From contig JAYWIR010000005.1 of NCBI GenBank assembly GCA_036172245.1, positions 1,302,001 to 1,366,000 on the forward strand: a stretch of 64,000 bases of DNA, written 5' to 3'. Position numbers and translations under genes: made by a program. The stretch is from Raillietiella orientalis. Taxonomy: Eukaryota. Position 1 is the first letter of the stretch. Every line of letters begins with the position of its first letter. This document shows positions 1 to 64,000 of this stretch, piece after piece. The notes below the pieces were generated by a model. That model was given only the letters and a program-made list of their open reading frames with translations, did not search any database and had not been told where the DNA came from.

Positions 1-617
1 GCTCTTGCCCCACGTTGGTGGACACGCGGCATCGAGCGTCGCGGGTTCTCATCCCGTCAGTCAGGGTCGGCGCCAAGAATGGGCGTGCCGTGGGTTTCAA
101 ATTCCCCCCGCAAGATGACGCTGGCTGGTCTGTTCCGATGCAGCACTGCTGGAGAAGCCGGATGTCACCGCTGACCTGCCGAGATTTGAACTTTGGTCCT
201 TCGAGGTCCTTCCAGGAATCGAGGATCCGGTTCCCTTCGTGGAGTTCCCTCCGGTTGTGGAAAAGAAGCCGGTACCATGGATCTGGTTGATGCTCCCTCT
301 CGGGGGGTCGCCTCTCCAGAGTGCAAGAAGCGCGCTGCTCTCTTCGGGTAGCGTCCCTTCGGGGTTTCTCTTCAGAGGAGGAAACCAAGAGAGAATCCTT
401 CCCGGATGGCCCCTCCGGAGGGGAAATAATGGTGGAGGCCCCCCCCCCTTCGGGGTCCCTTCGAAGAGACAACCAGGGCTCACTTCGGGGTTTCCCTACC
501 AAGAGTGAGACGAACGGACACTCCTTCCTCCGGAGCCCTTCCTGGATTTCTAGGGTGATCCCTACGGGGTGACCTCCTGACCTGAAGAGTCACACGCACC
601 TTCGGGTGGCCTGGTCA
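1..617 (+). mobile_element. tRNA-headed long SINE-like element, copy A (5' end at window edge, 3' truncated, A-rich tail)
   Basis: Degenerate B box GCGTCGCGGGTTCTCATCCC near 37-56; ~213-335 nearly identical to ~4277-4400; also homologous to 16115-16955(-) and 57720-58510; A-rich run after 617. Confidence 0.65.
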
Positions 618-829
618 GAAAAAAGATTAAAAAAAAAGGCACCGATTAAAAAATCGATAAAAGCTACTGCAGGAAACACACGTGGGCATGTGTGGTCCTA
701 GGGGCACACGTAGCTCCAAGCTCCAGGTGACCTTTGAGCGAGTGGTTCCACTCAAGAAGCACTACCGTGGAGGGTGAAAGTAGGGATGGAATCCCAGATG
801 GACATCGTGACGACCGACTTTGGTGCGAT

Positions 830-960
830 TGGGGTGGGGGTGCCAGTTGTGGAAGGTGCGGCGAGAAGGACGCTCTCCCGCACCTCCTGCTGGATTGTGC
901 CGACGCCCTCCAGCCCCTTTGGGGTCGCTTCCCGACGACCCTAGGAATCCCGGCTGGCGG
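830..960 (+). pseudogene. Non-LTR retrotransposon ORF2 C-terminal zinc-knuckle fragment (zf-RVT-like)
   Basis: ORF 734-1117 contains CGRCGEKDALPHLLLDC (C-x2-C-x7-H-x4-C) followed by a downstream Trp (LQPLW), the typical LINE post-RT CCHC motif; no RT motifs nearby. Confidence 0.5.
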
Positions 961-1904
961 CGGCTCCAGGGATGTTTTGCAAACGCCTCTTCTTGCGCGC
1001 TGTTCCGCTGCCTTCGCGGGGACCGTGGCAGCGCGGGAGGTCAGAATAAGAGGACGAAACGGTAGGGACGCCAACACCCTCCTTGAAGACCGCCTCGAGA
1101 CGGCCCCACTTGGGTAACCTTCGGATAGAATTCTCCAGCCTCCTGGACAGGATGCAGAGGACGTCTTCCAGCGAAGTGTGACCCCATCCCCAGCAAAACT
1201 TTTCCTCTCATTTTTCTTTTTTGTTGGTCTGTTTCTTTCTTTTCCAGGTCTATCTCCGCCGTCGCTGTGGAAACGGACCTCTCCGGTCTACGTACGGTTG
1301 TGGCGAAACACTTGGGGGGCAACCAAGTGTTTCACCACGGCAGGACACAAAAATGTACTTTCATTATTTTTTAATAATAAATGCACCGGCGAAATAGGAT
1401 GGAAAACGTTGGTATCAACAAGCTGACACAACGGATGCAAGTAAGAAATCTCATCTTCGCGATGCTTGTCGAATCATCCACAGAGGTGGTGATGGCGAAC
1501 AGTCAGCTCATGACAAAAAAAAAAAAAAAACATTTTATATTATTTTCTTGGATTGGTTCTCTTTTGTTTTCGTTTTTTTTTTTTGGCATACACGACGGGT
1601 GAGGATGACTGAAGCCATAAAGATATGTGATCAAAATTCACTCTTTCTTTAAACATCTTTGCAGCAATGAAAAGGTGAGCTTTTAAACGCGGATGTGTGG
1701 ATGACCTCTAAGCAGACCGTGGACGGCAAACTAATAAATCTGAAACCCCGATCCAAATGAGAAATGACATCGCTGAGAATTTCATCAATGTTTCAATGTT
1801 TTTTTTTTTGCTTTTGCTTCCTCTCAGTAACTGCTTGGCCCCCTTGCTTCACGAATGCGGTCGTCAGCGAAAGAAACTCGGATTTCGATCTCTTCTGCTT
1901 ATTA

Positions 1905-2380
1905 CGAGGCTCATCTCAAAAGTAAGGGCGGATTGGATATACAGAAGGAACAAAAAAGAAGAACAAAAATGTATTTGTGGTCCTGAACACGTACATCCTC
2001 GTGTCATTTTCTACGTAGTCACCACTTTTTTTTCCAAGCACTTCTGATCCCGTGGAAGAAGCTTTTTCAAACCCTCTGCATCGAATTCCGCCGCCTGGGA
2101 GTCCGGTCAGGTCAGCAGCACTGCAGTTTTCCACTCCTCGCCTTCCCCCTCGAATCGTTCAGCCACTTCTTGAGTGCGGGAAGACGTGGTGGTCAGCGGG
2201 CGCGAGTTCAGGACAGGGTGATCGAAAAGTCCCCATTTGAATTTCGGAATTGTCTGGAATGGTGAGTACGTAGAAAAATGACACGGGGATGTACGTGTTC
2301 AAGACCACCAATACATTTTTGTTCTTCTTTTTTGTTCCTTCTGTATATCCGATTCGCCCTTACTTTTGAGATGCGCCTCG
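1905..2380 (-). mobile_element. Mariner-derived MITE / internally deleted mariner with ~120-bp inverted termini and TA target-site duplication
   Basis: TA|CGAGG at 1903-1909 and CCTCG|TA at 2376-2382; 1905-2024 is the reverse complement of 2260-2380 with few mismatches. The minus-strand interior reads, across frameshifts, KFKWGLFDHP..PELAPADHHVFP.LKKWL...SQAAEFDAEGLKKLLPRDQKCLEKSGDYVEN, the mariner transposase C-terminus (decayed YSPDLAP motif, GDYVEK end). Confidence 0.9.
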
Positions 2381-2939
2381 TAGTTTCCTTAGGTCCATCG
2401 CCAGCGCCAACAGAACTCGGGAAGAGCAGGCGGCCAAACAGTCGAGCCGGCGAAATCACAGCACGTTCGCATAACGCGAAAGGAAAAGGACAGAGATCGG
2501 CTTTTGAAAATCGTGAACCTGAAAAAGGAGGCACTCCTCGGACACACGGGGGTCGTGGCCCACCACACAGCGTGCGACAAAAAGGTTCTTCCCGTGGGCC
2601 GCCGCGCTGTCCGCAAAACGTGCGGAGCGGCGCAGCACACCGTGGAGAGGCCGGAAAGTGAAAGGACTCAGGAGGAATGGCCGATAACGGCGGTGGTGGA
2701 CTTCAGCCAGGCAAAGTCCGTATCCACGGTAGCGAAGGTGGCATCCCGGGAAGGCGCCCAACGCTGCAGAAACAAAGGCGCCAGTCCGTGTGCGAATGTC
2801 ACGTCAGTGGCCTCCGCGGCACGAGCAAAGGAAACCGCCGCGTTGGACAAAGAAATCAGGAACTCGGCGGCCCCGATCGGAACTCTGGACGAGGAGGCAG
2901 GCGCAGACGCTCTCGAAACGGGATCTGCTCGTCACACCG

Positions 2940-3330
2940 CAGTAAGAGATGTCCGTCCCGTGATGTCTGGAAGAGATTGGAACTCTGCTCAAGTGCACTC
3001 GATGGTGCCTTTTGTCAACAGCTTTTCCGTTTGCGCTGGAAGAACGCCGGGCTTGCTGAGGACTCTTTACAAGCCGAAGCATTCGATGAATTGGCAGAAG
3101 AATATTGAGAAAGTGGCATCAGTAGGCGTTGAGCAGTCTCCACTACTGTAGATCTGCATGGGCTGAGACCGTTCGTTCCCACGAAGCTATTTGGGATTAC
3201 TTCACTCGATCCGACAAGAAGCAGGGGGAATTCGTCAGGAAGAATGTCGTGGGCAGGATCGACTCGAAGGCTGAGGAATTCCCAGACTTTTCCAGGCGTC
3301 CAATGGAATTGGATGCTGGGCAGCCTCTTG
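2940..3330 (+). pseudogene. Decayed hAT-type transposase N-terminal fragment (TTF-type zinc-finger-like)
   Basis: Frame-shifted pieces SSALDGAFCQQLF / AGRTPGLLRTLYKPKHSMNWQKNIEKVA / HYCRSA resemble the TTF zinc-finger pattern (YS..DGAFC..C..F ... F.NW.K..EK...H); stops and frameshifts present. Confidence 0.4.
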
Positions 3331-3510
3331 TCTGGAAGCGCGCTCCAGCAAACGCGACGAGCAAGAACACCTGGAATTCTCGTGTCGCACATCACAACGC
3401 TTCCGCCTCTGCAAGGGATGCGTCCCTTTGACGTTCTTTCAGAACTGTTTCGCTGCTTTACTTCCAGATTTTTCTCTCATTTTTTTTTTTCTTTTCAGGT
3501 TTTCTTTTTT

Positions 3511-3790
3511 CTGGTTCTCAAGGAGTGCTGAAGAACCGTTCGCCACTTTACGGGGAGGCTTACAAACCAGGATTTCACGCCACACGAGGATGCGTGTCAC
3601 TCTTGAAGTTATAGAAGGTAATCCTCCTGTATGGACCACCCTATGAATCCAGGATGGTTCCGGAGGAAGGCGTCCGTTCCTTTCGAAGGATTCTCTCCTC
3701 GTTTCTTCCTTTGAAGAGAAAACCCGATGAGACGCTTCCCTATTTCTCTCTGAAGGGCGTGATCTGCCGTTAAGTCTCCAGGTTTCCCTT
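3511..3790 (-). mobile_element. 3' end fragment of the long SINE-like family, with A-rich tail (T-rich on + at ~3470-3510)
   Basis: Shares TCAAGGAGTGCTGAAGAACC and adjacent sequence with 16121-16300; also matches ~510-610 in reverse. Confidence 0.6.
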
Positions 3791-4144
3791 CCCAGCCGCG
3801 CGCTTCACTGCTTCGAGCCTCACTAGTGGGAGTGTCCGGGCCCTTCGTGTTTCCCGGTGAAGCGCCTCCGACCACGCCACGGTTTTCCGCGGCTGGCGCG
3901 GGCTCCACGGCAGGCCACGTCAGGCGGACGGAGCTTTCTCGCGAGGGAGGGACGCGCGGATGAAAAACTCTCGAGTCCGAGCCGGCGTAGAAGCTCCGTT
4001 GCCCGTCGCGCAGATTCCTTTCCCTTTCCCGTCGCTCGTGTTTGGGATTCCAAGAAGACGGCCGCTCGCGCAGTTCAGGAAGGTTGCGTTGGAAACCTCA
4101 GATCGGAAGAAGCTCGTCGGACGGCTGCTCGGATTCGAGTTCCC

Positions 4145-4720
4145 CCGCCGGCATCCGTGCGTGGAACGGAGCGTCGCGGGTTCGAATCCCTCCCGGGGAA
4201 GGATGGACGGACGCCGAGAGCCGTGGGTGCGCCGTGGGTTACTAATTCCTTCCGCAAGATGATGCTGGTTGTCCTTTCAGGAATCGAGGATCCGGTTCCC
4301 TTCGTGGAGTTCCCTCCGGTTGTGGAAAAGAAGCCGTTACCATGGATCTGGTTGATGCTCCCTCTCGGGGGGTCGCCTCTCCAGAGTGCAAGAAGCGCGC
4401 TACTCCTTTCGGGGAGCGCCTTTCGCGGGAATCGGGAAGCGTGCCTTCATGGTTCCTCTTCAGAGTAAGGGAAAAGAAGCAGTTTCCCTGCGGGTTCCCC
4501 CGAGAAGAAATTCCAGGAGTGGCTTCCCTCTTCCGAGAAGTCCCTCCGGAGGGAACAAGGGAAGCGGTTCTTTCTGGGGTTCCCTTCGAGCACAACCAGG
4601 TTGGAAGGTTCCCTTCGGGATTTCCCTACCAAGCGTGAGAGGAACGAACACTCTTTCCTCCGAACCCTTCACGGATTCATGGAGTGGTCCCCTTTCGGGG
4701 AGCTCCCTCACTTGAAGGAT
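4145..4720 (+). mobile_element. tRNA-headed long SINE-like element, copy B
   Basis: Anticodon-like arm TCCGT-gcGTGga-ACGGA (4154-4170) followed by T-arm/B box GGGTTCGAATCCC (4178-4190); body homologous to copy A. Confidence 0.7.
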
Positions 4721-7700
4721 TGTCTTACCCTGATGACAATGGAAGACTCCTTAGATGACCAAGTGTTGTCCACGGTGTGCCTTCCTCGTCTGCTCGCTTT
4801 GTGTGTGAGGTGAGCGGTCGCAGACTCCTGAGGTTCAGAGGAACCTCCGCGCAAAGTGGCTTAGCGGGGTTTCAGCTCTTTCTTGGCGCCCGCTCCAAGG
4901 GAGGCGACTGCAGATGAACCTCAGGACCGAGAGCGCAGTGGCTCGTCCTTGGCGCCGTCCGGACGTTCCATGGTCGCCTGCGAGATTAGAGTGGTTGGAG
5001 TTTCCGCGTCGTCACCACCCAACCCGGAGGGATTTCTCCCCCCCCCCTCCCCTTTGCGGTCTTCGGATGGAGCTGCATAGCGATCCCTGCTGAATTGCAG
5101 CCCAGGTGGGAGCAGAATTCTTCGCACCAGCAGCACGCCGGGCGGTTCGAGGCGTGCGCCGCGCGCGTGCACTCGGCCCCGAAAAGTGCAACTTCTTCAG
5201 AAAACCCGTTCCCATCGGATGTTCTCCCTGAGAGGAAATGGATGCGGTGCCCTCCTCCGTGTTATCTGTCTGCAGTGGATACTTTGGCACTTTCCTCCTC
5301 TCTCTGGGGGCTGGCTATCGGAGCAGGTGCGGATCCCGCTGCTGAGGAACACTGAAGAGGCTTCCGACGACAGTTGGATGCCTCTTGAGTGTTTCCCTCT
5401 TTTTTTTTTTTTTTTATCACCACACGCCTTGCTCAGCCCTAAAGGCACACTTTGTAACGACTCAACGATTCAATTAAAGATGCAAGACGCTGCTTTGAAA
5501 AACACCCGTGGCTAGGAAAGGTGGTTCGGCCGTACTAGCGTTGGCAAAAAAAAAGTCATAATTTGTGCTGCAGGGAAGCGTCGGTGCAGGACGCGCGCGC
5601 GAGGACGGGGAAAAGCTTCCCTGAAGAGGCAGTGGTCACGAAATCCTGCATTTTCAAGTGACTGATGGCGGACTTCCTGGGAAGCCTGATAAATTGTGCT
5701 GGAGAAGATCGGAGCGAAACCGGGTCTTCTTCGCCCAACCCACCTCGCCTTGGAGAATTCTTATCATCCCGCTGCAAATAAGGCGAAATTCCGTTCGACT
5801 GATTGCTTGGATAAACAAAAACTTGTTGAGACTTTGGGATCGACCCTCCAGCAGTTCTCGCCCAGCCTAGGATCTCTCTCTGCACTCGCACGATGCTGAG
5901 ACTGCCGAAGATCGAAAGCTGACAAACACAGAAATTTCCGCTCTGTCGTCGGATGTTGCACGAGACAAAGTGAGCGAGGAATCTGCTTCAATTCCAGGTT
6001 CACTCCAGCGCAGGTGTGACGGATGCGTTGCAGTCACTCCAGAATCCCATCTCGAGCTAATTGTCTTTTCCTTCACGGTTTGATGAACTGAACAGAAAGC
6101 TTTAACCTTGGGGCAGGAGTGGGCAAAGTACCACGAGCGCATGATCATCTCTAAAAGTGAAAAGAATTTTTTTTTTTTCAAAAAAACAATTAGGTTGGAA
6201 TGTTGGTCCATTGGGAAAACGCCAAGTGTTTTGGACGTTCCGCTGGAATTGCCGGTACACCGCGAACGACTTCGGACGACCAATCGGTGGTTCTTCGGCC
6301 TCCCAAAAACTCACCAGCAGGTTTCTTGGGTTTCGGCAACCGAATCGAACGTTCAGATTTATCACAATTTCCTCGCAGTGAACCTGCAGCATCATTGAAA
6401 ACCACAGCATTTTAGGCGGATCGTATTCGGGAGAGAGTCGCTGAATTTTTTAAAGTCGTGAGTTGCGGGCATCAAAGGTACCACAGCAAGAAACATCAGA
6501 GAAAGATCTTGTGATAGATCAGTGGTACTTGCTGGTATGTCAAGAAGCTGACCTCAATGTTTGAGGAACAGGGGAAAGCCTGTCTCTTAACACCAACATT
6601 CTTCGGCTTAGCGTGAATTATTCCGTGGGCTTACCGAAAGCATCAAGATGACCGATAGAATGCAAGCAGGCTCTAGAAGAGTACAGTATGCCTTTTTTTT
6701 TTTTAGAATCATTAGATCGAGGGCTAGAACAAAACTGCCTCCAAATGCATAGCAGAATGTTCAAGAGTTCATCTAATTTTCAGAGTTCGCCAAAAGACGT
6801 ACAGAGGATTGCTGGAAACATTTCACACTTGTAAATGGGGGTCTCCTAACTAAGTACTGGATCGGGTTGGCGACCTTGGGTCTCCAATGACTGACCCGGC
6901 GTGATTTCATCTACCATAAGCATTACAGCATGAAAAGATAGGTATGCGATCTTGTGAAAGCGTGCAAATACGAAACGAGAAGAAAAAATACATACTGAAA
7001 TTAAAAAAGAAAGTAAAAAGCGCTAGAACATAATGATATTTTTTTTTTTTTTATTCCAGTCATTTTTATAAACCCTATGTTCACTCCGGGACACATTTTT
7101 CATCACATACCGCGCGCGTTTTCTTCAGACGACGAATTGAGATAAACCGGCTGAAATCTTGGAATCAATCAAGTATCCTCGCTATTTCCAAGCTTCCTAT
7201 TTCGATTGGATACCTTTAAGAGAACGGATGTCTTTTAATCTATTAAAGTAATATTGGTAGCATTTCAGAAGCTGTATTGTCTGAAGCAGTCGGTTCTTAC
7301 TAGAACTTTTTTTTGGAAAAAAAAAAAAAAGTGCTGGATGATGAATTTTGCACGTTGCTAAGATATAGGCAAATGCAAAGGGAAGCTTGATAGCTAACGT
7401 TTGGAAATATCATAAGATCAGAAAACCGTAAATTATGCAAAGGCATGTCGAAGCAAAGTGTACAACTCCACGAAAGTTTTTTTTTCCCCTAGATACGAGC
7501 ATGGAGGAAAGAAATGGAGTCAGCAAACGGGACTGCCCTATAGGTGGGTTATCTGACTGGTTGCAGGAACGACAGTCCTCAAACAAAGATAAACTCTAAT
7601 CATATCATCAGCGAACTCGTGACAAGCGCTCATGTCTTTGCCATGAAAATAGCATCCCTCAAGATAAGACGGGGGTGAATTAGAAAGCAGTAGTGTTAGG

Positions 7701-8182
7701 CCGAATGATATGTGAAACACCAATAACATTCCCAAGCATTTTAGAAAATGAGAGAAATACGGTCCCGGTTGCTGTGAATGCACACACCGATATTTGAGTG
7801 TTTACCTTCACCAAATGTCATTCAGCCAACACTCGTGTCTTCGGCTCCTGAAATGGGATCGGATGTAATCTTCCATTTTCTGGCAGGGAGCCGAAGGATT
7901 TCGTTTTCTTGGCCGCTAAGGTTCCATTTTATTCCTTGTGGATTCGTGGTGGAACGAATATATTATGTGTACAACAAGGAAAAGTACATGGTCGCTTGCT
8001 ACTGAACTGGGTGTACAAATCTCGCTTACGACGAATCAGCTTTCCCTTTGACCAAATTCATCACTTTCCTAGTAAGGGAAAAAAGATCAGACGTTTTGGC
8101 TACTCTCGTTCTTTGCATGCCTCCTTTGTTGATGAATGAAAATCATTTTTGAAATGAGATTTTTCTTTCTTTGTTTTCTTTT

Positions 8183-8592
8183 TTGCCACAGTAAAGGTGC
8201 AGCAAAAAAAAAGAAAATTGTGTAACGCTTACTTTGATTTGAATTTAACGTCGTTACTTCATTTGAAATCACAAATTTCTTTCTCCGACCTAATCTGGAA
8301 TACTTTATGGCTGAATACTTGAATACTTAAAACACGCTTTATTACGTGATTAATTTTCTTGAATTAGCCACTTTAAATTGTGATTTTTTAAATTCATCTC
8401 TGCTCCTATATCAACTTGTAAGAGTAAACAAACTTCTTTCTAAATTTTCTGTTCATTATTTCGCACCATAGTAAAGGTGCAGCAAGAAAGAAAAGAAAAA
8501 AAATGTGTAACGATTGCTTTCATTTGCATTAGTGGTTATGTCATTCGAAATCATAAATTTGTTTCCCCGAACTAATCTTCCATACTTCGGCA
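8183..8592. repeat. Diverged local direct duplication (~125 bp; 8183-8310 and 8462-8592)
   Basis: Both copies contain AGTAAAGGTGCAGCAA...TGTGTAACG...TCATTYGAAATCAYAAATTT...CTAATCT. Confidence 0.7.
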
Positions 8593-9596
8593 TGCTTTAT
8601 TACCTGATTACTTTTCTGGAGTCATTTGCTTTATTTGAAATGGGAGAAATCTTTGTCTTTTCTCTCTTTCCTGCTTGCTTAATTATTCTCTCTCTCTGTG
8701 TGTGTTTTTTGGATCGATGGGAGCTTGGTACCCCTGCATCGAGTGAGAGACCGTTTACGTAAGAATCGGCGGCGCGCAAGTGCCCATGCGCCCGCTCGAA
8801 TCCCGTAAATTGAATATTAATGGAGGGCTGTGCCTTTGTCCGTGCACAAGTCTTTGGGGAACATGGAGGGATGTTTTCGGTTGCCACGACCACCGCGCAA
8901 AGGTGTTCATTGCGGTGCGAGCGTTGGGCGAGCCACCTCCCTGATCCCGCCTGGTCGTGGTACACCTCGGAAGGAAGGAAGGGTTCGCCCGTCCCCGAAG
9001 GCACACACACAACACGTGCAATCCGTGGGTGTTTCAGATGACGAGCTCGAGTGGAATGAACCTGAGGGGAGGAATGTTTCAACATGGGGATCTTCTCTCA
9101 ACTTGTTGCAAATCATTTTTTCCTTTTTTTTTCTTAAGAAAAAAAAAAAAAAAGTCCTCTTCTTCCTCCTGGAAGTGGTGTCGCTTCAGAAGGTGGGATG
9201 GCCGGCGGAAGACAGCTCCGGTGGTGGGAGAATCATCTCCCTCTTGCGCACTCAACACGTGTCCAACACCGAAAAGGTCACACGGTTTTATGACGGCTCA
9301 GCACATCGAAACGTGTATTTCGTATCTGATTTTCCTGTTTTCCGATGCAGTATTCTGGAAACGACTTTTTGCGAGTCAAAAAATGTTGTTACACCGAGTC
9401 TTAGCCTAATGTTTTCTTTTTTTTTCTTCTCCCCCCCCCCTCTCTCTCCCTTTGTGTGTGTGTGTGTTTCTGCGGGCACATGCTTGGATCACGCGGAGTA
9501 GCTGCTGGGAAAGCAGCTTAACGGTAAAGATAAATCACCAAAGCACTCTGGAATGCACAAGCCAGTGGAGAAGAGGTCGTCTCGAAGTTGTTGAAA

Positions 9597-11265
9597 ATGG
9601 TGCGCCGGCTGGTAGAATGTGTTCCCAATTTTTCCGAGGGCTGTAACCGTGAGGTAAATGCTGAGCGGGAGAGGCTGTGGGAATTTCATTCGATTTTTGC
9701 AGATTATTGATGCGATCGCGAATGCAATCCGTGACACCGACGGTTGTAAGCTGCTGGATGTAGATCCCGGCTCGTCTACCAACCGTACGGTGTACACTTT
9801 CGTAGGCGATCCGAACGCTGTTGTCAGTGGAGCGTTGAACGCGTCACGAGTTGCTTACAATCTCATTGACATGACGCGCCATAAGGGCGAGCATCCTCGT
9901 TTAGGGGCGCTGGACGTGTGCCCCTTCATTCCTTTGGAAGGCGTGACGGACGAGGAGTGCGTGGCAGTGGCTCGGCGGTTCGGCTCCAGCCTGAGTGAAG
10001 CCCTCAACGTGCCAGTGTACCTGTACGGCCTTGCGGCCACACAGAAGTGTCGTGAAGAGCTGCCGAAGATACGAGAGGGTGAATACGAAGGCCTGGAAGC
10101 AAAGCTGAAAAAGCCGGAATGGGCGCCGGATTTTGGAGAGGCTGTTTTTGTGCCACGCTGGGGAGCAACCGTAACGGGCGTGCGCCAGTTTCTAATTGCT
10201 TACAATGTGAACATACTGGGGACAAAGGAACAGGCTCATCGTGTTGCACTTGATGTTAGGGAACTAGGTCGAGGACAGGGAAAACCAGGGTTGCTTACTC
10301 ATTGCAGAGCCATAGGCTGGTGGCTGGATGAGGAAAACATTGCCCAGGTTTCAATGAATTTGACAGATTTTTCTGTTACTGGCATGCATCAAGCATATGA
10401 AACCTGTGTACAGCAGGCAACCCTTGCAGGAGTAGCAGCTACAGGATCTCAAATAGTAGGCCTAGTCCCACTTCGTTCTTTGTTAGATGTGGCACACTAT
10501 TATGTGGAAAAGGAGAAACTGTTGATCCTTGAGGAATCACAGAAGCTGCACTTGGCAATTCAGCGTCTTGGACTAAACAGTCTGGGGCCCTTTATTCCAG
10601 AGCAGCGCATCATTGAGTATGTTGTTGGTGGCGAAGATGGTCATCTTATGTCACTGTCGTTGAAAAATTTTGTCTTAAGTGTTGGATCAAGGACTCCAGC
10701 ACCAGGAGGTGGTTCAGTAGGGGCAGCTGTGGCAGCACTTGGAGCTGCTTTGGGAAACATGATGGCCCAGCTAACATATGGAAAACGCCAGTGGGAACAT
10801 TTGGAAGCTAAAATAAAGAATATACTTCCCCAAACATATGGAACTATGAAATCTCTTCTGCCTCTAGTGGATGCTGATACTGGGGCATTTGAAGAGTATG
10901 TGGCTGCCTTGCGTATGCCTTCAAATACTGAATCTGAGAAAGAACAAAGACAGGAAGCCATGCATAAAGGCTTGATGGCTGCCATCAGAATACCACTAAG
11001 TGTTGCTCAAGAGGCAAGCAAGCTATGGCCATCTCTTTTAGATTTGGCCAGCATAGGCAACATCACTGCTTTGTCTGACCTGCAGAGTGGTGCAGTCTGC
11101 TTGTATGCAGGCATTCGTTGTGCTTGCTTCAATGTTTTCATCAATAGTAAGAAACTGCCAGAAGGGGAAGCACGCTCAAACGTAGAGGCAGAAGCAAAGC
11201 ACTTGGAATGTGAGGCCAAGAGCCAGCTTGATGCAGTTCTTAATGCAACTGCACAACGTGAATGA
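9597..11265 (+). CDS. FTCD: Formimidoyltransferase-cyclodeaminase; exons 9597-9653 and 9703-11265 (539 aa)
   Basis: Exon 1 MVRRLVECVPNFSEGCNRE, GT..AG intron 9654-9702 (49 nt, phase 0), exon 2 IIDAIA...STNRTVYTFVG...GEHPRLGALDVCPF...IREGEYEGL...PAPGGGSV...DADTGAF; hallmark formiminotransferase and cyclodeaminase motifs. The ORF-track start at 9658 lies in the intron. Confidence 0.97.
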
Positions 11266-11460
11266 ACTTGATATACTTGAGTTGGTGTGGTGAAATAGTA
11301 TTGTTTTCATGGCATAACAAAATGCATTGAAATGGGTAAAGTTCCCTTGAGCAGTGATGAAGTATGCAAATGCATAACCAGAGAGTATGAAGAAAGGAGA
11401 CAATGATATCTGAGCAACTTCCCCATGTTGACTTTTAGATATGGAAAATCTGTAAAGAAC

Positions 11461-11466
11461 AATAAA
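11461..11466 (+). promoter_or_regulatory. Candidate polyadenylation signal of FTCD
   Basis: AATAAA ~200 nt after the FTCD stop codon. Confidence 0.45.
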
Positions 11467-12239
11467 AAAATCTTCAATGCTGCTGTTTTCACTTTTGTCT
11501 GGGGAGGTCATGCTGCCTGCTGACTTCCACTTCTGACTCGAACGATGCTTTTCAATGGATGCATTAACATCCCAAAAGTGTCCCTCGATTCTCAATGCAA
11601 TTGCTTTTCAACAAATGCGTTCCTCGACTGTCCTTACGACTGAAACATAACAAACACGTGACAGGTGTAGTTTACATTTTTTGCCAATTTCTTAGGTCCT
11701 CCCAATCGTGTCGATCTGCAACCTTTGGGCTCCACCTGCATGCCACCGACCGGATTTCGATGGATTTTCAGCTTCAACCGAAGCAAGGTGAATTCGAACC
11801 ACTCGAACTGGCATGAAATACCCCATTTTTTCTCGCTGCCCGATAGGTCCGCACATCCCTTTTATGCAAACTCGGCGCATTCGAGCACTACTCAAACAAA
11901 TTTGTGTTGCAGAAAATTAAACAAAAGAAAGCAACGTCTTTGCTTGTTAGTTTCCTTCCCAGAAGGCGTGCACACATCCGGGCACATCATTGTGTTGTAC
12001 GTTATAAAGAAGAGGAAGAAGAAGAAAAAAAAATAATGTACGCTTGTTAAGGCTTCTTGTTGCGGTTGAAGAATCCGTGGAAGAATTTCAAACAGCACCA
12101 TAAATTTGCTTTGAACAGACAAATGCCGTCCCTGCCTGGCTGCCACATGCAATCGTCTCAACGCAGCACCCACCGCAGACGCTCGCTGGTTATCTTCATC
12201 TCAGCCGTCGTCTCGTCTTGCTGAGCCTCCCCTGCGTTC

Positions 12240-12480
12240 AAGTGTCGGGGTCGGCTGCGGGCGCACTTGAGTGCTCCCACGAAGCACGTCGCCGCGTCCC
12301 CGTATTCCTCCGGGTGCATCACGGGATGGTGAGGAGGAATGGGGCGCCAGCCGCGCTCGAACCGTTCCAGGGGGTCGCCTCGCCTTCCCGTCGCCCTGCA
12401 GCGCGTGCTGCATCCTGCCGCATCCTTTCGCTGACAGAGAGAATGGAGGAAGGGGTCCTCTTTCACGCCGTTTTGCTTAG
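12240..12480 (-). pseudogene. FLYWCH/WRKY-like zinc-finger fragment, possibly from a MULE transposase
   Basis: ORF 12158-12466(-): LCQRKDAAGCSTRCRATG...RFERGWRPIPPHHPVMHPEEY...FVGALK, a C-x7-C...H-x-H-like pattern followed by a helix; no catalytic domain found. Confidence 0.35.
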
Positions 12481-14758
12481 CCGTTGCGTGTTCGTCGTCG
12501 CTTCCGTTTCGGTTTCGGTGAAAGGAAACCCAATGGCGTGCGGTTTCTGGATTCCGGGATGAAGTAAAAAGGGCTCGAAATCTTCCATCACCTCTCGCTC
12601 GAATGAAGTTTGTTCAAAGTGTTACGTCATCGCTGCAAATTCATTTTTGTTTTTCCCTCTTCGCAGGAATGCCAGATGCCGAATCCTGGATTTTCCTTTT
12701 AAGTTTGAGTTGCTTCCTTATTCACAGAAACAGCCGACTCTTCCCAGAGTACCTTGCTTTCGGACAGTAGCGCCTGCAACCACCAGGTTGCGTCATCATG
12801 AGGAATTTCGTGTGCACTGTACACATGTCTAAGAAGGCGAAGATGCTAGAAGTGATTTAAACAATCTAAGCCCGACAGGGTCCATGACTTGTCGTTTTTC
12901 AGAGTTCTGGAATTACACTGGGTGTACACCCAGGAAAAAGACGGCAAAGAGCACACCTTTCGAGCCGTTCTCTTTGAGCGATCTCACAGACAGCATCGCT
13001 GCATTAATAAGAATCAGAAGTTTCTTCGTCCAGAGAAGATTATTTACGCACTTTTTCTCAAAAGCTGCAAGAGTGTCGTGCTGCTTAGTTGCTTCGAGCA
13101 GGCCATAGCTTTCGGAACCTAGTTGTCTGATTCCTGCGGCTGATATCCTTCTCCATGACATCCTTCTCCAGGGAAATCTGTTTGTCACAAGCGGAGGTTT
13201 TCGATTCGGTTTCCGAGTGTTCCCATCCTATCCAAGGAGACGTCCCTGCAACCTTTCCGAGACCTACATTCGAGGTGACCACGTGTTTCGAAATCCTTCG
13301 ACTTTCTCGGGAAGGAAGGAAAACTCCACGGCTCTGATCATGTCGAACCCTGGAACGGAAATTCGGAATGAAATTTCCGCCCAGCAGAATCCTTCGAATT
13401 CCAGGCCTCCAGATGCCCCGAACACTTTCCTGAGCGTTAGCAGACTCATTTGCTCCACGGTTAGGTTCTTCAGATGTCTTGCTGGGTTATTAATCGCGGG
13501 TTTTGATCCCCACGTTATCTTCCGTTCTCTTAAAGGCTTATCGAAAATCGCGGAGCAGTGCGGCTGTGAAGATCATCGTGTCTTTTTTTTTTTTTCTTGA
13601 GGCACCAATGGTTCATCGGTACATTGAGTACGGTTTTCTTTCCATTTTGGCGCACACGCTTCTCTTGAGAAGCAGCAAGCACGACTTTCACCTTTCGCTC
13701 CTTGCTCGCGGTTTATAGGGAGGATGATAGCCGTTCCAGCTGCTCCCTGTACGCATCTTCTGCTCGGAAAACTCGTCTTTCACTTGCTCCGCGAGGACTG
13801 ACTGCGGAGGAGATCTGCGAACTTTACACACACGGGGCAGCATCCAGCCGAACACGCCAGACCGATATGTGCTCCCTGTTCTCTGGAGCAACACGCGCGC
13901 GCTCACGTACGAATCCGCGTGTTCGAAAATCAATCCCGCAGGCTGACTCCTCACGCAACCAACGCGTTTCCGGGAAAGAGCACACGAGTCGTCAGGTTAG
14001 AATTCTAGATCTGACGGAGCTCCTGACGTTCTGGAGTATCTGGTTTACTTCCACACAACCGCTTTGGTTTCAGAGGGGCACGCTGTTCCGCGAGTTCGTC
14101 TGCTTCCAAGTACTGCCTCTGGCCTCGATGCCGTTCCTCAGTCGCATGTCAGTCCGAAAGCTTCGGGCTACGCCGCGGTTTGCGTGGCAGCCTTGCGGGA
14201 GCTTGAAAAGCTTCCGGTTATGTCTCAATCGCTGGTCACCACATACCTGACCGTGAGCTGGAGAGCGGTCCAAGCTGTCTCCGGTGACGGAGCGAGAGCG
14301 CTTTTCCGGCCACCGCTGACCCCTAGTCGAGGATGAGCAAACTGTTTCGAAGGAAACGGCTAGTTCTGTGATGGTGGAAGGTTCGAACGGCATCGAGCTG
14401 TGCAACCGGGTGGACAGTGTTGGTGTCACGGGATCCCGTGTGTCAGATATCTGTCTCTGGTTACGTAATCCGATACATGCGGGAGATAACGCCGGAACAG
14501 CAGCACGCTCTATCTTTCCGCTCTTATAGGTGAGTCCGCGCATGTTGGTTCGTTTGTTTGGGCGAAGTGGGCACCCCAGCAGAGGGCCAACTCCGTTCCA
14601 GGTGGTTTTCGACCTGCCCTCACCAGCCGGGCATGGGAAACAACAAACGCACACCCAAAAGACCACGCGTGTCAGAGTTTTGCCGAAGATACTCTTCCGC
14701 AGCTACTGGGGACCTCCTCGTGTCCCATCGGCTGTGTAAAGCCGAAAATTAATGTTTA

Positions 14759-14863
14759 ACGCAGGCATATCAAGGTATTGAATTTGTGCAACAAATTGTT
14801 GCCCAATTGCCATGGGGACATAATGTGTTTCTAATGGATTTACTTCAGGACAAAGAATCCAGA
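14759..14863 (+). pseudogene. Fragment of a bacterial-type YhcG/DUF1016 family gene (N-terminal domain)
   Basis: Translates TQAYQGIEFVQQIVAQLPWGHNVFLMDLLQDKESR, matching the recalled DUF1016 signature F.EA..D.E.VQQ.VAQ(L/I)PWGHN..L...KD...R; AT-rich patch; in-frame stop just upstream, no start codon. Confidence 0.8.
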
Positions 14864-15289
14864 GTCAAACTAAATTGCAAGAAAGTTTGCTTTCGATCTC
14901 TTGTCTTACCGAACATTTCACTCATGATGTATATGTAACCATTAGTTACCTTTTGACGCAGAAAAGGCATATTATTTTTCAAATAAGAGTGACTACTCAC
15001 AAAGTTGCACCACAGTGGGTGCTTTACGAGTGTCATTATCAAGAGGACCAGTGAACTTTAGACAAGAAGAACAACTCAGGCTTGTTGAATGCATTAGGAT
15101 TCTATTTTTCTTAGTAGAGATCAGACTGCAGCTTTCTTCGACTCGTTTGCTTCAAAGCGCTGAGAGGAGAAGCTATCTTTAGGGTCATGTTCAAACTACC
15201 GTCTGCCATGTAGCCGCGCGTTTCAACCCACCATCCATGTTTAGCAGCGGGAGGACTTTCCTCCTCGGCACTCCCTCATTTGAATTCTC

Positions 15290-15560
15290 TCCCGATGAGC
15301 ATTACGTAAGAACACCGAGGAAGAGTATCGCCGTCTTCAACCGCGCGTAACACACACCGCATTTCAGCCTTCCCCAATTCTTCTCCCTTCGTGCAGACCG
15401 CACGTCGGCGATGCTCTGGCGCTCGTTGCTGTGCGGTTGTCCTGCCAACCGATACGGCTGAAGTCGTCACGTTCGTGGCTTCAGTCCTGAAGGTTTCTCC
15501 CAAAAGTCTTCCTTTTGCGGAGCATCCCTTGCCTGCATATTTCTTCAGGTTCCTTCGAAT
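15290..15560 (-). pseudogene. Decayed zinc-finger fragments (FLYWCH-like then RING-like)
   Basis: Minus-strand pieces KKYAGKGCSAKGRL and RLKCGVCYARLKTAIL/(frameshift)PRCSYVM resemble FLYWCH and C3HC4 RING half-sites. Confidence 0.25.
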
Positions 15561-16114
15561 TTCCTTCACGCCTCTTCATTTTTTTTTTTTTTTCTGTCAT
15601 TTCTCCCACCTTCCCTTCTCCCTCGGAAACCTCAGCGCTGTAAAACGCTTCAACTGGTTTTCTTCATGACCACGGCGCCTCTTTCCCCCAAAGAGCAAGG
15701 CAGATTTTTTCCTTCCAGGATCCTGCCGTGACCTCATTCGCGGCGCCTCTGCGCCTCCTCCTGCACCGAAAACATGGAAAGGCGGAATCAGGGAAGGAGC
15801 GATCCACCATTTATAATTTAAGAAGGTCGCCCCTCCCCCCTCCTTTCCTCCTTGGTGTCCTTTGTAAACCCTTGCCTTTCTCATCTCGCGTAGGGAAGCG
15901 ATGCCCGCTGCCTGCACGGGAACGCAGCGAAGTGCTGCCGCGCGTTCTCCACGGTGGGTATCCAGCAAAGAAAGGGAGCAGCGAGTTCGCGCCAGGGTGC
16001 CTCGGGGCGCGCACTGCTGCCCCATCTTCAGAAAGGGTCCCACTGGACGCGCTCGTCGAGCTCTTCCACGCAGCATCCCGAACTGAATTTTCCAAGATTG
16101 GCTTTGGTTTAGTT

Positions 16115-16955
16115 CGGTCCTCAAGGAGTGCTGAAGAACCAGTCGCCTCCCTAGGGGAGAGTGGCGGTCATGAAGCTCCCTGGCATCGTATACGCCACCC
16201 GAGGGTGCGTGCTGACCCTTCAAGTTACATTTGCGAAACCCTTCTGCCTACAAGGGGTGATCCGGTGGGTCACCCTATGGATCCACTAAGGCTCCGGAGG
16301 AGGAAGGAGTTCCTCTCACACTTGGAAGGAGACCCCGGAAAAGATACTCTCCTGGAATTCCTTCTCCTGGGGAAACTGGCAAGGGAACGGCTCCCTGTGA
16401 CTCCTCTGAAGGGAACCCTGAAGGGACGTCTTCCCGATTTCCATGAAGGGCGCTCCTCGAAGGGGGCAGCACGCTTCTTAACACTCTGGAAGGGTATCAA
16501 CCAGGCTCCATGGGACCCTCCATGGTAACCAGCTCCATTTTCCCGACGGGAACGGGATCCCGAAAGGAACGGGCTCCTTGGTTCCTTCTCTGAAGGGACG
16601 CTTCCGATTTCTCTGAGGGGTCGCTCCCAAAGGGAGCAGTGCGCTTCTTCGCACTCTGGAGAGGCATTGGTCCATCGGCTCCATGGCACGAGATGGAAGG
16701 AGTCCCCCACGAGAGGAACAACCCCGAATCATCCTGGAAGGACCCCGGAGAGCCAAAGTTCCAGTCCCGGCCGGTCAACGGGGGTATCCGGCCTTCACCA
16801 GTACAGCACTCGAAGCCTCCAGGCCAACCAGCGTCGTCCTGCGAAAACCACAACATGCCCACCATATCTCGGTTTTGACTCTTCTCCGGGTGGAGGGATT
16901 CGAATCTGCGACGTCCGGCGCCACTCGCAGCGATCTCAGCCACAAGATCGCCAGT
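16115..16955 (-). mobile_element. tRNA-headed long SINE-like element, copy C (most complete, ~0.84 kb)
   Basis: Minus strand: TGTGGCTGAG...GTGGC...CGTCGCAGATTCGAATCCC head (16895-16955), body homologous to copies A/B with an internally duplicated CCAGAGTG..AAGAAGCG block, and the same 3' end as 3511-3540. Confidence 0.7.
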
Positions 16956-19399
16956 AAGGGCCAGTATGGCCACGACCTGCCATAGATTGTTTTTTTCCTG
17001 AGAGGAACGCCACAGCTGACCATTTGTGAAAGCGGCAGCGGGGATTGCCCTTTGGGTCCTCTACGCGCCGAGAGTCCATGGAAACGATGCTGCTAGCAAA
17101 GACAAGTCTTCTTCTGCGGAAGCATCTGGTTTATCCTGTCCGCTGTGGCGACTGTCGAAGAACGCCCATTCCTGTTGCAGCATCCTCCGCCCGCACTGGA
17201 ACTTGGACCTCTCGATAGGGTTCTGCCAGTTGCTCAGTGCCATCTCCGGCGTCTGCACTTCCAGCAGCATCTTCTAGAGAAACAGGTCTTTCTCTTGTGC
17301 ACCTTTTGACAAGCCGTTTGGTGGGGACCTTCGGTCCCCTTGGCTGCCGCATCTCCCATAAGCTGGTTGCCCGGGAAATCGGACCACCGGAAACTCTACT
17401 GCCCCTCCCCCCTTCAACACTCTGGAGTTCGCTGCGTTCCCCCTCAGGCACTCTTTCAAGCTCACAGCCTCCGTCCGAAGACGAGCCCGCATCGGGACTC
17501 GAACCCCCCTTTCGACTCAGCAGAATCCCGGGGTCCTCGGGGAGAACCCTCAGGCGCTGGCGTCTCAGGTGTGCTGGACCGCGGACATTTCTGGCGAGCT
17601 CCAGGCATCGGACCACCAAGAGCGGTCGCGCTCCGCCCCTGAGGTCTGCCGGCACGACACCTCCAGCTGCCTCTGGCGCGTGTGGTCTCCGTGTTCCGGT
17701 CGCCACGGCTTCGCGCCAGACAACGCCCATCCATCCAGTCGGCTGGGGGGAGCGTTTCTCGGATTCGTCCCATTCCTGACGGGAGCACCCCGCAGTTTTC
17801 GAACTTGCTCGCGTTCCTCGCGACTGCCTGCGCAGGGCGAGAGGCAGCCGGAAGAGAACAGCGCTGCGGGAACTTCGTCGCCGGAGCGACCTTGGGGAGG
17901 ACAAACCGGAAGGCCTCACCTAGTGGATCTCAGGGTGAAGCCTGTCAACAGGGCGCAGAGGACCTCAAGGGAATTCCAGCGCCCTGTCCCATGGGAGGAG
18001 CCGCTCGTTTCTTTCACCGGCTCTCCTCCTCTTCCTCCTTCCCCAAGGCCGTCGCCTGGGGGAATGAGGACGTCTTCGCTGGCTTCTCGTCCAGAATTTT
18101 CTTCGGACCTCGGGCGGCAACCGGCGGCGTCCCCACTTAACATTCTTTGATTCATCGCTTCCTCGCGTGTTCATTGCTTCACGCACATTCATTGCAACGC
18201 GTCTCCCTTCGATCTTTTGCATCTCTTCTCCCTTTTGCTTCCTCCTTTCTTGCCTACCAGTTCTTCATCTGGAGTTGCTGTGACTACTTCGAAGGCACCG
18301 CAGCTCAAATCGTGGGGCCAGCTGTACGATTGGCACCTTTGGAGAATAGCGACCTATTCCGTTTCGGATTTTCAGAACCTTCGCTCCTGCAACCGCCGCC
18401 TCCGTGCAGTCGCAGCGAAACCCCTGCGTTCGCTTTTGACCTTTCGGCGGCTCCTCTGAGCGGGCATTCTCTCCTGGAGCCGCGGCGCCGACTGCCTGAT
18501 TCTCCGCCCCAGAGGACCTCAAGACGGAGAAGCGAGCTGGAGAAGCAGGGATGAGATTGTCAGCATCGCGCCGTCACCCATGCTGGACACGTGTTCCCAG
18601 ACACCGCCTGGGAGAAGTGGACCGTCGCGAGCGCGTCCGTGGGGATCCAGCGAGTTCAAGAGGGGTCTTTCCGTCCACGGGCCAAGACGGAAGGCTCCTC
18701 CGTGGCCGCACCTGGGGGCGTGACCGCAGTTCGTGAGCTGGGGGGAGATCCTGAATTACACCTGGCACCGGAGCCGGTGCGCGCCCCCCCAGGATCTGAT
18801 AAAACCGTGAATGTTCGTACGGGTTCCGGAGCGAGGGGCCTTCCGGCTTCCATGTCCTCCCGGAGTTTGCAAAACACTCAACCTATTTCCTCTTTCCCTG
18901 ACGGAAGGGACGACGGGGACTCGTCTGGACGGTGGAACGTCGGATACCGCGTACGTGTCGCGACCTCTCCGCACGTGCGTGACTGCACACACACGAAGTA
19001 CGTGGACCCGAATCCGTGTCCCTCCCCCCTCCCTCCCGTCCCCAGCCACAGACGTGCTGCGCTGCTGGGGTCCCCCCCGTCTCCCCGCTCGTCAGCCTGC
19101 TTGACGTGGCACGACGGCTGGACCAACACTTTGCATCTTTGGATCCTCCCTCGTCGCACGTGCCGATGTCTGGAGCTTGGCACGCACCAGAGCTGCACCA
19201 GAGCCCCTCAACCGCAGCATTCCGTGCAAGAACTCTGCGGCTAAGGAAAACAGAGGCAGTCTCAACCCTTCCGCCTGCAGCCCTACGCCCCAGTCTGCAT
19301 ACGATGCTGTCACATGTGACATGATGTGGTAAAACACACACACAGACACGGGTTCGGTTCCAAATCCCGACTGTCGAAATCTCCGTAGATCACAAAGAT

Positions 19400-20350
19400 G
19401 TATACTATTACTCACAGATTAATGTATATTGTAAAGATTACAAAAAAACAATATACATGCTTGTTATGTATATTAACATACCGATTAATGTGTTTGTACA
19501 GATCGTAAGAAAAATAAATATATATGCTTACTATGTATATTAGCATACAGATTGATGTGTATTGTAACCATTATAAAAAAAGTATATGTTATCATATAGA
19601 TTAATGTATATTGTAAAGATAATAAAAAAATAAATATATGTGTTTACTATGCATATTAATATACACATTTATGAATAGATTAATATGCGAATTTGTTTTA
19701 GCATACATATTTATTAATATTTATTAAACTACATATTATCAATATAATTAATAATAAGCATTCATATATATCTTATCAACATGTATATTAAGGGTGATAA
19801 AAAAATTAATATACATGCCCATTACATGTATTTTATTTCTTCCACTTTTTAAATGTCACCATTATTTTTCATTTTTTATAATTTGCTATTTTTATAATAT
19901 GTATTTATTATGCATATATATAAATATGTACTAATGCGTGTAATATATAATAAAATATATACGAATATATAACGAGCACGTACATTTATTTTTTAGACTC
20001 TTTAATACAGATATGAATAATATACTAATACATATCACTAATTATATTAATAATGTTAATAAATATCAGTAACTATATGTCAAAAAAATATTAATATCAA
20101 CAATATGCATGCTAATATATATTAACAAACATATATGTTACAATGAATTTTGCATATTAATCCAAATATATATTTGCAATATGTATATTTGGATGAAATA
20201 GATTATTACATAGATTTGGATGGGATATTGATAATGACGGATATCGATAAATATGTATGTAATCCATATATATATGTACATATTAGAATCCATATTACAA
20301 TATATATTATTGCATAGATTAATCTATAAAATACAAATACACATTTATGA
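19400..20350. repeat. Very AT-rich island with a degenerate ~65-bp minisatellite
   Basis: Units beginning (C/T)AGATT(A/G)ATGT..TTGTA near 19415, 19481, 19548, 19597; reverse-oriented similar unit near 19960-20010; sharp contrast with GC-rich flanks. Confidence 0.8.
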
Positions 20351-23300
20351 TCTTTCGGGATTTCGACATTCGGAGTTTTTGATCGGTCTCGCACGGACAC
20401 GGAAGAGTCCACAAACACACCCACGGCATGAAATGATGCCATGTGTTTAGCAGCATTTGTCCATGGATGGAGTGTTAGTAGGATAGTGACATCTATAATA
20501 AGGCCACTAGTGGTCCGAGGCGTAAGCCATGCCTTAGGCCGTATTGGTGAATCGGAGGATGAGGTCGTGTGGTCTTTTCGGCCCGTAGCTGTTTGCTCTC
20601 ACTGGGAGGGACACCTCTTGCCAGGGATGTGGCACCCTGTAGTCGATGTCGATGGAGGCACGAACCCCAAGTAGGTTTCCCAGAGTCTGTTGCTCCTCGT
20701 CTTCCCTGCCTCCCGCCTCGCCTCTCCCACCGACCTCCTGGCGGTGGGAGAGGCTCTCTCCAAAACCTGCTTTCTTCAGCAGCAGCAGGTTTTGGGGAGA
20801 GGTCCGCCTGCTTTACCTCTGTCCGTGTCCGAACTACTCCTGTGTTTATGGCACGTGTATCTAACGACGTGCACTACAGTAGACGGATGTATACAGTAGA
20901 GGACCCATGTGTACAGAGCAGGGTAAAGAGCACACATGCTTCGGTGTTTTGTAGTTCAAGTCGTATCGATTGCATGCAGTACGGGATCCATACGTATGTG
21001 TTGCAGAACAACGTGTGCAACTACATTCGAATGCTTCAGGAGGAACCTGCGATGCCTTCGCGCTCTCTGGGAGGAAGAAGAGGTCAGAGCAGGAAGAGAG
21101 TACCTCCCCTTTCCCTGCGGCGCCCCGCCTGCCGGTCCACCAACGGCCCTTTTCTCCTTTTCATCTGAACACCGCAGTGTGCAGCTTCCCGTTCTTGCGG
21201 TGGCCTCCGCCCCCATGTCAGGCGACGCCACGTGCTCCAGGTGATGGCAGCCCTCGTCCCGCGCCCCGTTCCGCGCCACCCCTGCCCGAACACCCGACGT
21301 GGCGACGACTCGCACCAGGGATGATCTCCCGAACTGGGGGACTCACGTGGGCGCGGGACACAGCAGCGCGCCTCCCGGAGGCGCTCCGCAACGTCCAGCC
21401 GGAGCAGCGCGGTGGCTAGAGTGGGGGAGAGAGGCCAGCTGCCGCCCTCCCGCCCCGGGGGGCCGAGACAGATGTTGCCTCCTGGCACGGAGGCGGGGCC
21501 TCCGCGCGGCGAAGGTGCCCTGCGGCGCTCGCGTCGTCGTCTCGGTGGTGCGGCCAAGGCACGGAAGGCGCCAGGATATCTGGCGCTCCTGCCACGGTGT
21601 GCCGAGCCGGCAGGCGGTCTTGTCCCGCGGCAATGAACTGCCTGCGCGGTCTGACGCCCCGGGACTCCCGGCTGCGTTTGAGCCACTCTTACGCTCTCAA
21701 TGCAGCTGAACACCTCCTCAGGCCGCATGGCCCTACCAGCCATGCAGTGTTTTTTTTTTTTTTTCATTAGAAATTTTTTTTTTGGCCTTTTGCTGCAGCG
21801 CCACCTTGAGTGGCGGACTCCTCTTCCCCGTGGCTGCTTCAGAAGGAGTCCTCACTCCCCTCTGACTGCGTGTTCACAGTCTGCTGCAAGAGGCGTCCCA
21901 GCGCCACTTTCCATCCCGCCCTGCCGGACCTCTCATTTAAAACAAATACATAAAGTTGGCGCCGTCAGAGAAGGGCGGAGTCGCTCCCGAACGGAAGGCA
22001 CTGAACGTAACGATTCCCGGGGGTCCGCGTCGGGAAGGGAAGGGGAGGAAAGGGGTTTGCGGGGGGCACGCTCGTCGGTTCTGGGGTCCCCCCCACACGA
22101 TTGCCTCCTCGTCCCCTGCGTCTCAGACTGGGTCATTCCGTTAATCCTGAAGCAGGGCGACTCAGATCCCGAGCGGTCCCCCGGGGAGTCGACGACGGGA
22201 GACCACGCCCTTTCCTCCATTTTGGCCCTAGCCCATCGGCCACCTCCACTCCGGAGCCATCTTCCAGGGGACAAAGACCCAGGAGCCGACCCGTGGGCCA
22301 TCAGGGCGTCTCGGCGGCGCACGGCGCGCCCACCGCCGTTTAGCTGACGTCGGACCGTCGTGGAGCGGACAGGAGCGGACGCTCCCTCACGGAGTGCTGC
22401 CAGGACATCCCCGCCCGCCCCAGACCTTCCTCGCCTCCTTCGCTGGAGCACCCGCGTGCGATCGGAGCCTGCGGAGGTGAAGGCGCGGTCTGTTCCTCCC
22501 CTGCCGAACTCTGAGCGATGCGCCTACAAGTCTCCCGGGGGCGGACGAGGCCGAGGCCGATAGAGGCGGAACCGGCGCCGCCGAGCCTCAGAGCGACACT
22601 GCGCCGCCGATGGTACCGCCTGGCCGACGTTCCGCATGCCGCCTCGAACAAGAGCCCTCCGCCCGCTGGACCTCCATACGCTGCGGCAGCACGTATGGAG
22701 GTCCAGGTAGAGGAGGAGGAAAAGCAGAGAGCGACCCGGCCCGCCCCTCTTAGCCGGGATCCTGGCGACCGTCCCCCTCCTGCTCGCCGCCTGGTGGTGC
22801 CAGGGTCCTCTGACTCCGGCGCGCTTCCCCCAGAGGTCCGGAAAAAAAAAGCGCCAACAGTGCAAGTCGTTACCCGATGAGTGCGTTTACGCCCCAGGGC
22901 TCGTGCGAAACGCCTTGAGGGAGGCGCTCCGGGAGATGCGAGAGGTTGGCACCATCGCGGACTCGGACCCAGCCTCAGGGCGACTCTTCTCTCCAAGGAA
23001 GGTCGTCCCCCCCCCCCTGCCCTCCTCTTTCCTAAAAGTCTCTTCGCCCTCCGACCATCCAAGTGGAGCCTCCGCGCGCGTCTCCGAAGGAGGGAAGGGG
23101 GGGTCTGCTGAAAGAAGAAGAGGGGAAGGGAAAGGAAGGAAGAAGACGTCTGGAAGACTGGACTCGTCCGTCTCGCTCCTCCGGTACTTTTCTTATGCTT
23201 CCGCCTGGATGCGAACCTCCAGGCGTCATCTACCCTTACCTCAGATGTTTAGGAGTAGGCGAGGAAAAGATGGTGGTCTTGGGAAGGAGATGGAACTGGC

Positions 23301-24077
23301 CATGGTACTGGTCGAGGAAAAGAGGTGGAGGAGTAAAGGAGGAGGAGGATCTGGGAGAGAAGGGAGGAAGAGCAAGAGGAGAACGAGAAGAAAAAGGGAA
23401 GAGGAGGAGGAAAGGAGAGGAAGATGAGGTTCCGGAGACCTCGGTGGCCCCGCTGTTGTGCCGCGCGAGGGTGTGACAAAGAGGGAAGGAGTGAACGGAC
23501 TCTCGCCAAGGCAACCGTGGACTGACCAAGAGTTAGCTCCTCTGTCGCCCATCCATGCTGTCGGGGGAGCCTCTGCAGCTGTGCGGAAAATGGGTCTGCG
23601 TGCGACGCTTGGTCACTTCCTTCCCCGAGGCAGGGGGAAAGCGCCTCCCGGGCACAGCAGGTGGCCTCTTTCGTGGGTTTCTCTTCTCCTGCTGGTGGGT
23701 CCAAGGAGACCATGACGCGCGGTCGGTGGGAGATCCCCTTCCGAGGGAGGAACCATCCTGGGAGCATGAAGACCAGTTTGCTTCTTGGAAGGCCCCTCCT
23801 GCGGTAGGAGCGATCGAGCTGCCAACGTGAGAGGAGCTTCTGAGAGGGGGCAGCGGTAGTACACGAGCTGGAGGAAGATCAGCGGGTGGTAGAGGTCACG
23901 CTCGGCCACCCCGACCCTAGTTGTGCGCGTGGGGTGAGAGGGTTCTTCCCGCGGGCGCGCCTCCCGCCTCTTCCCGGAGTCCTCTGCAGAGCGCAGTTAG
24001 CGTCCCTTCCTTTCCCAGGAGGAGCTGCACTGGGAAGGCTGGATTCCTATTCCTGGAAACGGAGCCTGCGTTTTTCC

Positions 24078-24140
24078 CTTCTCCGCCGGAATGCATCTCG
24101 GCCACCGTCGCGTCTCCAAGGAGGTGGCGCATGTGCTCTC
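24078..24140 (+). repeat. Dispersed GC-rich repeat family fragment (matches 33556-33618)
   Basis: CTCCGCCGGAATGCATCTCGG..ACCGTCGCGTCTCC.AGGAGGTGGCGC.TGTGCTCTC present at both sites. Confidence 0.75.
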
Positions 24141-26670
24141 TTAGGGGATGACGTCAGCGGTTTGCCGTGCGCCTGCGTGTGTTCCTTCTTCCCGCTCTTC
24201 TTCTTCCTCTTCTCCGCTCTTCCTCCCTTCCCCGCTCCCGCGCACAAAGAGAGGGAGCTCTGGTTTTGGCTAGCGGTTTGGATCTCGTTTCGGGAGCTGG
24301 CTCTGAGATCCCCAGCTAGATCGCGCATGGAGGCGACCCCTTCGACCCATCTCCCAAGTTCAGAAGGCGCTATCTGCAGGATGTGGGACCGCCTCGGAGG
24401 GCGAAAGGTGCAAAGAGACACACGAGCAAGCGAGCGATTTGTGGCGCTTCTCGGGGGAGGAGGAAAGGGGAGGGAGGGGGGTGCTCCGCCCTTGTGACCA
24501 ACGGTTCCCGCGCGTCTTGGCTTCCTATCAAAGCCGAAAGACCCTTTGGACGTTCTCCCGAGGGTGGGAATGCGCTTCAGGTGCGGAGGGGGAGGAAAAG
24601 CAGGATTAGGGAGATGGTCTTTCCGATGCTCCCCGGGTCCTTCGATAGGAAAATGATTGCCTTCTTTCTTTCCGTTTTTTGAGCAACACAGAGCGATAAA
24701 GGGGAAGCGATGGTTCCCTAGGCAACAAGGAAGGGAGGATGAAGAAGAATACGAAGAACTGAGCTCTTTCTTCTCTGTCGTTTCTTCCTGGGATGGCAGT
24801 CGACGTGTCTCCCCTTCGTGAAAGAATCCAGGAATGCGCGTGATCTTCGTCACCGTCAGCCAGAAGGCTCGGCAGCAGCAGCAGAGCAGGTCGGGTGCCG
24901 CCACCCGCGGCACACACAAATGTGCGTGGCCGACCACGAGAGGAGGCGGTCGTTCCCTGTCGGGGAAAAAGGAAACTCACGCGATGATCTTGAGCAGAAC
25001 ATAGCGCGCCTCAGGAGAACCCTCCGCTTTGCCACGGGGGCGTCTTTGGCTCAGCCGACTCGGAGCGAGAAATCCCCGGAACATCTCCTGCCTGCTTTTG
25101 TGAATTCGGCTCCCGCGACCGAGGCCTCATCTCGCGCTCCAGCATTTCCCCGTCTTCCCTTTCTTCTTCCTCCTTCCCCCTCCATTCCAGGTTCGTTCGG
25201 ATCCGTTTCTGACCGAGCCGTGCGGCAGGAGGTCCCCTTGTGAGCGTGAGGAACCGCTGCTTGCGCGGCTCGGCTTCGTCCTTCGAGGAAGCACGTGAAG
25301 TTTTTCATGCAGCGTTCCCTCTCTCCGTGTATCGAGTGACACGGCGGGCAGTTCGCGGGCGGACCTGCTGCGGCGGGGTGGCGACGCTCCGGAACGAGGG
25401 AGTTCCTTCGTGGGAAAGAACGACGGCGCTTCGCGCAGGGGGCGCTTCTCCTGGGACAGGGGGGAAGCGCATGTGGAAGCAGCACCGCCGCATCGAGGAA
25501 AAGCGCGCGAGCAACACGCGGGAAAACGTGCTCGCCGAGATCCTTCGCTTTTTGTGAATTCGGTCTCGGTTGCGGCGCCGCTCCATTGTTGAGCTCCGGT
25601 GCACTCAACAATGAGTCGAGTTGAGCCGGTGTCGTCCGCAGCGCCAACCCATTGTTGCGCCCTTACTCGCACTCGGTTGCGTCAGCACGCAACGTGGTTT
25701 CGTCGGAAGAATGTGGCTGGAAGCCTGCGGAAGGGCCGGGAAAAGTTCCAGACGAATGCGCCAGAGTGCCACAGTGTGAAAGAGCCGTACAGGCGTGCAA
25801 ACGAATGCCAAAGAGCACAATGCGCACGCAAAGGAATGCTGAGGTTGCAAATTCCCACCTCCATAACTAATTGTCGCTACGAAGCGACTTCTGTTTTATT
25901 CATCGATGCGTAGGTTGTATCGTAAACTTACTAGCGAGACTTTAAAGATTTCGCGAAGGCGATGTTTGGGATTGCACGTTGCTGATTAGTTGTTGACGAT
26001 TGCATGCGTACAGTTTTATTGTACGAAATGACAGCAACCTGTCGCGAATGTTAGTTTACGCCGAGGATGCGGACTGTTCTAAAAATACGACGAAATTTCG
26101 AAGAATGACACCCATGAATGACGGAAAGCAATCGAAACTGTGATTTCGATTAAAGATGTTTCCGCGGAAAAATGTGTGTGCATATGTTTTCAAAGAGGAA
26201 AATCAAGCGTGTTTATCCTAACAGCACAGAAGCAATACTACAATTTGTGCATGGTTTTCTAACAGTGTGGCTCAGTGTGCAGCAATGATGGCTTCACTTG
26301 TGCTGACGGTGTGCTGGCCGTTGCACAAAGCTCTCACTTTCAAGGGCTTCTTCCTGTGATTTTGGCCCATGGAGCATTGGTGCACTAGGTATCGTGGTAG
26401 ATTGAACGGTTTAGTGCTTCCGAGTGTCTTGCTTCTTCAAAGCCGGTGCTGAAGTTTTGCGAACGATCGTGGGCTGGAGAAAAAGTGAACCTCGAAGGGC
26501 TTCCCGTAGCTTCCCGGTCGGCGCCAGAAAGTATGGCAACGAGAAGCGCGAGACCTGATCCAAGAAGTTGCCAAGACCAAGTCTGAAGTGCCGACCAAAG
26601 CTTTTCTAAGACTGACAAAGAGGTTGCACGGCTTCCCTAGGAGGCGGCCGTACAAGCTTCCCGGCGCCCG

Positions 26671-26862
26671 TCCGCGTTGGCTCAGTGGTAACCAGCAGAC
26701 TGAATTTCCATTCTACAATCTTTGGGGGATTCGAATCTTCTGTGAGGAGAACACATGGCGTCGTGGCTTTGCAGCGCCTGACCGTTTCGAATTTTTAAAG
26801 TGATCCAGCCGAAAGGCAGACAAACAAACAAACCCAAAAAAGGAAACAAAAAAAAAAAAAAA
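26671..26862 (+). mobile_element. Short tRNA-derived SINE
   Basis: A box TGGCTCAGTGG (26678-26688), B box GGATTCGAATC (26727-26737), no good cloverleaf, 3' GCC-GAAA-GGC hairpin followed by (CAAA)n and poly-A tail. Confidence 0.6.
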
Positions 26863-29800
26863 GGAAGGAGAAAAAGAAGGGAGATTTGTTTGCCACGGAC
26901 TGAGCGCACGAGTCCGATGAGTGATGTTCGCGTCGCCACCACCGACTCTACGAGTAGGAGAGCGAGCGGGGGTGACCCACGGCTACAGCAAACGCGGAAG
27001 ATCACTCTTGGCACCTTGCTAGCTTCACTGGAAAGGCAGCTTTTCTACTCACTCGCCTTCCCTCCCGCGAAAGCGGATCCATAAATTCAGTCCCCGCGCT
27101 AGCGACTCTAAAACCACTCTTTGTTGGTGGTTTACGATCCAGACCTGCAAAAACTCGCCACTCCGGGAAAGGGGTCGCGAAGGCGGAGAGCACGCTGCGC
27201 CGACAAACAGAAGCATCTTGCAGGAGCACAAGCATCGGGAGGAGCCACTGTCGCCCGGGAGCCCGGCCGAAATGACAGCGCGCGGTGGGGTTTCGAGGTA
27301 TCTCCGCTGGGGGACACCGCGCCCGTCTTTGGCTGGCTCCTCGATTGGCTATGCCGCCGCCTCCCTCTTCGTGGCCATCGAGGCGCCCGACAGGAGTTTC
27401 CCACTTCAGCCCGGGCGTGCCGGGGATATAGGCGTGGGTCCCCGGGCCCCGCTCGGGCCGGGTCTTCTCGGCCCGCTGCGAACGGCGCTGCCGCAGGACG
27501 GCAGATGATGCCCAGCCGGCAGAACTCGTCAGACCCCGGAATCGCTGGCTCCGTCACTTCTATGCCCTTCTGAAGTGGGGACGCTCGTCAAGAGGCAGGA
27601 AGACTGTGGGATGTTTTCTCCGTCGCGCCTGCGCGTGGTTGTCGCGATCCCGGTGCGCTCCTATTTATAGCGGTGGGTGAGTTGTGGTGTGCCAGCGGAC
27701 CCAGGAGAAGGGAGGCGGGGGGGGGGGGAGGTGCGTGCAAGTCATCCAATCGGTGCAGGAATTTTATGGAGCCGGGAACTCTTATGCCGCCAAGGTTTAC
27801 TCCTCTCTTCCCACCGAACCAGCGTTTCCAAGGAAACCGGCAGTTCTCTCCGACGCTGCTGTGCAGTCGTCATCACCGGCTTTCGATGCCTGAGCGCTTA
27901 GGGCAGTCCTCCAGGGATTCGAGAGAGGGAGCGGGCAAGAGGAGGAGCTGGGGTTGCTGCTGTCCAAACCAGTCAAGACGCGTCAGCTCCTCGTCCCGTG
28001 CAATCCCCCCCCGCTTCCTGCTCGCTGCACCCTCTTGAGTTCGTTCGAGGCCTTCCCGGAGAGCATCACTGAGACACCCGCAGACGGCCGCCGAGAATCT
28101 GTTTCGGGATTTTGGGGAAAAGGGAAGAGGAGACTTCGCCCTTCCATCTCCCGCCTCTGAATCCTCCCCCGCATGCTGAGGTCTTCCGTGTGCCGGCAGC
28201 GACACGGCGCCATTGCTCCCTGGTCGCCAGACAAGCCGGTGGTGGCGGACAGGGGTGAAAGGGAGTCGATGGACCTGTGGCTCTGCCGCGACGGAGGTGC
28301 TCCGATGGAGCTATCAAGTCGGATCTTCCTTTTCCCTTTTTTGCTATTGCTTCTGGGTACGTTTCCGTGCGACCGAAGGGGCTTCTCGGTCGCGGGAGAG
28401 TCCAGTGCTGCCGCCTTCTTCCTGGAGCACTTCTACAGCCGGTCCTTCCCATCTTGCGCGCCCAGAGTGCTTAGGGAGAGCCCTCGGCGCTTTTGATTTG
28501 CTCCGACCCGCCCACTGCTGCTGCCGTTTTCTTCCTCCTCCTCCCTTCTTCCTTCCTCGCCCCTCGCTGCCTCGCTTCCTTCTCCTCCCTAACTCCTCCT
28601 CGCTTCTGCTTTTCTTCATTCGCGCCTGAAGGTCACGCCGCTCGAGCGCGACCGCTGCCGCGCTGTTTCTCCAGGGACGCAGCGGCAGCGGTGGGGAGGG
28701 GAGCCTCTGTTTTGAGCGGGCAGTACGGAAGGCAGCGGGGATTTTTTGTCCCTGGACTGCTTCCTGGATGGCTCCGTTGGCTCCGCGCAAGTTGGCACTC
28801 CGCCTCTGCCTTTCTGAGAACGTCTCCGGGCAGCTTCCGGACCCAAAAGTTCCCTGCCCCCTCTGACTATCACGAGTAAGGCAGCGGGACGGTCTTTCTT
28901 GGCCGTCCGGTGGCTTCCGCGACCTTCGGCTAACGCTGTCAGCCAGCAGAGACTCAGCCCCAGAGGCGTCCGGATGACCAGCCATCTAGCCAGGCGTTTC
29001 CAGCGGTTTTCCTCCTTCTGTCTCGTCTCTGGGCACGTTTTCACGCTACGGCTTCCGTCCGTGGACTCGAGGCGGGCAAGGTGCCCGGCACTATTGACTC
29101 AGACCCGATCGAGAAAGATTGTGGTGAGGGATTCCTATTTTTCCTCTGTCAGGCGCAGAAGGGCCAGAGTCAGCAGCGCCGCTGGTCAAGCAACGAGGGG
29201 GGAGGATTAAGGCGCCCAAATGAGAAAAAGTAGTGGCGCCGGGAACCAGTAAGCGCTTCCGTGTCGTCCATGAAGGCCTCATTTGTCTTCGGGAATTCTC
29301 GGTCCTGGGACCCACGGCAGAGCTGACGGCGGGTCCTTTGCTCCGTACCACAGTGGAGCCACAAGGAGCCGCCATCTCGGCAGCAGCCGGAAGCGAAAAT
29401 GCCCCGGGGGGAAGATTCTCGCTCCTCCTTTCACCCGATCTGTTTCTTCGCGTTGCCGGATGATGCCGGAAGATCGAAGGTCGCACCGGCGGGACGACCA
29501 CCTTTTCAAACAGAGCAAGCCTTTGGTGGAACTTTGAGCCTTTGAGCTCTTTGGTGGAACGCAGACTCCGAAGGCACCGTTGTGAGTCCGAGAGGTCCGT
29601 TTCCGTGTGTGTGGGAGGGGAAGCCGGAACTTTCCAGAATTTTTCTTTCCTTCTACGAAGAAATGCACCACCAGAGGTTGTGGATCGCTCTCTCGGGGAA
29701 ACCTAGGAACTCGGGAGCGAGATGAGACGGTGACTCCTGGGGGCATTTTCGGATTGTACGGTGGTGTGCCGGTCGATTGGCAGGAAGCGCCAGGGGGAAG

Positions 29801-32800
29801 AGGAAGGGAAAACGATTGTCGCATCCTCCATACGCGAAGGACCCAGTCGCAAGGTCACGCGCAAGCTGCTCGTGAGCCAGGGCTTGGAGGCCGCGTAGGG
29901 AGATCGCTACCTGTTCGTCCTATCCCTCCTCTTCCCCTGCACGCACGTCGGACTTGGAAAAGAGGTTCGAGAACGCGCCTTCCTTCTCCGCTTCCAGGAG
30001 CTGTTCTTTTTCTGTCGCGCACCCACGATGAGGGCTGCCGACGCACGCCAAGGCGGGAGCAGAGCTGTTTCCCGCGCCTCCTCCTCGAAGTTCCGCTCCT
30101 TGGTAAGAGATGGCGTCCGCTGCGAGAATTTCTCGCGCGAGCGGAAGGAGGAATTCTTGCAGATGGACGTCACTTGTCCTACTGGGACTCACAGGCGGTG
30201 GAGACTGGCGGGAGAGCAACCCAGTCCTCCCCATTGATTATCAGGAGGCTGGATGTTCCGGAGGAAACTCCTGCGGAAATCCGGAAAGTTTTTTCCGAGC
30301 CGAAGGCGCGGAAGCCGCGGGCCGAACCCCTCTCGGCGGGTCGTGCTGCATGGGTGTGGAGCTAAGTGGAGCGGGAATGCCGCCGCTCCTTGCGTCCAGG
30401 AGCGCGGGAACTCTTCCAGGAGACAGAGAGGATCGGTCGGGAGAGGTTTTTTTTTTTTTTTTGCTCCGGAGAGGGAAAAGGATCGCGTGTTTTCTCTGTC
30501 CCTGGTGGATCAGCGGTGTCTTTGACGCACAGATGGAGCAGTCGGCAGAGTCGAGCGCCTCGCGTACCACGACAGCTGCTGGCGAAGGAATACACGGCGA
30601 TGGGATCTCTCTGCAGCCTGCGCCCGAAGGAGTAGGGCCACAGGAAAACGCCGAGAGGAGAAGGGGAGGGGGTCTTCATCATCTTCGATTCCGTCCCCAA
30701 CCCGCCTCCCTATTTCCGCGTTCTGGAAGCTGCTCACGAAGGATTCCTTGCGCACTTTGGAGGCTCCCCTACCTCCGCGCGCTCCGAGCACGGCAAACAG
30801 CCGCGGCCTCCAGATGACCGAAGAAGGGGAAGGAGGCAAAATGGGAGGAGGGAGAAGGAATAAATTAGGGATGGGTGCATCTACCTATCCTGACAGATTC
30901 CCAGTGTTCGAGACTTCGTTCATTCACAGCACGCCGAAGCCAAGCTGCGGAATCGCAGGAGCCATGGCTCCGTTGCAAGCACTCTTTTGGTTGCGGCCCG
31001 TGCATCGTCTCCTATGAGGCATATGCGGCCCCCAGCGCGGGACGCTCTGCGCCTCAAGGAGAGGGTCCGGGCCCTTCCATCTCGCGGAGGGAGGTGGAAC
31101 AAGGCGACCCGCGTTTCCTCATGCCGCCGCTGCCAGCAATGGCGAGTATCGCCCATGGCGCGACGCCATTTGGCGCGCCTCGTTTCGGTCGCGCTGCTCT
31201 TTCGATCGATTAATTGCCGCTTTCTTGTGAATCCCTTCTTTCACCCATTCTATTCAGCAAGCAAACGGTCTCAATCCATTCAGGAGGATCGATAGCCATT
31301 TACATGTAAACAGTCTGTTTTTGTTTTCTCTCCGTATCTTTTTCTTCTTTTTTTTAAAGAAACCAAAGTAAACATCTTGCGGGGGCTCAAAAACACGCGC
31401 AAAAAAAGGATGCCCCGGGCCAGAAGACAGGAGGCACTCGAGAGGTACAATAAATTAATAAAAAACCCACGCGAATCGCAGACAAAGAGTGGCGGAAGCA
31501 CACCCACTCACTCTTCCTCTGGAGCCTCTCTTTTCGGCGAGGTCGTGCAACGCCCGGTGTCACAAAGTTGAAATCAAGAAAAGATGCTGTTTTTGGATGA
31601 AAACGAAAAGAAGGGGAAGAAGAAGAGGGGTGGGGCGGAAGGTTGGAAAAAGGGGAAGGCAACTTGTGCGTCGGTGTCAACAGTCTGTATCCAGGAAGGA
31701 ACATGTGGGAGACACTTGTTCCGCCAGGAGCAAAGCTCTGCGATAAAAGGAGACACTCGAGCAGGAACGAGCATTTTTACAGCCACGGGCCGGATGCGGT
31801 CCCCACGAGCAGGCCAAGTCGACCGGCCCGGAGCGCCCTGCAGCCCTACGAGGCCGTCTCGACTCGTAGGCGCGCGCGCGCAACGCAAGACCGAGCCGGA
31901 GCGCGAGGTTCCGGGAATGAAGAGGGAGGGAGGGGGGGAGGGGAAATGGTCTCCCGCCATCAGTCGCTCACCGTTCGACGGGACGGACACAACGACGACT
32001 GTGCAAACACGCGGCGCGCGGAGGAAGACATTCGAACCTCCGGTGCACGCCTGCGCAAACAGCCCGTCCGCCGCGGCGACGACGGTGGCGGCGGGCAGCT
32101 CGCGCGCGCGGCCGCCGCTGTTCGCCACCGCCGCCCCCATTGTGCGTTCGTCTCGCGTCGGCGGGGCGGGCCCGATGACTCAGAATGGGGGGGGGGGGGA
32201 GTAGGGACCGACTCCTCCTTTCGCCTCGCTGCTCCGGCCTGGAAGCGGGCGCGCGAGGCCTGCTTGCAGCAGCTCCAGGGAGCGTTGGTGGTCCTTTCGC
32301 CGCTCTGCGTTCATCTTTGCCCAAGATCTCTCATCCCGGCATCCGAGGGGGGGGGGGGAAGCGGGTCTCGGCGCTCCGATTAGCGATGCCGATCCACGCG
32401 CACTGGAGGGATGTAACGTATACTTGTACATCGATTCGTCATCCAGCGCAGCGGATCTGGCGCCGAGCCAGCCATCTCGAGGAGCGAACCTTCTTTTTTT
32501 TTCCCTCTTTCGGAGGAGGAACTTCAGGGACTCCGCCTTGCGGTTTTCTTTCTCGACGAGATGCGGATTTTTCCTTTGTTTTTTCCTTTTCTTCTTTACG
32601 TTCTTTCGTCCGCCCGCCCGCGGGTTGCCCGAAGGACGAAGGCGAAACGCCTCTCGTGGGTTTCCGTTTTCTCGACGCCGCCTAATCACCGCCAGCAGAT
32701 GAAAATCGAAAGTTGGGCTGCGCGCGCGGAGCACCGGCCGTTCCGCCCGGGCCGAGCCGTGAAGAATCCGAGAGGCCCGAGGGAGAGATCTCCAGGCTCG

Positions 32801-33555
32801 GAAAGGCTTCCAGGGATGCGGCTGCTGCGTCCAAGGTCGCCCGACGCTCGGCCCCGCGGGCGAAGCTTTCCCCTCCACGTGGACGACACGGCGTTCGCGT
32901 CGAGTCGGGTGGTGGCGCGCTGCCGTCTCTCCCCCCCTCTCGAGCGCTCGCGGCGGCGCGCGCGGCATATCTCGCGAAAGTCAGGCGTCGCGAGAGCGGG
33001 CGCTTCCTTGGTGGCACCGCCCTCTCGCATCCTCCGGGTCGGGAACCCGGTGGAGCCGCCCGAGCAAAACCCTCGACGCGGATTTCTCTCCTCTCCCCTC
33101 CTTCTCCGGGACGCACCCAGGTTGCCGGCGTCTTGACGACCTCCCCGGTCACCGCCGCTGGTCCGCGCTTATCCGTGGGGATGACGCCATCGAAACGGGA
33201 GACGAAGTCCCTCTGGCGGAGGAAGACTGCGAGATGAGGATGGGGCAGAGAGCTGCGGCTGCCATGGAAACTACATCTCGCTCTCTCAACCGCTTCCGGA
33301 AGGCATGGGCTCCTTCCTCGTCTCTTCATGCCTTAGGATCCCCATCTCCCCGGGACCTCTCCTCCTCCTTTTAGGGAATGCGCCCGCTTGAGAAAAGGGA
33401 GCAGGGCTCGTCGGTCTCTGCTGCCGTGAAAACCGACGCCGCCGAAAAAGTCGATGAGGCGTCCACCAGCGTGGCACCTGTTCCCTCTCCCCCCTCCAAG
33501 GTGTTCCTGCAAGGGGGGGGGGGGGGGGGGGTTCGGGCCGCCTCCTACCCCTTCT

Positions 33556-33881
33556 CCTCCGCCGGAATGCATCTCGGTAACCGTCGCGTCTCCGAGGAGG
33601 TGGCGCGTGTGCTCTCCGTCGGGGTGGTTCCCAAGGAAGATGCCCTGCTGTCCGGTGCTGCTTCACGGCAAGAAGAGGAAAAAAGGTGGAAGGAAGTGCC
33701 CACTTGCTCACGGAGGTTCTCCCGCGCTCTGACTGGCTCTCTGGCCGACTGTCTGCGCGCGTCGCACCGAAACGGACCCCAACGCGCCGCGGAGGCGTGC
33801 GCCGACGGCGTGGACCGGGACTCCGCCGATTTCCGCCGCCGTCGGATGCGAGCGACCGGCAGCGGCGCGCACAGCATCCGC
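33556..33881 (+). repeat. Dispersed GC-rich repeat copy
   Basis: 5' part matches 24078-24140; 33672-33881 matches 36244-36425 in inverted orientation. Confidence 0.75.
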
Positions 33882-36243
33882 ATCAACCGACTCAGGTGGC
33901 GGATTCCTCTTCTGCCTCCTAGTTGCCTCCGCTCCCAGGCGCGGAAGAACCAGGATTTCCCTTAGGACCAGGACCGAGGTCATTGCCGAAGGATGCGACG
34001 CGCCCCTCCCGGAGAGGAGTGCGGGAGGTCTCTCCCCTCATTCGTCCACTGTCGGGTCGAACGCATCCTCGTCCTCGCCAGTCCCTCCGGTGCCCTGTTC
34101 CACTTTGTGCGGTCCCAAGGAGTCCCCCGGGCAACCGGCTAGGAGGCTTCGTGTGGCGGGGCAGCCGTCCTCGGATTCGCGCCTCCAGATGCTTCCTTCG
34201 GGGACTGAAATCCTCCCTCCGCTCCCCCCCACCCCAGAAGGGGGAAGTCCCATCGTGGAGACTCCGCCTGCCACAATGGAGCTGCAGTCCTCTTCTTCTC
34301 CGATCGCCTCCGCAGCAGCTCCGATGCTGAGCTTCCGAAGTCCGGAGGTTGCGGTGGTTCGGTCCGGGAGTTGAACCTCCGCCTTCTCTGCCTTCCTTCC
34401 GGAGCGATGTGTGACGTTGATGAGGGGACCCTCTATGCAGGGACCCCTCCGCTTTCCTCGTCTCGTCTCGCAGGAGCCTGGTGGGTGCTCCCCGCAAGGG
34501 TCGGCGTTTCTTCCGCCCGGAAGACGACTTACTGCCCGTTTCGTACCGCGCGCGGCCCTTCGGCAGCCGGGCACCCCTCGGGATCCCGACAGACCCTCAG
34601 AGATGACGTCCTCCAGATGTGCGAGGGTTCGCTCCGTGCAACCAGAGGACAAGCGATCGCGAAGAGCCGGAGGCGATCCTTCGCAGGGCATCAGGCACGA
34701 ACTCTCTCTCTTTAACTGTACCTTATAGGGGTCTGCTGTAAGGATTTACTCCCTGAAAGACTGCTTACGTATACATAAATGTCCCAGAGCAACCGGGAGA
34801 CGTGCTACCTCTGCGCCTTCCGTCCAGGATTTCCAGAGGTCTTCTCCCTCCTCCTCCTCTTTCCTCCTTTCCCTTTCTTCCTCCTCCTCCTCCCTCCGTC
34901 TTCTTCCTTTCCTCCTTCCCTCCTTCTTTCCTTCCTCCTGCCTCCTCTTCTCTTCTCGAGGAAATCATCCAGGCTTGCGACGGTTCGCCTGCTGGCCGTC
35001 GCTTTCTGCCCGTTGGGACCACCAAGCTCCCAGGATCCGCAGCTTCCTCTCACGCCACTTCACCTGGAAGAGGGCGGATCTTGGATCCAGTTCTTCCGGA
35101 GGGTACATGGGGGATTTTTCTCCTCATCCTTGGCCGGTGGGCAGGCCGAGGCAGCCCGGTTCCCATCTTTGATCGGCTTCCTTCCGCTTCCTTCGCGCGC
35201 GGGCGGCCGCTTCTGCCCCAACTTCCGCCGGCGGCTCGCGATCTGCCAGCCGTTCCCGGAGGAACAGATAAAGCGCCGACACGGGAACCTTCCTCTTCCC
35301 CCTTGAGGAAGGAGCCTCCGGGAAGCATCCGGGAAGGCGCCGATGCAAGCCTCCTCCTCCTCCGTTCAGCGTGCCCCATCGCCGCGGGCGAGGCGGTGGC
35401 GCGACCCCGAGCAAGTTTGCCCGTCCGCGGTCCCTTTGCAAGCAGCCGCAACTCTGCGCTCCGTTGCTGCACGCCGCTAACCCCCGTCGACCTACGGGAA
35501 GTGACCGGGGGAGCCACCGCATCCCAGGGGTCGTCTCCCAGGGCGCTTCCGCAGAGGATTCGCTCTCCTCTCCGCTTCCTTCCCTCGCCTCCTGGAAAGC
35601 CCGTGCGTCACCCACCTCTCCCTGGCTTCCTTACCCAGGAGGCACGGTGCTCTCCCGCACGGGAGGAGGTCACCCGTCGGCTGTGGAGGAGGAGGCGCTG
35701 ATCCTCGCAGGAAGCCCGCGAGGAACCTGAGCACCCCGAGCCAAGGAGGGTCTTCCTTGCGTCTCCCCCGTCACAGTGGGACGCGGGGCCCCACAGGCTG
35801 GATACCAGTCGGAGCCGGCGGTCCAGGGGGGGGGGGAGGCTCGGACCGACTTTCCGGGAGCCTCCTCAGCAGATTTCATGCCCAGAGATGAAGGTCTAGA
35901 GGATGACCTCGTCCTCCTAGCTCGCGTTGCCGCAAGACGCTTGGCACCCCTGCTTCCTTTTGAATCTCCTGTCGAGGAAGGGAGAGAAGCGAGGAAGGAA
36001 AATGGGGGAAGTGGGAATCATTCCCGACCTGGGGTGGACGCTTCGAGCGGGGGACTCGCGAAGCTCTTAGGCGGGAACGACGAGCTGCAGTCCGGATGCT
36101 CCGTGGCAATCCCGGCAGCATATTCCTGCTCACACCTCTTGCGTCGCGTTCGTTGAGGAGCCGTCGTCACGGAGACTCACCGACGTTCAGCGACAAGAAA
36201 CGCCTGCGGGGTTCCCGGCGAGCCAGCTGCCCGGAGAGATGCA

Positions 36244-36425
36244 GCGGATGCTGCGCGCGCCGCTGCCGGTCGCTCGCATCCGACAGCGACGGAAACCGGG
36301 CGGAGCCCCGGCCCACGCCGTCGGCACGCGCCTCCACGGAGCGTTGGCGGGAGCTTCGGTGTAGCAAGCGGGAAAACCTTCACGCGCAAGAAGCGGGCTC
36401 TTTCTTCCGCCTTTTTCCTCTTCCC
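36244..36425 (-). repeat. Inverted copy of the 33672-33881 repeat
   Basis: Reverse complement contains GAAGAGGAAAAAGGCGGAAG...CCAACGC...CCGACGGCGTGG...GTCGGATGCGAGCGACCGGCAGCGGCGCGC.CAGCATCCGC. Confidence 0.75.
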
Positions 36426-36618
36426 ATAGCTGCCGCCTGAGCGTCATCCGTTGCTGGACCCTACTTGTCCTCTTGGGTACCTTGACCTCTGTCCACTTGG
36501 GTACCCTCAGTCATTACCGTGCAAGTCTAGGAAGGCCTTCTACCGAACCATAGGACGACCTCTACCAGAGCGGAAAGAAAAGGAATTGGTAGGGTCCCCA
36601 GCAGCAGACTCTGCAGAT

Positions 36619-37157
36619 CCTTTTTCCACGGGCCCTCCCTAGGCCTCTCAGAGAGGAAGCAGGAGGATCCTGGAGTCGCACGCGTGACCTCTCTTCCCCT
36701 ACCGAAGGGGAAGAAGACACGCGGCACGGCGGACAGCGTCGCTCCACCTCCCCGGAGCTGTCGAGACCTCGCTTGGGGCACGTGGCTGGCTGCCGCAGTG
36801 CCCGCGTGGGCAGCCATGATACGCGAACTGCTGGGCCGGCCGCTTCTTCGAGGCGTTGCTCTCTCTTTGCCCGCCTCGCGGTCGCGAAGACTGGCGGGCG
36901 GGCGGCTGAGCGTGGCCCCGGCAACCGCACTGGGAAGATTCTCTTCCCGTGGAACGTGGGATGCAGAATGTGCTTATCGGTCGTGAGGGTGTCGCGTTGC
37001 GGTTTTCTCGCCACCTTGGCGCTGGCCCGCTATTCTTCCCCATCCGCGTCCCCACCTTCGTGCTTGGAAATTGCAACACACCTACGAGGAACTGCTCCAC
37101 GAAGTTCTTCTCCTCCCGTTCCTCTCGTATCACTGGCACCCCAGCTTCCTTCTGCAT
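36619..37157. repeat. ~0.5-kb near-identical direct repeat, copy 1 (copy 2 at 51111-51649)
   Basis: 36619-37114 appears identical to 51111-51606 (identical ORF translations in several frames), then ~40 bp of diverged similarity. Confidence 0.95.
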
Positions 37158-39330
37158 ACACTACCATTCCCCCCGTGGTACTGGGGCCCTGCTGCTTACG
37201 TCCCTCCTGTCGTACCCCGTCCGCATCTCATTTTCTTGCATCCTCATTTTCTTTCCTGATCCCTATCGTCCCTCATCAGGGGGTTTCCCCTTTGACGCTC
37301 GACGCAGCTCCTGGGTGTGAACGAACGGACGGCGGGACGCGAATCACGAGCTGGCACCAGTCGGGTCGCCTTTGGAGAGTCACTACACGGAGGTGCTGCA
37401 GACCATCTGACTCGCCCCTGGGGTCATCAGCTTCCGGGGCTGCCGGTCATCTCCCGGGGGGCTCCCTGGCTGCGACCCCTGGCGCAGCGCCCTCGCATAT
37501 CGCCCCATTCGGGAGAGACGACCTGCAGCGCCCGCCTCCCCAACGGGAGCTCCCCGCGCATGCGCAGCACTCCTCACGCTCGTCGGGGCGGCGCGCCTCC
37601 TGGCCTGCCGCCGACTCTTCGGAGCTCCTCTGGGAGAGCCAGGACCCTCGCCCGCCATCCCACCTTTCGGGACGAGGCGGGTGGGAAGGTCTGCGGTCCG
37701 CCGACTGACGGTGGTGGCAGCGGGAGAGCGGGAGTCGGGGAAGACGGAACGTCTCCTAGCGCGGATGTGGGGGATGGCTCGCTGTGCTCCTTCTTCGGGA
37801 AGAGGGGAGCGTGGCTCCACATGGCGTTCCGATATTCCCGGTCGTCCCTGCCCAGAGATCATCTCTTGGAAGCGGTCGAGAATGGCTCCCGGAGCTCGGT
37901 CGGCCAAGCGGTCGGAGACCGAGGGACGGCATCGTCGTGGAAACGCGTTCCAGGTGTCGGCGGGGGATCGCGAGGTCCGTCCCTGACTGTTCCATCGGCA
38001 GGCGCGGGAGAGGAGGAGGAAAGGACGGCTGCCGTCGCGCCTGGACGAAGGCGCAGCGCGCTTCTTCGGCCCCGAGTCAGCCGCCCTCGCGCCAGCCTCG
38101 GCTGCTGTTGCTCTGCCGGGCCCGCGTCAAGGCGAGGCAGCAGCCGTGGCGGCAGCGGAGGAGGAGCAGGGAGAGGAGGAGGAGCTGGAAGAAGTGGAAC
38201 GCGAGGAGAGCGCTGCCGCGGGTGATTTACGACGACGTGACAATGGGATTCCGGGAACGGATGATTTTAATGGACCACCAGGAAGCGAAAATCCTCTGGA
38301 TCGGGCGGGTGGTGTGACTCGGGGGACAAACGCGTTCCACAGTCGGGAGAAACGAGGACAAGGAGAGAGGGGAGGACCGATGGCAGCGCCTCTGTCAGAT
38401 CCCGAAGGAAACACGCGAGCTCTCCAGGACCAGCAGAGAGGAAGGGAAAAAGAGGGCTGCAGCTGCCCCGCACCCCGTTTCTTCCCTCCTCGGATGACGT
38501 TCGGGATGATGGAACCTCGTGGGCCATGTCGCTGTGGGTCCCCCTTTGGGGAGGATGGGGGCCGAATGAGTCGTTCAGCTGGAGGAACGAGCCCCTCCCT
38601 CTAAGAGCAAGCATGAGGTGACGCCCTCTCCGCGTCATCCTTCTCTCCTTCCCTTCGATGGCGATGTCGTCGAGCAGTCCGAAGGAATGACCGGAGGAGA
38701 GCGGGGCGCGGGGCAGCACAGGGATCCTCCTTCTCCAGCTTCTTCATGAGGGCGATACAGTTACAGTCCGGAGATGCAGTCGTTTTTCCTACCGAGGCGG
38801 GGAGAGGAGGAAGCCGAAGGAGCCGGGCCTCTGGCGTCGGCGATGTCGGCAGGAAAGTGGTTGCGGATTCCCTCGTCAGATGGGAGGGCGCGCGAACAGC
38901 GCGCGCCGAAGTCCGATATTGGGTCATTCGATGCGCCCGCGAGTGGGAGGAGACGAGGAGGAAGGAGCGAGGAGGATGGGGGAGGAGGCGGGGGAGGAAG
39001 AAAATCTCCGCCGCCGCCGCATGCATCCGCCGCTATCATCCCGCGCGCCTCCGTGGGGCTCTGGCATTCCAGTCTCCAGCGAACCCGGCGCCGAGTCGCG
39101 TGTCCTCTGCGACGTCTGCCGAGCAGCGGCGGACCCGGAGAGCGGTAGCAGTCGACCCGCGGGACCCGTGTGTGCCCGTGCTGCGCGACAGAGGGAGGAC
39201 CAGGAGGAAGGGAGGAGGAGGAGGAGGAGGAGGAGGAGGAGGAGAGGCACCCGTGGCGAGCTGCAAAGGAGAGAGAGCGCGACCGAGGAAAAGGCAAGAA
39301 GAAGCCGCGCTGCGCTCGTGACCGGCAGAG

Positions 39331-39471
39331 ATGAAGGCGTGCGGCGGCGGCGGTCTGAGGTGGACGGCGGCAACCGCGCTCCTGGCCATCGCCCTGCTAC
39401 AGCTCCCGCTCCTGCTGCTGCTGCTGACGGCGGCGACGACGACGACGACGGTCGCATCGGCGAAGATTGAG
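39331..39471 (+). CDS. HSPG2: Perlecan exon 1: signal peptide
   Basis: [47 protein letters not shown] then GAG|GTAGGC, phase 0, matching the next exon; linkage across an 8-kb intron is inferred. Confidence 0.7.
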
Positions 39472-42400
39472 GTAGGCGCGCGCGGACTGCCGCACCCTCG
39501 CCGGCCCGGCGCGGGAGGGGAGGGGGAATCACCTTCGACGGTCGGGCCGGAGGGAGGGAGGGAGGGGGGTGCGACGGGATGGGGAGGGAGGGAACTTCCC
39601 CGTCCTTCAGCCGTCTCCTGGGTCTCCCTGCTCCCATCCGGGCACCATCCTAGGTATGGGCGGCGGCCACCCGAAGGCCTGACCGTGCTCGAGGGTGGGG
39701 GCGTGAGTGAAGGGGCGAGAGAGAGAGCCCTTGGGCACCGTGGCCGCGCAGGTACGGAGGAGCTGAGGAAGTGGGGTCTCAAGAGATGCTCCTACGCCTT
39801 CCCTGCCGCTGAGAGGGGGAGAAGGGAACGAAGAAAATCCCTCTCCAGGGGAAGGCTCCCCCACACGACCCTTTTTGCCCACGGGACGGGACCGGTTCTC
39901 CTCTCCCCACCCCCTCATCCCGCCGCTCCCGTTTCCTTGGATACCGGAAAACCGTACGGGCCTTCTTCCCTCGGGGGGAAGGGGGAGGGGGCGAGGCGAG
40001 AGCCGGTGCTCCCGCATCCTTCCTCCGCTCTTCTTCCCGGAGAGATGCAGACCTTGAAACGCGCCGTGGGAACGCGCCGTGGGCGGCGGGCACGGCAAGG
40101 ATCGGCCGGGTGCGTCATCGATCCCGCGAGAGGCTGCCGCCGCGGGGGTCGCTCCGCCCGGAAGGAGGGTAGTTGCCCCCGGACCTGTCACCCTTCCTCC
40201 TGGAGGTCAGGTCGGGGCCTTCTTCGGGGTGGGGGGTCACAGGATCGGCGGGATAGCTGGGGAGAGGCCCCTCCTCTCGGCAGCAAGGGCTGCCCACGTG
40301 ACAAGGCGGTGCCTCCTTCCCATCCCCTCCTTTCCTCGCCCTTCCCTCCCAAGCGCACCTAGGGACCACCAAACTTTTCCCTTCCGCATACTCCCTGCGG
40401 AAATGTCCCCATTTTTTGGCAACTCCGGGGAAGAGGGGCAGGGCAAGAGCTCTCTTTTTCCGGGGGGCCTCCCCTCGCTCCCCGTCGTGCGTGCCCTTAG
40501 GGACTTCCTCCGTCCCGCTTCCGAATCCGGCTCTCGCGAGGAGGTTGTCTGGCAACTAGATCCCACCCCGTGCCGTGGAGGAGTGCGCCCTCCCGTTGCT
40601 CCGGAGGTCCTCCGCCCCCTCGTCGGCAAGTCGCCGCGATGCTCCGCCGCCCAAACACTTCCCTCCTTTTCCCCTCCCTTCGCGGATGAGGGAGGACGCC
40701 GCAGTCCCATCTTCCGGAAGACACGCAAAGACCTCCCTGGAGGGCGCACGGGGGCAGGGGCTCGTTCCCGGGGTCGGAGAGGGCCGTCGGATGCCTCCCC
40801 TCCCTGCTCCCATCCAGGCACCATCATAGGTATGGGCGGCGGCCACCCGAAGACCTGACCGTGCTCGAGGGATGGGGGCGTGAGTGAAGGGGCGAGTGAG
40901 AGAGTCCTTGGGCACCGTGGCCGCGCAGGTACGGAGGAATCGAGGAAGTGGGGTCTCAGCGATGCTCCTACGCCTTCCCTGCCGCCAGACCGGGAGCTTC
41001 GCCCATGCTGCTTTTCGTTTTTTTCTAGAGGAGTGAGGTCGGGGTCGGGGTCAGGGCAGTGGCGGTCAAGAGTCTCCAGTTGATGTGGTTGCGGAGATGT
41101 GGGATCGCTCGCAACGCGCGCGCCAGCGGAAGAGGCGACGACAGGGGGCACATCAGCGTCACCCACCACCTGCCTCTCCCTTCCTCCCCAGTCGCAGCCT
41201 CCTCGGTCCAGGGCAGAGTCTCTCGGTTTACCAGGCACATCCTCCGTACCCTTTGCGACTGTTCTCGGCTTCGGACGGAGGATCTTGGGAGAGGCCCTGG
41301 TAGCCGTGAACCGGTAAGCCTACCGGGGGGAGCGAGAGTCTCGTGGGGATGGCGGAAGGAAGGAGAAGAGGCATTGCAGCTTCTCCCGACGGGGCCAAAA
41401 TTCTCCTTGCTTCCTTCTCTCCTTCACCTCCTCCCCCCCTTCCCCCATTTCCCCTCGCTCATCTTCCCGCGTTGCTTCCCGAGCCTCGCTTGCTACCGCC
41501 ATCCTCGGAGTAGCAACTCTCGACAGGGAGTCCTTTGGGTGGCCTGCCGATCCGGCCTCTCCCATCGCCGAGTGCGGGTTTCATCCGGAGACTGACGGCC
41601 TCTCGCGCCCTTGGCGCACCGTGGCCGCGGAGGAACCGAAGAAGTGGTGTCGCAGTGACGCTCCTCCGCTTCCCCTGCCTCCAGACACGGACGGTGACCC
41701 CCTGCGCCCGCCGCCCGTGGAGCCTTCGCGGTTTCCCTGGGGACGTGAGGTGAGAGAAGGGAGGAAGCGGGTGTGCGCCAACGGCAAGGCCTGCGTGGGC
41801 CTAGCTCGCGAAATTCTCGCCCAGCCTTCCCCTTCCCGCTTCCTCCTCGTCCGATCCTCCTCCTCCGCTTCCCACTGACTCCTCACGCGCCGCGGACCCG
41901 CAAGCTGTCCGCTCCCACCACCGATGCCGCCGGTGGACTGAGAAGGCGCTGTGATCGCTGACCTTCGCGGACGAACACGCAAAGGGGCGCGGCAAGCGGC
42001 TTTCTCTCCAGCACATCCAGAAAAGGAGAGGGCATCGGGTGAAGATGCAGAGCTCCAGAGGCACCCGAAACGATCCGAGTGCAACCTGAGGCGTTGGTCT
42101 TTGTACCGCGGCACTGATCTCCTCTCTTCTCCGTGGCACTGATCCGTTCCTCTCTCTATGGAGCTGATCTCCTCTCCATAGCGCTGATCTCTCCTCTCCG
42201 CAGTGCCGATCGGTTCCTCTCTCTGAGACGCTGATCTCCTCCCGCACGCTGTGACGGTGAGGCACATTCTGCTGTTGTACACCATTCGTACGGTCAGGAA
42301 CCTCCGGGAGGCTCCTATTGTGCCGCGCCTTGTTGCAGAAAGATGGATCACCAGGCACATCCCGTCTCGGTGGCTTCCGTTTCGCGGAGTTCCTCCTCCC

Positions 42401-45400
42401 CCCGCTGCCTTATGGTCCTCTGACGTTGGACGTCTCCCCTCAGCGGCTGTGGTCCTCACCAAGCAGCGTGGCCTCTTGGCCGTTGGCCTGGGGGCGGGAA
42501 GAACGGTAACGCCGGGAGAGTCGGGACCGCGACCCGTTCCTTCGCAGGTGGAGTTCACGATCATCGTGACGCATCCCTCCGTCGCGCGGCAACCTGCTCG
42601 GACGTCTTCCTCCAGGAGGGGAGAGAAAGGGACTCTTCACAGGCACTCCAAGTATTTCTTGTGCGATAAGCGCTTTTATCAATGATCGAGTGGCGAAGAG
42701 AGGGCGGGAGAAGGCGTTCCGTCATCGAGCAGCGTGCCCCATTCAGCGTTTCCTCGGCAACCTCAGATAAGGGCGGGAAAGAGGAAAGAGGTGGCGCTTC
42801 GAAGGATGACGGGAGCCATTCGAGCTCTTCGCCCATTCTCTCCATACCCGGATTCCCTTCGCTCCCGAGTCCTCGGGTCAGGTCTTCACTCTCCTCCCGC
42901 TGTCGCGAGAGGATGTAGCCAGCGGAGAACTCCTGCCGTTTTCCCTTCCTCCTCTCCGCCTCTCGCTGTATCCTCAGGGCGGAATGGGGCGGGATGGCGG
43001 CGGATCTCGACTTGGGCTTCTCCCTCCTCCCGTCTTCCTCCCCACGCAATCCGCTTCGCGAGGTTCTCTCGCTTCCCTCAAGTGGCGCTGCTGCTCCTCG
43101 ACTTCCCACCAGCGAGCATAACACTCCTCCTTTGCCTCCTGGTCCTCACCGGTTCGTGGCTCCAGGAGGTGCTCCGACTGAGTCCCGGATTTTCCTACGC
43201 CGACAAAGCGGGAACCGGAGGTGGACGGTCGTGGAATAGAATGGGGCGGTTCCACGGGAGATCTGGAAAGCGCGTGGGGCCCATGATGGAGAGGGGAGAG
43301 GGGGGAGAGGACAAGGGTGCTTCTCTCGCATATTCGTCCTCCTTTTGATGCTGCGCCTTCCTGCAGGGGGAGGGAGGGGAAAGGCACGCGTCCTGCCACA
43401 CGGGGATGCCGCGGCGGTGTTGTCGCCCTCCGGCGCCGCTGGTGTTTGCTCTGCGGCCGCGCTCCGACCGTGAGAACCGCCATCTCCTCTGCTGGCGGGA
43501 TGATGGTGATGTGGAGGAGGAGGAGGCTGCGAAGGACAGCAATGCACGTCTCCTTCTGCGGGAGCCACCGTTCCCTGCAGCCATACCCTCAGCGACGACA
43601 GCAGACCCCCGCCCGCGCGCCACCTGAAGCGCGTCGTCTGCCATCTCCCCCCTCCCCCCGGAGCTGAGCGTGAGGACAGCTGACCTCTTTCTTACCCTCC
43701 TCCCATGTAAGTCTTCCTCCCGCGGTCCAGGATTTCCAGCTTCCAAATTCCTTTCGAAACGGCGAAGGGTTCGGACGCTGCCCCCTACCCGCTCGACCGC
43801 TGCTTTTCTGCCCTTCGGGTTTGCGGAGCGGCGGCCAGGTGTTGACCTCTCTCTCCCTCCTCAGGCGAGAGGCGGCAGCTTCCGGGGCCGCGGCCGCTGG
43901 ACCACTCTGTGCTGCTCGGGAGGGGCTGGAACGCACCGGACGGCTCCCGTTCCCCGAGGCAAAAAACACGGCCGCCCGCTTCTCTATCCGACGGTGCTGA
44001 CCACCTGACCTCCCTCCCGCTACCACTCGCGATCCCGCATCTGCGGCTTCCGGACGCACCCCTGCGAAGGTCGGCGGACCATCTCGGCTCCCCTCTGCCT
44101 TCCGGCAACCTCTTGCGGAGAGTGGTTATGGCGAGGAAGGACCGCGCAGTCTCCGATCTTCTCGTCTCGAGACCTCTCCCGCCGGCCGGGTCTTCTCCCT
44201 TCTCCCTGCCGGATGGGAGTGGGCCGGCGGCGCAGAGAAGTGTGGGCCGAGGGGAGCCACGGCGTTCACCTCCACCACTGCAGAGTCCAGAGTCCTCTTC
44301 GCGGCTTGAGCAGCTATCACCGACGCCGCCCGGTGGCTCCTCTGGAACCTCCTGCCTTCAGCGGACGTCAACGGTCTCCTGAGTACCTCACGCTCTAGCT
44401 GTTCCACAGGCACTCTTTTTGGGGTCGTGACCCCAAGAAAGGCATGGCAAAAAGGAGTGGAGGACAGCGTTGCCCCTCTGCACCCCTTTCTCGTCCCTCC
44501 CTCAACCCTTGCCCCAGCCCTCGCCCTTCCTAAGGCCTCCCACGAATCCCCGCAGACGACTCTGTCGCGGGTTCACTCGCCCAATCGGGAGGGGGAGGCA
44601 GCGGGCCTGCAGAGACCGCGATTGGGTGATCGGGAGCTGCGACTACAGGACGAACGGTGGGGACGCCGACCAGTTGGCGATCCTGCTGACCGACGCAACC
44701 TGACCACCCTAGAGATGTCTCCTCCCCCGGAAGTTCGTCCTGGGAAAACTCGCGCGCCACTCTGCCGCCGTCCTCTCCCCACGGGGAGGACCCTCGGGGT
44801 GGGCCCCTTCGCTCACTGCCATGGCGAATGCGAACGCACGCGCGTGCTTCGTGGCACCGCGCGGCACGCCTAGCCCAACCTCCCATCCCATCGCCGCAGG
44901 ATCCCGAGAGCGCGCTCCCTGATCCAATCCGAGAGTGAGGGAGTCCATCCTTGGGGTGGGAGGGAGGTAGTGACGGATAAGCGGGCAGCACACGGAAAAG
45001 CAGACGATGTTAGTGAATGGCAGGAGACGGCGAGGGCATCAGCAAGGGCAGTAGGAAGGGCAGCAGAGGAGGAGGAGGAGAGGAGGGCAACTGAGGGGAC
45101 AGCAGAGTAGGAGGATGGGAAAAGAAGGGCGGCAGGGAACGCGGACCTTTTGTGAAACGTTGTGAAGGTTCCTCATGCGATCTCCCGTCGATGGCTCTAA
45201 ACGCTCCTGGGACGCTATGTGATGCACCAAACCTACTTCTCCTGGATTTCCGGTGTGTTCCTGTCCTCTTCCCGTGACTTTGCTCTCCTTGGTCGGCGGA
45301 AAATGCGCCGCTGCCAGGCAACGCCACCGGCGCCTTGGAGGCGACAGCCGTCGGCGCCGTCTCTTCCCTCGTCCCCGTCGCCCGCCGCAGCCTCCACGTC

Positions 45401-48400
45401 TGCTGCTCCTCCCCTCCCCCTTATCCCCCAGTCTTGGCGCGCCATCTCGGCGGCCACGGCGAGGAAGGGGCGTGGTGGTGAGGGGAGGGGAGGGGGAGGA
45501 AGCTCCTCGCTCCCTTTCAAGGCGGCAGCGCTTCTCCCCCTTCCCGGAGGGGAGGAGGGCGGCGTTCGCTTTCGCCCTCGCCATTATATCCCCGTTGGTG
45601 CTTCGGAAACGCGGAGAGTACCGAATGTGGTCCAGGGAGGGATGCTGCTGTTTCTCCCAATTCCACACGCCTCGGGATCGATTTCGGGACGGCTCGATAC
45701 TCCGCGGCGGCAGCCAACGGGATCCGTCGGGATCCCTGGACTCCTTTGGCCCGAATTCCCCCCATCCGCCATTACCGACCGCTCCGGCTTCGATTTTTGG
45801 GCGCCTCGGTACAGGCGCGAGGGACCGGGCGACCCTCAGGACTCGGCCGCACGCCGTGAGGGACACGAGCGAAAGTGTTTCTCCGGGAGCGAACGGGAAG
45901 CCCGAGGGAGGAGGCGGCGGCGGTTTCCCCGGACGGTTCGGAAACCGCGTGTGCGCGTCCTCCCCTGACGGCGGTCAGCCGGTGGGTCGGGAGAGGCCGT
46001 CGTGGAGAGCTGCTTGGCTTTTTCGGGAAGGGGGTGCTGCCCGGACTGCGTCGGGGGGGGGGAGCGTAGGAGGGGAGGCGCTTTCTCCCAGTCCGGGAGG
46101 GAGACAGGAGAGGGGAGAGGGTCCGGGGAGGGAGAAGAGGAGCAAGGACGAGGAGGGACCGGAGGAATAGAACGCTGGAGGCGTTCCCGACGTGAGGCGC
46201 TGGGCCTTGATCTTCCCGACAGATGGAGAGAGGTGACCAGAGCGGCCCTCAGACTGCCGTCGTCGCGCGGAGCATCATGGAAGCCGCCCCTTCCTCCGTC
46301 CTGGACCCTCCCGCGCGACGGTCCGCGTCCGCAAGGGTGTTGCGTCTTCGCATCTTCGCGTGCCTGCCGGAAGCGGCTACGTCCGCGAGGTTCCGGGTGG
46401 AGCCCGACGGAGGAGGGTGGGGGATGGGTGGCCGTCCGCCATGACCATCTCCGGAGAGCAACCCGCCGCCGCCGTCGCCGTCCCTTTCGAGCGGGGCCGC
46501 GAGAGATTGCTCGCCAGCTGCAGCGCCTCTCTGTCGGTCGCCGGACTTCCCCGTCGAAGCGGCCGCCAGAGAGCCGCCGCCACTTTCCGGCAAAACCCCG
46601 AGGACCTCTGCTGCTGCCGCGCATGCGCACGCGTCGCGTCTGCGCCTCGCTGGAGGCTGTTCCTCGCGCACCCTGTTGACGGTGGCAACCGCCCCGCCCC
46701 CTCCTCCACCTCGGCCGGCGTCCCTAGGAACCTCCTGACGCGGACGCTCTTCTCTGCCAAAGCAGAGAGGATGACGGCTGGAGGAAGGAGGAAGGGGGTG
46801 CGTCTCCAAGGTTACCGGCTCTCGGATGGGCGCTCAGGTGACCTCCGACCGGAGCTGCTGGGGATAGCCCCGGATGGTGTGCCCTCGAGTCCTTCCCCGC
46901 TTTTCCTCCTCCACACGGTAGGTAGGGGGGGAGGGCGCACGCCGACGCGCTGAGCCAGGCCCTTCTGCCCCCCCCCCCCCCCCCTGCGCCTTTGGCCGGG
47001 AACTCCTGGGGCGAGGAAGGTTGCCATTCTCCGCCAGCCGCTCCTGCTTGTGTCGGGGCGAGCGAGGGCGGCGCTGCGACTCGAAACAACGGCCACCAGT
47101 CTTTTCCTCCCTTACGTCCTGGGGGAGCATCCCGGTTGGAGGGGATGGTGGTAATGGTGAATGCCTGCGAGGGGTGATGGGCACGCGGGGTCTCCCCTTC
47201 TCCTCCCTCCTCCCCTTCCTTCCTTCTGCGGCAGGCACCCTTGCCGTGCTCCCAGTCGGGATGGAAGGGGATGGCTGACGGTCGCGACAGAGTGTGGAAG
47301 GAGGCGCGCCGTTTCCCCGGCAATGTTTCCGGCAGATCTCCTTCCCTTCCTTCTCTCCCCCTCGCGAAGGTCGATTGCGGACCAGTGAATGGCGCAAACG
47401 AGGGGCCTGAGAGGGGAGACAGGAAAAGAAGGCAGAATGCAGCGCCCTGCCCTGATCGAATTCTCACACCCTCAGGGCAATGCTGACCTCACGTTCGACG
47501 ACTGGTGGTCCGAGGAGGAGGAGGACGGTATTCCCAAGATCCTGAACCTCGCGGACGCTTCCAGGGATGCTCATCATCATCAGCAGCAGCGGCGGCGGCA
47601 CCGGCCACCCCCCGCTCGGACGCGGGCGGCTGCCCGCAGTCCCAACGCGACCTCGGGCAGGTCCGTCAGCAAGCGGCATCACCACGCTCCGTGGCCGCCG
47701 TCGTCAGGCGCCGCTCCCCGCGAGTTCCTGGCGACTCCCAGCGCCCTCCGCGCGTTCCCAGAACTCTCCGGACGCACGGTGCCCGCGGCAGCCCCCAAGG
47801 CCAAGCGCCTGGCGTTCCTCAGCGACGACGAAGACCTCGAGGGCTCCGGAGACGGCGAAGACGGGAGCGGAGAGGACAACGGCGAGAAAGGTACCGCCCC
47901 TTCGGGAACGCCGCAGGGTACGGGCAGGGCCATCGGGAGGGTAGCAGCCGGGGAAAGAGAGGCCACCGCTGCGCATTCTTCCCCTCCTTCTCCACCGTTC
48001 CAGAGTCCTCGAACCTGCTGCACATCGCCTTCGAGCTCGTCTTCCAGGAACCGTACAAGGAGAGCTTCCAGGACAGGAGCTCGGCCGAGGCCAACAACCT
48101 GAACGAAGACGTCCGCTTCGCCATCCTCTCGAAGGCGTCGCCCCTTGCCCAGAACCACGACATCCTCAGGGCGACCGTTGCCAAGATACAGTAAGCGCCG
48201 TTTCTCGTCTTCCTCTTTTCCTCTCCGTCTCTTTGCCTCCGAGCTCGCGGACGGGACTGGGGTGAGGAGGGAGCGGACGGAGGCCCGCCTTCCACAGGGA
48301 CTCCTCGGGGTCCGCGGGCCTCATGGGCTCGAAGCGGACGATGGTCGTCCTCGGGAGCCGGTATCACGGCTGTTGCTCTGCGGCGCACGCGCCCGACGCG

Positions 48401-51400
48401 CACCCGGTGGCTCCCGACAACCCACGAACGCGGCAGCTCCGATACGTCGGAGCACCGTGCTCCGGCACGCCGAAGCACGGCGGGGCGTTTCCCATGGGGA
48501 AGGTCACGGTCAGTGCTTGTAGGCAGGGACGGAGCGCGTGAAGACAAGGGGCGGGGATGGAAACGGAAAAGGACTGGAGAGTTCCCGAAGGAGAATCCTG
48601 CAAAGTGTCTCTGCGGTCTTTCGTCTGATCGCTATGCGGTCCGCTGAGTTCAAGTCATCTGGTGCCACCCGTGCGCTCGTAGGGTCGAAGGGGAAGGCAA
48701 CCTTGGGAGGCAGAGACCGGGCGGGACGGGACTTCTGCGGTCCAGAGGAGGCTGGATTCGTGTGCTGACCATGCATCTCTCCAAGAGGACTTCCAGCTCT
48801 TAATGTTCCTCCTCTCCTTGTTCTTCATAGTGTTCTTCATCTCCTTGTTCCTCATCATGATTTTCCTCTTTTTCTTCATGGCGTCTCCTCTCCTCTTTTA
48901 TATTGTTGCTCTTCTTCTTCTTCTTGGTGTTGCTGTCCTTCTTCAGAGTATTGCTTCCGTCTTCTCTCTCTCCTCCTCTCTCGCTATTCCAGGAGGCGCG
49001 CGGCTGCGGCGCTCCTGCTCTGCGTCTTCGTTTCCTCATCCCTTCCATTTCCAGCCGGACCTCGGATCCGGACACCTTCACGGCGTTCATCGAGCTGGCC
49101 GTCTCGGAGGATACGGACGAGTCGCAGATCATCGAGGACATCGGCAGCGAGTTCTTCCCGTCGTCTACCCTGGGAAGACACACAGTGCTCCTGGGCGACG
49201 TACCCATCAGAGTGCTCCACCGCGGTGAGAAGGAGCGCCCCGCCCCTTCGCCTCCGCTCACGGCGAGATTCCTCGCACCCTCTCTGCAGGCTCCCCTCCG
49301 TGCACTTACAACCTCCGGCTGAAGACGAGGCTCAAACCCATTCACATCCTGAAGGAGCTCGACAAGGTAGTCCGCCAGTCCTCCCAACAGCCTGCGGCCG
49401 ACACCGTCAGCTGGCACCAGCGCATCAGCAGGTAAGCAAGGCGATCCACCTGCAGGGGACGGGGACGATCCTCGCTCCCACCCCATCCGCCCCGTGTGAA
49501 ACGCCGCCGCGCTGGCGCAGTTCCGGTGCGCCCTTCAATCCCCCCCCCTTACCTCCCATCTCCTCCTCGTCGTCTCCTTGCTCCGTGCTTTGCAGCTCCC
49601 CGGAAGGAAATGATGTCTACCTGACTCTGTCGTCCCATCTGTGCGACCGGGTCATCCGCAAGGCCCTGAGGATCCAGTCGTACCTGAGCAGCGAGTCAAC
49701 TCCTAGCAGCGCCTTCTCCTGGGACTACGACTACGGGCTGCGGTTGCAGGACGAGGCATCCATTCCGTCCTCGCCCTCTCCTTCGGCGGAGGGAGGAAGA
49801 GGAAAGGGTGAGCGGGTCGGCCGCCGTCTGCCCTCCCGGAACGCGGCCCTCCCCTCCCCTCCCCTCTCCCTTTTCTAGGATGTCCGCCGGGAGAATTCCT
49901 CTGCGTCCAGGACGACCGCTGCATCCCAGAGTCGCTGCTCTGCAATGGGCAGAGAGACTGCACGGACGCAGCGGACGAGAGTGACTGCCGTAAGTCCCGG
50001 GCGCTTCGCGGCGCTCGCTTGCCCCCCGCCCCCCATCACCCCTAGAGGCTTGGCATGGCTTCCGCTTCTCCCTACTACTTCTGTCGCTGCCGCTGCCCTT
50101 TCGCTTCCTCCTACTCCCCATCTACTCCTACTCCTCCTCGGGCCGACCGCGCCCAAGCTTGCTTCTTCCCACAGTAGTGCATGGCGAAGCCACCACGGAG
50201 GCTTCTTTCCCCTCTCTCCCTCCTGTCGCCCCGGAGCGCCACGCTCAGGAAGCAGCCTGCCGGGGAGACGACCAGATCCCCTGTGGCGACGGAGGAGGCA
50301 CCAAGATCTGCAGCGTGCAGAAGTGCGACGGGAAGAAGGACTGCCCCGGTGGAGAGGACGAGCAGGACTGCCCTACACGTACGTATCGCGGACGTCGGTC
50401 TCCTCCCGCGTCCGCCCCCACCCTTTCGCCTTCCCGCTTCGTAGTGTCCTAGTAGATGGCCCCAGTAGATGTTGTTGTCCCCGCCCTCCCAGCTCATTGC
50501 TGAGCGACTTCAGCGCACGGAAAATCGATCGAACCCACCTATTCTGCAGTTGCTGCTGCAGCTGCTGCGCTGCTGTTGCGGTCGTTTCGTTGCTGCTGCA
50601 GTCTCTACCGAGCTGCTGTTGCGGTCATTTCATTGCTGTCCCTGCAGCTGTTGCAGTTAAAGTTGTTGCTGCTGCTGTTCATCCCTCGAATAGAATTTCC
50701 GAGCGCTTTCCTTTCGGCGTCATGGAAACCTCTGAGGCGAATCGCAGGCTGAGAGGTACACAGGAGAACTCGGCGTTCCCTCAGCTTGTGGAGGGGATGG
50801 GAGCCTATGTGTCGCGCAAGCTGGCGGGCAGGCAAAGAGGGATCGGGAAGGGAAGAACGCACGTGAGGACGCCGTCCACTTGCTGCAGACGGTGGTCATG
50901 GCAGGTAAGGAGGAACCACCACCACAACGTGGCTGCAGAGGGCGAAAACCTTGGAGACGGGGTCGGTAGCGGCTATCCCATCCACTCCTTGTTTCGTGAC
51001 GCCAACTTCCTTCCGCGAGCCTTCCGCGCTCTTCCTGGATACAGTGGGGGGGGAGTGGAAGGGGAGACGTGCTAGCTTGGTAATCCCTAGCCTTCCGTCG
51101 TCCTGGCAACCCTTTTTCCACGGGCCCTCCCTAGGCCTCTCAGAGAGGAAGCAGGAGGATCCTGGAGTCGCACGCGTGACCTCTCTTCCCCTACCGAAGG
51201 GGAAGAAGACACGCGGCACGGCGGACAGCGTCGCTCCACCTCCCCGGAGCTGTCGAGACCTCGCTTGGGGCACGTGGCTGGCTGCCGCAGTGCCCGCGTG
51301 GGCAGCCATGATACGCGAACTGCTGGGCCGGCCGCTTCTTCGAGGCGTTGCTCTCTCTTTGCCCGCCTCGCGGTCGCGAAGACTGGCGGGCGGGCGGCTG

Positions 51401-54400
51401 AGCGTGGCCCCGGCAACCGCACTGGGAAGATTCTCTTCCCGTGGAACGTGGGATGCAGAATGTGCTTATCGGTCGTGAGGGTGTCGCGTTGCGGTTTTCT
51501 CGCCACCTTGGCGCTGGCCCGCTATTCTTCCCCATCCGCGTCCCCACCTTCGTGCTTGGAAATTGCAACACACCTACGAGGAACTGCTCCACGAAGTTCT
51601 TCTCCTTCCGTTCCTCTCGTTTCACTAGCTCCCCTGCTTTCTTCTGTATCCCTCCCCTTTTTCCATCGGTCTGTTAGCTCTTCGGCTTATTCCTATTCTT
51701 ACTTCGTGCACCTTCTACTTCTATTCTTCGATTCTCTATTTTTATTTCTCTCTCATTTGTTCGTCCACTTAATTCTCCCACTGCTGCTGCTCTCCTGAAA
51801 ATGCCACTCGTCCTTTGATCCCCTATTATTGTTTTTATGTTCATTCGCCCTGTACTTGCTACCTCATCCTCCAAATCAAGGGTTCCCTTTCCGTGTCGGG
51901 CGCTTGTGCACACGAACAAACCCTGGAGTGGATCACAAATTACCAGCTCGTCTCCTCTAAATGATCGCACGCATTGTATCGTGTTATCTGGGTGGCGACG
52001 CACACTCGTGCGCCATGTTCGCACTTTCGTTGCAGCTGGGATGCTGGCTTCCCTTCCGGAAAACGACCACTTTACGCAGCATGACTCCCGTCGCACAAGG
52101 AGAGGTTTGGCAGCGAAGAGGCTTCTTTTGCCGTGGGGAGCGCAGTGCCATCTTTTGTATATGGCCTGTAAATGCATGCCAGCATTCGTACCTTCGCAAA
52201 GGCAACCATCTCACCCGAGCGTGTACGAGTGAATGGATCGCAGGCACGTGTTCCCTGGAGATCCGGAAACGGCGCGGAAAACAGGCAATCGGGGTGAATG
52301 CGAACCTTGGTGCGCTCGTACCCCGCGAGATGTCAGCTGGATGGAGATGCTGGAAAGAGGAGGGAAGATGGGAAGCTCAGCAGCTGCACACCGAAGTCGA
52401 TTGAACGTTCCTGTTTGCAGGAACGGCACGCTGCGAAAATGCTTCCTCCCACCTGAAACGAAGCGGCCCATAGGTCTGGCACCCCCTACAGGTGGTCTCC
52501 TCGACGCTATCGCAATGTCATCGCAATTCCTTGCAGTTCAGGTCAACTGGGTTGGAGAAACTGAGCTTACGGCATTGTTTTTTTTTTTTTTGGCCCGTTT
52601 TTCGTTTCGAGGTTCCTCGGCGAGATCCGAGGTTGCTGAAGCGTGCGGAGGCGTGGAGTTATCGCCGTTTCCGCTTCGTCGGTAGCGACGCGTGTTGGCA
52701 TCCGTACGTGTTCGTGAGGGCCGCCGACAAGCCCGGGAAGCCGGCGCGCGCCCTGCAGCGTCGGGTGCCTCTGCGCTAGGTCTTCCGCAGCAGCCCCTCC
52801 GCGTGGGCCCCATCTTCGCACCACGCCCGCGATACTGCCAACCACCGTCCTCTCCCTGGTCTCCTACCGTGAGGTCGCCGCCCGCCCTCATGTACCGCGT
52901 CGCAGAGACGGGAAAATCTTCCTGTCGGGGAACCTGACAGCTCCTCCCCCCATCGATCTTCCCACCACAATGGAGGCTGCTGCTCTTTCCGGGGTCGGCA
53001 CGCTTTTGTTCGACCCGCTCTTTGTCAGCAGAAGCGGAGAGAGACGTCTCCATTGTTCTTCACCGCGGTTATCAGAAGTGTCCGAATGTCCGCTAAGCGT
53101 CGAGGCGATGGGTCGTCGGATTGCGGAAGGAGAGAGAGACAAAGTCCGGGGGTGCCATCCTCATTCGGGTGCTCACGGCGCGCCGCGAACGCCGTGTTCT
53201 CAGGTCAGGCAGCGCGGTGGCACCGCCTCCAGAAGCGCGAATGGAGAGTCTCGCAGTTTACAACCGGGACGTGGCTCCCCCGCCTCCGTCTTCCCGGGCT
53301 GCTCTCCGCGGGGAACGCAGTAACCGTCCCTGGATCTGGAAGTCGCCGTTCCGTTGGATGCTCCTGGAGTTACCGCCCTCCAGCGCGAAGCGGTCGCCTT
53401 TGCCTTCGCCTCGCGCAGGCAAGGAGGGAGGAGTGCGAGCGGACCCTCGCGTCGGACCATCCCAGGCGCTTCTTCCGGAGGGGCTGCCGGAGCTCGTCCT
53501 AACCCCCTCGAGCTGGAGACGCCCCCCTGCCGATCGACAGCGGGGCGCCTGCCGGGGATGCGCTCGCGAAGGCGCTCTTCTCCCTTCCGTTCGCCAGGTT
53601 CGTCCTACTGCCCGGGTGGTGTGCGGAGAGGAGGAAGGTGTGGGACACCAGGACACGGGATCACTCGCGCAAGCTAACCAACCCCAAGTAACCCCTCGGC
53701 AACAAGCGAAATCCGCCCTAGGGAAGGATCGTGAAGAATGCGAACCGCGACTGCAGAGAATCTGGCCGGGAATGAAGGCGCCATCCGAGAGATTTTTCGC
53801 TCCCTGAGGCGGGACTCAGGGACTTGCAGCCGGAAAGGTCCGCCTTGCCGCCTCCCCATTGGAAGAGATTTTTCACCCCCTCCCCCCTTTCTGCGTGTGA
53901 CCGGAAGGGTCAGGTGCGTCTTGCAGTCCTTCTGAGGTCTTCGGGGTTCTTCAGTAGTGCTCTGAAGTGTTTCTTGTTGTGGAAGACCTGCTTTCTTACA
54001 CACTGCCTCTTCTTCTCCGATGCTGTCGGCAGGGGCCTTCCAGCCCTTCGAGGGCAGGCGGTGGTCCGTGGTGCTTCCCTCAGGGAGGTTTTAAGCCATC
54101 GATTCCTTGAAGATGTCTCGATGGTTCGGGCTGAGGTTGTAATGGAGGGGGGGGGGGGAAGGGGGGCAAAGCTCTCGCCCTCATTTCGTCGTCGTGGTCA
54201 CATCCGGAGGCCGCTCGCGGTCACCCTGATCCCGATGGTTTCACTTTCCGCTCCCTCCTCTCTTTTTCGACCCGCATGCTTCCGGGCTGCTGCACGGGCG
54301 GATCCCAGACGGTCGAAGAGTGGGTTTCGCAGCTCCCGCGAGTTGCACTCGACGAGGCCGCTCCTCTGCCTGGAGCGCGGTAGTGAAACGATGGCTTCGA

Positions 54401-57400
54401 AGGGACGCGAAAGGACGAGAGGGTGAACCGCGTTCCTGGAATGCGGGGGCGGAGAGCAGGTCAGAGGAGGGACGGAGACAGGCCTCTCCGGCCAAGCAGG
54501 CGTGGGGAGGGGGTCACGTCCTTGTGAGCTCTCACGAGAAGGGGGGAAGAGGTTGACCTTCCCTCTGCGAGCTGCCTCGCGGTGGTGGCGCTGGTAACCC
54601 GAATGGTTCGGAGCCATCCGCAAGAGATGGAGTGCTGCGGCGCTTCCCCAGCGTGCGCTGCGCAGCTGCGCTCTCACCGACCACCGTCCTCTCTCTGCAG
54701 AACAATGCCCGGAGGGCCACTTGGAGTGCGACATCAGCAAGTGCATCCCTCTGAGCAAAGTCTGCGACAACTTCCCAGATTGCCAGGACGGGACCGACGA
54801 GGAAGACTGCAGAGAATCCAGCCTCACCGCAGGTAGGTGCTGACTCCCCACTCAGCCCCTCCTTCCTGGGGGACCACTCCGCTTTCGCCCGTGGAAGAGT
54901 TCTCGGAGAAGAGGGTTGGCTCCGAAGCGCCGGCACGCGGCAAGGGAGATGGCGGTGGCATCATGCTTGGTCGGCTCCCTCTCCAGGCCGTTCTTCAGGC
55001 GCTCCCGCGCTGGGCGGCTGGTGCCTGCACGGTTTTCCTCGGAGCCGCTTCCCCAGCTCATCCTCCGTCCCTCGGGGAATTCGGTGCCTAGGAAAGAATC
55101 GGACTGGACTCCCGTCTCCTCCTATCCGCCAAGACGGGAGAGGGGGAGGAGCAAGGGTGCGCTGTGGTTACTCGTCCCATCTATAGGGCCAGCCGTCCCT
55201 CCGTCTTCACGGGGTCCGAGCCCCGCGGAGTCCTCTGCAGGTCCACATGACGAAATCTCGTTGCCTTCCACCTCTTATCTCTCTGTCGCCTTCCCTCACT
55301 CTCACCACGCGTGTACAAGCTCTATGTCTCTTCTCGAACAGGACTTCGAGGCATCTCGTCTGCCTCAGTCCCTTTCGGTACTTCTGGAGTTCTTCGTTCT
55401 TTAGTGGCGCTCTGCAATTCCGCAGACTTCCACAGTCGTCCTGCAGTCTTCTACAGTCGTGCGCGGGCGCGGCTCCCCTTCTCCCCCCGTTGCCGGGGAA
55501 ACCCAGCAGCAGTGATCGTGGTCTGTGGATCGGTATCTTTTTGGCGTCACAGACCCCGCGAGCGCTTCCGTGGACGCTCCATCTTTCTTATCGGGCGCGT
55601 ACCGCGGCGCCATCCAGGGTTATCGTGCATCCCCCCTGTTTCCGAATACCCCATTAGCAGCGATCTCTGCCCTCCCCTCCCCCATTTGTCTCCCCCTCAC
55701 TGCCTGCGCGCCCCTCCGCCAGGTGGCCAATCGCTCTGCACCCTCCGCGTCGAGAGACCCGCGGGCATCTCGGGCCGACTGCCATCCCTGGAGTGCGGGA
55801 CCTCCCCCTAATCTGGATTTATCGGTGTGGCAGCTGAGCGTCACGGCCCATTTGCAGCGTCGCATCTCCCGGGCGATTCCCGAGATAAACCCCCGCACCG
55901 AGGATCCCGGAAACGTCGATGTCCCATCTCGGGAGTCCTTTCATCGGAACAGGAGGAAGCCGCGGTGCCAGCGGAGAAGGAACTCAGGTCGCCGGCTTTC
56001 TCGCGGCACCCTCTATCTTCTGAGCAGTCGATGGCGGAGCTCCGGAGGCGGGTTGGGGTCGTCCAAGCCCTCGTGGAGGATGCGCCCTCTTCCGATCCGG
56101 AGGCACCACGGCTGTGGGTTTCCCTGGCCAAGGGGGTCGCCCGCCGTCGGGTGTCGAAGCGGGCAGAACGCCCTTTCCGGTCTCCGCGGGAAGAGGTCGC
56201 GTCGTCGAGCGCCCAGGGAGGACGGCGCGACCTTCGCCGTCGTCCGGCCCCGTGACGGTGGGTTAGCTCCTCCGGAGCACCAACGCCCTCGAGCCGGCCT
56301 CGCCCTCGCCAGGGGCCTCTGGGTTCGGAGACCGCTCACTCGCCAGTGGGAGGATGGTCGCACGCTAGCTCAAGTCCGCGGCCCCTGCCTCTCGCGTCCG
56401 TTCGTCTCCAGGACCTCCGAGGAGGTCGCTCCTGTCGGTCTCGAGAAAACCCTCGGTGCCGCGAAGCTGCCCGAAGACTACTCTGGCCCGTCCCACCCCG
56501 CGCTGGCGTTCCCTTGGAAATGCGGCCGCAACTTCCATACGACCAACCCGGAAAAAGTCACGCGCTCGCGGGAGGGAAGGGGGGGAGAGGGAAGGGACCG
56601 TTTCCATGGCGCGGCGCGTCTTCCAAGGGGTCCCTCCCTCTCTTTTCGTGCCGCATCGCATGGGGTCCGCGACGTGTCGTGCGGGGCCGGGAGAGTTCAT
56701 CCGCTCGGGGAGCTGCGGCGCCTCCTGTTCGCGCTTAGCGGGCGAGGGGAGGTCCTCGAGAGTCAAGGAGGGTCTACCCCTCTCGCCACTCACTCCATCC
56801 CCCACCCCCGATCCTTGCAGCTCCGGAGGCGCCGTGCCAGGACCGAGACTTTCGCTGCGTGGACAGCAGCCGCTGCGTCCCGGAGTCGTCCGTGTGCGAC
56901 GGCGCCCGCGACTGCCCCGATGGCTCCGACGAGGAGAACTGCGGTGAGTCGCCGCCCCCCTGTCCGCCAGGCCCTCACCCAGGGGCCGTCTGCCCCCCCC
57001 CCTTCTGCAGTGGAGAGAGCCCTATGCGCCAGGGAACAGTTCCAGTGCTCTGACGGCATCTGCCTCAACCTGACCCGGAGGTGTGACGGGGTCGCCGACT
57101 GCGCCGATGGCTCCGACGAACACAACTGCGGTGAGTCTCGCTCCGTTCGAAGGCCTTCGTGCCCGTGGGTGGGGACAGATGGCATATCGGGATGGACCCA
57201 TCGTCTTTCTCCTCCTCTTCCTTGTCATCATCTCTTCCTCCTCCCCGGGCCCGCGACTTTCAATGCAGGGACGGGGAGACCGCGTTCACTTGTGGCTGTC
57301 ACTCGACGGCATCCCCGACTGCGGCGACGAGAGAGATGAGCAACGATGCGGTAAGTCCGTTCCCCGGAGTTCCCAATCTCCCTCTGCTGGACCTCTGCGC

Positions 57401-60400
57401 TGCCGTCTTGGACCCCTGGGGGTGCCCGCTGTTCCCTCCCCATCCGGGGAGGGGGACCCTTCGGGGGCACGGGATCAGTGCGGTAAGGGAGAGCGGAAGG
57501 AAGGGAAGGGTGATCGCCCCCCTTCCATAGGAACCTCCTCCTCTTCTCCTACTCCTTCCGATTCCCGGAAATTCCCGCAAAGGGTCTGCCCGGTCTCAGA
57601 CGGCGTCGATTTTTCGGGGGAGGGGGAGGACAACTGGGCACCTTCCCGCCCTCGTACCAGTGACCGGCGAGCGGGGGTGAGGTTGATGCACTGCGGTCTC
57701 TCCTCCTGCCCGCGTCGGAGGCTTTGTGGTTAAGGCTTCCGCGCGTGGCACCATGCGTCGCGAGTTCGAATACTTCGGCAGATAACTTGACGCCATTGCG
57801 TCGTTTGGGTTCCGAGTTTCTCCTGCAACGGCGCCGGTTGGCCGAGACATTCGGGCGTGGCCCCGGCGGTGGATGAAGCCGGAGGCCTCCCGATGAAGGC
57901 CGGAACAATGGGAGTCGACCTTCGGGTCCTCCCAGGAATAAAGGAGTGGGGAGTTCCCCCTCCTGTGTGCAAGGGAGAGTGGACCCCCGTCACCGGGGGG
58001 ACCGCCTCCGGTTTCAAGATGGAGTAGGAGCCCTCACGGGGACCTCTCCAGTCGTTCAAAGGAACGGACCCCCCTGTTGGGGGTCCCTCCGAGTCGTCGC
58101 CTCTTCACAGAGTGTGTACAAAGGAAAGAAGCTAAGCGAGAGCGATTCCCTGCTGGAAGCTGCAGCGCCCCTTCTGAGTTTCGGAAGCACCCCTGTGGGG
58201 GTTGTCTTCAGAGGAGTGAATAAAGGAGCGGTTCCCTTGCGGGTTCCCTCCGGAGAAGAAATTCCTAGAAGCGGATCCTTTCCGGGTTCCCTTCGGAGAA
58301 GTTGAAATGGAGAGGACCACCACCCCGCAAGGGGGGGTGTCCCTCCGGAGAGAATGAGGAAGGAGAGATTCCCTTCGGGTTCCCCTTCGGAGACAACCAG
58401 GGTGGGAGGTGAGATCCCCCCCGTCCGGGGGGATCCCTCCCCAAGCGTGAGAGGAACGGACTCCGAGCCCTTCCTGGATTCAATAGGGCGGACCCCATCC
58501 CGGGGTGCCCCCTATACTGAAGAATATTACACTGAAGAATTACACGCCCCCCCCTGCGGGTTGCCGCGGACAGACGTGGAAACAAAACAATGTGTTAATG
58601 TTCAAAAAGAGCCACGCGCGCCGCGAGGCACGCGACCGGCTCTGAGGTACTTAGCGGTCTCTCCTCCTGGAGCCTCCAGACCTCTTTCCCGGTGACGTCC
58701 CCCTCGGCTGCCCGGGTCGCGAGGACACCTCGTCCTGCTGGTCGAAGTCTCCTACCTCCTTCCGGGAAGAAGCCACAGATCCCGCCGCTTCTCAAAATGT
58801 CCCTTCCTCCCTCCACCCCACTATCGCTACGTCCTTTTCCTTCCCTTTCCCCTTTCCCGTCTTCCTTTCCCTGCCACCCCTACCCTCTTCTCCCTGCTTC
58901 CGCCGGTAGAGGACACACGCTTGCCGTTTGGCCACTTGGAGGCTTTCTCTGCCCTCCGGGGCGGGGAGGTTGGGTCGTCAGGGTGGGAGAGTGTCAGGGG
59001 TGAGAAGGTCGGCCCTGTCGGGGGTCTCTGTGAGGCTCGACAGCCTCTACACCTCTTTTTCTCCCCAGATGACGGTGTCCGGTGCCGCGAGGGCTACTTC
59101 CAGTGCTCGAGGACTCAGTGTGTGCCCCTGGACCGGCGTTGCGACGGCTCCCTGGACTGCTCTGCAGGGGAGGACGAGAGGAACTGCCGTAAGCAGGCTG
59201 GGCGGGTGGGGTGGGGTGGGGTGGGGTGGGGTAGGGAGGAAGGGCCGCCTTGCCGTCCCCGTGATTTTGCCAAGAGGAGGAGATCGCCCCACGAGCAGAG
59301 TCGCCTTCCCCCCTCTCCTTGCGTGCGATAGCACCCTCTTCCGTTCGGTCGCCAGGGACGACGCCGGGGTGGGTATGGGGCGCCCGCCCCCCTCGAAAAG
59401 AGTCAATCGTGTTGGTTTCCGTCGCGGGACGCTCCGGCGGCGGTGTCAACTGGCCATTGCAGCTGCCCCTGAGACACCTTCCACGAGGGTGGCAGAGCGG
59501 GTCACAGTGCCTATACGCTCTACCCTCGGGACCACCTGCGGCGGTTCGGGGATGACGGGCAGAAACTGCGTGGGCGGATCGAATCGCGAGCCCAGCTCGG
59601 CAGGACGTTCCCCGGCGAGAGCAAGGACGAGATGAGAAGGGGGTGGGGATCTTGGGACGGAGGGGAGAAGGGTGAGGCAGCCGAGTCACCGCGTTGCTTC
59701 CTTCGCGTCCGGCCCTGTGGCGCCTGCCTGCGCCCGCTTCCTGACGAACGGCCTTCCTTCGGCTCCTGATCGCCGCCGCGCATCGCCTAGCAGCAGGCGG
59801 GCGCACCTAGGAGCGCAGGGCCTGCAGCTTCTCTTCAGGCGCGCCCTGGCGCACTCCCTTCCTTGCCACCGGGTTATGCCCGCGGGCTTGGCTGTTTGCA
59901 GGCGGCACGTCCGCGTCCGACGAAGAGCGCTGGAAATGGCGGCGCGCGCGCGCGCGAGAGCGCCATCCAGCACCATCTAGCGATTTTCCTACGAACTCTC
60001 CGTGCATCGCTGTTGGCAGGTTTTCCCCGAGTTCGAAGCGTCCCTCTGCGGAAGGCGCCCTACGCGGTGGAGAAAGCAACCCGCATGCCCGTCGCTTGAA
60101 TTGAGCGCTGCCGGGAACCAGGATCGGACCCGGCACACTTTTCTCGGGAACCGCACGCGTCCCTCGCGTGTTTTTTGGCAGCCGTATGTTGGCGCTTTAC
60201 GCGCGTCTCTGGTTGAGTGCGTGCTTCTTCTTCCTTCTCCTCGTCGAGCTACCCCTACGGAACGTTCGGGGTTCCCTCCCGGTCCTTGCTTGAGGGGCGC
60301 TTGTCTTCCAGCGCCGTCGGCATGCCGCTTTTCCGAGTTCACCTGCCGCAGCGGCCAGTGCATCGACAAGAGCATGAAATGCGATGGCTTCCTGGACTGC

Positions 60401-63400
60401 CTTGACGGTTCGGACGAGATCGGCTGCGGTAAGTGGGCGCGGAGGCGAAACTAGGCCGTACCCCATGCTGACGGAGTAAGGGGGGCTGTCGTTCCTCGGA
60501 CTAGACTGCCGCAGCCACGAGTTCCGCTGTGACGTGGGCCAGTGCATCTCCCAGGAGCTGCGCTGCAACGGCATCACCGACTGCATCGACTCTTCCGACG
60601 AGCGCGGATGCGGTAAGTGCCTCCCGCTCGCTAGAGCCGGCTTCGCCTCCCCACTCAGTCTCTCGCATCCTCCATCTGCAGTCGCGATCCAATCGGCTTA
60701 TCAGTCCGACCCCCGTTGCCTCCCTGGGCAGTTCTCATGCCTCAGCGGGGCGTGCGTGGATGCTGCGCTCGTGTGTGATAACTATTACGATTGCGACGAT
60801 TTCAGCGACGAGCAGAACTGCTTCGGTATTCGGTGTTCTTGCACAGGGTTGCCTGCTCTTTTCTGTGGCACCGCTCTTTGCCCGCCATGATCTTGGGGTT
60901 GTAGTAGTCTTTGTAGTAGTCCTCATTCCTTGCTGTTGTTCTTCTTGCTGCTAATCTTCTCTTTCCTGCCACTGTTGCTGTTCTTCTTGCTGGTGCTCGT
61001 GTTGCTGTTGTTCCTCTTGCTACTAAGCTTCTCCTTACCGGTGTTTTTTATTGTTCTTCTTGTTGTTTTTCGTGGTTCGCTTCTTATTGTTGGTGTTGCA
61101 CTTGTTGTTGCTGTTTTGTGGAAACGGAACCTCCCTCTACTTTTTTGCCCACCTTTCGATCCTTCCACCACTCGCCTGCTCCCTTCAAGATCACCATTCT
61201 TGGAGGTGTACAGCTCGCTGCTGCTGTGGTACTCGAGCTCCCCTTCCTCCTCACCGTGTGCTTCCTCTATGCTGACCCATTCGCCCTTGTTGGATGGCCA
61301 GTGCTCCTGTGGCGGTGGCGACTGGTGGCGACTGTCATTGCCCGGAGACCAAACGGACCTCCTCCTTTCCTCCCCCTGCCCTCGCCCTCTCTCTTGTAGT
61401 TTGCCCTTCGGGTGCTCCTCGTCCATCCTCTCTCCCTGCTCCTGCTTCCTTCTTCTTCCCTTCCTAACGCGGGCGTTCTTTTCCCAAGATTGCCTCGCCG
61501 GACAGTTCCGCTGCCACACCGGAAGCTGCATCTCGCTCAGCAGCCGATGCGACGGGAAGATCGACTGCCCAGATTACAGCGACGAGCAAGGATGCGGTAA
61601 GGGGCAGTCCACCGGATGGGGCATGCCGCCGCCGCCACCGCCCACCGCCATCCCCGACTGTCCTCCCTTCTTCCAGCCTGCAGGAACAACGAGTTCCGCT
61701 GCGAGAGCACCGGTCTCTGCATACCGCTGTACAAGAAGTGCGACCGAGAGAGCGACTGCGACGACGGGAGCGATGAGAAGGACTGCGGTACGGGGAAGGG
61801 TGGTGGTCCCGTGCGAGCGAGCGGCTGCAACTCCGCCTTCATCCTTCCCCTCCGCCCCCTTTCCCCTCCCCCGGCTTACCCTCGCGCGCTTGCGACTTTG
61901 CAGAGATCCGATGCCGGCTGGAGGAGTTTGCCTGTGCCAACCGGAGGCAGTGCATCCCGCAGTCCCTTGTGTGCAACCAGAGGAACGACTGCTACGACTC
62001 CAGCGACGAGGTGGATTGCGGTAGGGAGAGCCACCTGGAAGGGTGGAACCATCCACGCTTACCGTTCCCCCTCCTCTCTTTCTCGTAACCTAGAAACCGA
62101 GGCGATTCGGCTGAAGACGTATCCTCCGGAGCAGAGCATCAAGCAGGGTGAGTCGTCGTCGTAACGTCTTTGTTTCCCCCCTCCTCCCCCCGTCCGGCCT
62201 TTCTCGCATTCCTCTTTTACTGACGGGTGTTTCTTTTCTTTGTGCTGGCAGTGGAGCCAGGTAAGCCTCCTTCTCCTCCTCCGCCTCCCCGTCTCCCGGG
62301 AGACGGTCCCCGACCCCAGCAAACCCACATCAACACGTTCCTCTTTCTCCCGAAAAGGTTCGGAGGTGGTCTTCCAGTGCAGGGACGAAGGCCAGCGTCA
62401 CCTTGCTGTGCGCTGGGTGAGGGCCAACAACCTTCCTTTCCCTCCGGACACAACGGACATACGGGGCAGGCTGACCATGTCCAACGTCCAGGTACGTGAC
62501 GCCCTGGGGGGGGAAATTTCCTTCCACCCAGACCCCCGGCGGTTCCGACCCTCACTCCTGCGACCTCCCTCTTCCAGCTCAGCCACAGCGGATACTACAC
62601 GTGCGAAGTGATCGGCGTGCCTTCGTCCACCCCCGGGGCCCGGGCGTCCGTGCTGCTGCACGTGGAGCAGCGTAAGAACCTAACCCCTCCCTGCGCATGC
62701 GTCCTTGGCTTTGCGTGACGGCGGCGGTCGGTGCGCTCCCAGCCAGTTTCTTCAGCGACCCCTCTTGCCGCGGTCCTCCGAGTGTCGTCGTCTCCGTCAC
62801 CCCTATCGATCATCCCTGCTGCCGAGGTTCTTTGAGTGACCATCATCTCCATCGCCTCTATCAACTTCTCCTGCCTCAGTCCTCCAAGTGACCTCCTCCC
62901 CCCCCCTCACGCCGTCTATTCCTCCCCCCCCCTTATCCTTAGAACACGTCGCGTCGTCATTCTTCCCGCTTCTCTTTTCTCCCCCCTGCTTGCGCCCCCC
63001 GTAACGACACCCTTCCCGAAGAAGAGATTCCCGCCGTTCCTTCGCCGCCACCCTCGAGGTGCGGCTACAACGAGGCCACATGCATGACTGGCGAGTGCAT
63101 TCCGAAGGGCCGCATCTGCGACGGCGAGAGGGACTGCTCCGACGGCAGCGACGAGATGGGCTGCGGAACGGGTAGGGAGGGTCGCCGCCTCCGGGTCTCT
63201 GACCTCCGTCTTCTCCCCCCCCCTTCCAGAGGCCGGCTGCCAGCCCAACGAGTTCCGCTGCGCCAACCGACGCTGCGTGCTGAAGACGTGGATGTGCGAC
63301 TCAGATGACGACTGCGGGGATGGCAGTGACGAGGCCGACTGCGGTGAGAAATTGCGCACCTGCGGTCTCTCAGGAAATGCCCCCTCGCCCCTCTCTCCCT

Positions 63401-64000
63401 CCCTTCTCCCGTTCCCGCCGCAGAACCGGACATTCCCGGCGCTCCATGCTCCTCCAAGGAGTTCCAGTGCTCGGACGGGTCGCAGTGCATCCCAAAGGCG
63501 TTCCACTGCGACAAGCAGGTCGACTGCCAGGACACCTCGGACGAGATCGGCTGCTCTGGACCGGTAATCGTGGTGCAGCCCGAGGCGATGATCATGGTGG
63601 AGCTGGGCGAGTCCTTCACCATCCGCTGCCGCGCGGTGGGAGTGCCCACGCCTCTCATCGTCTGGAGATGGAACTGGGGCCACGTGCCAGAAAACTGCGT
63701 CTCCACCAGGTGAGGCGCCTCCGGGGAGTCTCTCGACCCCTCTTCTTCCCGCCTCGTCTTTCGAATCGACCGCCCTTTCCTCCTTCCGGGAGCAGTGTCA
63801 ACGGGAGCGGCACGCTGGCGTGCTCCAACGTCCAGAAGATCAACCAGGGAGCGTACTCCTGCGAGGCCATCAACCCTAGCGGCTCCATCCTGCATCCGGT
63901 GGACACCGTGGTCATCGTCAAGCTGCCGGAAGGCATCTGCTCTCCTCCCACCTTCAACGTGAACGCCAGGACCGTGAACGAGTGTATCCCGTGTTTCTGC
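39331..64000 (+). CDS. HSPG2: Perlecan (basement membrane heparan sulfate proteoglycan core protein; trol/unc-52 orthologue), 5' portion, multi-exon, continues past window end
   Basis: Phase-compatible GT-AG exons encode signal peptide, [16 protein letters not shown] region, SEA, LDLa array, Ig, three LDLa, Ig with the perlecan-diagnostic [21 protein letters not shown]...[10 protein letters not shown], then CIPCFC (start of domain III). Confidence 0.95.
39624..39809. repeat. ~186-bp direct repeat in perlecan intron 1, copy 1
   Basis: Close match to 40800-40985; shorter diverged third copy near 41605-41680. Confidence 0.9.
40800..40985. repeat. ~186-bp direct repeat in perlecan intron 1, copy 2
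   Basis: Close match to 39624-39809. Confidence 0.9.
42111..42250. repeat. Degenerate minisatellite (~21-27-bp unit, ~6 copies)
   Basis: Recurring (G/A)CTGATC..CCTCTC units. Confidence 0.75.
47476..47890 (+). CDS. HSPG2: Perlecan exon 2: domain I with Ser-Gly GAG attachment sites (alternative same-phase donor at 47917)
   Basis: [16 protein letters not shown]...[31 protein letters not shown]; phase 0-1. Confidence 0.8.
48004..48190 (+). CDS. HSPG2: Perlecan exon: SEA domain first half
   Basis: [41 protein letters not shown]...[16 protein letters not shown]; phase 1-2. Confidence 0.85.
49055..49224 (+). CDS. HSPG2: Perlecan exon: SEA domain second half
   Basis: [62 protein letters not shown] acceptor, G|GTGAGA donor; phase 2-1. 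Confidence 0.85.
49290..49431 (+). CDS. HSPG2: Predicted perlecan exon, unassigned module part 1
   Basis: CTCTCTGCAG acceptor, open [29 protein letters not shown]...WHQRIS, AG|GTAAGC donor; phase 1-2. Confidence 0.65.
49596..49807 (+). CDS. HSPG2: Predicted perlecan exon, unassigned module part 2 (3' boundary less certain)
   Basis: TTTGCAG acceptor, [30 protein letters not shown]...[12 protein letters not shown]..., G|GTGAGC donor; phase 2-1. Confidence 0.6.
49879..49989 (+). CDS. HSPG2: Perlecan LDLa exon 1
   Basis: [36 protein letters not shown]; phase 1-1. Confidence 0.92.
50256..50378 (+). CDS. HSPG2: Perlecan LDLa exon 2
   Basis: [40 protein letters not shown]; phase 1-1. Confidence 0.88.
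51111..51649. repeat. ~0.5-kb near-identical direct repeat, copy 2 (in perlecan intron)
   Basis: Matches 36619-37157 at offset 14492. Confidence 0.95.
54701..54832 (+). CDS. HSPG2: Perlecan LDLa exon 3
   Basis: [43 protein letters not shown]; phase 1-1. Confidence 0.92.
56821..56943 (+). CDS. HSPG2: Perlecan LDLa exon 4
   Basis: [36 protein letters not shown]; phase 1-1. Confidence 0.93.
57011..57130 (+). CDS. HSPG2: Perlecan LDLa exon 5
   Basis: [35 protein letters not shown]; phase 1-1. Confidence 0.93.
57245..57350 (+). pseudogene. Decayed LDLa pseudo-exon within perlecan
   Basis: ARDFQCRDG/(frameshift)[24 protein letters not shown] with intact G|GTAAGT donor; three of six Cys missing, no AG after the pyrimidine tract. 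Confidence 0.7.
57720..58510 (+). mobile_element. tRNA-headed long SINE-like element, copy D (diverged, intronic)
   Basis: TGTGGTTAAGGC...CGTGGC...GCGTCGCGAGTTCGAATAC head (57725-57773); body shares GGTCCTCCCAGGAAT, CTTCAGAGGAG, GACAACCAGGG, CCAAGCGTGAGAGGAACG, GAGCCCTTCCTGGATT with copies A/B. Confidence 0.65.
59069..59188 (+). CDS. HSPG2: Perlecan LDLa exon 6
   Basis: [35 protein letters not shown]; phase 1-1. Confidence 0.93.
60312..60428 (+). CDS. HSPG2: Perlecan LDLa exon 7
   Basis: [35 protein letters not shown]; phase 1-1. Confidence 0.93.
60505..60612 (+). CDS. HSPG2: Perlecan LDLa exon 8
   Basis: [35 protein letters not shown]; phase 1-1. Confidence 0.93.
60682..60825 (+). CDS. 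HSPG2: Perlecan LDLa exon 9
   Basis: [36 protein letters not shown]; weaker G|GTATTC donor; phase 1-1. Confidence 0.88.
61489..61596 (+). CDS. HSPG2: Perlecan LDLa exon 10
   Basis: [35 protein letters not shown]; phase 1-1. Confidence 0.93.
61677..61787 (+). CDS. HSPG2: Perlecan LDLa exon 11
   Basis: [36 protein letters not shown]; phase 1-1. Confidence 0.93.
61904..62020 (+). CDS. HSPG2: Perlecan LDLa exon 12
   Basis: [36 protein letters not shown]; phase 1-1. Confidence 0.93.
62094..62147 (+). CDS. HSPG2: Perlecan exon: start of first Ig domain
   Basis: [22 protein letters not shown] acceptor, G|GTGAGT donor; phase 1-1. Confidence 0.88.
62252..62260 (+). CDS. HSPG2: Candidate 9-nt microexon in first Ig domain (adds V-E-P)
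   Basis: TACTGAC branch point (62218-62224), pyrimidine tract, GCAG|TGGAGCCAG|GTAAGC; frame-preserving, phase 1-1. Confidence 0.7.
62358..62491 (+). CDS. HSPG2: Perlecan exon: first Ig domain middle
   Basis: [44 protein letters not shown]; phase 1-0. Confidence 0.93.
62578..62671 (+). CDS. HSPG2: Perlecan exon: first Ig domain end
   Basis: [31 protein letters not shown]; phase 0-1. Confidence 0.92.
63022..63171 (+). CDS. HSPG2: Perlecan LDLa exon 13 (acceptor 63022 or 63025)
   Basis: [48 protein letters not shown]; tandem in-frame AAG/AAG acceptors; phase 1-1. Confidence 0.88.
63230..63343 (+). CDS. HSPG2: Perlecan LDLa exon 14
   Basis: [36 protein letters not shown]; phase 1-1. Confidence 0.95.
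63424..63709 (+). CDS. HSPG2: Perlecan exon: LDLa 15 plus second Ig domain
   Basis: [63 protein letters not shown]; phase 1-2. Confidence 0.95.
63796..64000 (+). CDS. HSPG2: Perlecan exon: end of second Ig and start of laminin-EGF-like domain III (truncated by window)
   Basis: [29 protein letters not shown]...[21 protein letters not shown]. Confidence 0.95.

What the first reader, a model, noticed from the sequence alone, without database searches (positions are those of the whole stretch)
14759..14863. Bacterial YhcG/DUF1016 gene fragment embedded in animal DNA (candidate endosymbiont transfer)
Seen: a 35-codon stretch, QAYQGIEFVQQIVAQLPWGHNVFLMDLLQDKESR, in an AT-rich patch (~14735-15120) among GC-rich host sequence, 3.5 kb from the intron-containing FTCD gene. 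It is absent from the ORF track because it has no upstream start codon. Known: VQQ.VAQ(L/I)PWGHN is a signature of the N-terminal domain of prokaryotic YhcG/DUF1016 (PD-(D/E)XK nuclease-like) proteins, which occur in arthropod intracellular bacteria such as Rickettsiales. Inference: a small nuclear insertion from a past or present symbiont. The lack of internal stops suggests it is not very old, and the adjacent AT-rich ~250 bp may also be foreign.
Basis: partly seen in the sequence, partly recalled or inferred. Interest (0 to 1): 0.7.

Follow-up and report, generated by a model that had tools for sequence, protein, structure and literature searches.

The report
Tiny mosaic Wolbachia insert in animal DNA
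A 250-base patch in an animal chromosome is stitched from three short, unrelated pieces of Wolbachia bacterial DNA, an ordinary dead relic of symbiont-to-host DNA transfer with an unusually clear patchwork structure.

Summary
Window 14759-14863 (+) encodes part of a YhcG/DUF1016 N-terminal domain (Pfam E=2e-4). The closest proteins are Wolbachia YhcG, 28/33 residues identical.

DNA comparison with 60 Wolbachia-genus genomes changes the picture. The AT-rich patch is a mosaic of three Wolbachia pieces that lie hundreds of kb apart in complete genomes:
- yhcG, 14764-14857, sense, up to 94% identical.
- The 3' end of adk plus the adk-rpsM spacer, about 14856-14910, antisense, 97%.
- folB, 14910-15013, sense, 95%.

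The pieces abut with 2-nt and 1-nt overlaps. None of 38 other genomes of the same family matches. No other convincing Wolbachia piece was found anywhere in the window.

The flanks are animal DNA. An FTCD gene with a 49-nt GT-AG intron lies upstream, and LDL-receptor class A exons lie downstream.

Best reading: a non-functional nuclear Wolbachia transfer, made by end-joining of degraded symbiont fragments at one chromosomal break, as in complex NUMTs. Read support for the junctions could not be tested because no runs were listed. The AT-rich margins 14735-14763 and 15014-15120 remain unassigned. This is a new member of a known kind, of modest interest.

The parts
14735..14763 (.). AT-rich left margin (29 nt, GC 0.31), origin unassigned. 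It may be a further captured piece or host DNA.
   Evidence: GC per segment. No match in 60 Wolbachia-genus genomes; best E=0.044 for window 14600-14775.
14764..14857 (+). Piece 1: sense fragment of Wolbachia yhcG (DUF1016/PDDEXK nuclease gene), about codons 91-121 of a 343-codon gene. It has no start codon and no nuclease domain.
   Evidence: 94% identity over 94 nt to G049, 93% to G055 and G053, 90-91% to G007, G013 and G026. Pfam DUF1016_N. 28/33 aa identical to P0006. tblastn of 25 relatives finds no other part of the gene in the window.
14856..14910 (-). Piece 2: the last ~14 codons and stop codon of Wolbachia adk (adenylate kinase) plus part of the adk-rpsM spacer, lying antisense to the window's + strand.
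   Evidence: 57/59 identical to G031, G037 and G040; 56/59 to G012. In L132 the match covers the 3' end of a 216-aa ORF that scores as adenylate kinase, next to uS13.
14910..15013 (+). Piece 3: sense fragment of Wolbachia folB (dihydroneopterin aldolase), 34 codons from the C-terminal half.
   Evidence: 95% to G038, 92% to G012, 90% to G019 and G031, falling to 70-75% in other genus genomes. The source ORF scores as FolB. The only named protein hit is FolB of the Wolbachia endosymbiont of Atemnus politus, 28/36 identical.
14855..14858 (.). Junction of pieces 1 and 2. G at 14855 fits only yhcG and T at 14858 fits only adk. The AA between them fits both, giving a 2-nt microhomology.
   Evidence: Ungapped alignments extended past the ends. 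Column-by-column comparison.
14909..14911 (.). Junction of pieces 2 and 3. C at 14910 fits both donors, so the join is a 1-nt overlap, essentially blunt.
15014..15120 (.). AT-rich right margin (107 nt, GC 0.38), origin unassigned. Its composition resembles the Wolbachia pieces, but no donor was found.
   Evidence: GC. No DNA match in 60 genus genomes, best E=0.0037 over 26-28 nt. 0 of 301 genomes of the order matched. Two protein frames gave 0 of 60. Rfam found nothing. Pfam found nothing significant. The library-wide phmmer search found only repetitive junk translations.
9597..11265 (+). Host context: animal FTCD gene. Exon 1 is 9597-9653, a 49-nt GT-AG intron is 9654-9702, and exon 2 is 9703-11265.
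   Evidence: All three Pfam FTCD domains, E 1e-57 to 1e-62. 58% identity to a sea-spider FTCD over residues 17-539. Exon 1 and the intron were read directly.

Best explanation
The patch is a dead nuclear Wolbachia transfer (NUWT) in an animal chromosome.

At least three short pieces of Wolbachia DNA (94, about 55 and 104 nt) were joined end to end. They come from yhcG, the adk 3' end and folB, which are unlinked in the bacterium. The concatemer was sealed into one chromosomal double-strand break by non-homologous or microhomology-mediated end joining. This is how complex NUMTs and NUPTs form.

The donor of the two core-gene pieces belonged to a Wolbachia lineage far from the wCon-type genome G001. 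Since insertion the patch has drifted neutrally by about 4%. It encodes nothing.

What is shown:
- The Wolbachia origin of the three pieces.
- Their non-contiguity and mixed orientation.
- The sharp joins.
- The animal flanks.

What is inferred:
- A single event.
- The end-joining mechanism.
- Neutrality.
- That the assembly reflects the chromosome.
For: 1. Each piece matches Wolbachia-genus genomes at E=1e-20 to 2e-39 per genome. 52 of 60 genomes match at least one piece. Within the family, all 52 matching genomes of 98 are among those 60, and 0 of the other 38 match.

2. In complete genomes the three sources are far apart and differently oriented. In G055 they lie at 1,190,451(+), 928,834(+) and 1,077,044(-). 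In G031, adk is at 1,421,065(+) and folB at 380,497(-).

3. The joins are sharp, with 2-nt and 1-nt overlaps, and homology stops abruptly outside them. The range reported for NUMT end joining is 1-7 bp microhomology or blunt ends, and non-contiguous, mixed-orientation pieces are attributed to concatenation before insertion (PMC2820518, passages read; PMC6215612, abstract read).

4. The pieces are gene-internal scraps, one of them antisense, with no start codon. No other part of yhcG is in the window.

5. The patch is isolated. Elsewhere in the window the best Wolbachia hits are E>=4e-5, in low-complexity AT-rich DNA. This holds when every first-look candidate is scored in the five closest genomes.

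6. The flanks are animal DNA: FTCD with a spliceosomal intron, and LDLa exons.

7. The identity ranks of the adk and folB pieces agree across genomes. G012, G031, G037 and G042-G045 are high for both. G055, G053 and G059 are about 83% for adk and 78-80% for folB. This fits one donor for these two pieces.
Against: - No reads could be laid because no run was listed. Linkage to host DNA and single-copy depth are unverified.
- No empty site from a relative is available. One event versus several, and the host-insert junctions, are therefore inferred.
- 136 of the 386 AT-rich bases have no identified donor.
- The yhcG piece is closest to genomes whose folB is only 75-80% like the window's (G049, G055, G053, G007, G013, G026). 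Either yhcG moves between Wolbachia lineages or there were two donors.
- Wolbachia gene order varies between strains, so adjacency of the three sources in an unsampled donor cannot be strictly excluded.
Confidence: 0.7

Rival explanations
1. The patch is the remnant of a much larger Wolbachia insertion (tens of kb up to a whole genome). Later deletions and inversions whittled it down to three abutting scraps.
For: Large Wolbachia insertions that fragment with time are documented (PMC4046930 passages; PMC4299567 abstract). The unassigned AT-rich margins could be more decayed remains.
Against: The sources are hundreds of kb apart and in mixed orientation in every complete genome examined. At least two huge deletions plus an inversion would have to end within 250 bp. 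Nothing else Wolbachia-like is left in 64 kb. The three pieces are similarly little diverged, about 4%, which leaves little time for such erosion.
Confidence: 0.12
2. The patch is an assembly or library artefact. Reads from a co-sequenced live Wolbachia were chimerically joined into a host contig.
For: No read evidence could be obtained. Neither junction word occurs in the metagenome collection, so there is no independent sighting of the junctions.
Against: A misjoin gives one long bacterial tract at a contig end. It does not give three pieces of 55-104 nt from different loci, bounded on both sides by 14.7 kb and 49 kb of animal DNA. The pieces also carry about 11 private substitutions, including a 3-nt cluster.
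Confidence: 0.06
3. The pieces were captured and are carried by a host mobile element (Helitron- or Pack-type gene-fragment capture). The patch is then one copy of a repeat family.
For: Patchworks of short gene fragments are typical of capturing transposons (PMC6544945, listing and abstract start only). The unassigned margins could be element sequence.
Against: There is no second copy in the window. There are no terminal inverted or direct repeats around the patch. I saw no recognisable Helitron ends in the sequence (read by eye). No transposase domain occurs in the 124 + 17 ORFs scanned in 1-30000.
Confidence: 0.06
4. The patch is functional: an exon of a domesticated gene, a regulatory element, or a small-RNA source against the symbiont.
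For: Two frames are open across the pieces, 14753-14938 and 14824-15054. A cag/G lies just at the left edge of the yhcG piece.
Against: There is no GT donor at the end of the homology. The pieces lie in different frames and orientations. Only 31 of 343 yhcG codons are present, and the nuclease domain is absent. The differences from the nearest yhcG fall 4, 1 and 6 on codon positions 1, 2 and 3, with 5 of 33 residues changed, which shows no sign of constraint.
Confidence: 0.03

Closest known systems
NUWTs: nuclear Wolbachia transfers of filarial and other nematodes and of arthropods (PMC3849323; PMC4046930; 10.1101/2025.03.17.643741)
   Same: Short, inactivated pieces of Wolbachia genes sit in intergenic host DNA, co-assembled with host genes and evolving neutrally. 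They can be used as fossils of a past or present symbiosis.
   Different: The reports I read treat fragments individually, mostly over 100 bp or E<1e-30. My word searches of two of these papers found no 'mosaic' or 'rearrang'. Here three unlinked pieces of 55-104 nt abut directly within 250 bp. The host is an unplaced, long-branch animal with GC-rich DNA, not an AT-rich filarial worm (the filarial composition is recalled).
Complex NUMTs, NUPTs and 'numins' formed by end joining at double-strand breaks (PMC2820518; PMC6215612)
   Same: Several non-contiguous donor pieces in mixed orientation are concatenated with 0-7 bp microhomology and inserted at one site. They are non-coding filler DNA.
   Different: The donor is a facultative bacterial symbiont, not an organelle. 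The host-insert junctions cannot be analysed here because no empty site is available.
Large Wolbachia genome insertions (Drosophila ananassae chromosome 4, PMC4299567; Armadillidium f element and Callosobruchus, both recalled)
   Same: The same donor genus and the same direction of transfer.
   Different: Those insertions are kb- to Mb-scale, largely collinear with the donor and often duplicated. This one is 250-386 bp and scrambled.
Wolbachia YhcG/DUF1016 PDDEXK nuclease genes (P0002, P0006; one is named 'Phage uncharacterized protein' in wNo)
   Same: Window 14764-14857 is 90-94% identical in DNA to codons ~91-121 of this gene.
   Different: Only 9% of the gene is present, and there is no nuclease domain, start or stop of its own. 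It is a fragment of a member gene, not a member protein.

Membership tests
YhcG / DUF1016 protein (Pfam PF17761 N-terminal domain plus PF06250 PDDEXK nuclease domain) | N-terminal domain match at Pfam's gathering score | tested here: not met
   21.9 bits against a cut-off of 32.8. Only profile positions 77-109 of 137 are present.
YhcG / DUF1016 protein (Pfam PF17761 N-terminal domain plus PF06250 PDDEXK nuclease domain) | C-terminal PD-(D/E)XK nuclease domain present | tested here: not met
   tblastn of 25 relatives (most of them full length) against all 64 kb finds only 14753-14866. The next best hits have E>=0.43.
YhcG / DUF1016 protein (Pfam PF17761 N-terminal domain plus PF06250 PDDEXK nuclease domain) | Descent from a yhcG gene (nucleotide-level homology) | tested here: met
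   94% over 94 nt to G049 and 93% to G055 and G053. 28/33 aa identical.
NUWT (nuclear Wolbachia transfer) | DNA similarity specific to Wolbachia | tested here: met
   52 of 60 genus genomes match. 0 of 38 other genomes of the family match.
NUWT (nuclear Wolbachia transfer) | Embedded in host nuclear DNA on both sides | tested here: met
   In the assembled sequence only. FTCD with a GT-AG intron lies 3.5 kb upstream, and LDLa exons lie 40 kb downstream. No other bacterial matches occur in the flanks.
NUWT (nuclear Wolbachia transfer) | Junction-spanning reads at host-level depth, or PCR from symbiont-free hosts | not testable with these tools
   No sequencing run was listed. No host genome is held.
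NUWT (nuclear Wolbachia transfer) | Bacterial genes disabled | tested here: met
   Scraps of 31, ~14 and 34 codons, one of them antisense, none with its own start.
Complex (multi-fragment) end-joining insertion, as in complex NUMTs and NUPTs | Two or more non-contiguous donor fragments directly abutting, with orientation free to vary | tested here: met
   Three pieces from loci 100-1000 kb apart, arranged sense, antisense, sense.
Complex (multi-fragment) end-joining insertion, as in complex NUMTs and NUPTs | Junctions blunt or with 1-7 bp microhomology, and no long homology | tested here: met
   Internal junctions have 2 nt (AA, 14856-14857) and 1 nt (C, 14910).
Complex (multi-fragment) end-joining insertion, as in complex NUMTs and NUPTs | Host-insert junctions and the pre-insertion (empty) site consistent with one break | not testable with these tools
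   The outer 29 and 107 nt are unassigned. No related host genome is available.

The most novel reading that the evidence does not exclude
The patch is not inert filler. It belongs to a host locus that samples scraps of symbiont DNA and turns them into small RNAs, like endogenous viral elements in piRNA clusters. The mixed sense and antisense orientation of sub-100-nt Wolbachia pieces would then be a rudimentary germline 'memory' of the symbiont. Nothing found here supports this beyond the mixed orientation. It is simply not excluded, because no RNA data could be obtained.
Probability: 0.03. Interest if true: 0.8.

Novelty: new member of a known kind. Interest (0 to 1): 0.3.

Why it matters
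Wolbachia-to-host DNA transfer is well known, so the existence of this insert is not surprising. It has three modest points of value.

1. It is a very clean miniature. Three unlinked symbiont pieces are joined with 1-2 nt overlaps, which suggests that symbiont DNA can reach the germline nucleus as highly degraded fragments under 100 bp and be used as break filler, exactly as organelle DNA is.

2. Pieces this small fall below the length or E-value filters of the NUWT surveys whose methods I read (over 100 bp in PMC4046930, E<1e-30 in 10.1101/2025.03.17.643741). Such micro-mosaics may be under-counted.

3. The two core-gene pieces point to a donor lineage distant from the wCon-type genome. The only named protein hit is from a pseudoscorpion Wolbachia. 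For a host on a long, unplaced branch, this is a datable marker of present or past infection.

Tried and rejected
- **Species representatives first looked wrong.** Against 80 loci from the genome collection, the yhcG piece looked only about 77% Wolbachia-like, no better than unrelated bacteria. The representatives carried a different yhcG type. Searching all 60 genus genomes found the right type.
- **Exon hypothesis.** An acceptor-like cag sits at the left edge, but there is no donor and no other exons. Rejected.
- **Phage collection.** No match for 14700-15150.
- **Plasmid collection.** Three weak 80-83% hits of about 47-55 nt, all in the conserved yhcG core, none of them Wolbachia.
- **Unassigned margins.**
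  - Left margin: genus DNA search gave only chance-level hits.
  - Right margin: genus DNA search, 301 genomes of the order, two protein frames, Rfam and Pfam gave nothing or only chance-level hits.
  - Right margin, 52-aa minus frame: the phmmer search of 1.84 billion proteins gave 3 hits. All are translations of tandem repeats (16, 5 and 5 matched stretches), which I judged spurious. The other frames were not sent to that library.
- **Sequencing runs.** None was listed for 14300-15500, with no RNA holder and no DNA holder.
- **Metagenome scans.** Both junction words gave 0 matches.
- **Earlier findings of this scan.** None by place, by sequence or by words.
- **Promoter and terminator scan.** Nothing found.
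- **Repeat scan.** No flanking repeats around the patch.
- **Host placement by an FTCD tree.** Failed. The window's FTCD sits on a branch of length 0.78, outside every supported group (32 named sequences chosen by me from the 120 listed).
- **AT-to-GC bias among private substitutions.** 5 AT>GC, 3 GC>AT and 3 others. Too few to read.

Full report
**Observation**

- It matches Pfam DUF1016_N at E=2e-4, over profile positions 77-109 of 137. This is below the gathering score, as a quarter of a domain must be. NCBIfam gives nothing.
- A search of 5.8 billion proteins returned 25 of 25 scored candidates at E<=0.01. The 10 that carry a Wolbachia name all rank among the best 14.
- The best full-length relatives are 28/33 identical over YQ..R[LV].
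- tblastn of these 25 relatives against the whole window finds no other part of the gene. The next hits have E>=0.43.
- The AT-rich patch is real: GC 0.31-0.38 over 14735-15120, against 0.58 and 0.52 in the flanks.

**A false start**

Against 80 loci taken from species-representative genomes, the fragment was only about 77% identical in DNA to a named Wolbachia locus. That was no better than Bacteroidota or Clostridia. This would have meant an old transfer or a non-Wolbachia donor.

The cause was that those representatives carry a different yhcG type. Searching the gene in all 60 genomes of the genus found matches in 45 of 60, and recovered the matching type. The fragment is 88/99 identical to that type across the codons, and 93% over 90 nt by blastn.

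**The main result**

I searched window 1-20000 as DNA against the 60 genus genomes. 52 of 60 matched. The search showed three separate Wolbachia pieces side by side:

| Window range | Best identities |
|---|---|
| 14764-14857 | 94% G049; 93% G055, G053; 90-91% G007, G013, G026 |
| 14852-14910 | 97% G031, G037, G040; 95% G012, G028, G042, G045 |
| 14910-15013 | 95% G038; 92% G012; 90% G019, G031; down to 70-75% in others, including G001, the genome of the wCon locus |

Per-genome E-values are 1e-20 to 2e-39.

Annotation of the source loci gives the genes:
- Piece 1 is yhcG, sense.
- Piece 2 is the last ~14 codons, stop codon and 13 nt of downstream spacer of adk (adenylate kinase, next to rpsM). 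It lies antisense in the window.
- Piece 3 is 34 codons of folB (dihydroneopterin aldolase), sense.

In complete genomes the sources lie hundreds of kb apart in mixed orientation. For example, in G055 they are at 1,190,451(+), 928,834(+) and 1,077,044(-).

**Junctions**

Ungapped alignments extended 30 nt beyond each piece show homology stopping abruptly.
- At the join of pieces 1 and 2, G14855 fits only yhcG and T14858 fits only adk. AA14856-14857 fits both.
- At the join of pieces 2 and 3, only C14910 is shared.
- After 15013 and before 14764 no donor matches.

**Specificity and background**

- In a family-level search, all 52 matching genomes of 98 belong to the 60 of the genus. 0 of the other 38 match.
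- Elsewhere in the window the best Wolbachia hits are weak. They are E=4e-5 to 1e-3, 26-89 nt, mostly in a 17-23% GC low-complexity block. Positions 60001-64000 gave 0 of 60.
- The 20-kb queries scored only five candidates per genome. I therefore repeated 1-9600, 11266-14763 and 15014-21000 against the five closest genomes with all candidates scored. The best hit was E=4.8e-5 at 74% identity, again in the low-complexity block.
- The patch is therefore isolated.

**Unassigned margins**

Positions 14735-14763 (GC 0.31) and 15014-15120 (GC 0.38) resemble the pieces in composition but have no donor in the searches run.
- Left margin: the genus DNA search gave nothing better than E=0.044.
- Right margin:
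  - The genus DNA search gave nothing better than E=0.0037 over 26-28 nt.
  - 0 of 301 sampled genomes of the order matched.
  - Two protein frames gave 0 of 60 each.
  - Rfam and Pfam gave nothing significant.
  - A library-wide phmmer search of the 52-aa minus frame gave only tandem-repeat translations.

They may be pieces of strain-specific or intergenic Wolbachia DNA, pieces too short to recognise, or host DNA. This is open.

**Host context**

- FTCD is an animal-type gene. All three domains are present, and identity is 58% to a sea-spider protein.
- I first took it for intronless. In fact the conserved N-terminal motif lies in a separate 19-codon exon (9597-9653), followed by a 49-nt gtaaat...ttgcag intron.
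- Two ORFs at about 57.0 and 61.5 kb carry LDL-receptor class A domains.
- No other Pfam domain was found in 141 ORFs of 1-30000: 17, and 124 of the 136 ORFs of >=100 aa, the remaining 12 having been.
- An FTCD tree with 32 named animal sequences leaves the window's protein on a 0.78 branch, outside all supported groups. The host is an animal I cannot place.
- No host genome is held.

**Age and donor**

Where all close Wolbachia copies agree and the window differs, there are 5, 1 and 5 private changes in the three pieces. This leaves out one position that belongs to the overlap. The total is about 11 in 250 bases, or 4.4%, and includes a TCT>CAA cluster at 14980-14982. This is an upper bound on decay since insertion, because the true donor is unsampled.

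Differences from the nearest yhcG fall 4, 1 and 6 on codon positions 1, 2 and 3, with 5 of 33 residues changed. That gives no sign of constraint, but the numbers are too small to test.

The adk and folB pieces rank the genomes alike, which fits one donor lineage. The yhcG piece is closest to genomes whose folB is only 75-80% like the window's. The simplest reading is that this yhcG type moves between Wolbachia lineages; one copy is labelled a phage protein in wNo. Two donors cannot be excluded.

The only named hit for the folB piece is FolB of the Wolbachia endosymbiont of the pseudoscorpion Atemnus politus, 28/36 identical. That search scored a single candidate, so it does not identify the donor.

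**Mechanism**

The structure is that of a complex NUMT or NUPT: non-contiguous donor pieces in mixed orientation, joined blunt or with 1-7 bp microhomology, and inserted at a double-strand break by end joining. Concatenation before insertion is the favoured explanation for such structures (PMC2820518, passages read; PMC6215612, abstract read). I commit to the same mechanism here, with degraded Wolbachia DNA as the filler (confidence 0.7).

Rivals:
- Erosion of a large insert (0.12).
- Assembly artefact (0.06).
- Carriage by a capturing transposon (0.06).
- Function (0.03).

**Comparison with the literature**

NUWTs are documented in filarial and strongyloid nematodes and in insects:
- PMC3849323 and PMC4046930: passages read.
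- 10.1101/2025.03.17.643741: passages read.
- PMC4299567: abstract start only.

Word searches of two of these papers found no use of 'mosaic' or 'rearrang'. A search for Wolbachia plus end joining, insertion, host genome and fragments returned 8 papers, none about NUWT junction structure as far as titles and abstract starts show. I read passages of one of them, and it was not relevant. A search for Wolbachia plus lateral gene transfer, microhomology and nuclear returned 2 general reviews.

This does not show that micro-mosaic NUWTs are unreported, only that these searches did not find a description. Supplementary tables of those papers were not consulted.

**Verdict**

This is an ordinary kind of event, a dead symbiont-to-host transfer, in an unusually legible patchwork form. 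Physical confirmation by reads is still missing.

Noticed in passing
window 9597-11265 (+): The FTCD gene has a 19-codon first exon, one 49-nt GT-AG intron (9654-9702), and then a single 1.56-kb exon. Its protein sits on a very long branch (0.78) among animal FTCDs. Its coding GC (0.44-0.50) is lower than that of much of the surrounding non-coding DNA (0.55-0.69), which is the reverse of the usual pattern.
   Followed up: partly
window 19395-20345: A block of about 950 bp at 17-23% GC sits in DNA of about 60% GC. It contains degenerate tandem repeats of period 67 and 49. It is bounded by similar sequences in inverted orientation...TGTCGAAATC... on the left and its complement on the right, as read by eye. 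It may be a hairpin-type mobile element or satellite. Its weak 74% hits to Wolbachia genomes look like low-complexity noise.
   Followed up: partly
window 55516-57336 (+) and 60891-62021 (+): Two long open frames each contain one LDL-receptor class A domain (E about 1e-10). They are probably exons of one multi-exon animal gene on the + strand.
   Followed up: no
window 14980-14982: Inside the folB piece, three adjacent bases differ from all five close Wolbachia copies (TCT in them, CAA here). This is a multi-nucleotide change rather than three independent hits.
   Followed up: no
Wolbachia-genus genomes G001-G061 (loci L081-L113): yhcG/DUF1016 is patchy and multi-copy in Wolbachia. 45 of 60 genomes match. 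There are at least three sequence types (about 92-96%, about 72-84% and about 30-34% identity to P0006), up to five matches per genome, and many truncated or stop-riddled copies. This behaviour fits a mobile, phage-associated gene.
   Followed up: partly
window 21000-64000: GC stays at 0.56-0.70 for more than 40 kb, apart from one dip to 0.49. Long open frames occur on both strands, and almost none have Pfam content. The long ORFs here are a composition effect, not genes.
   Followed up: partly
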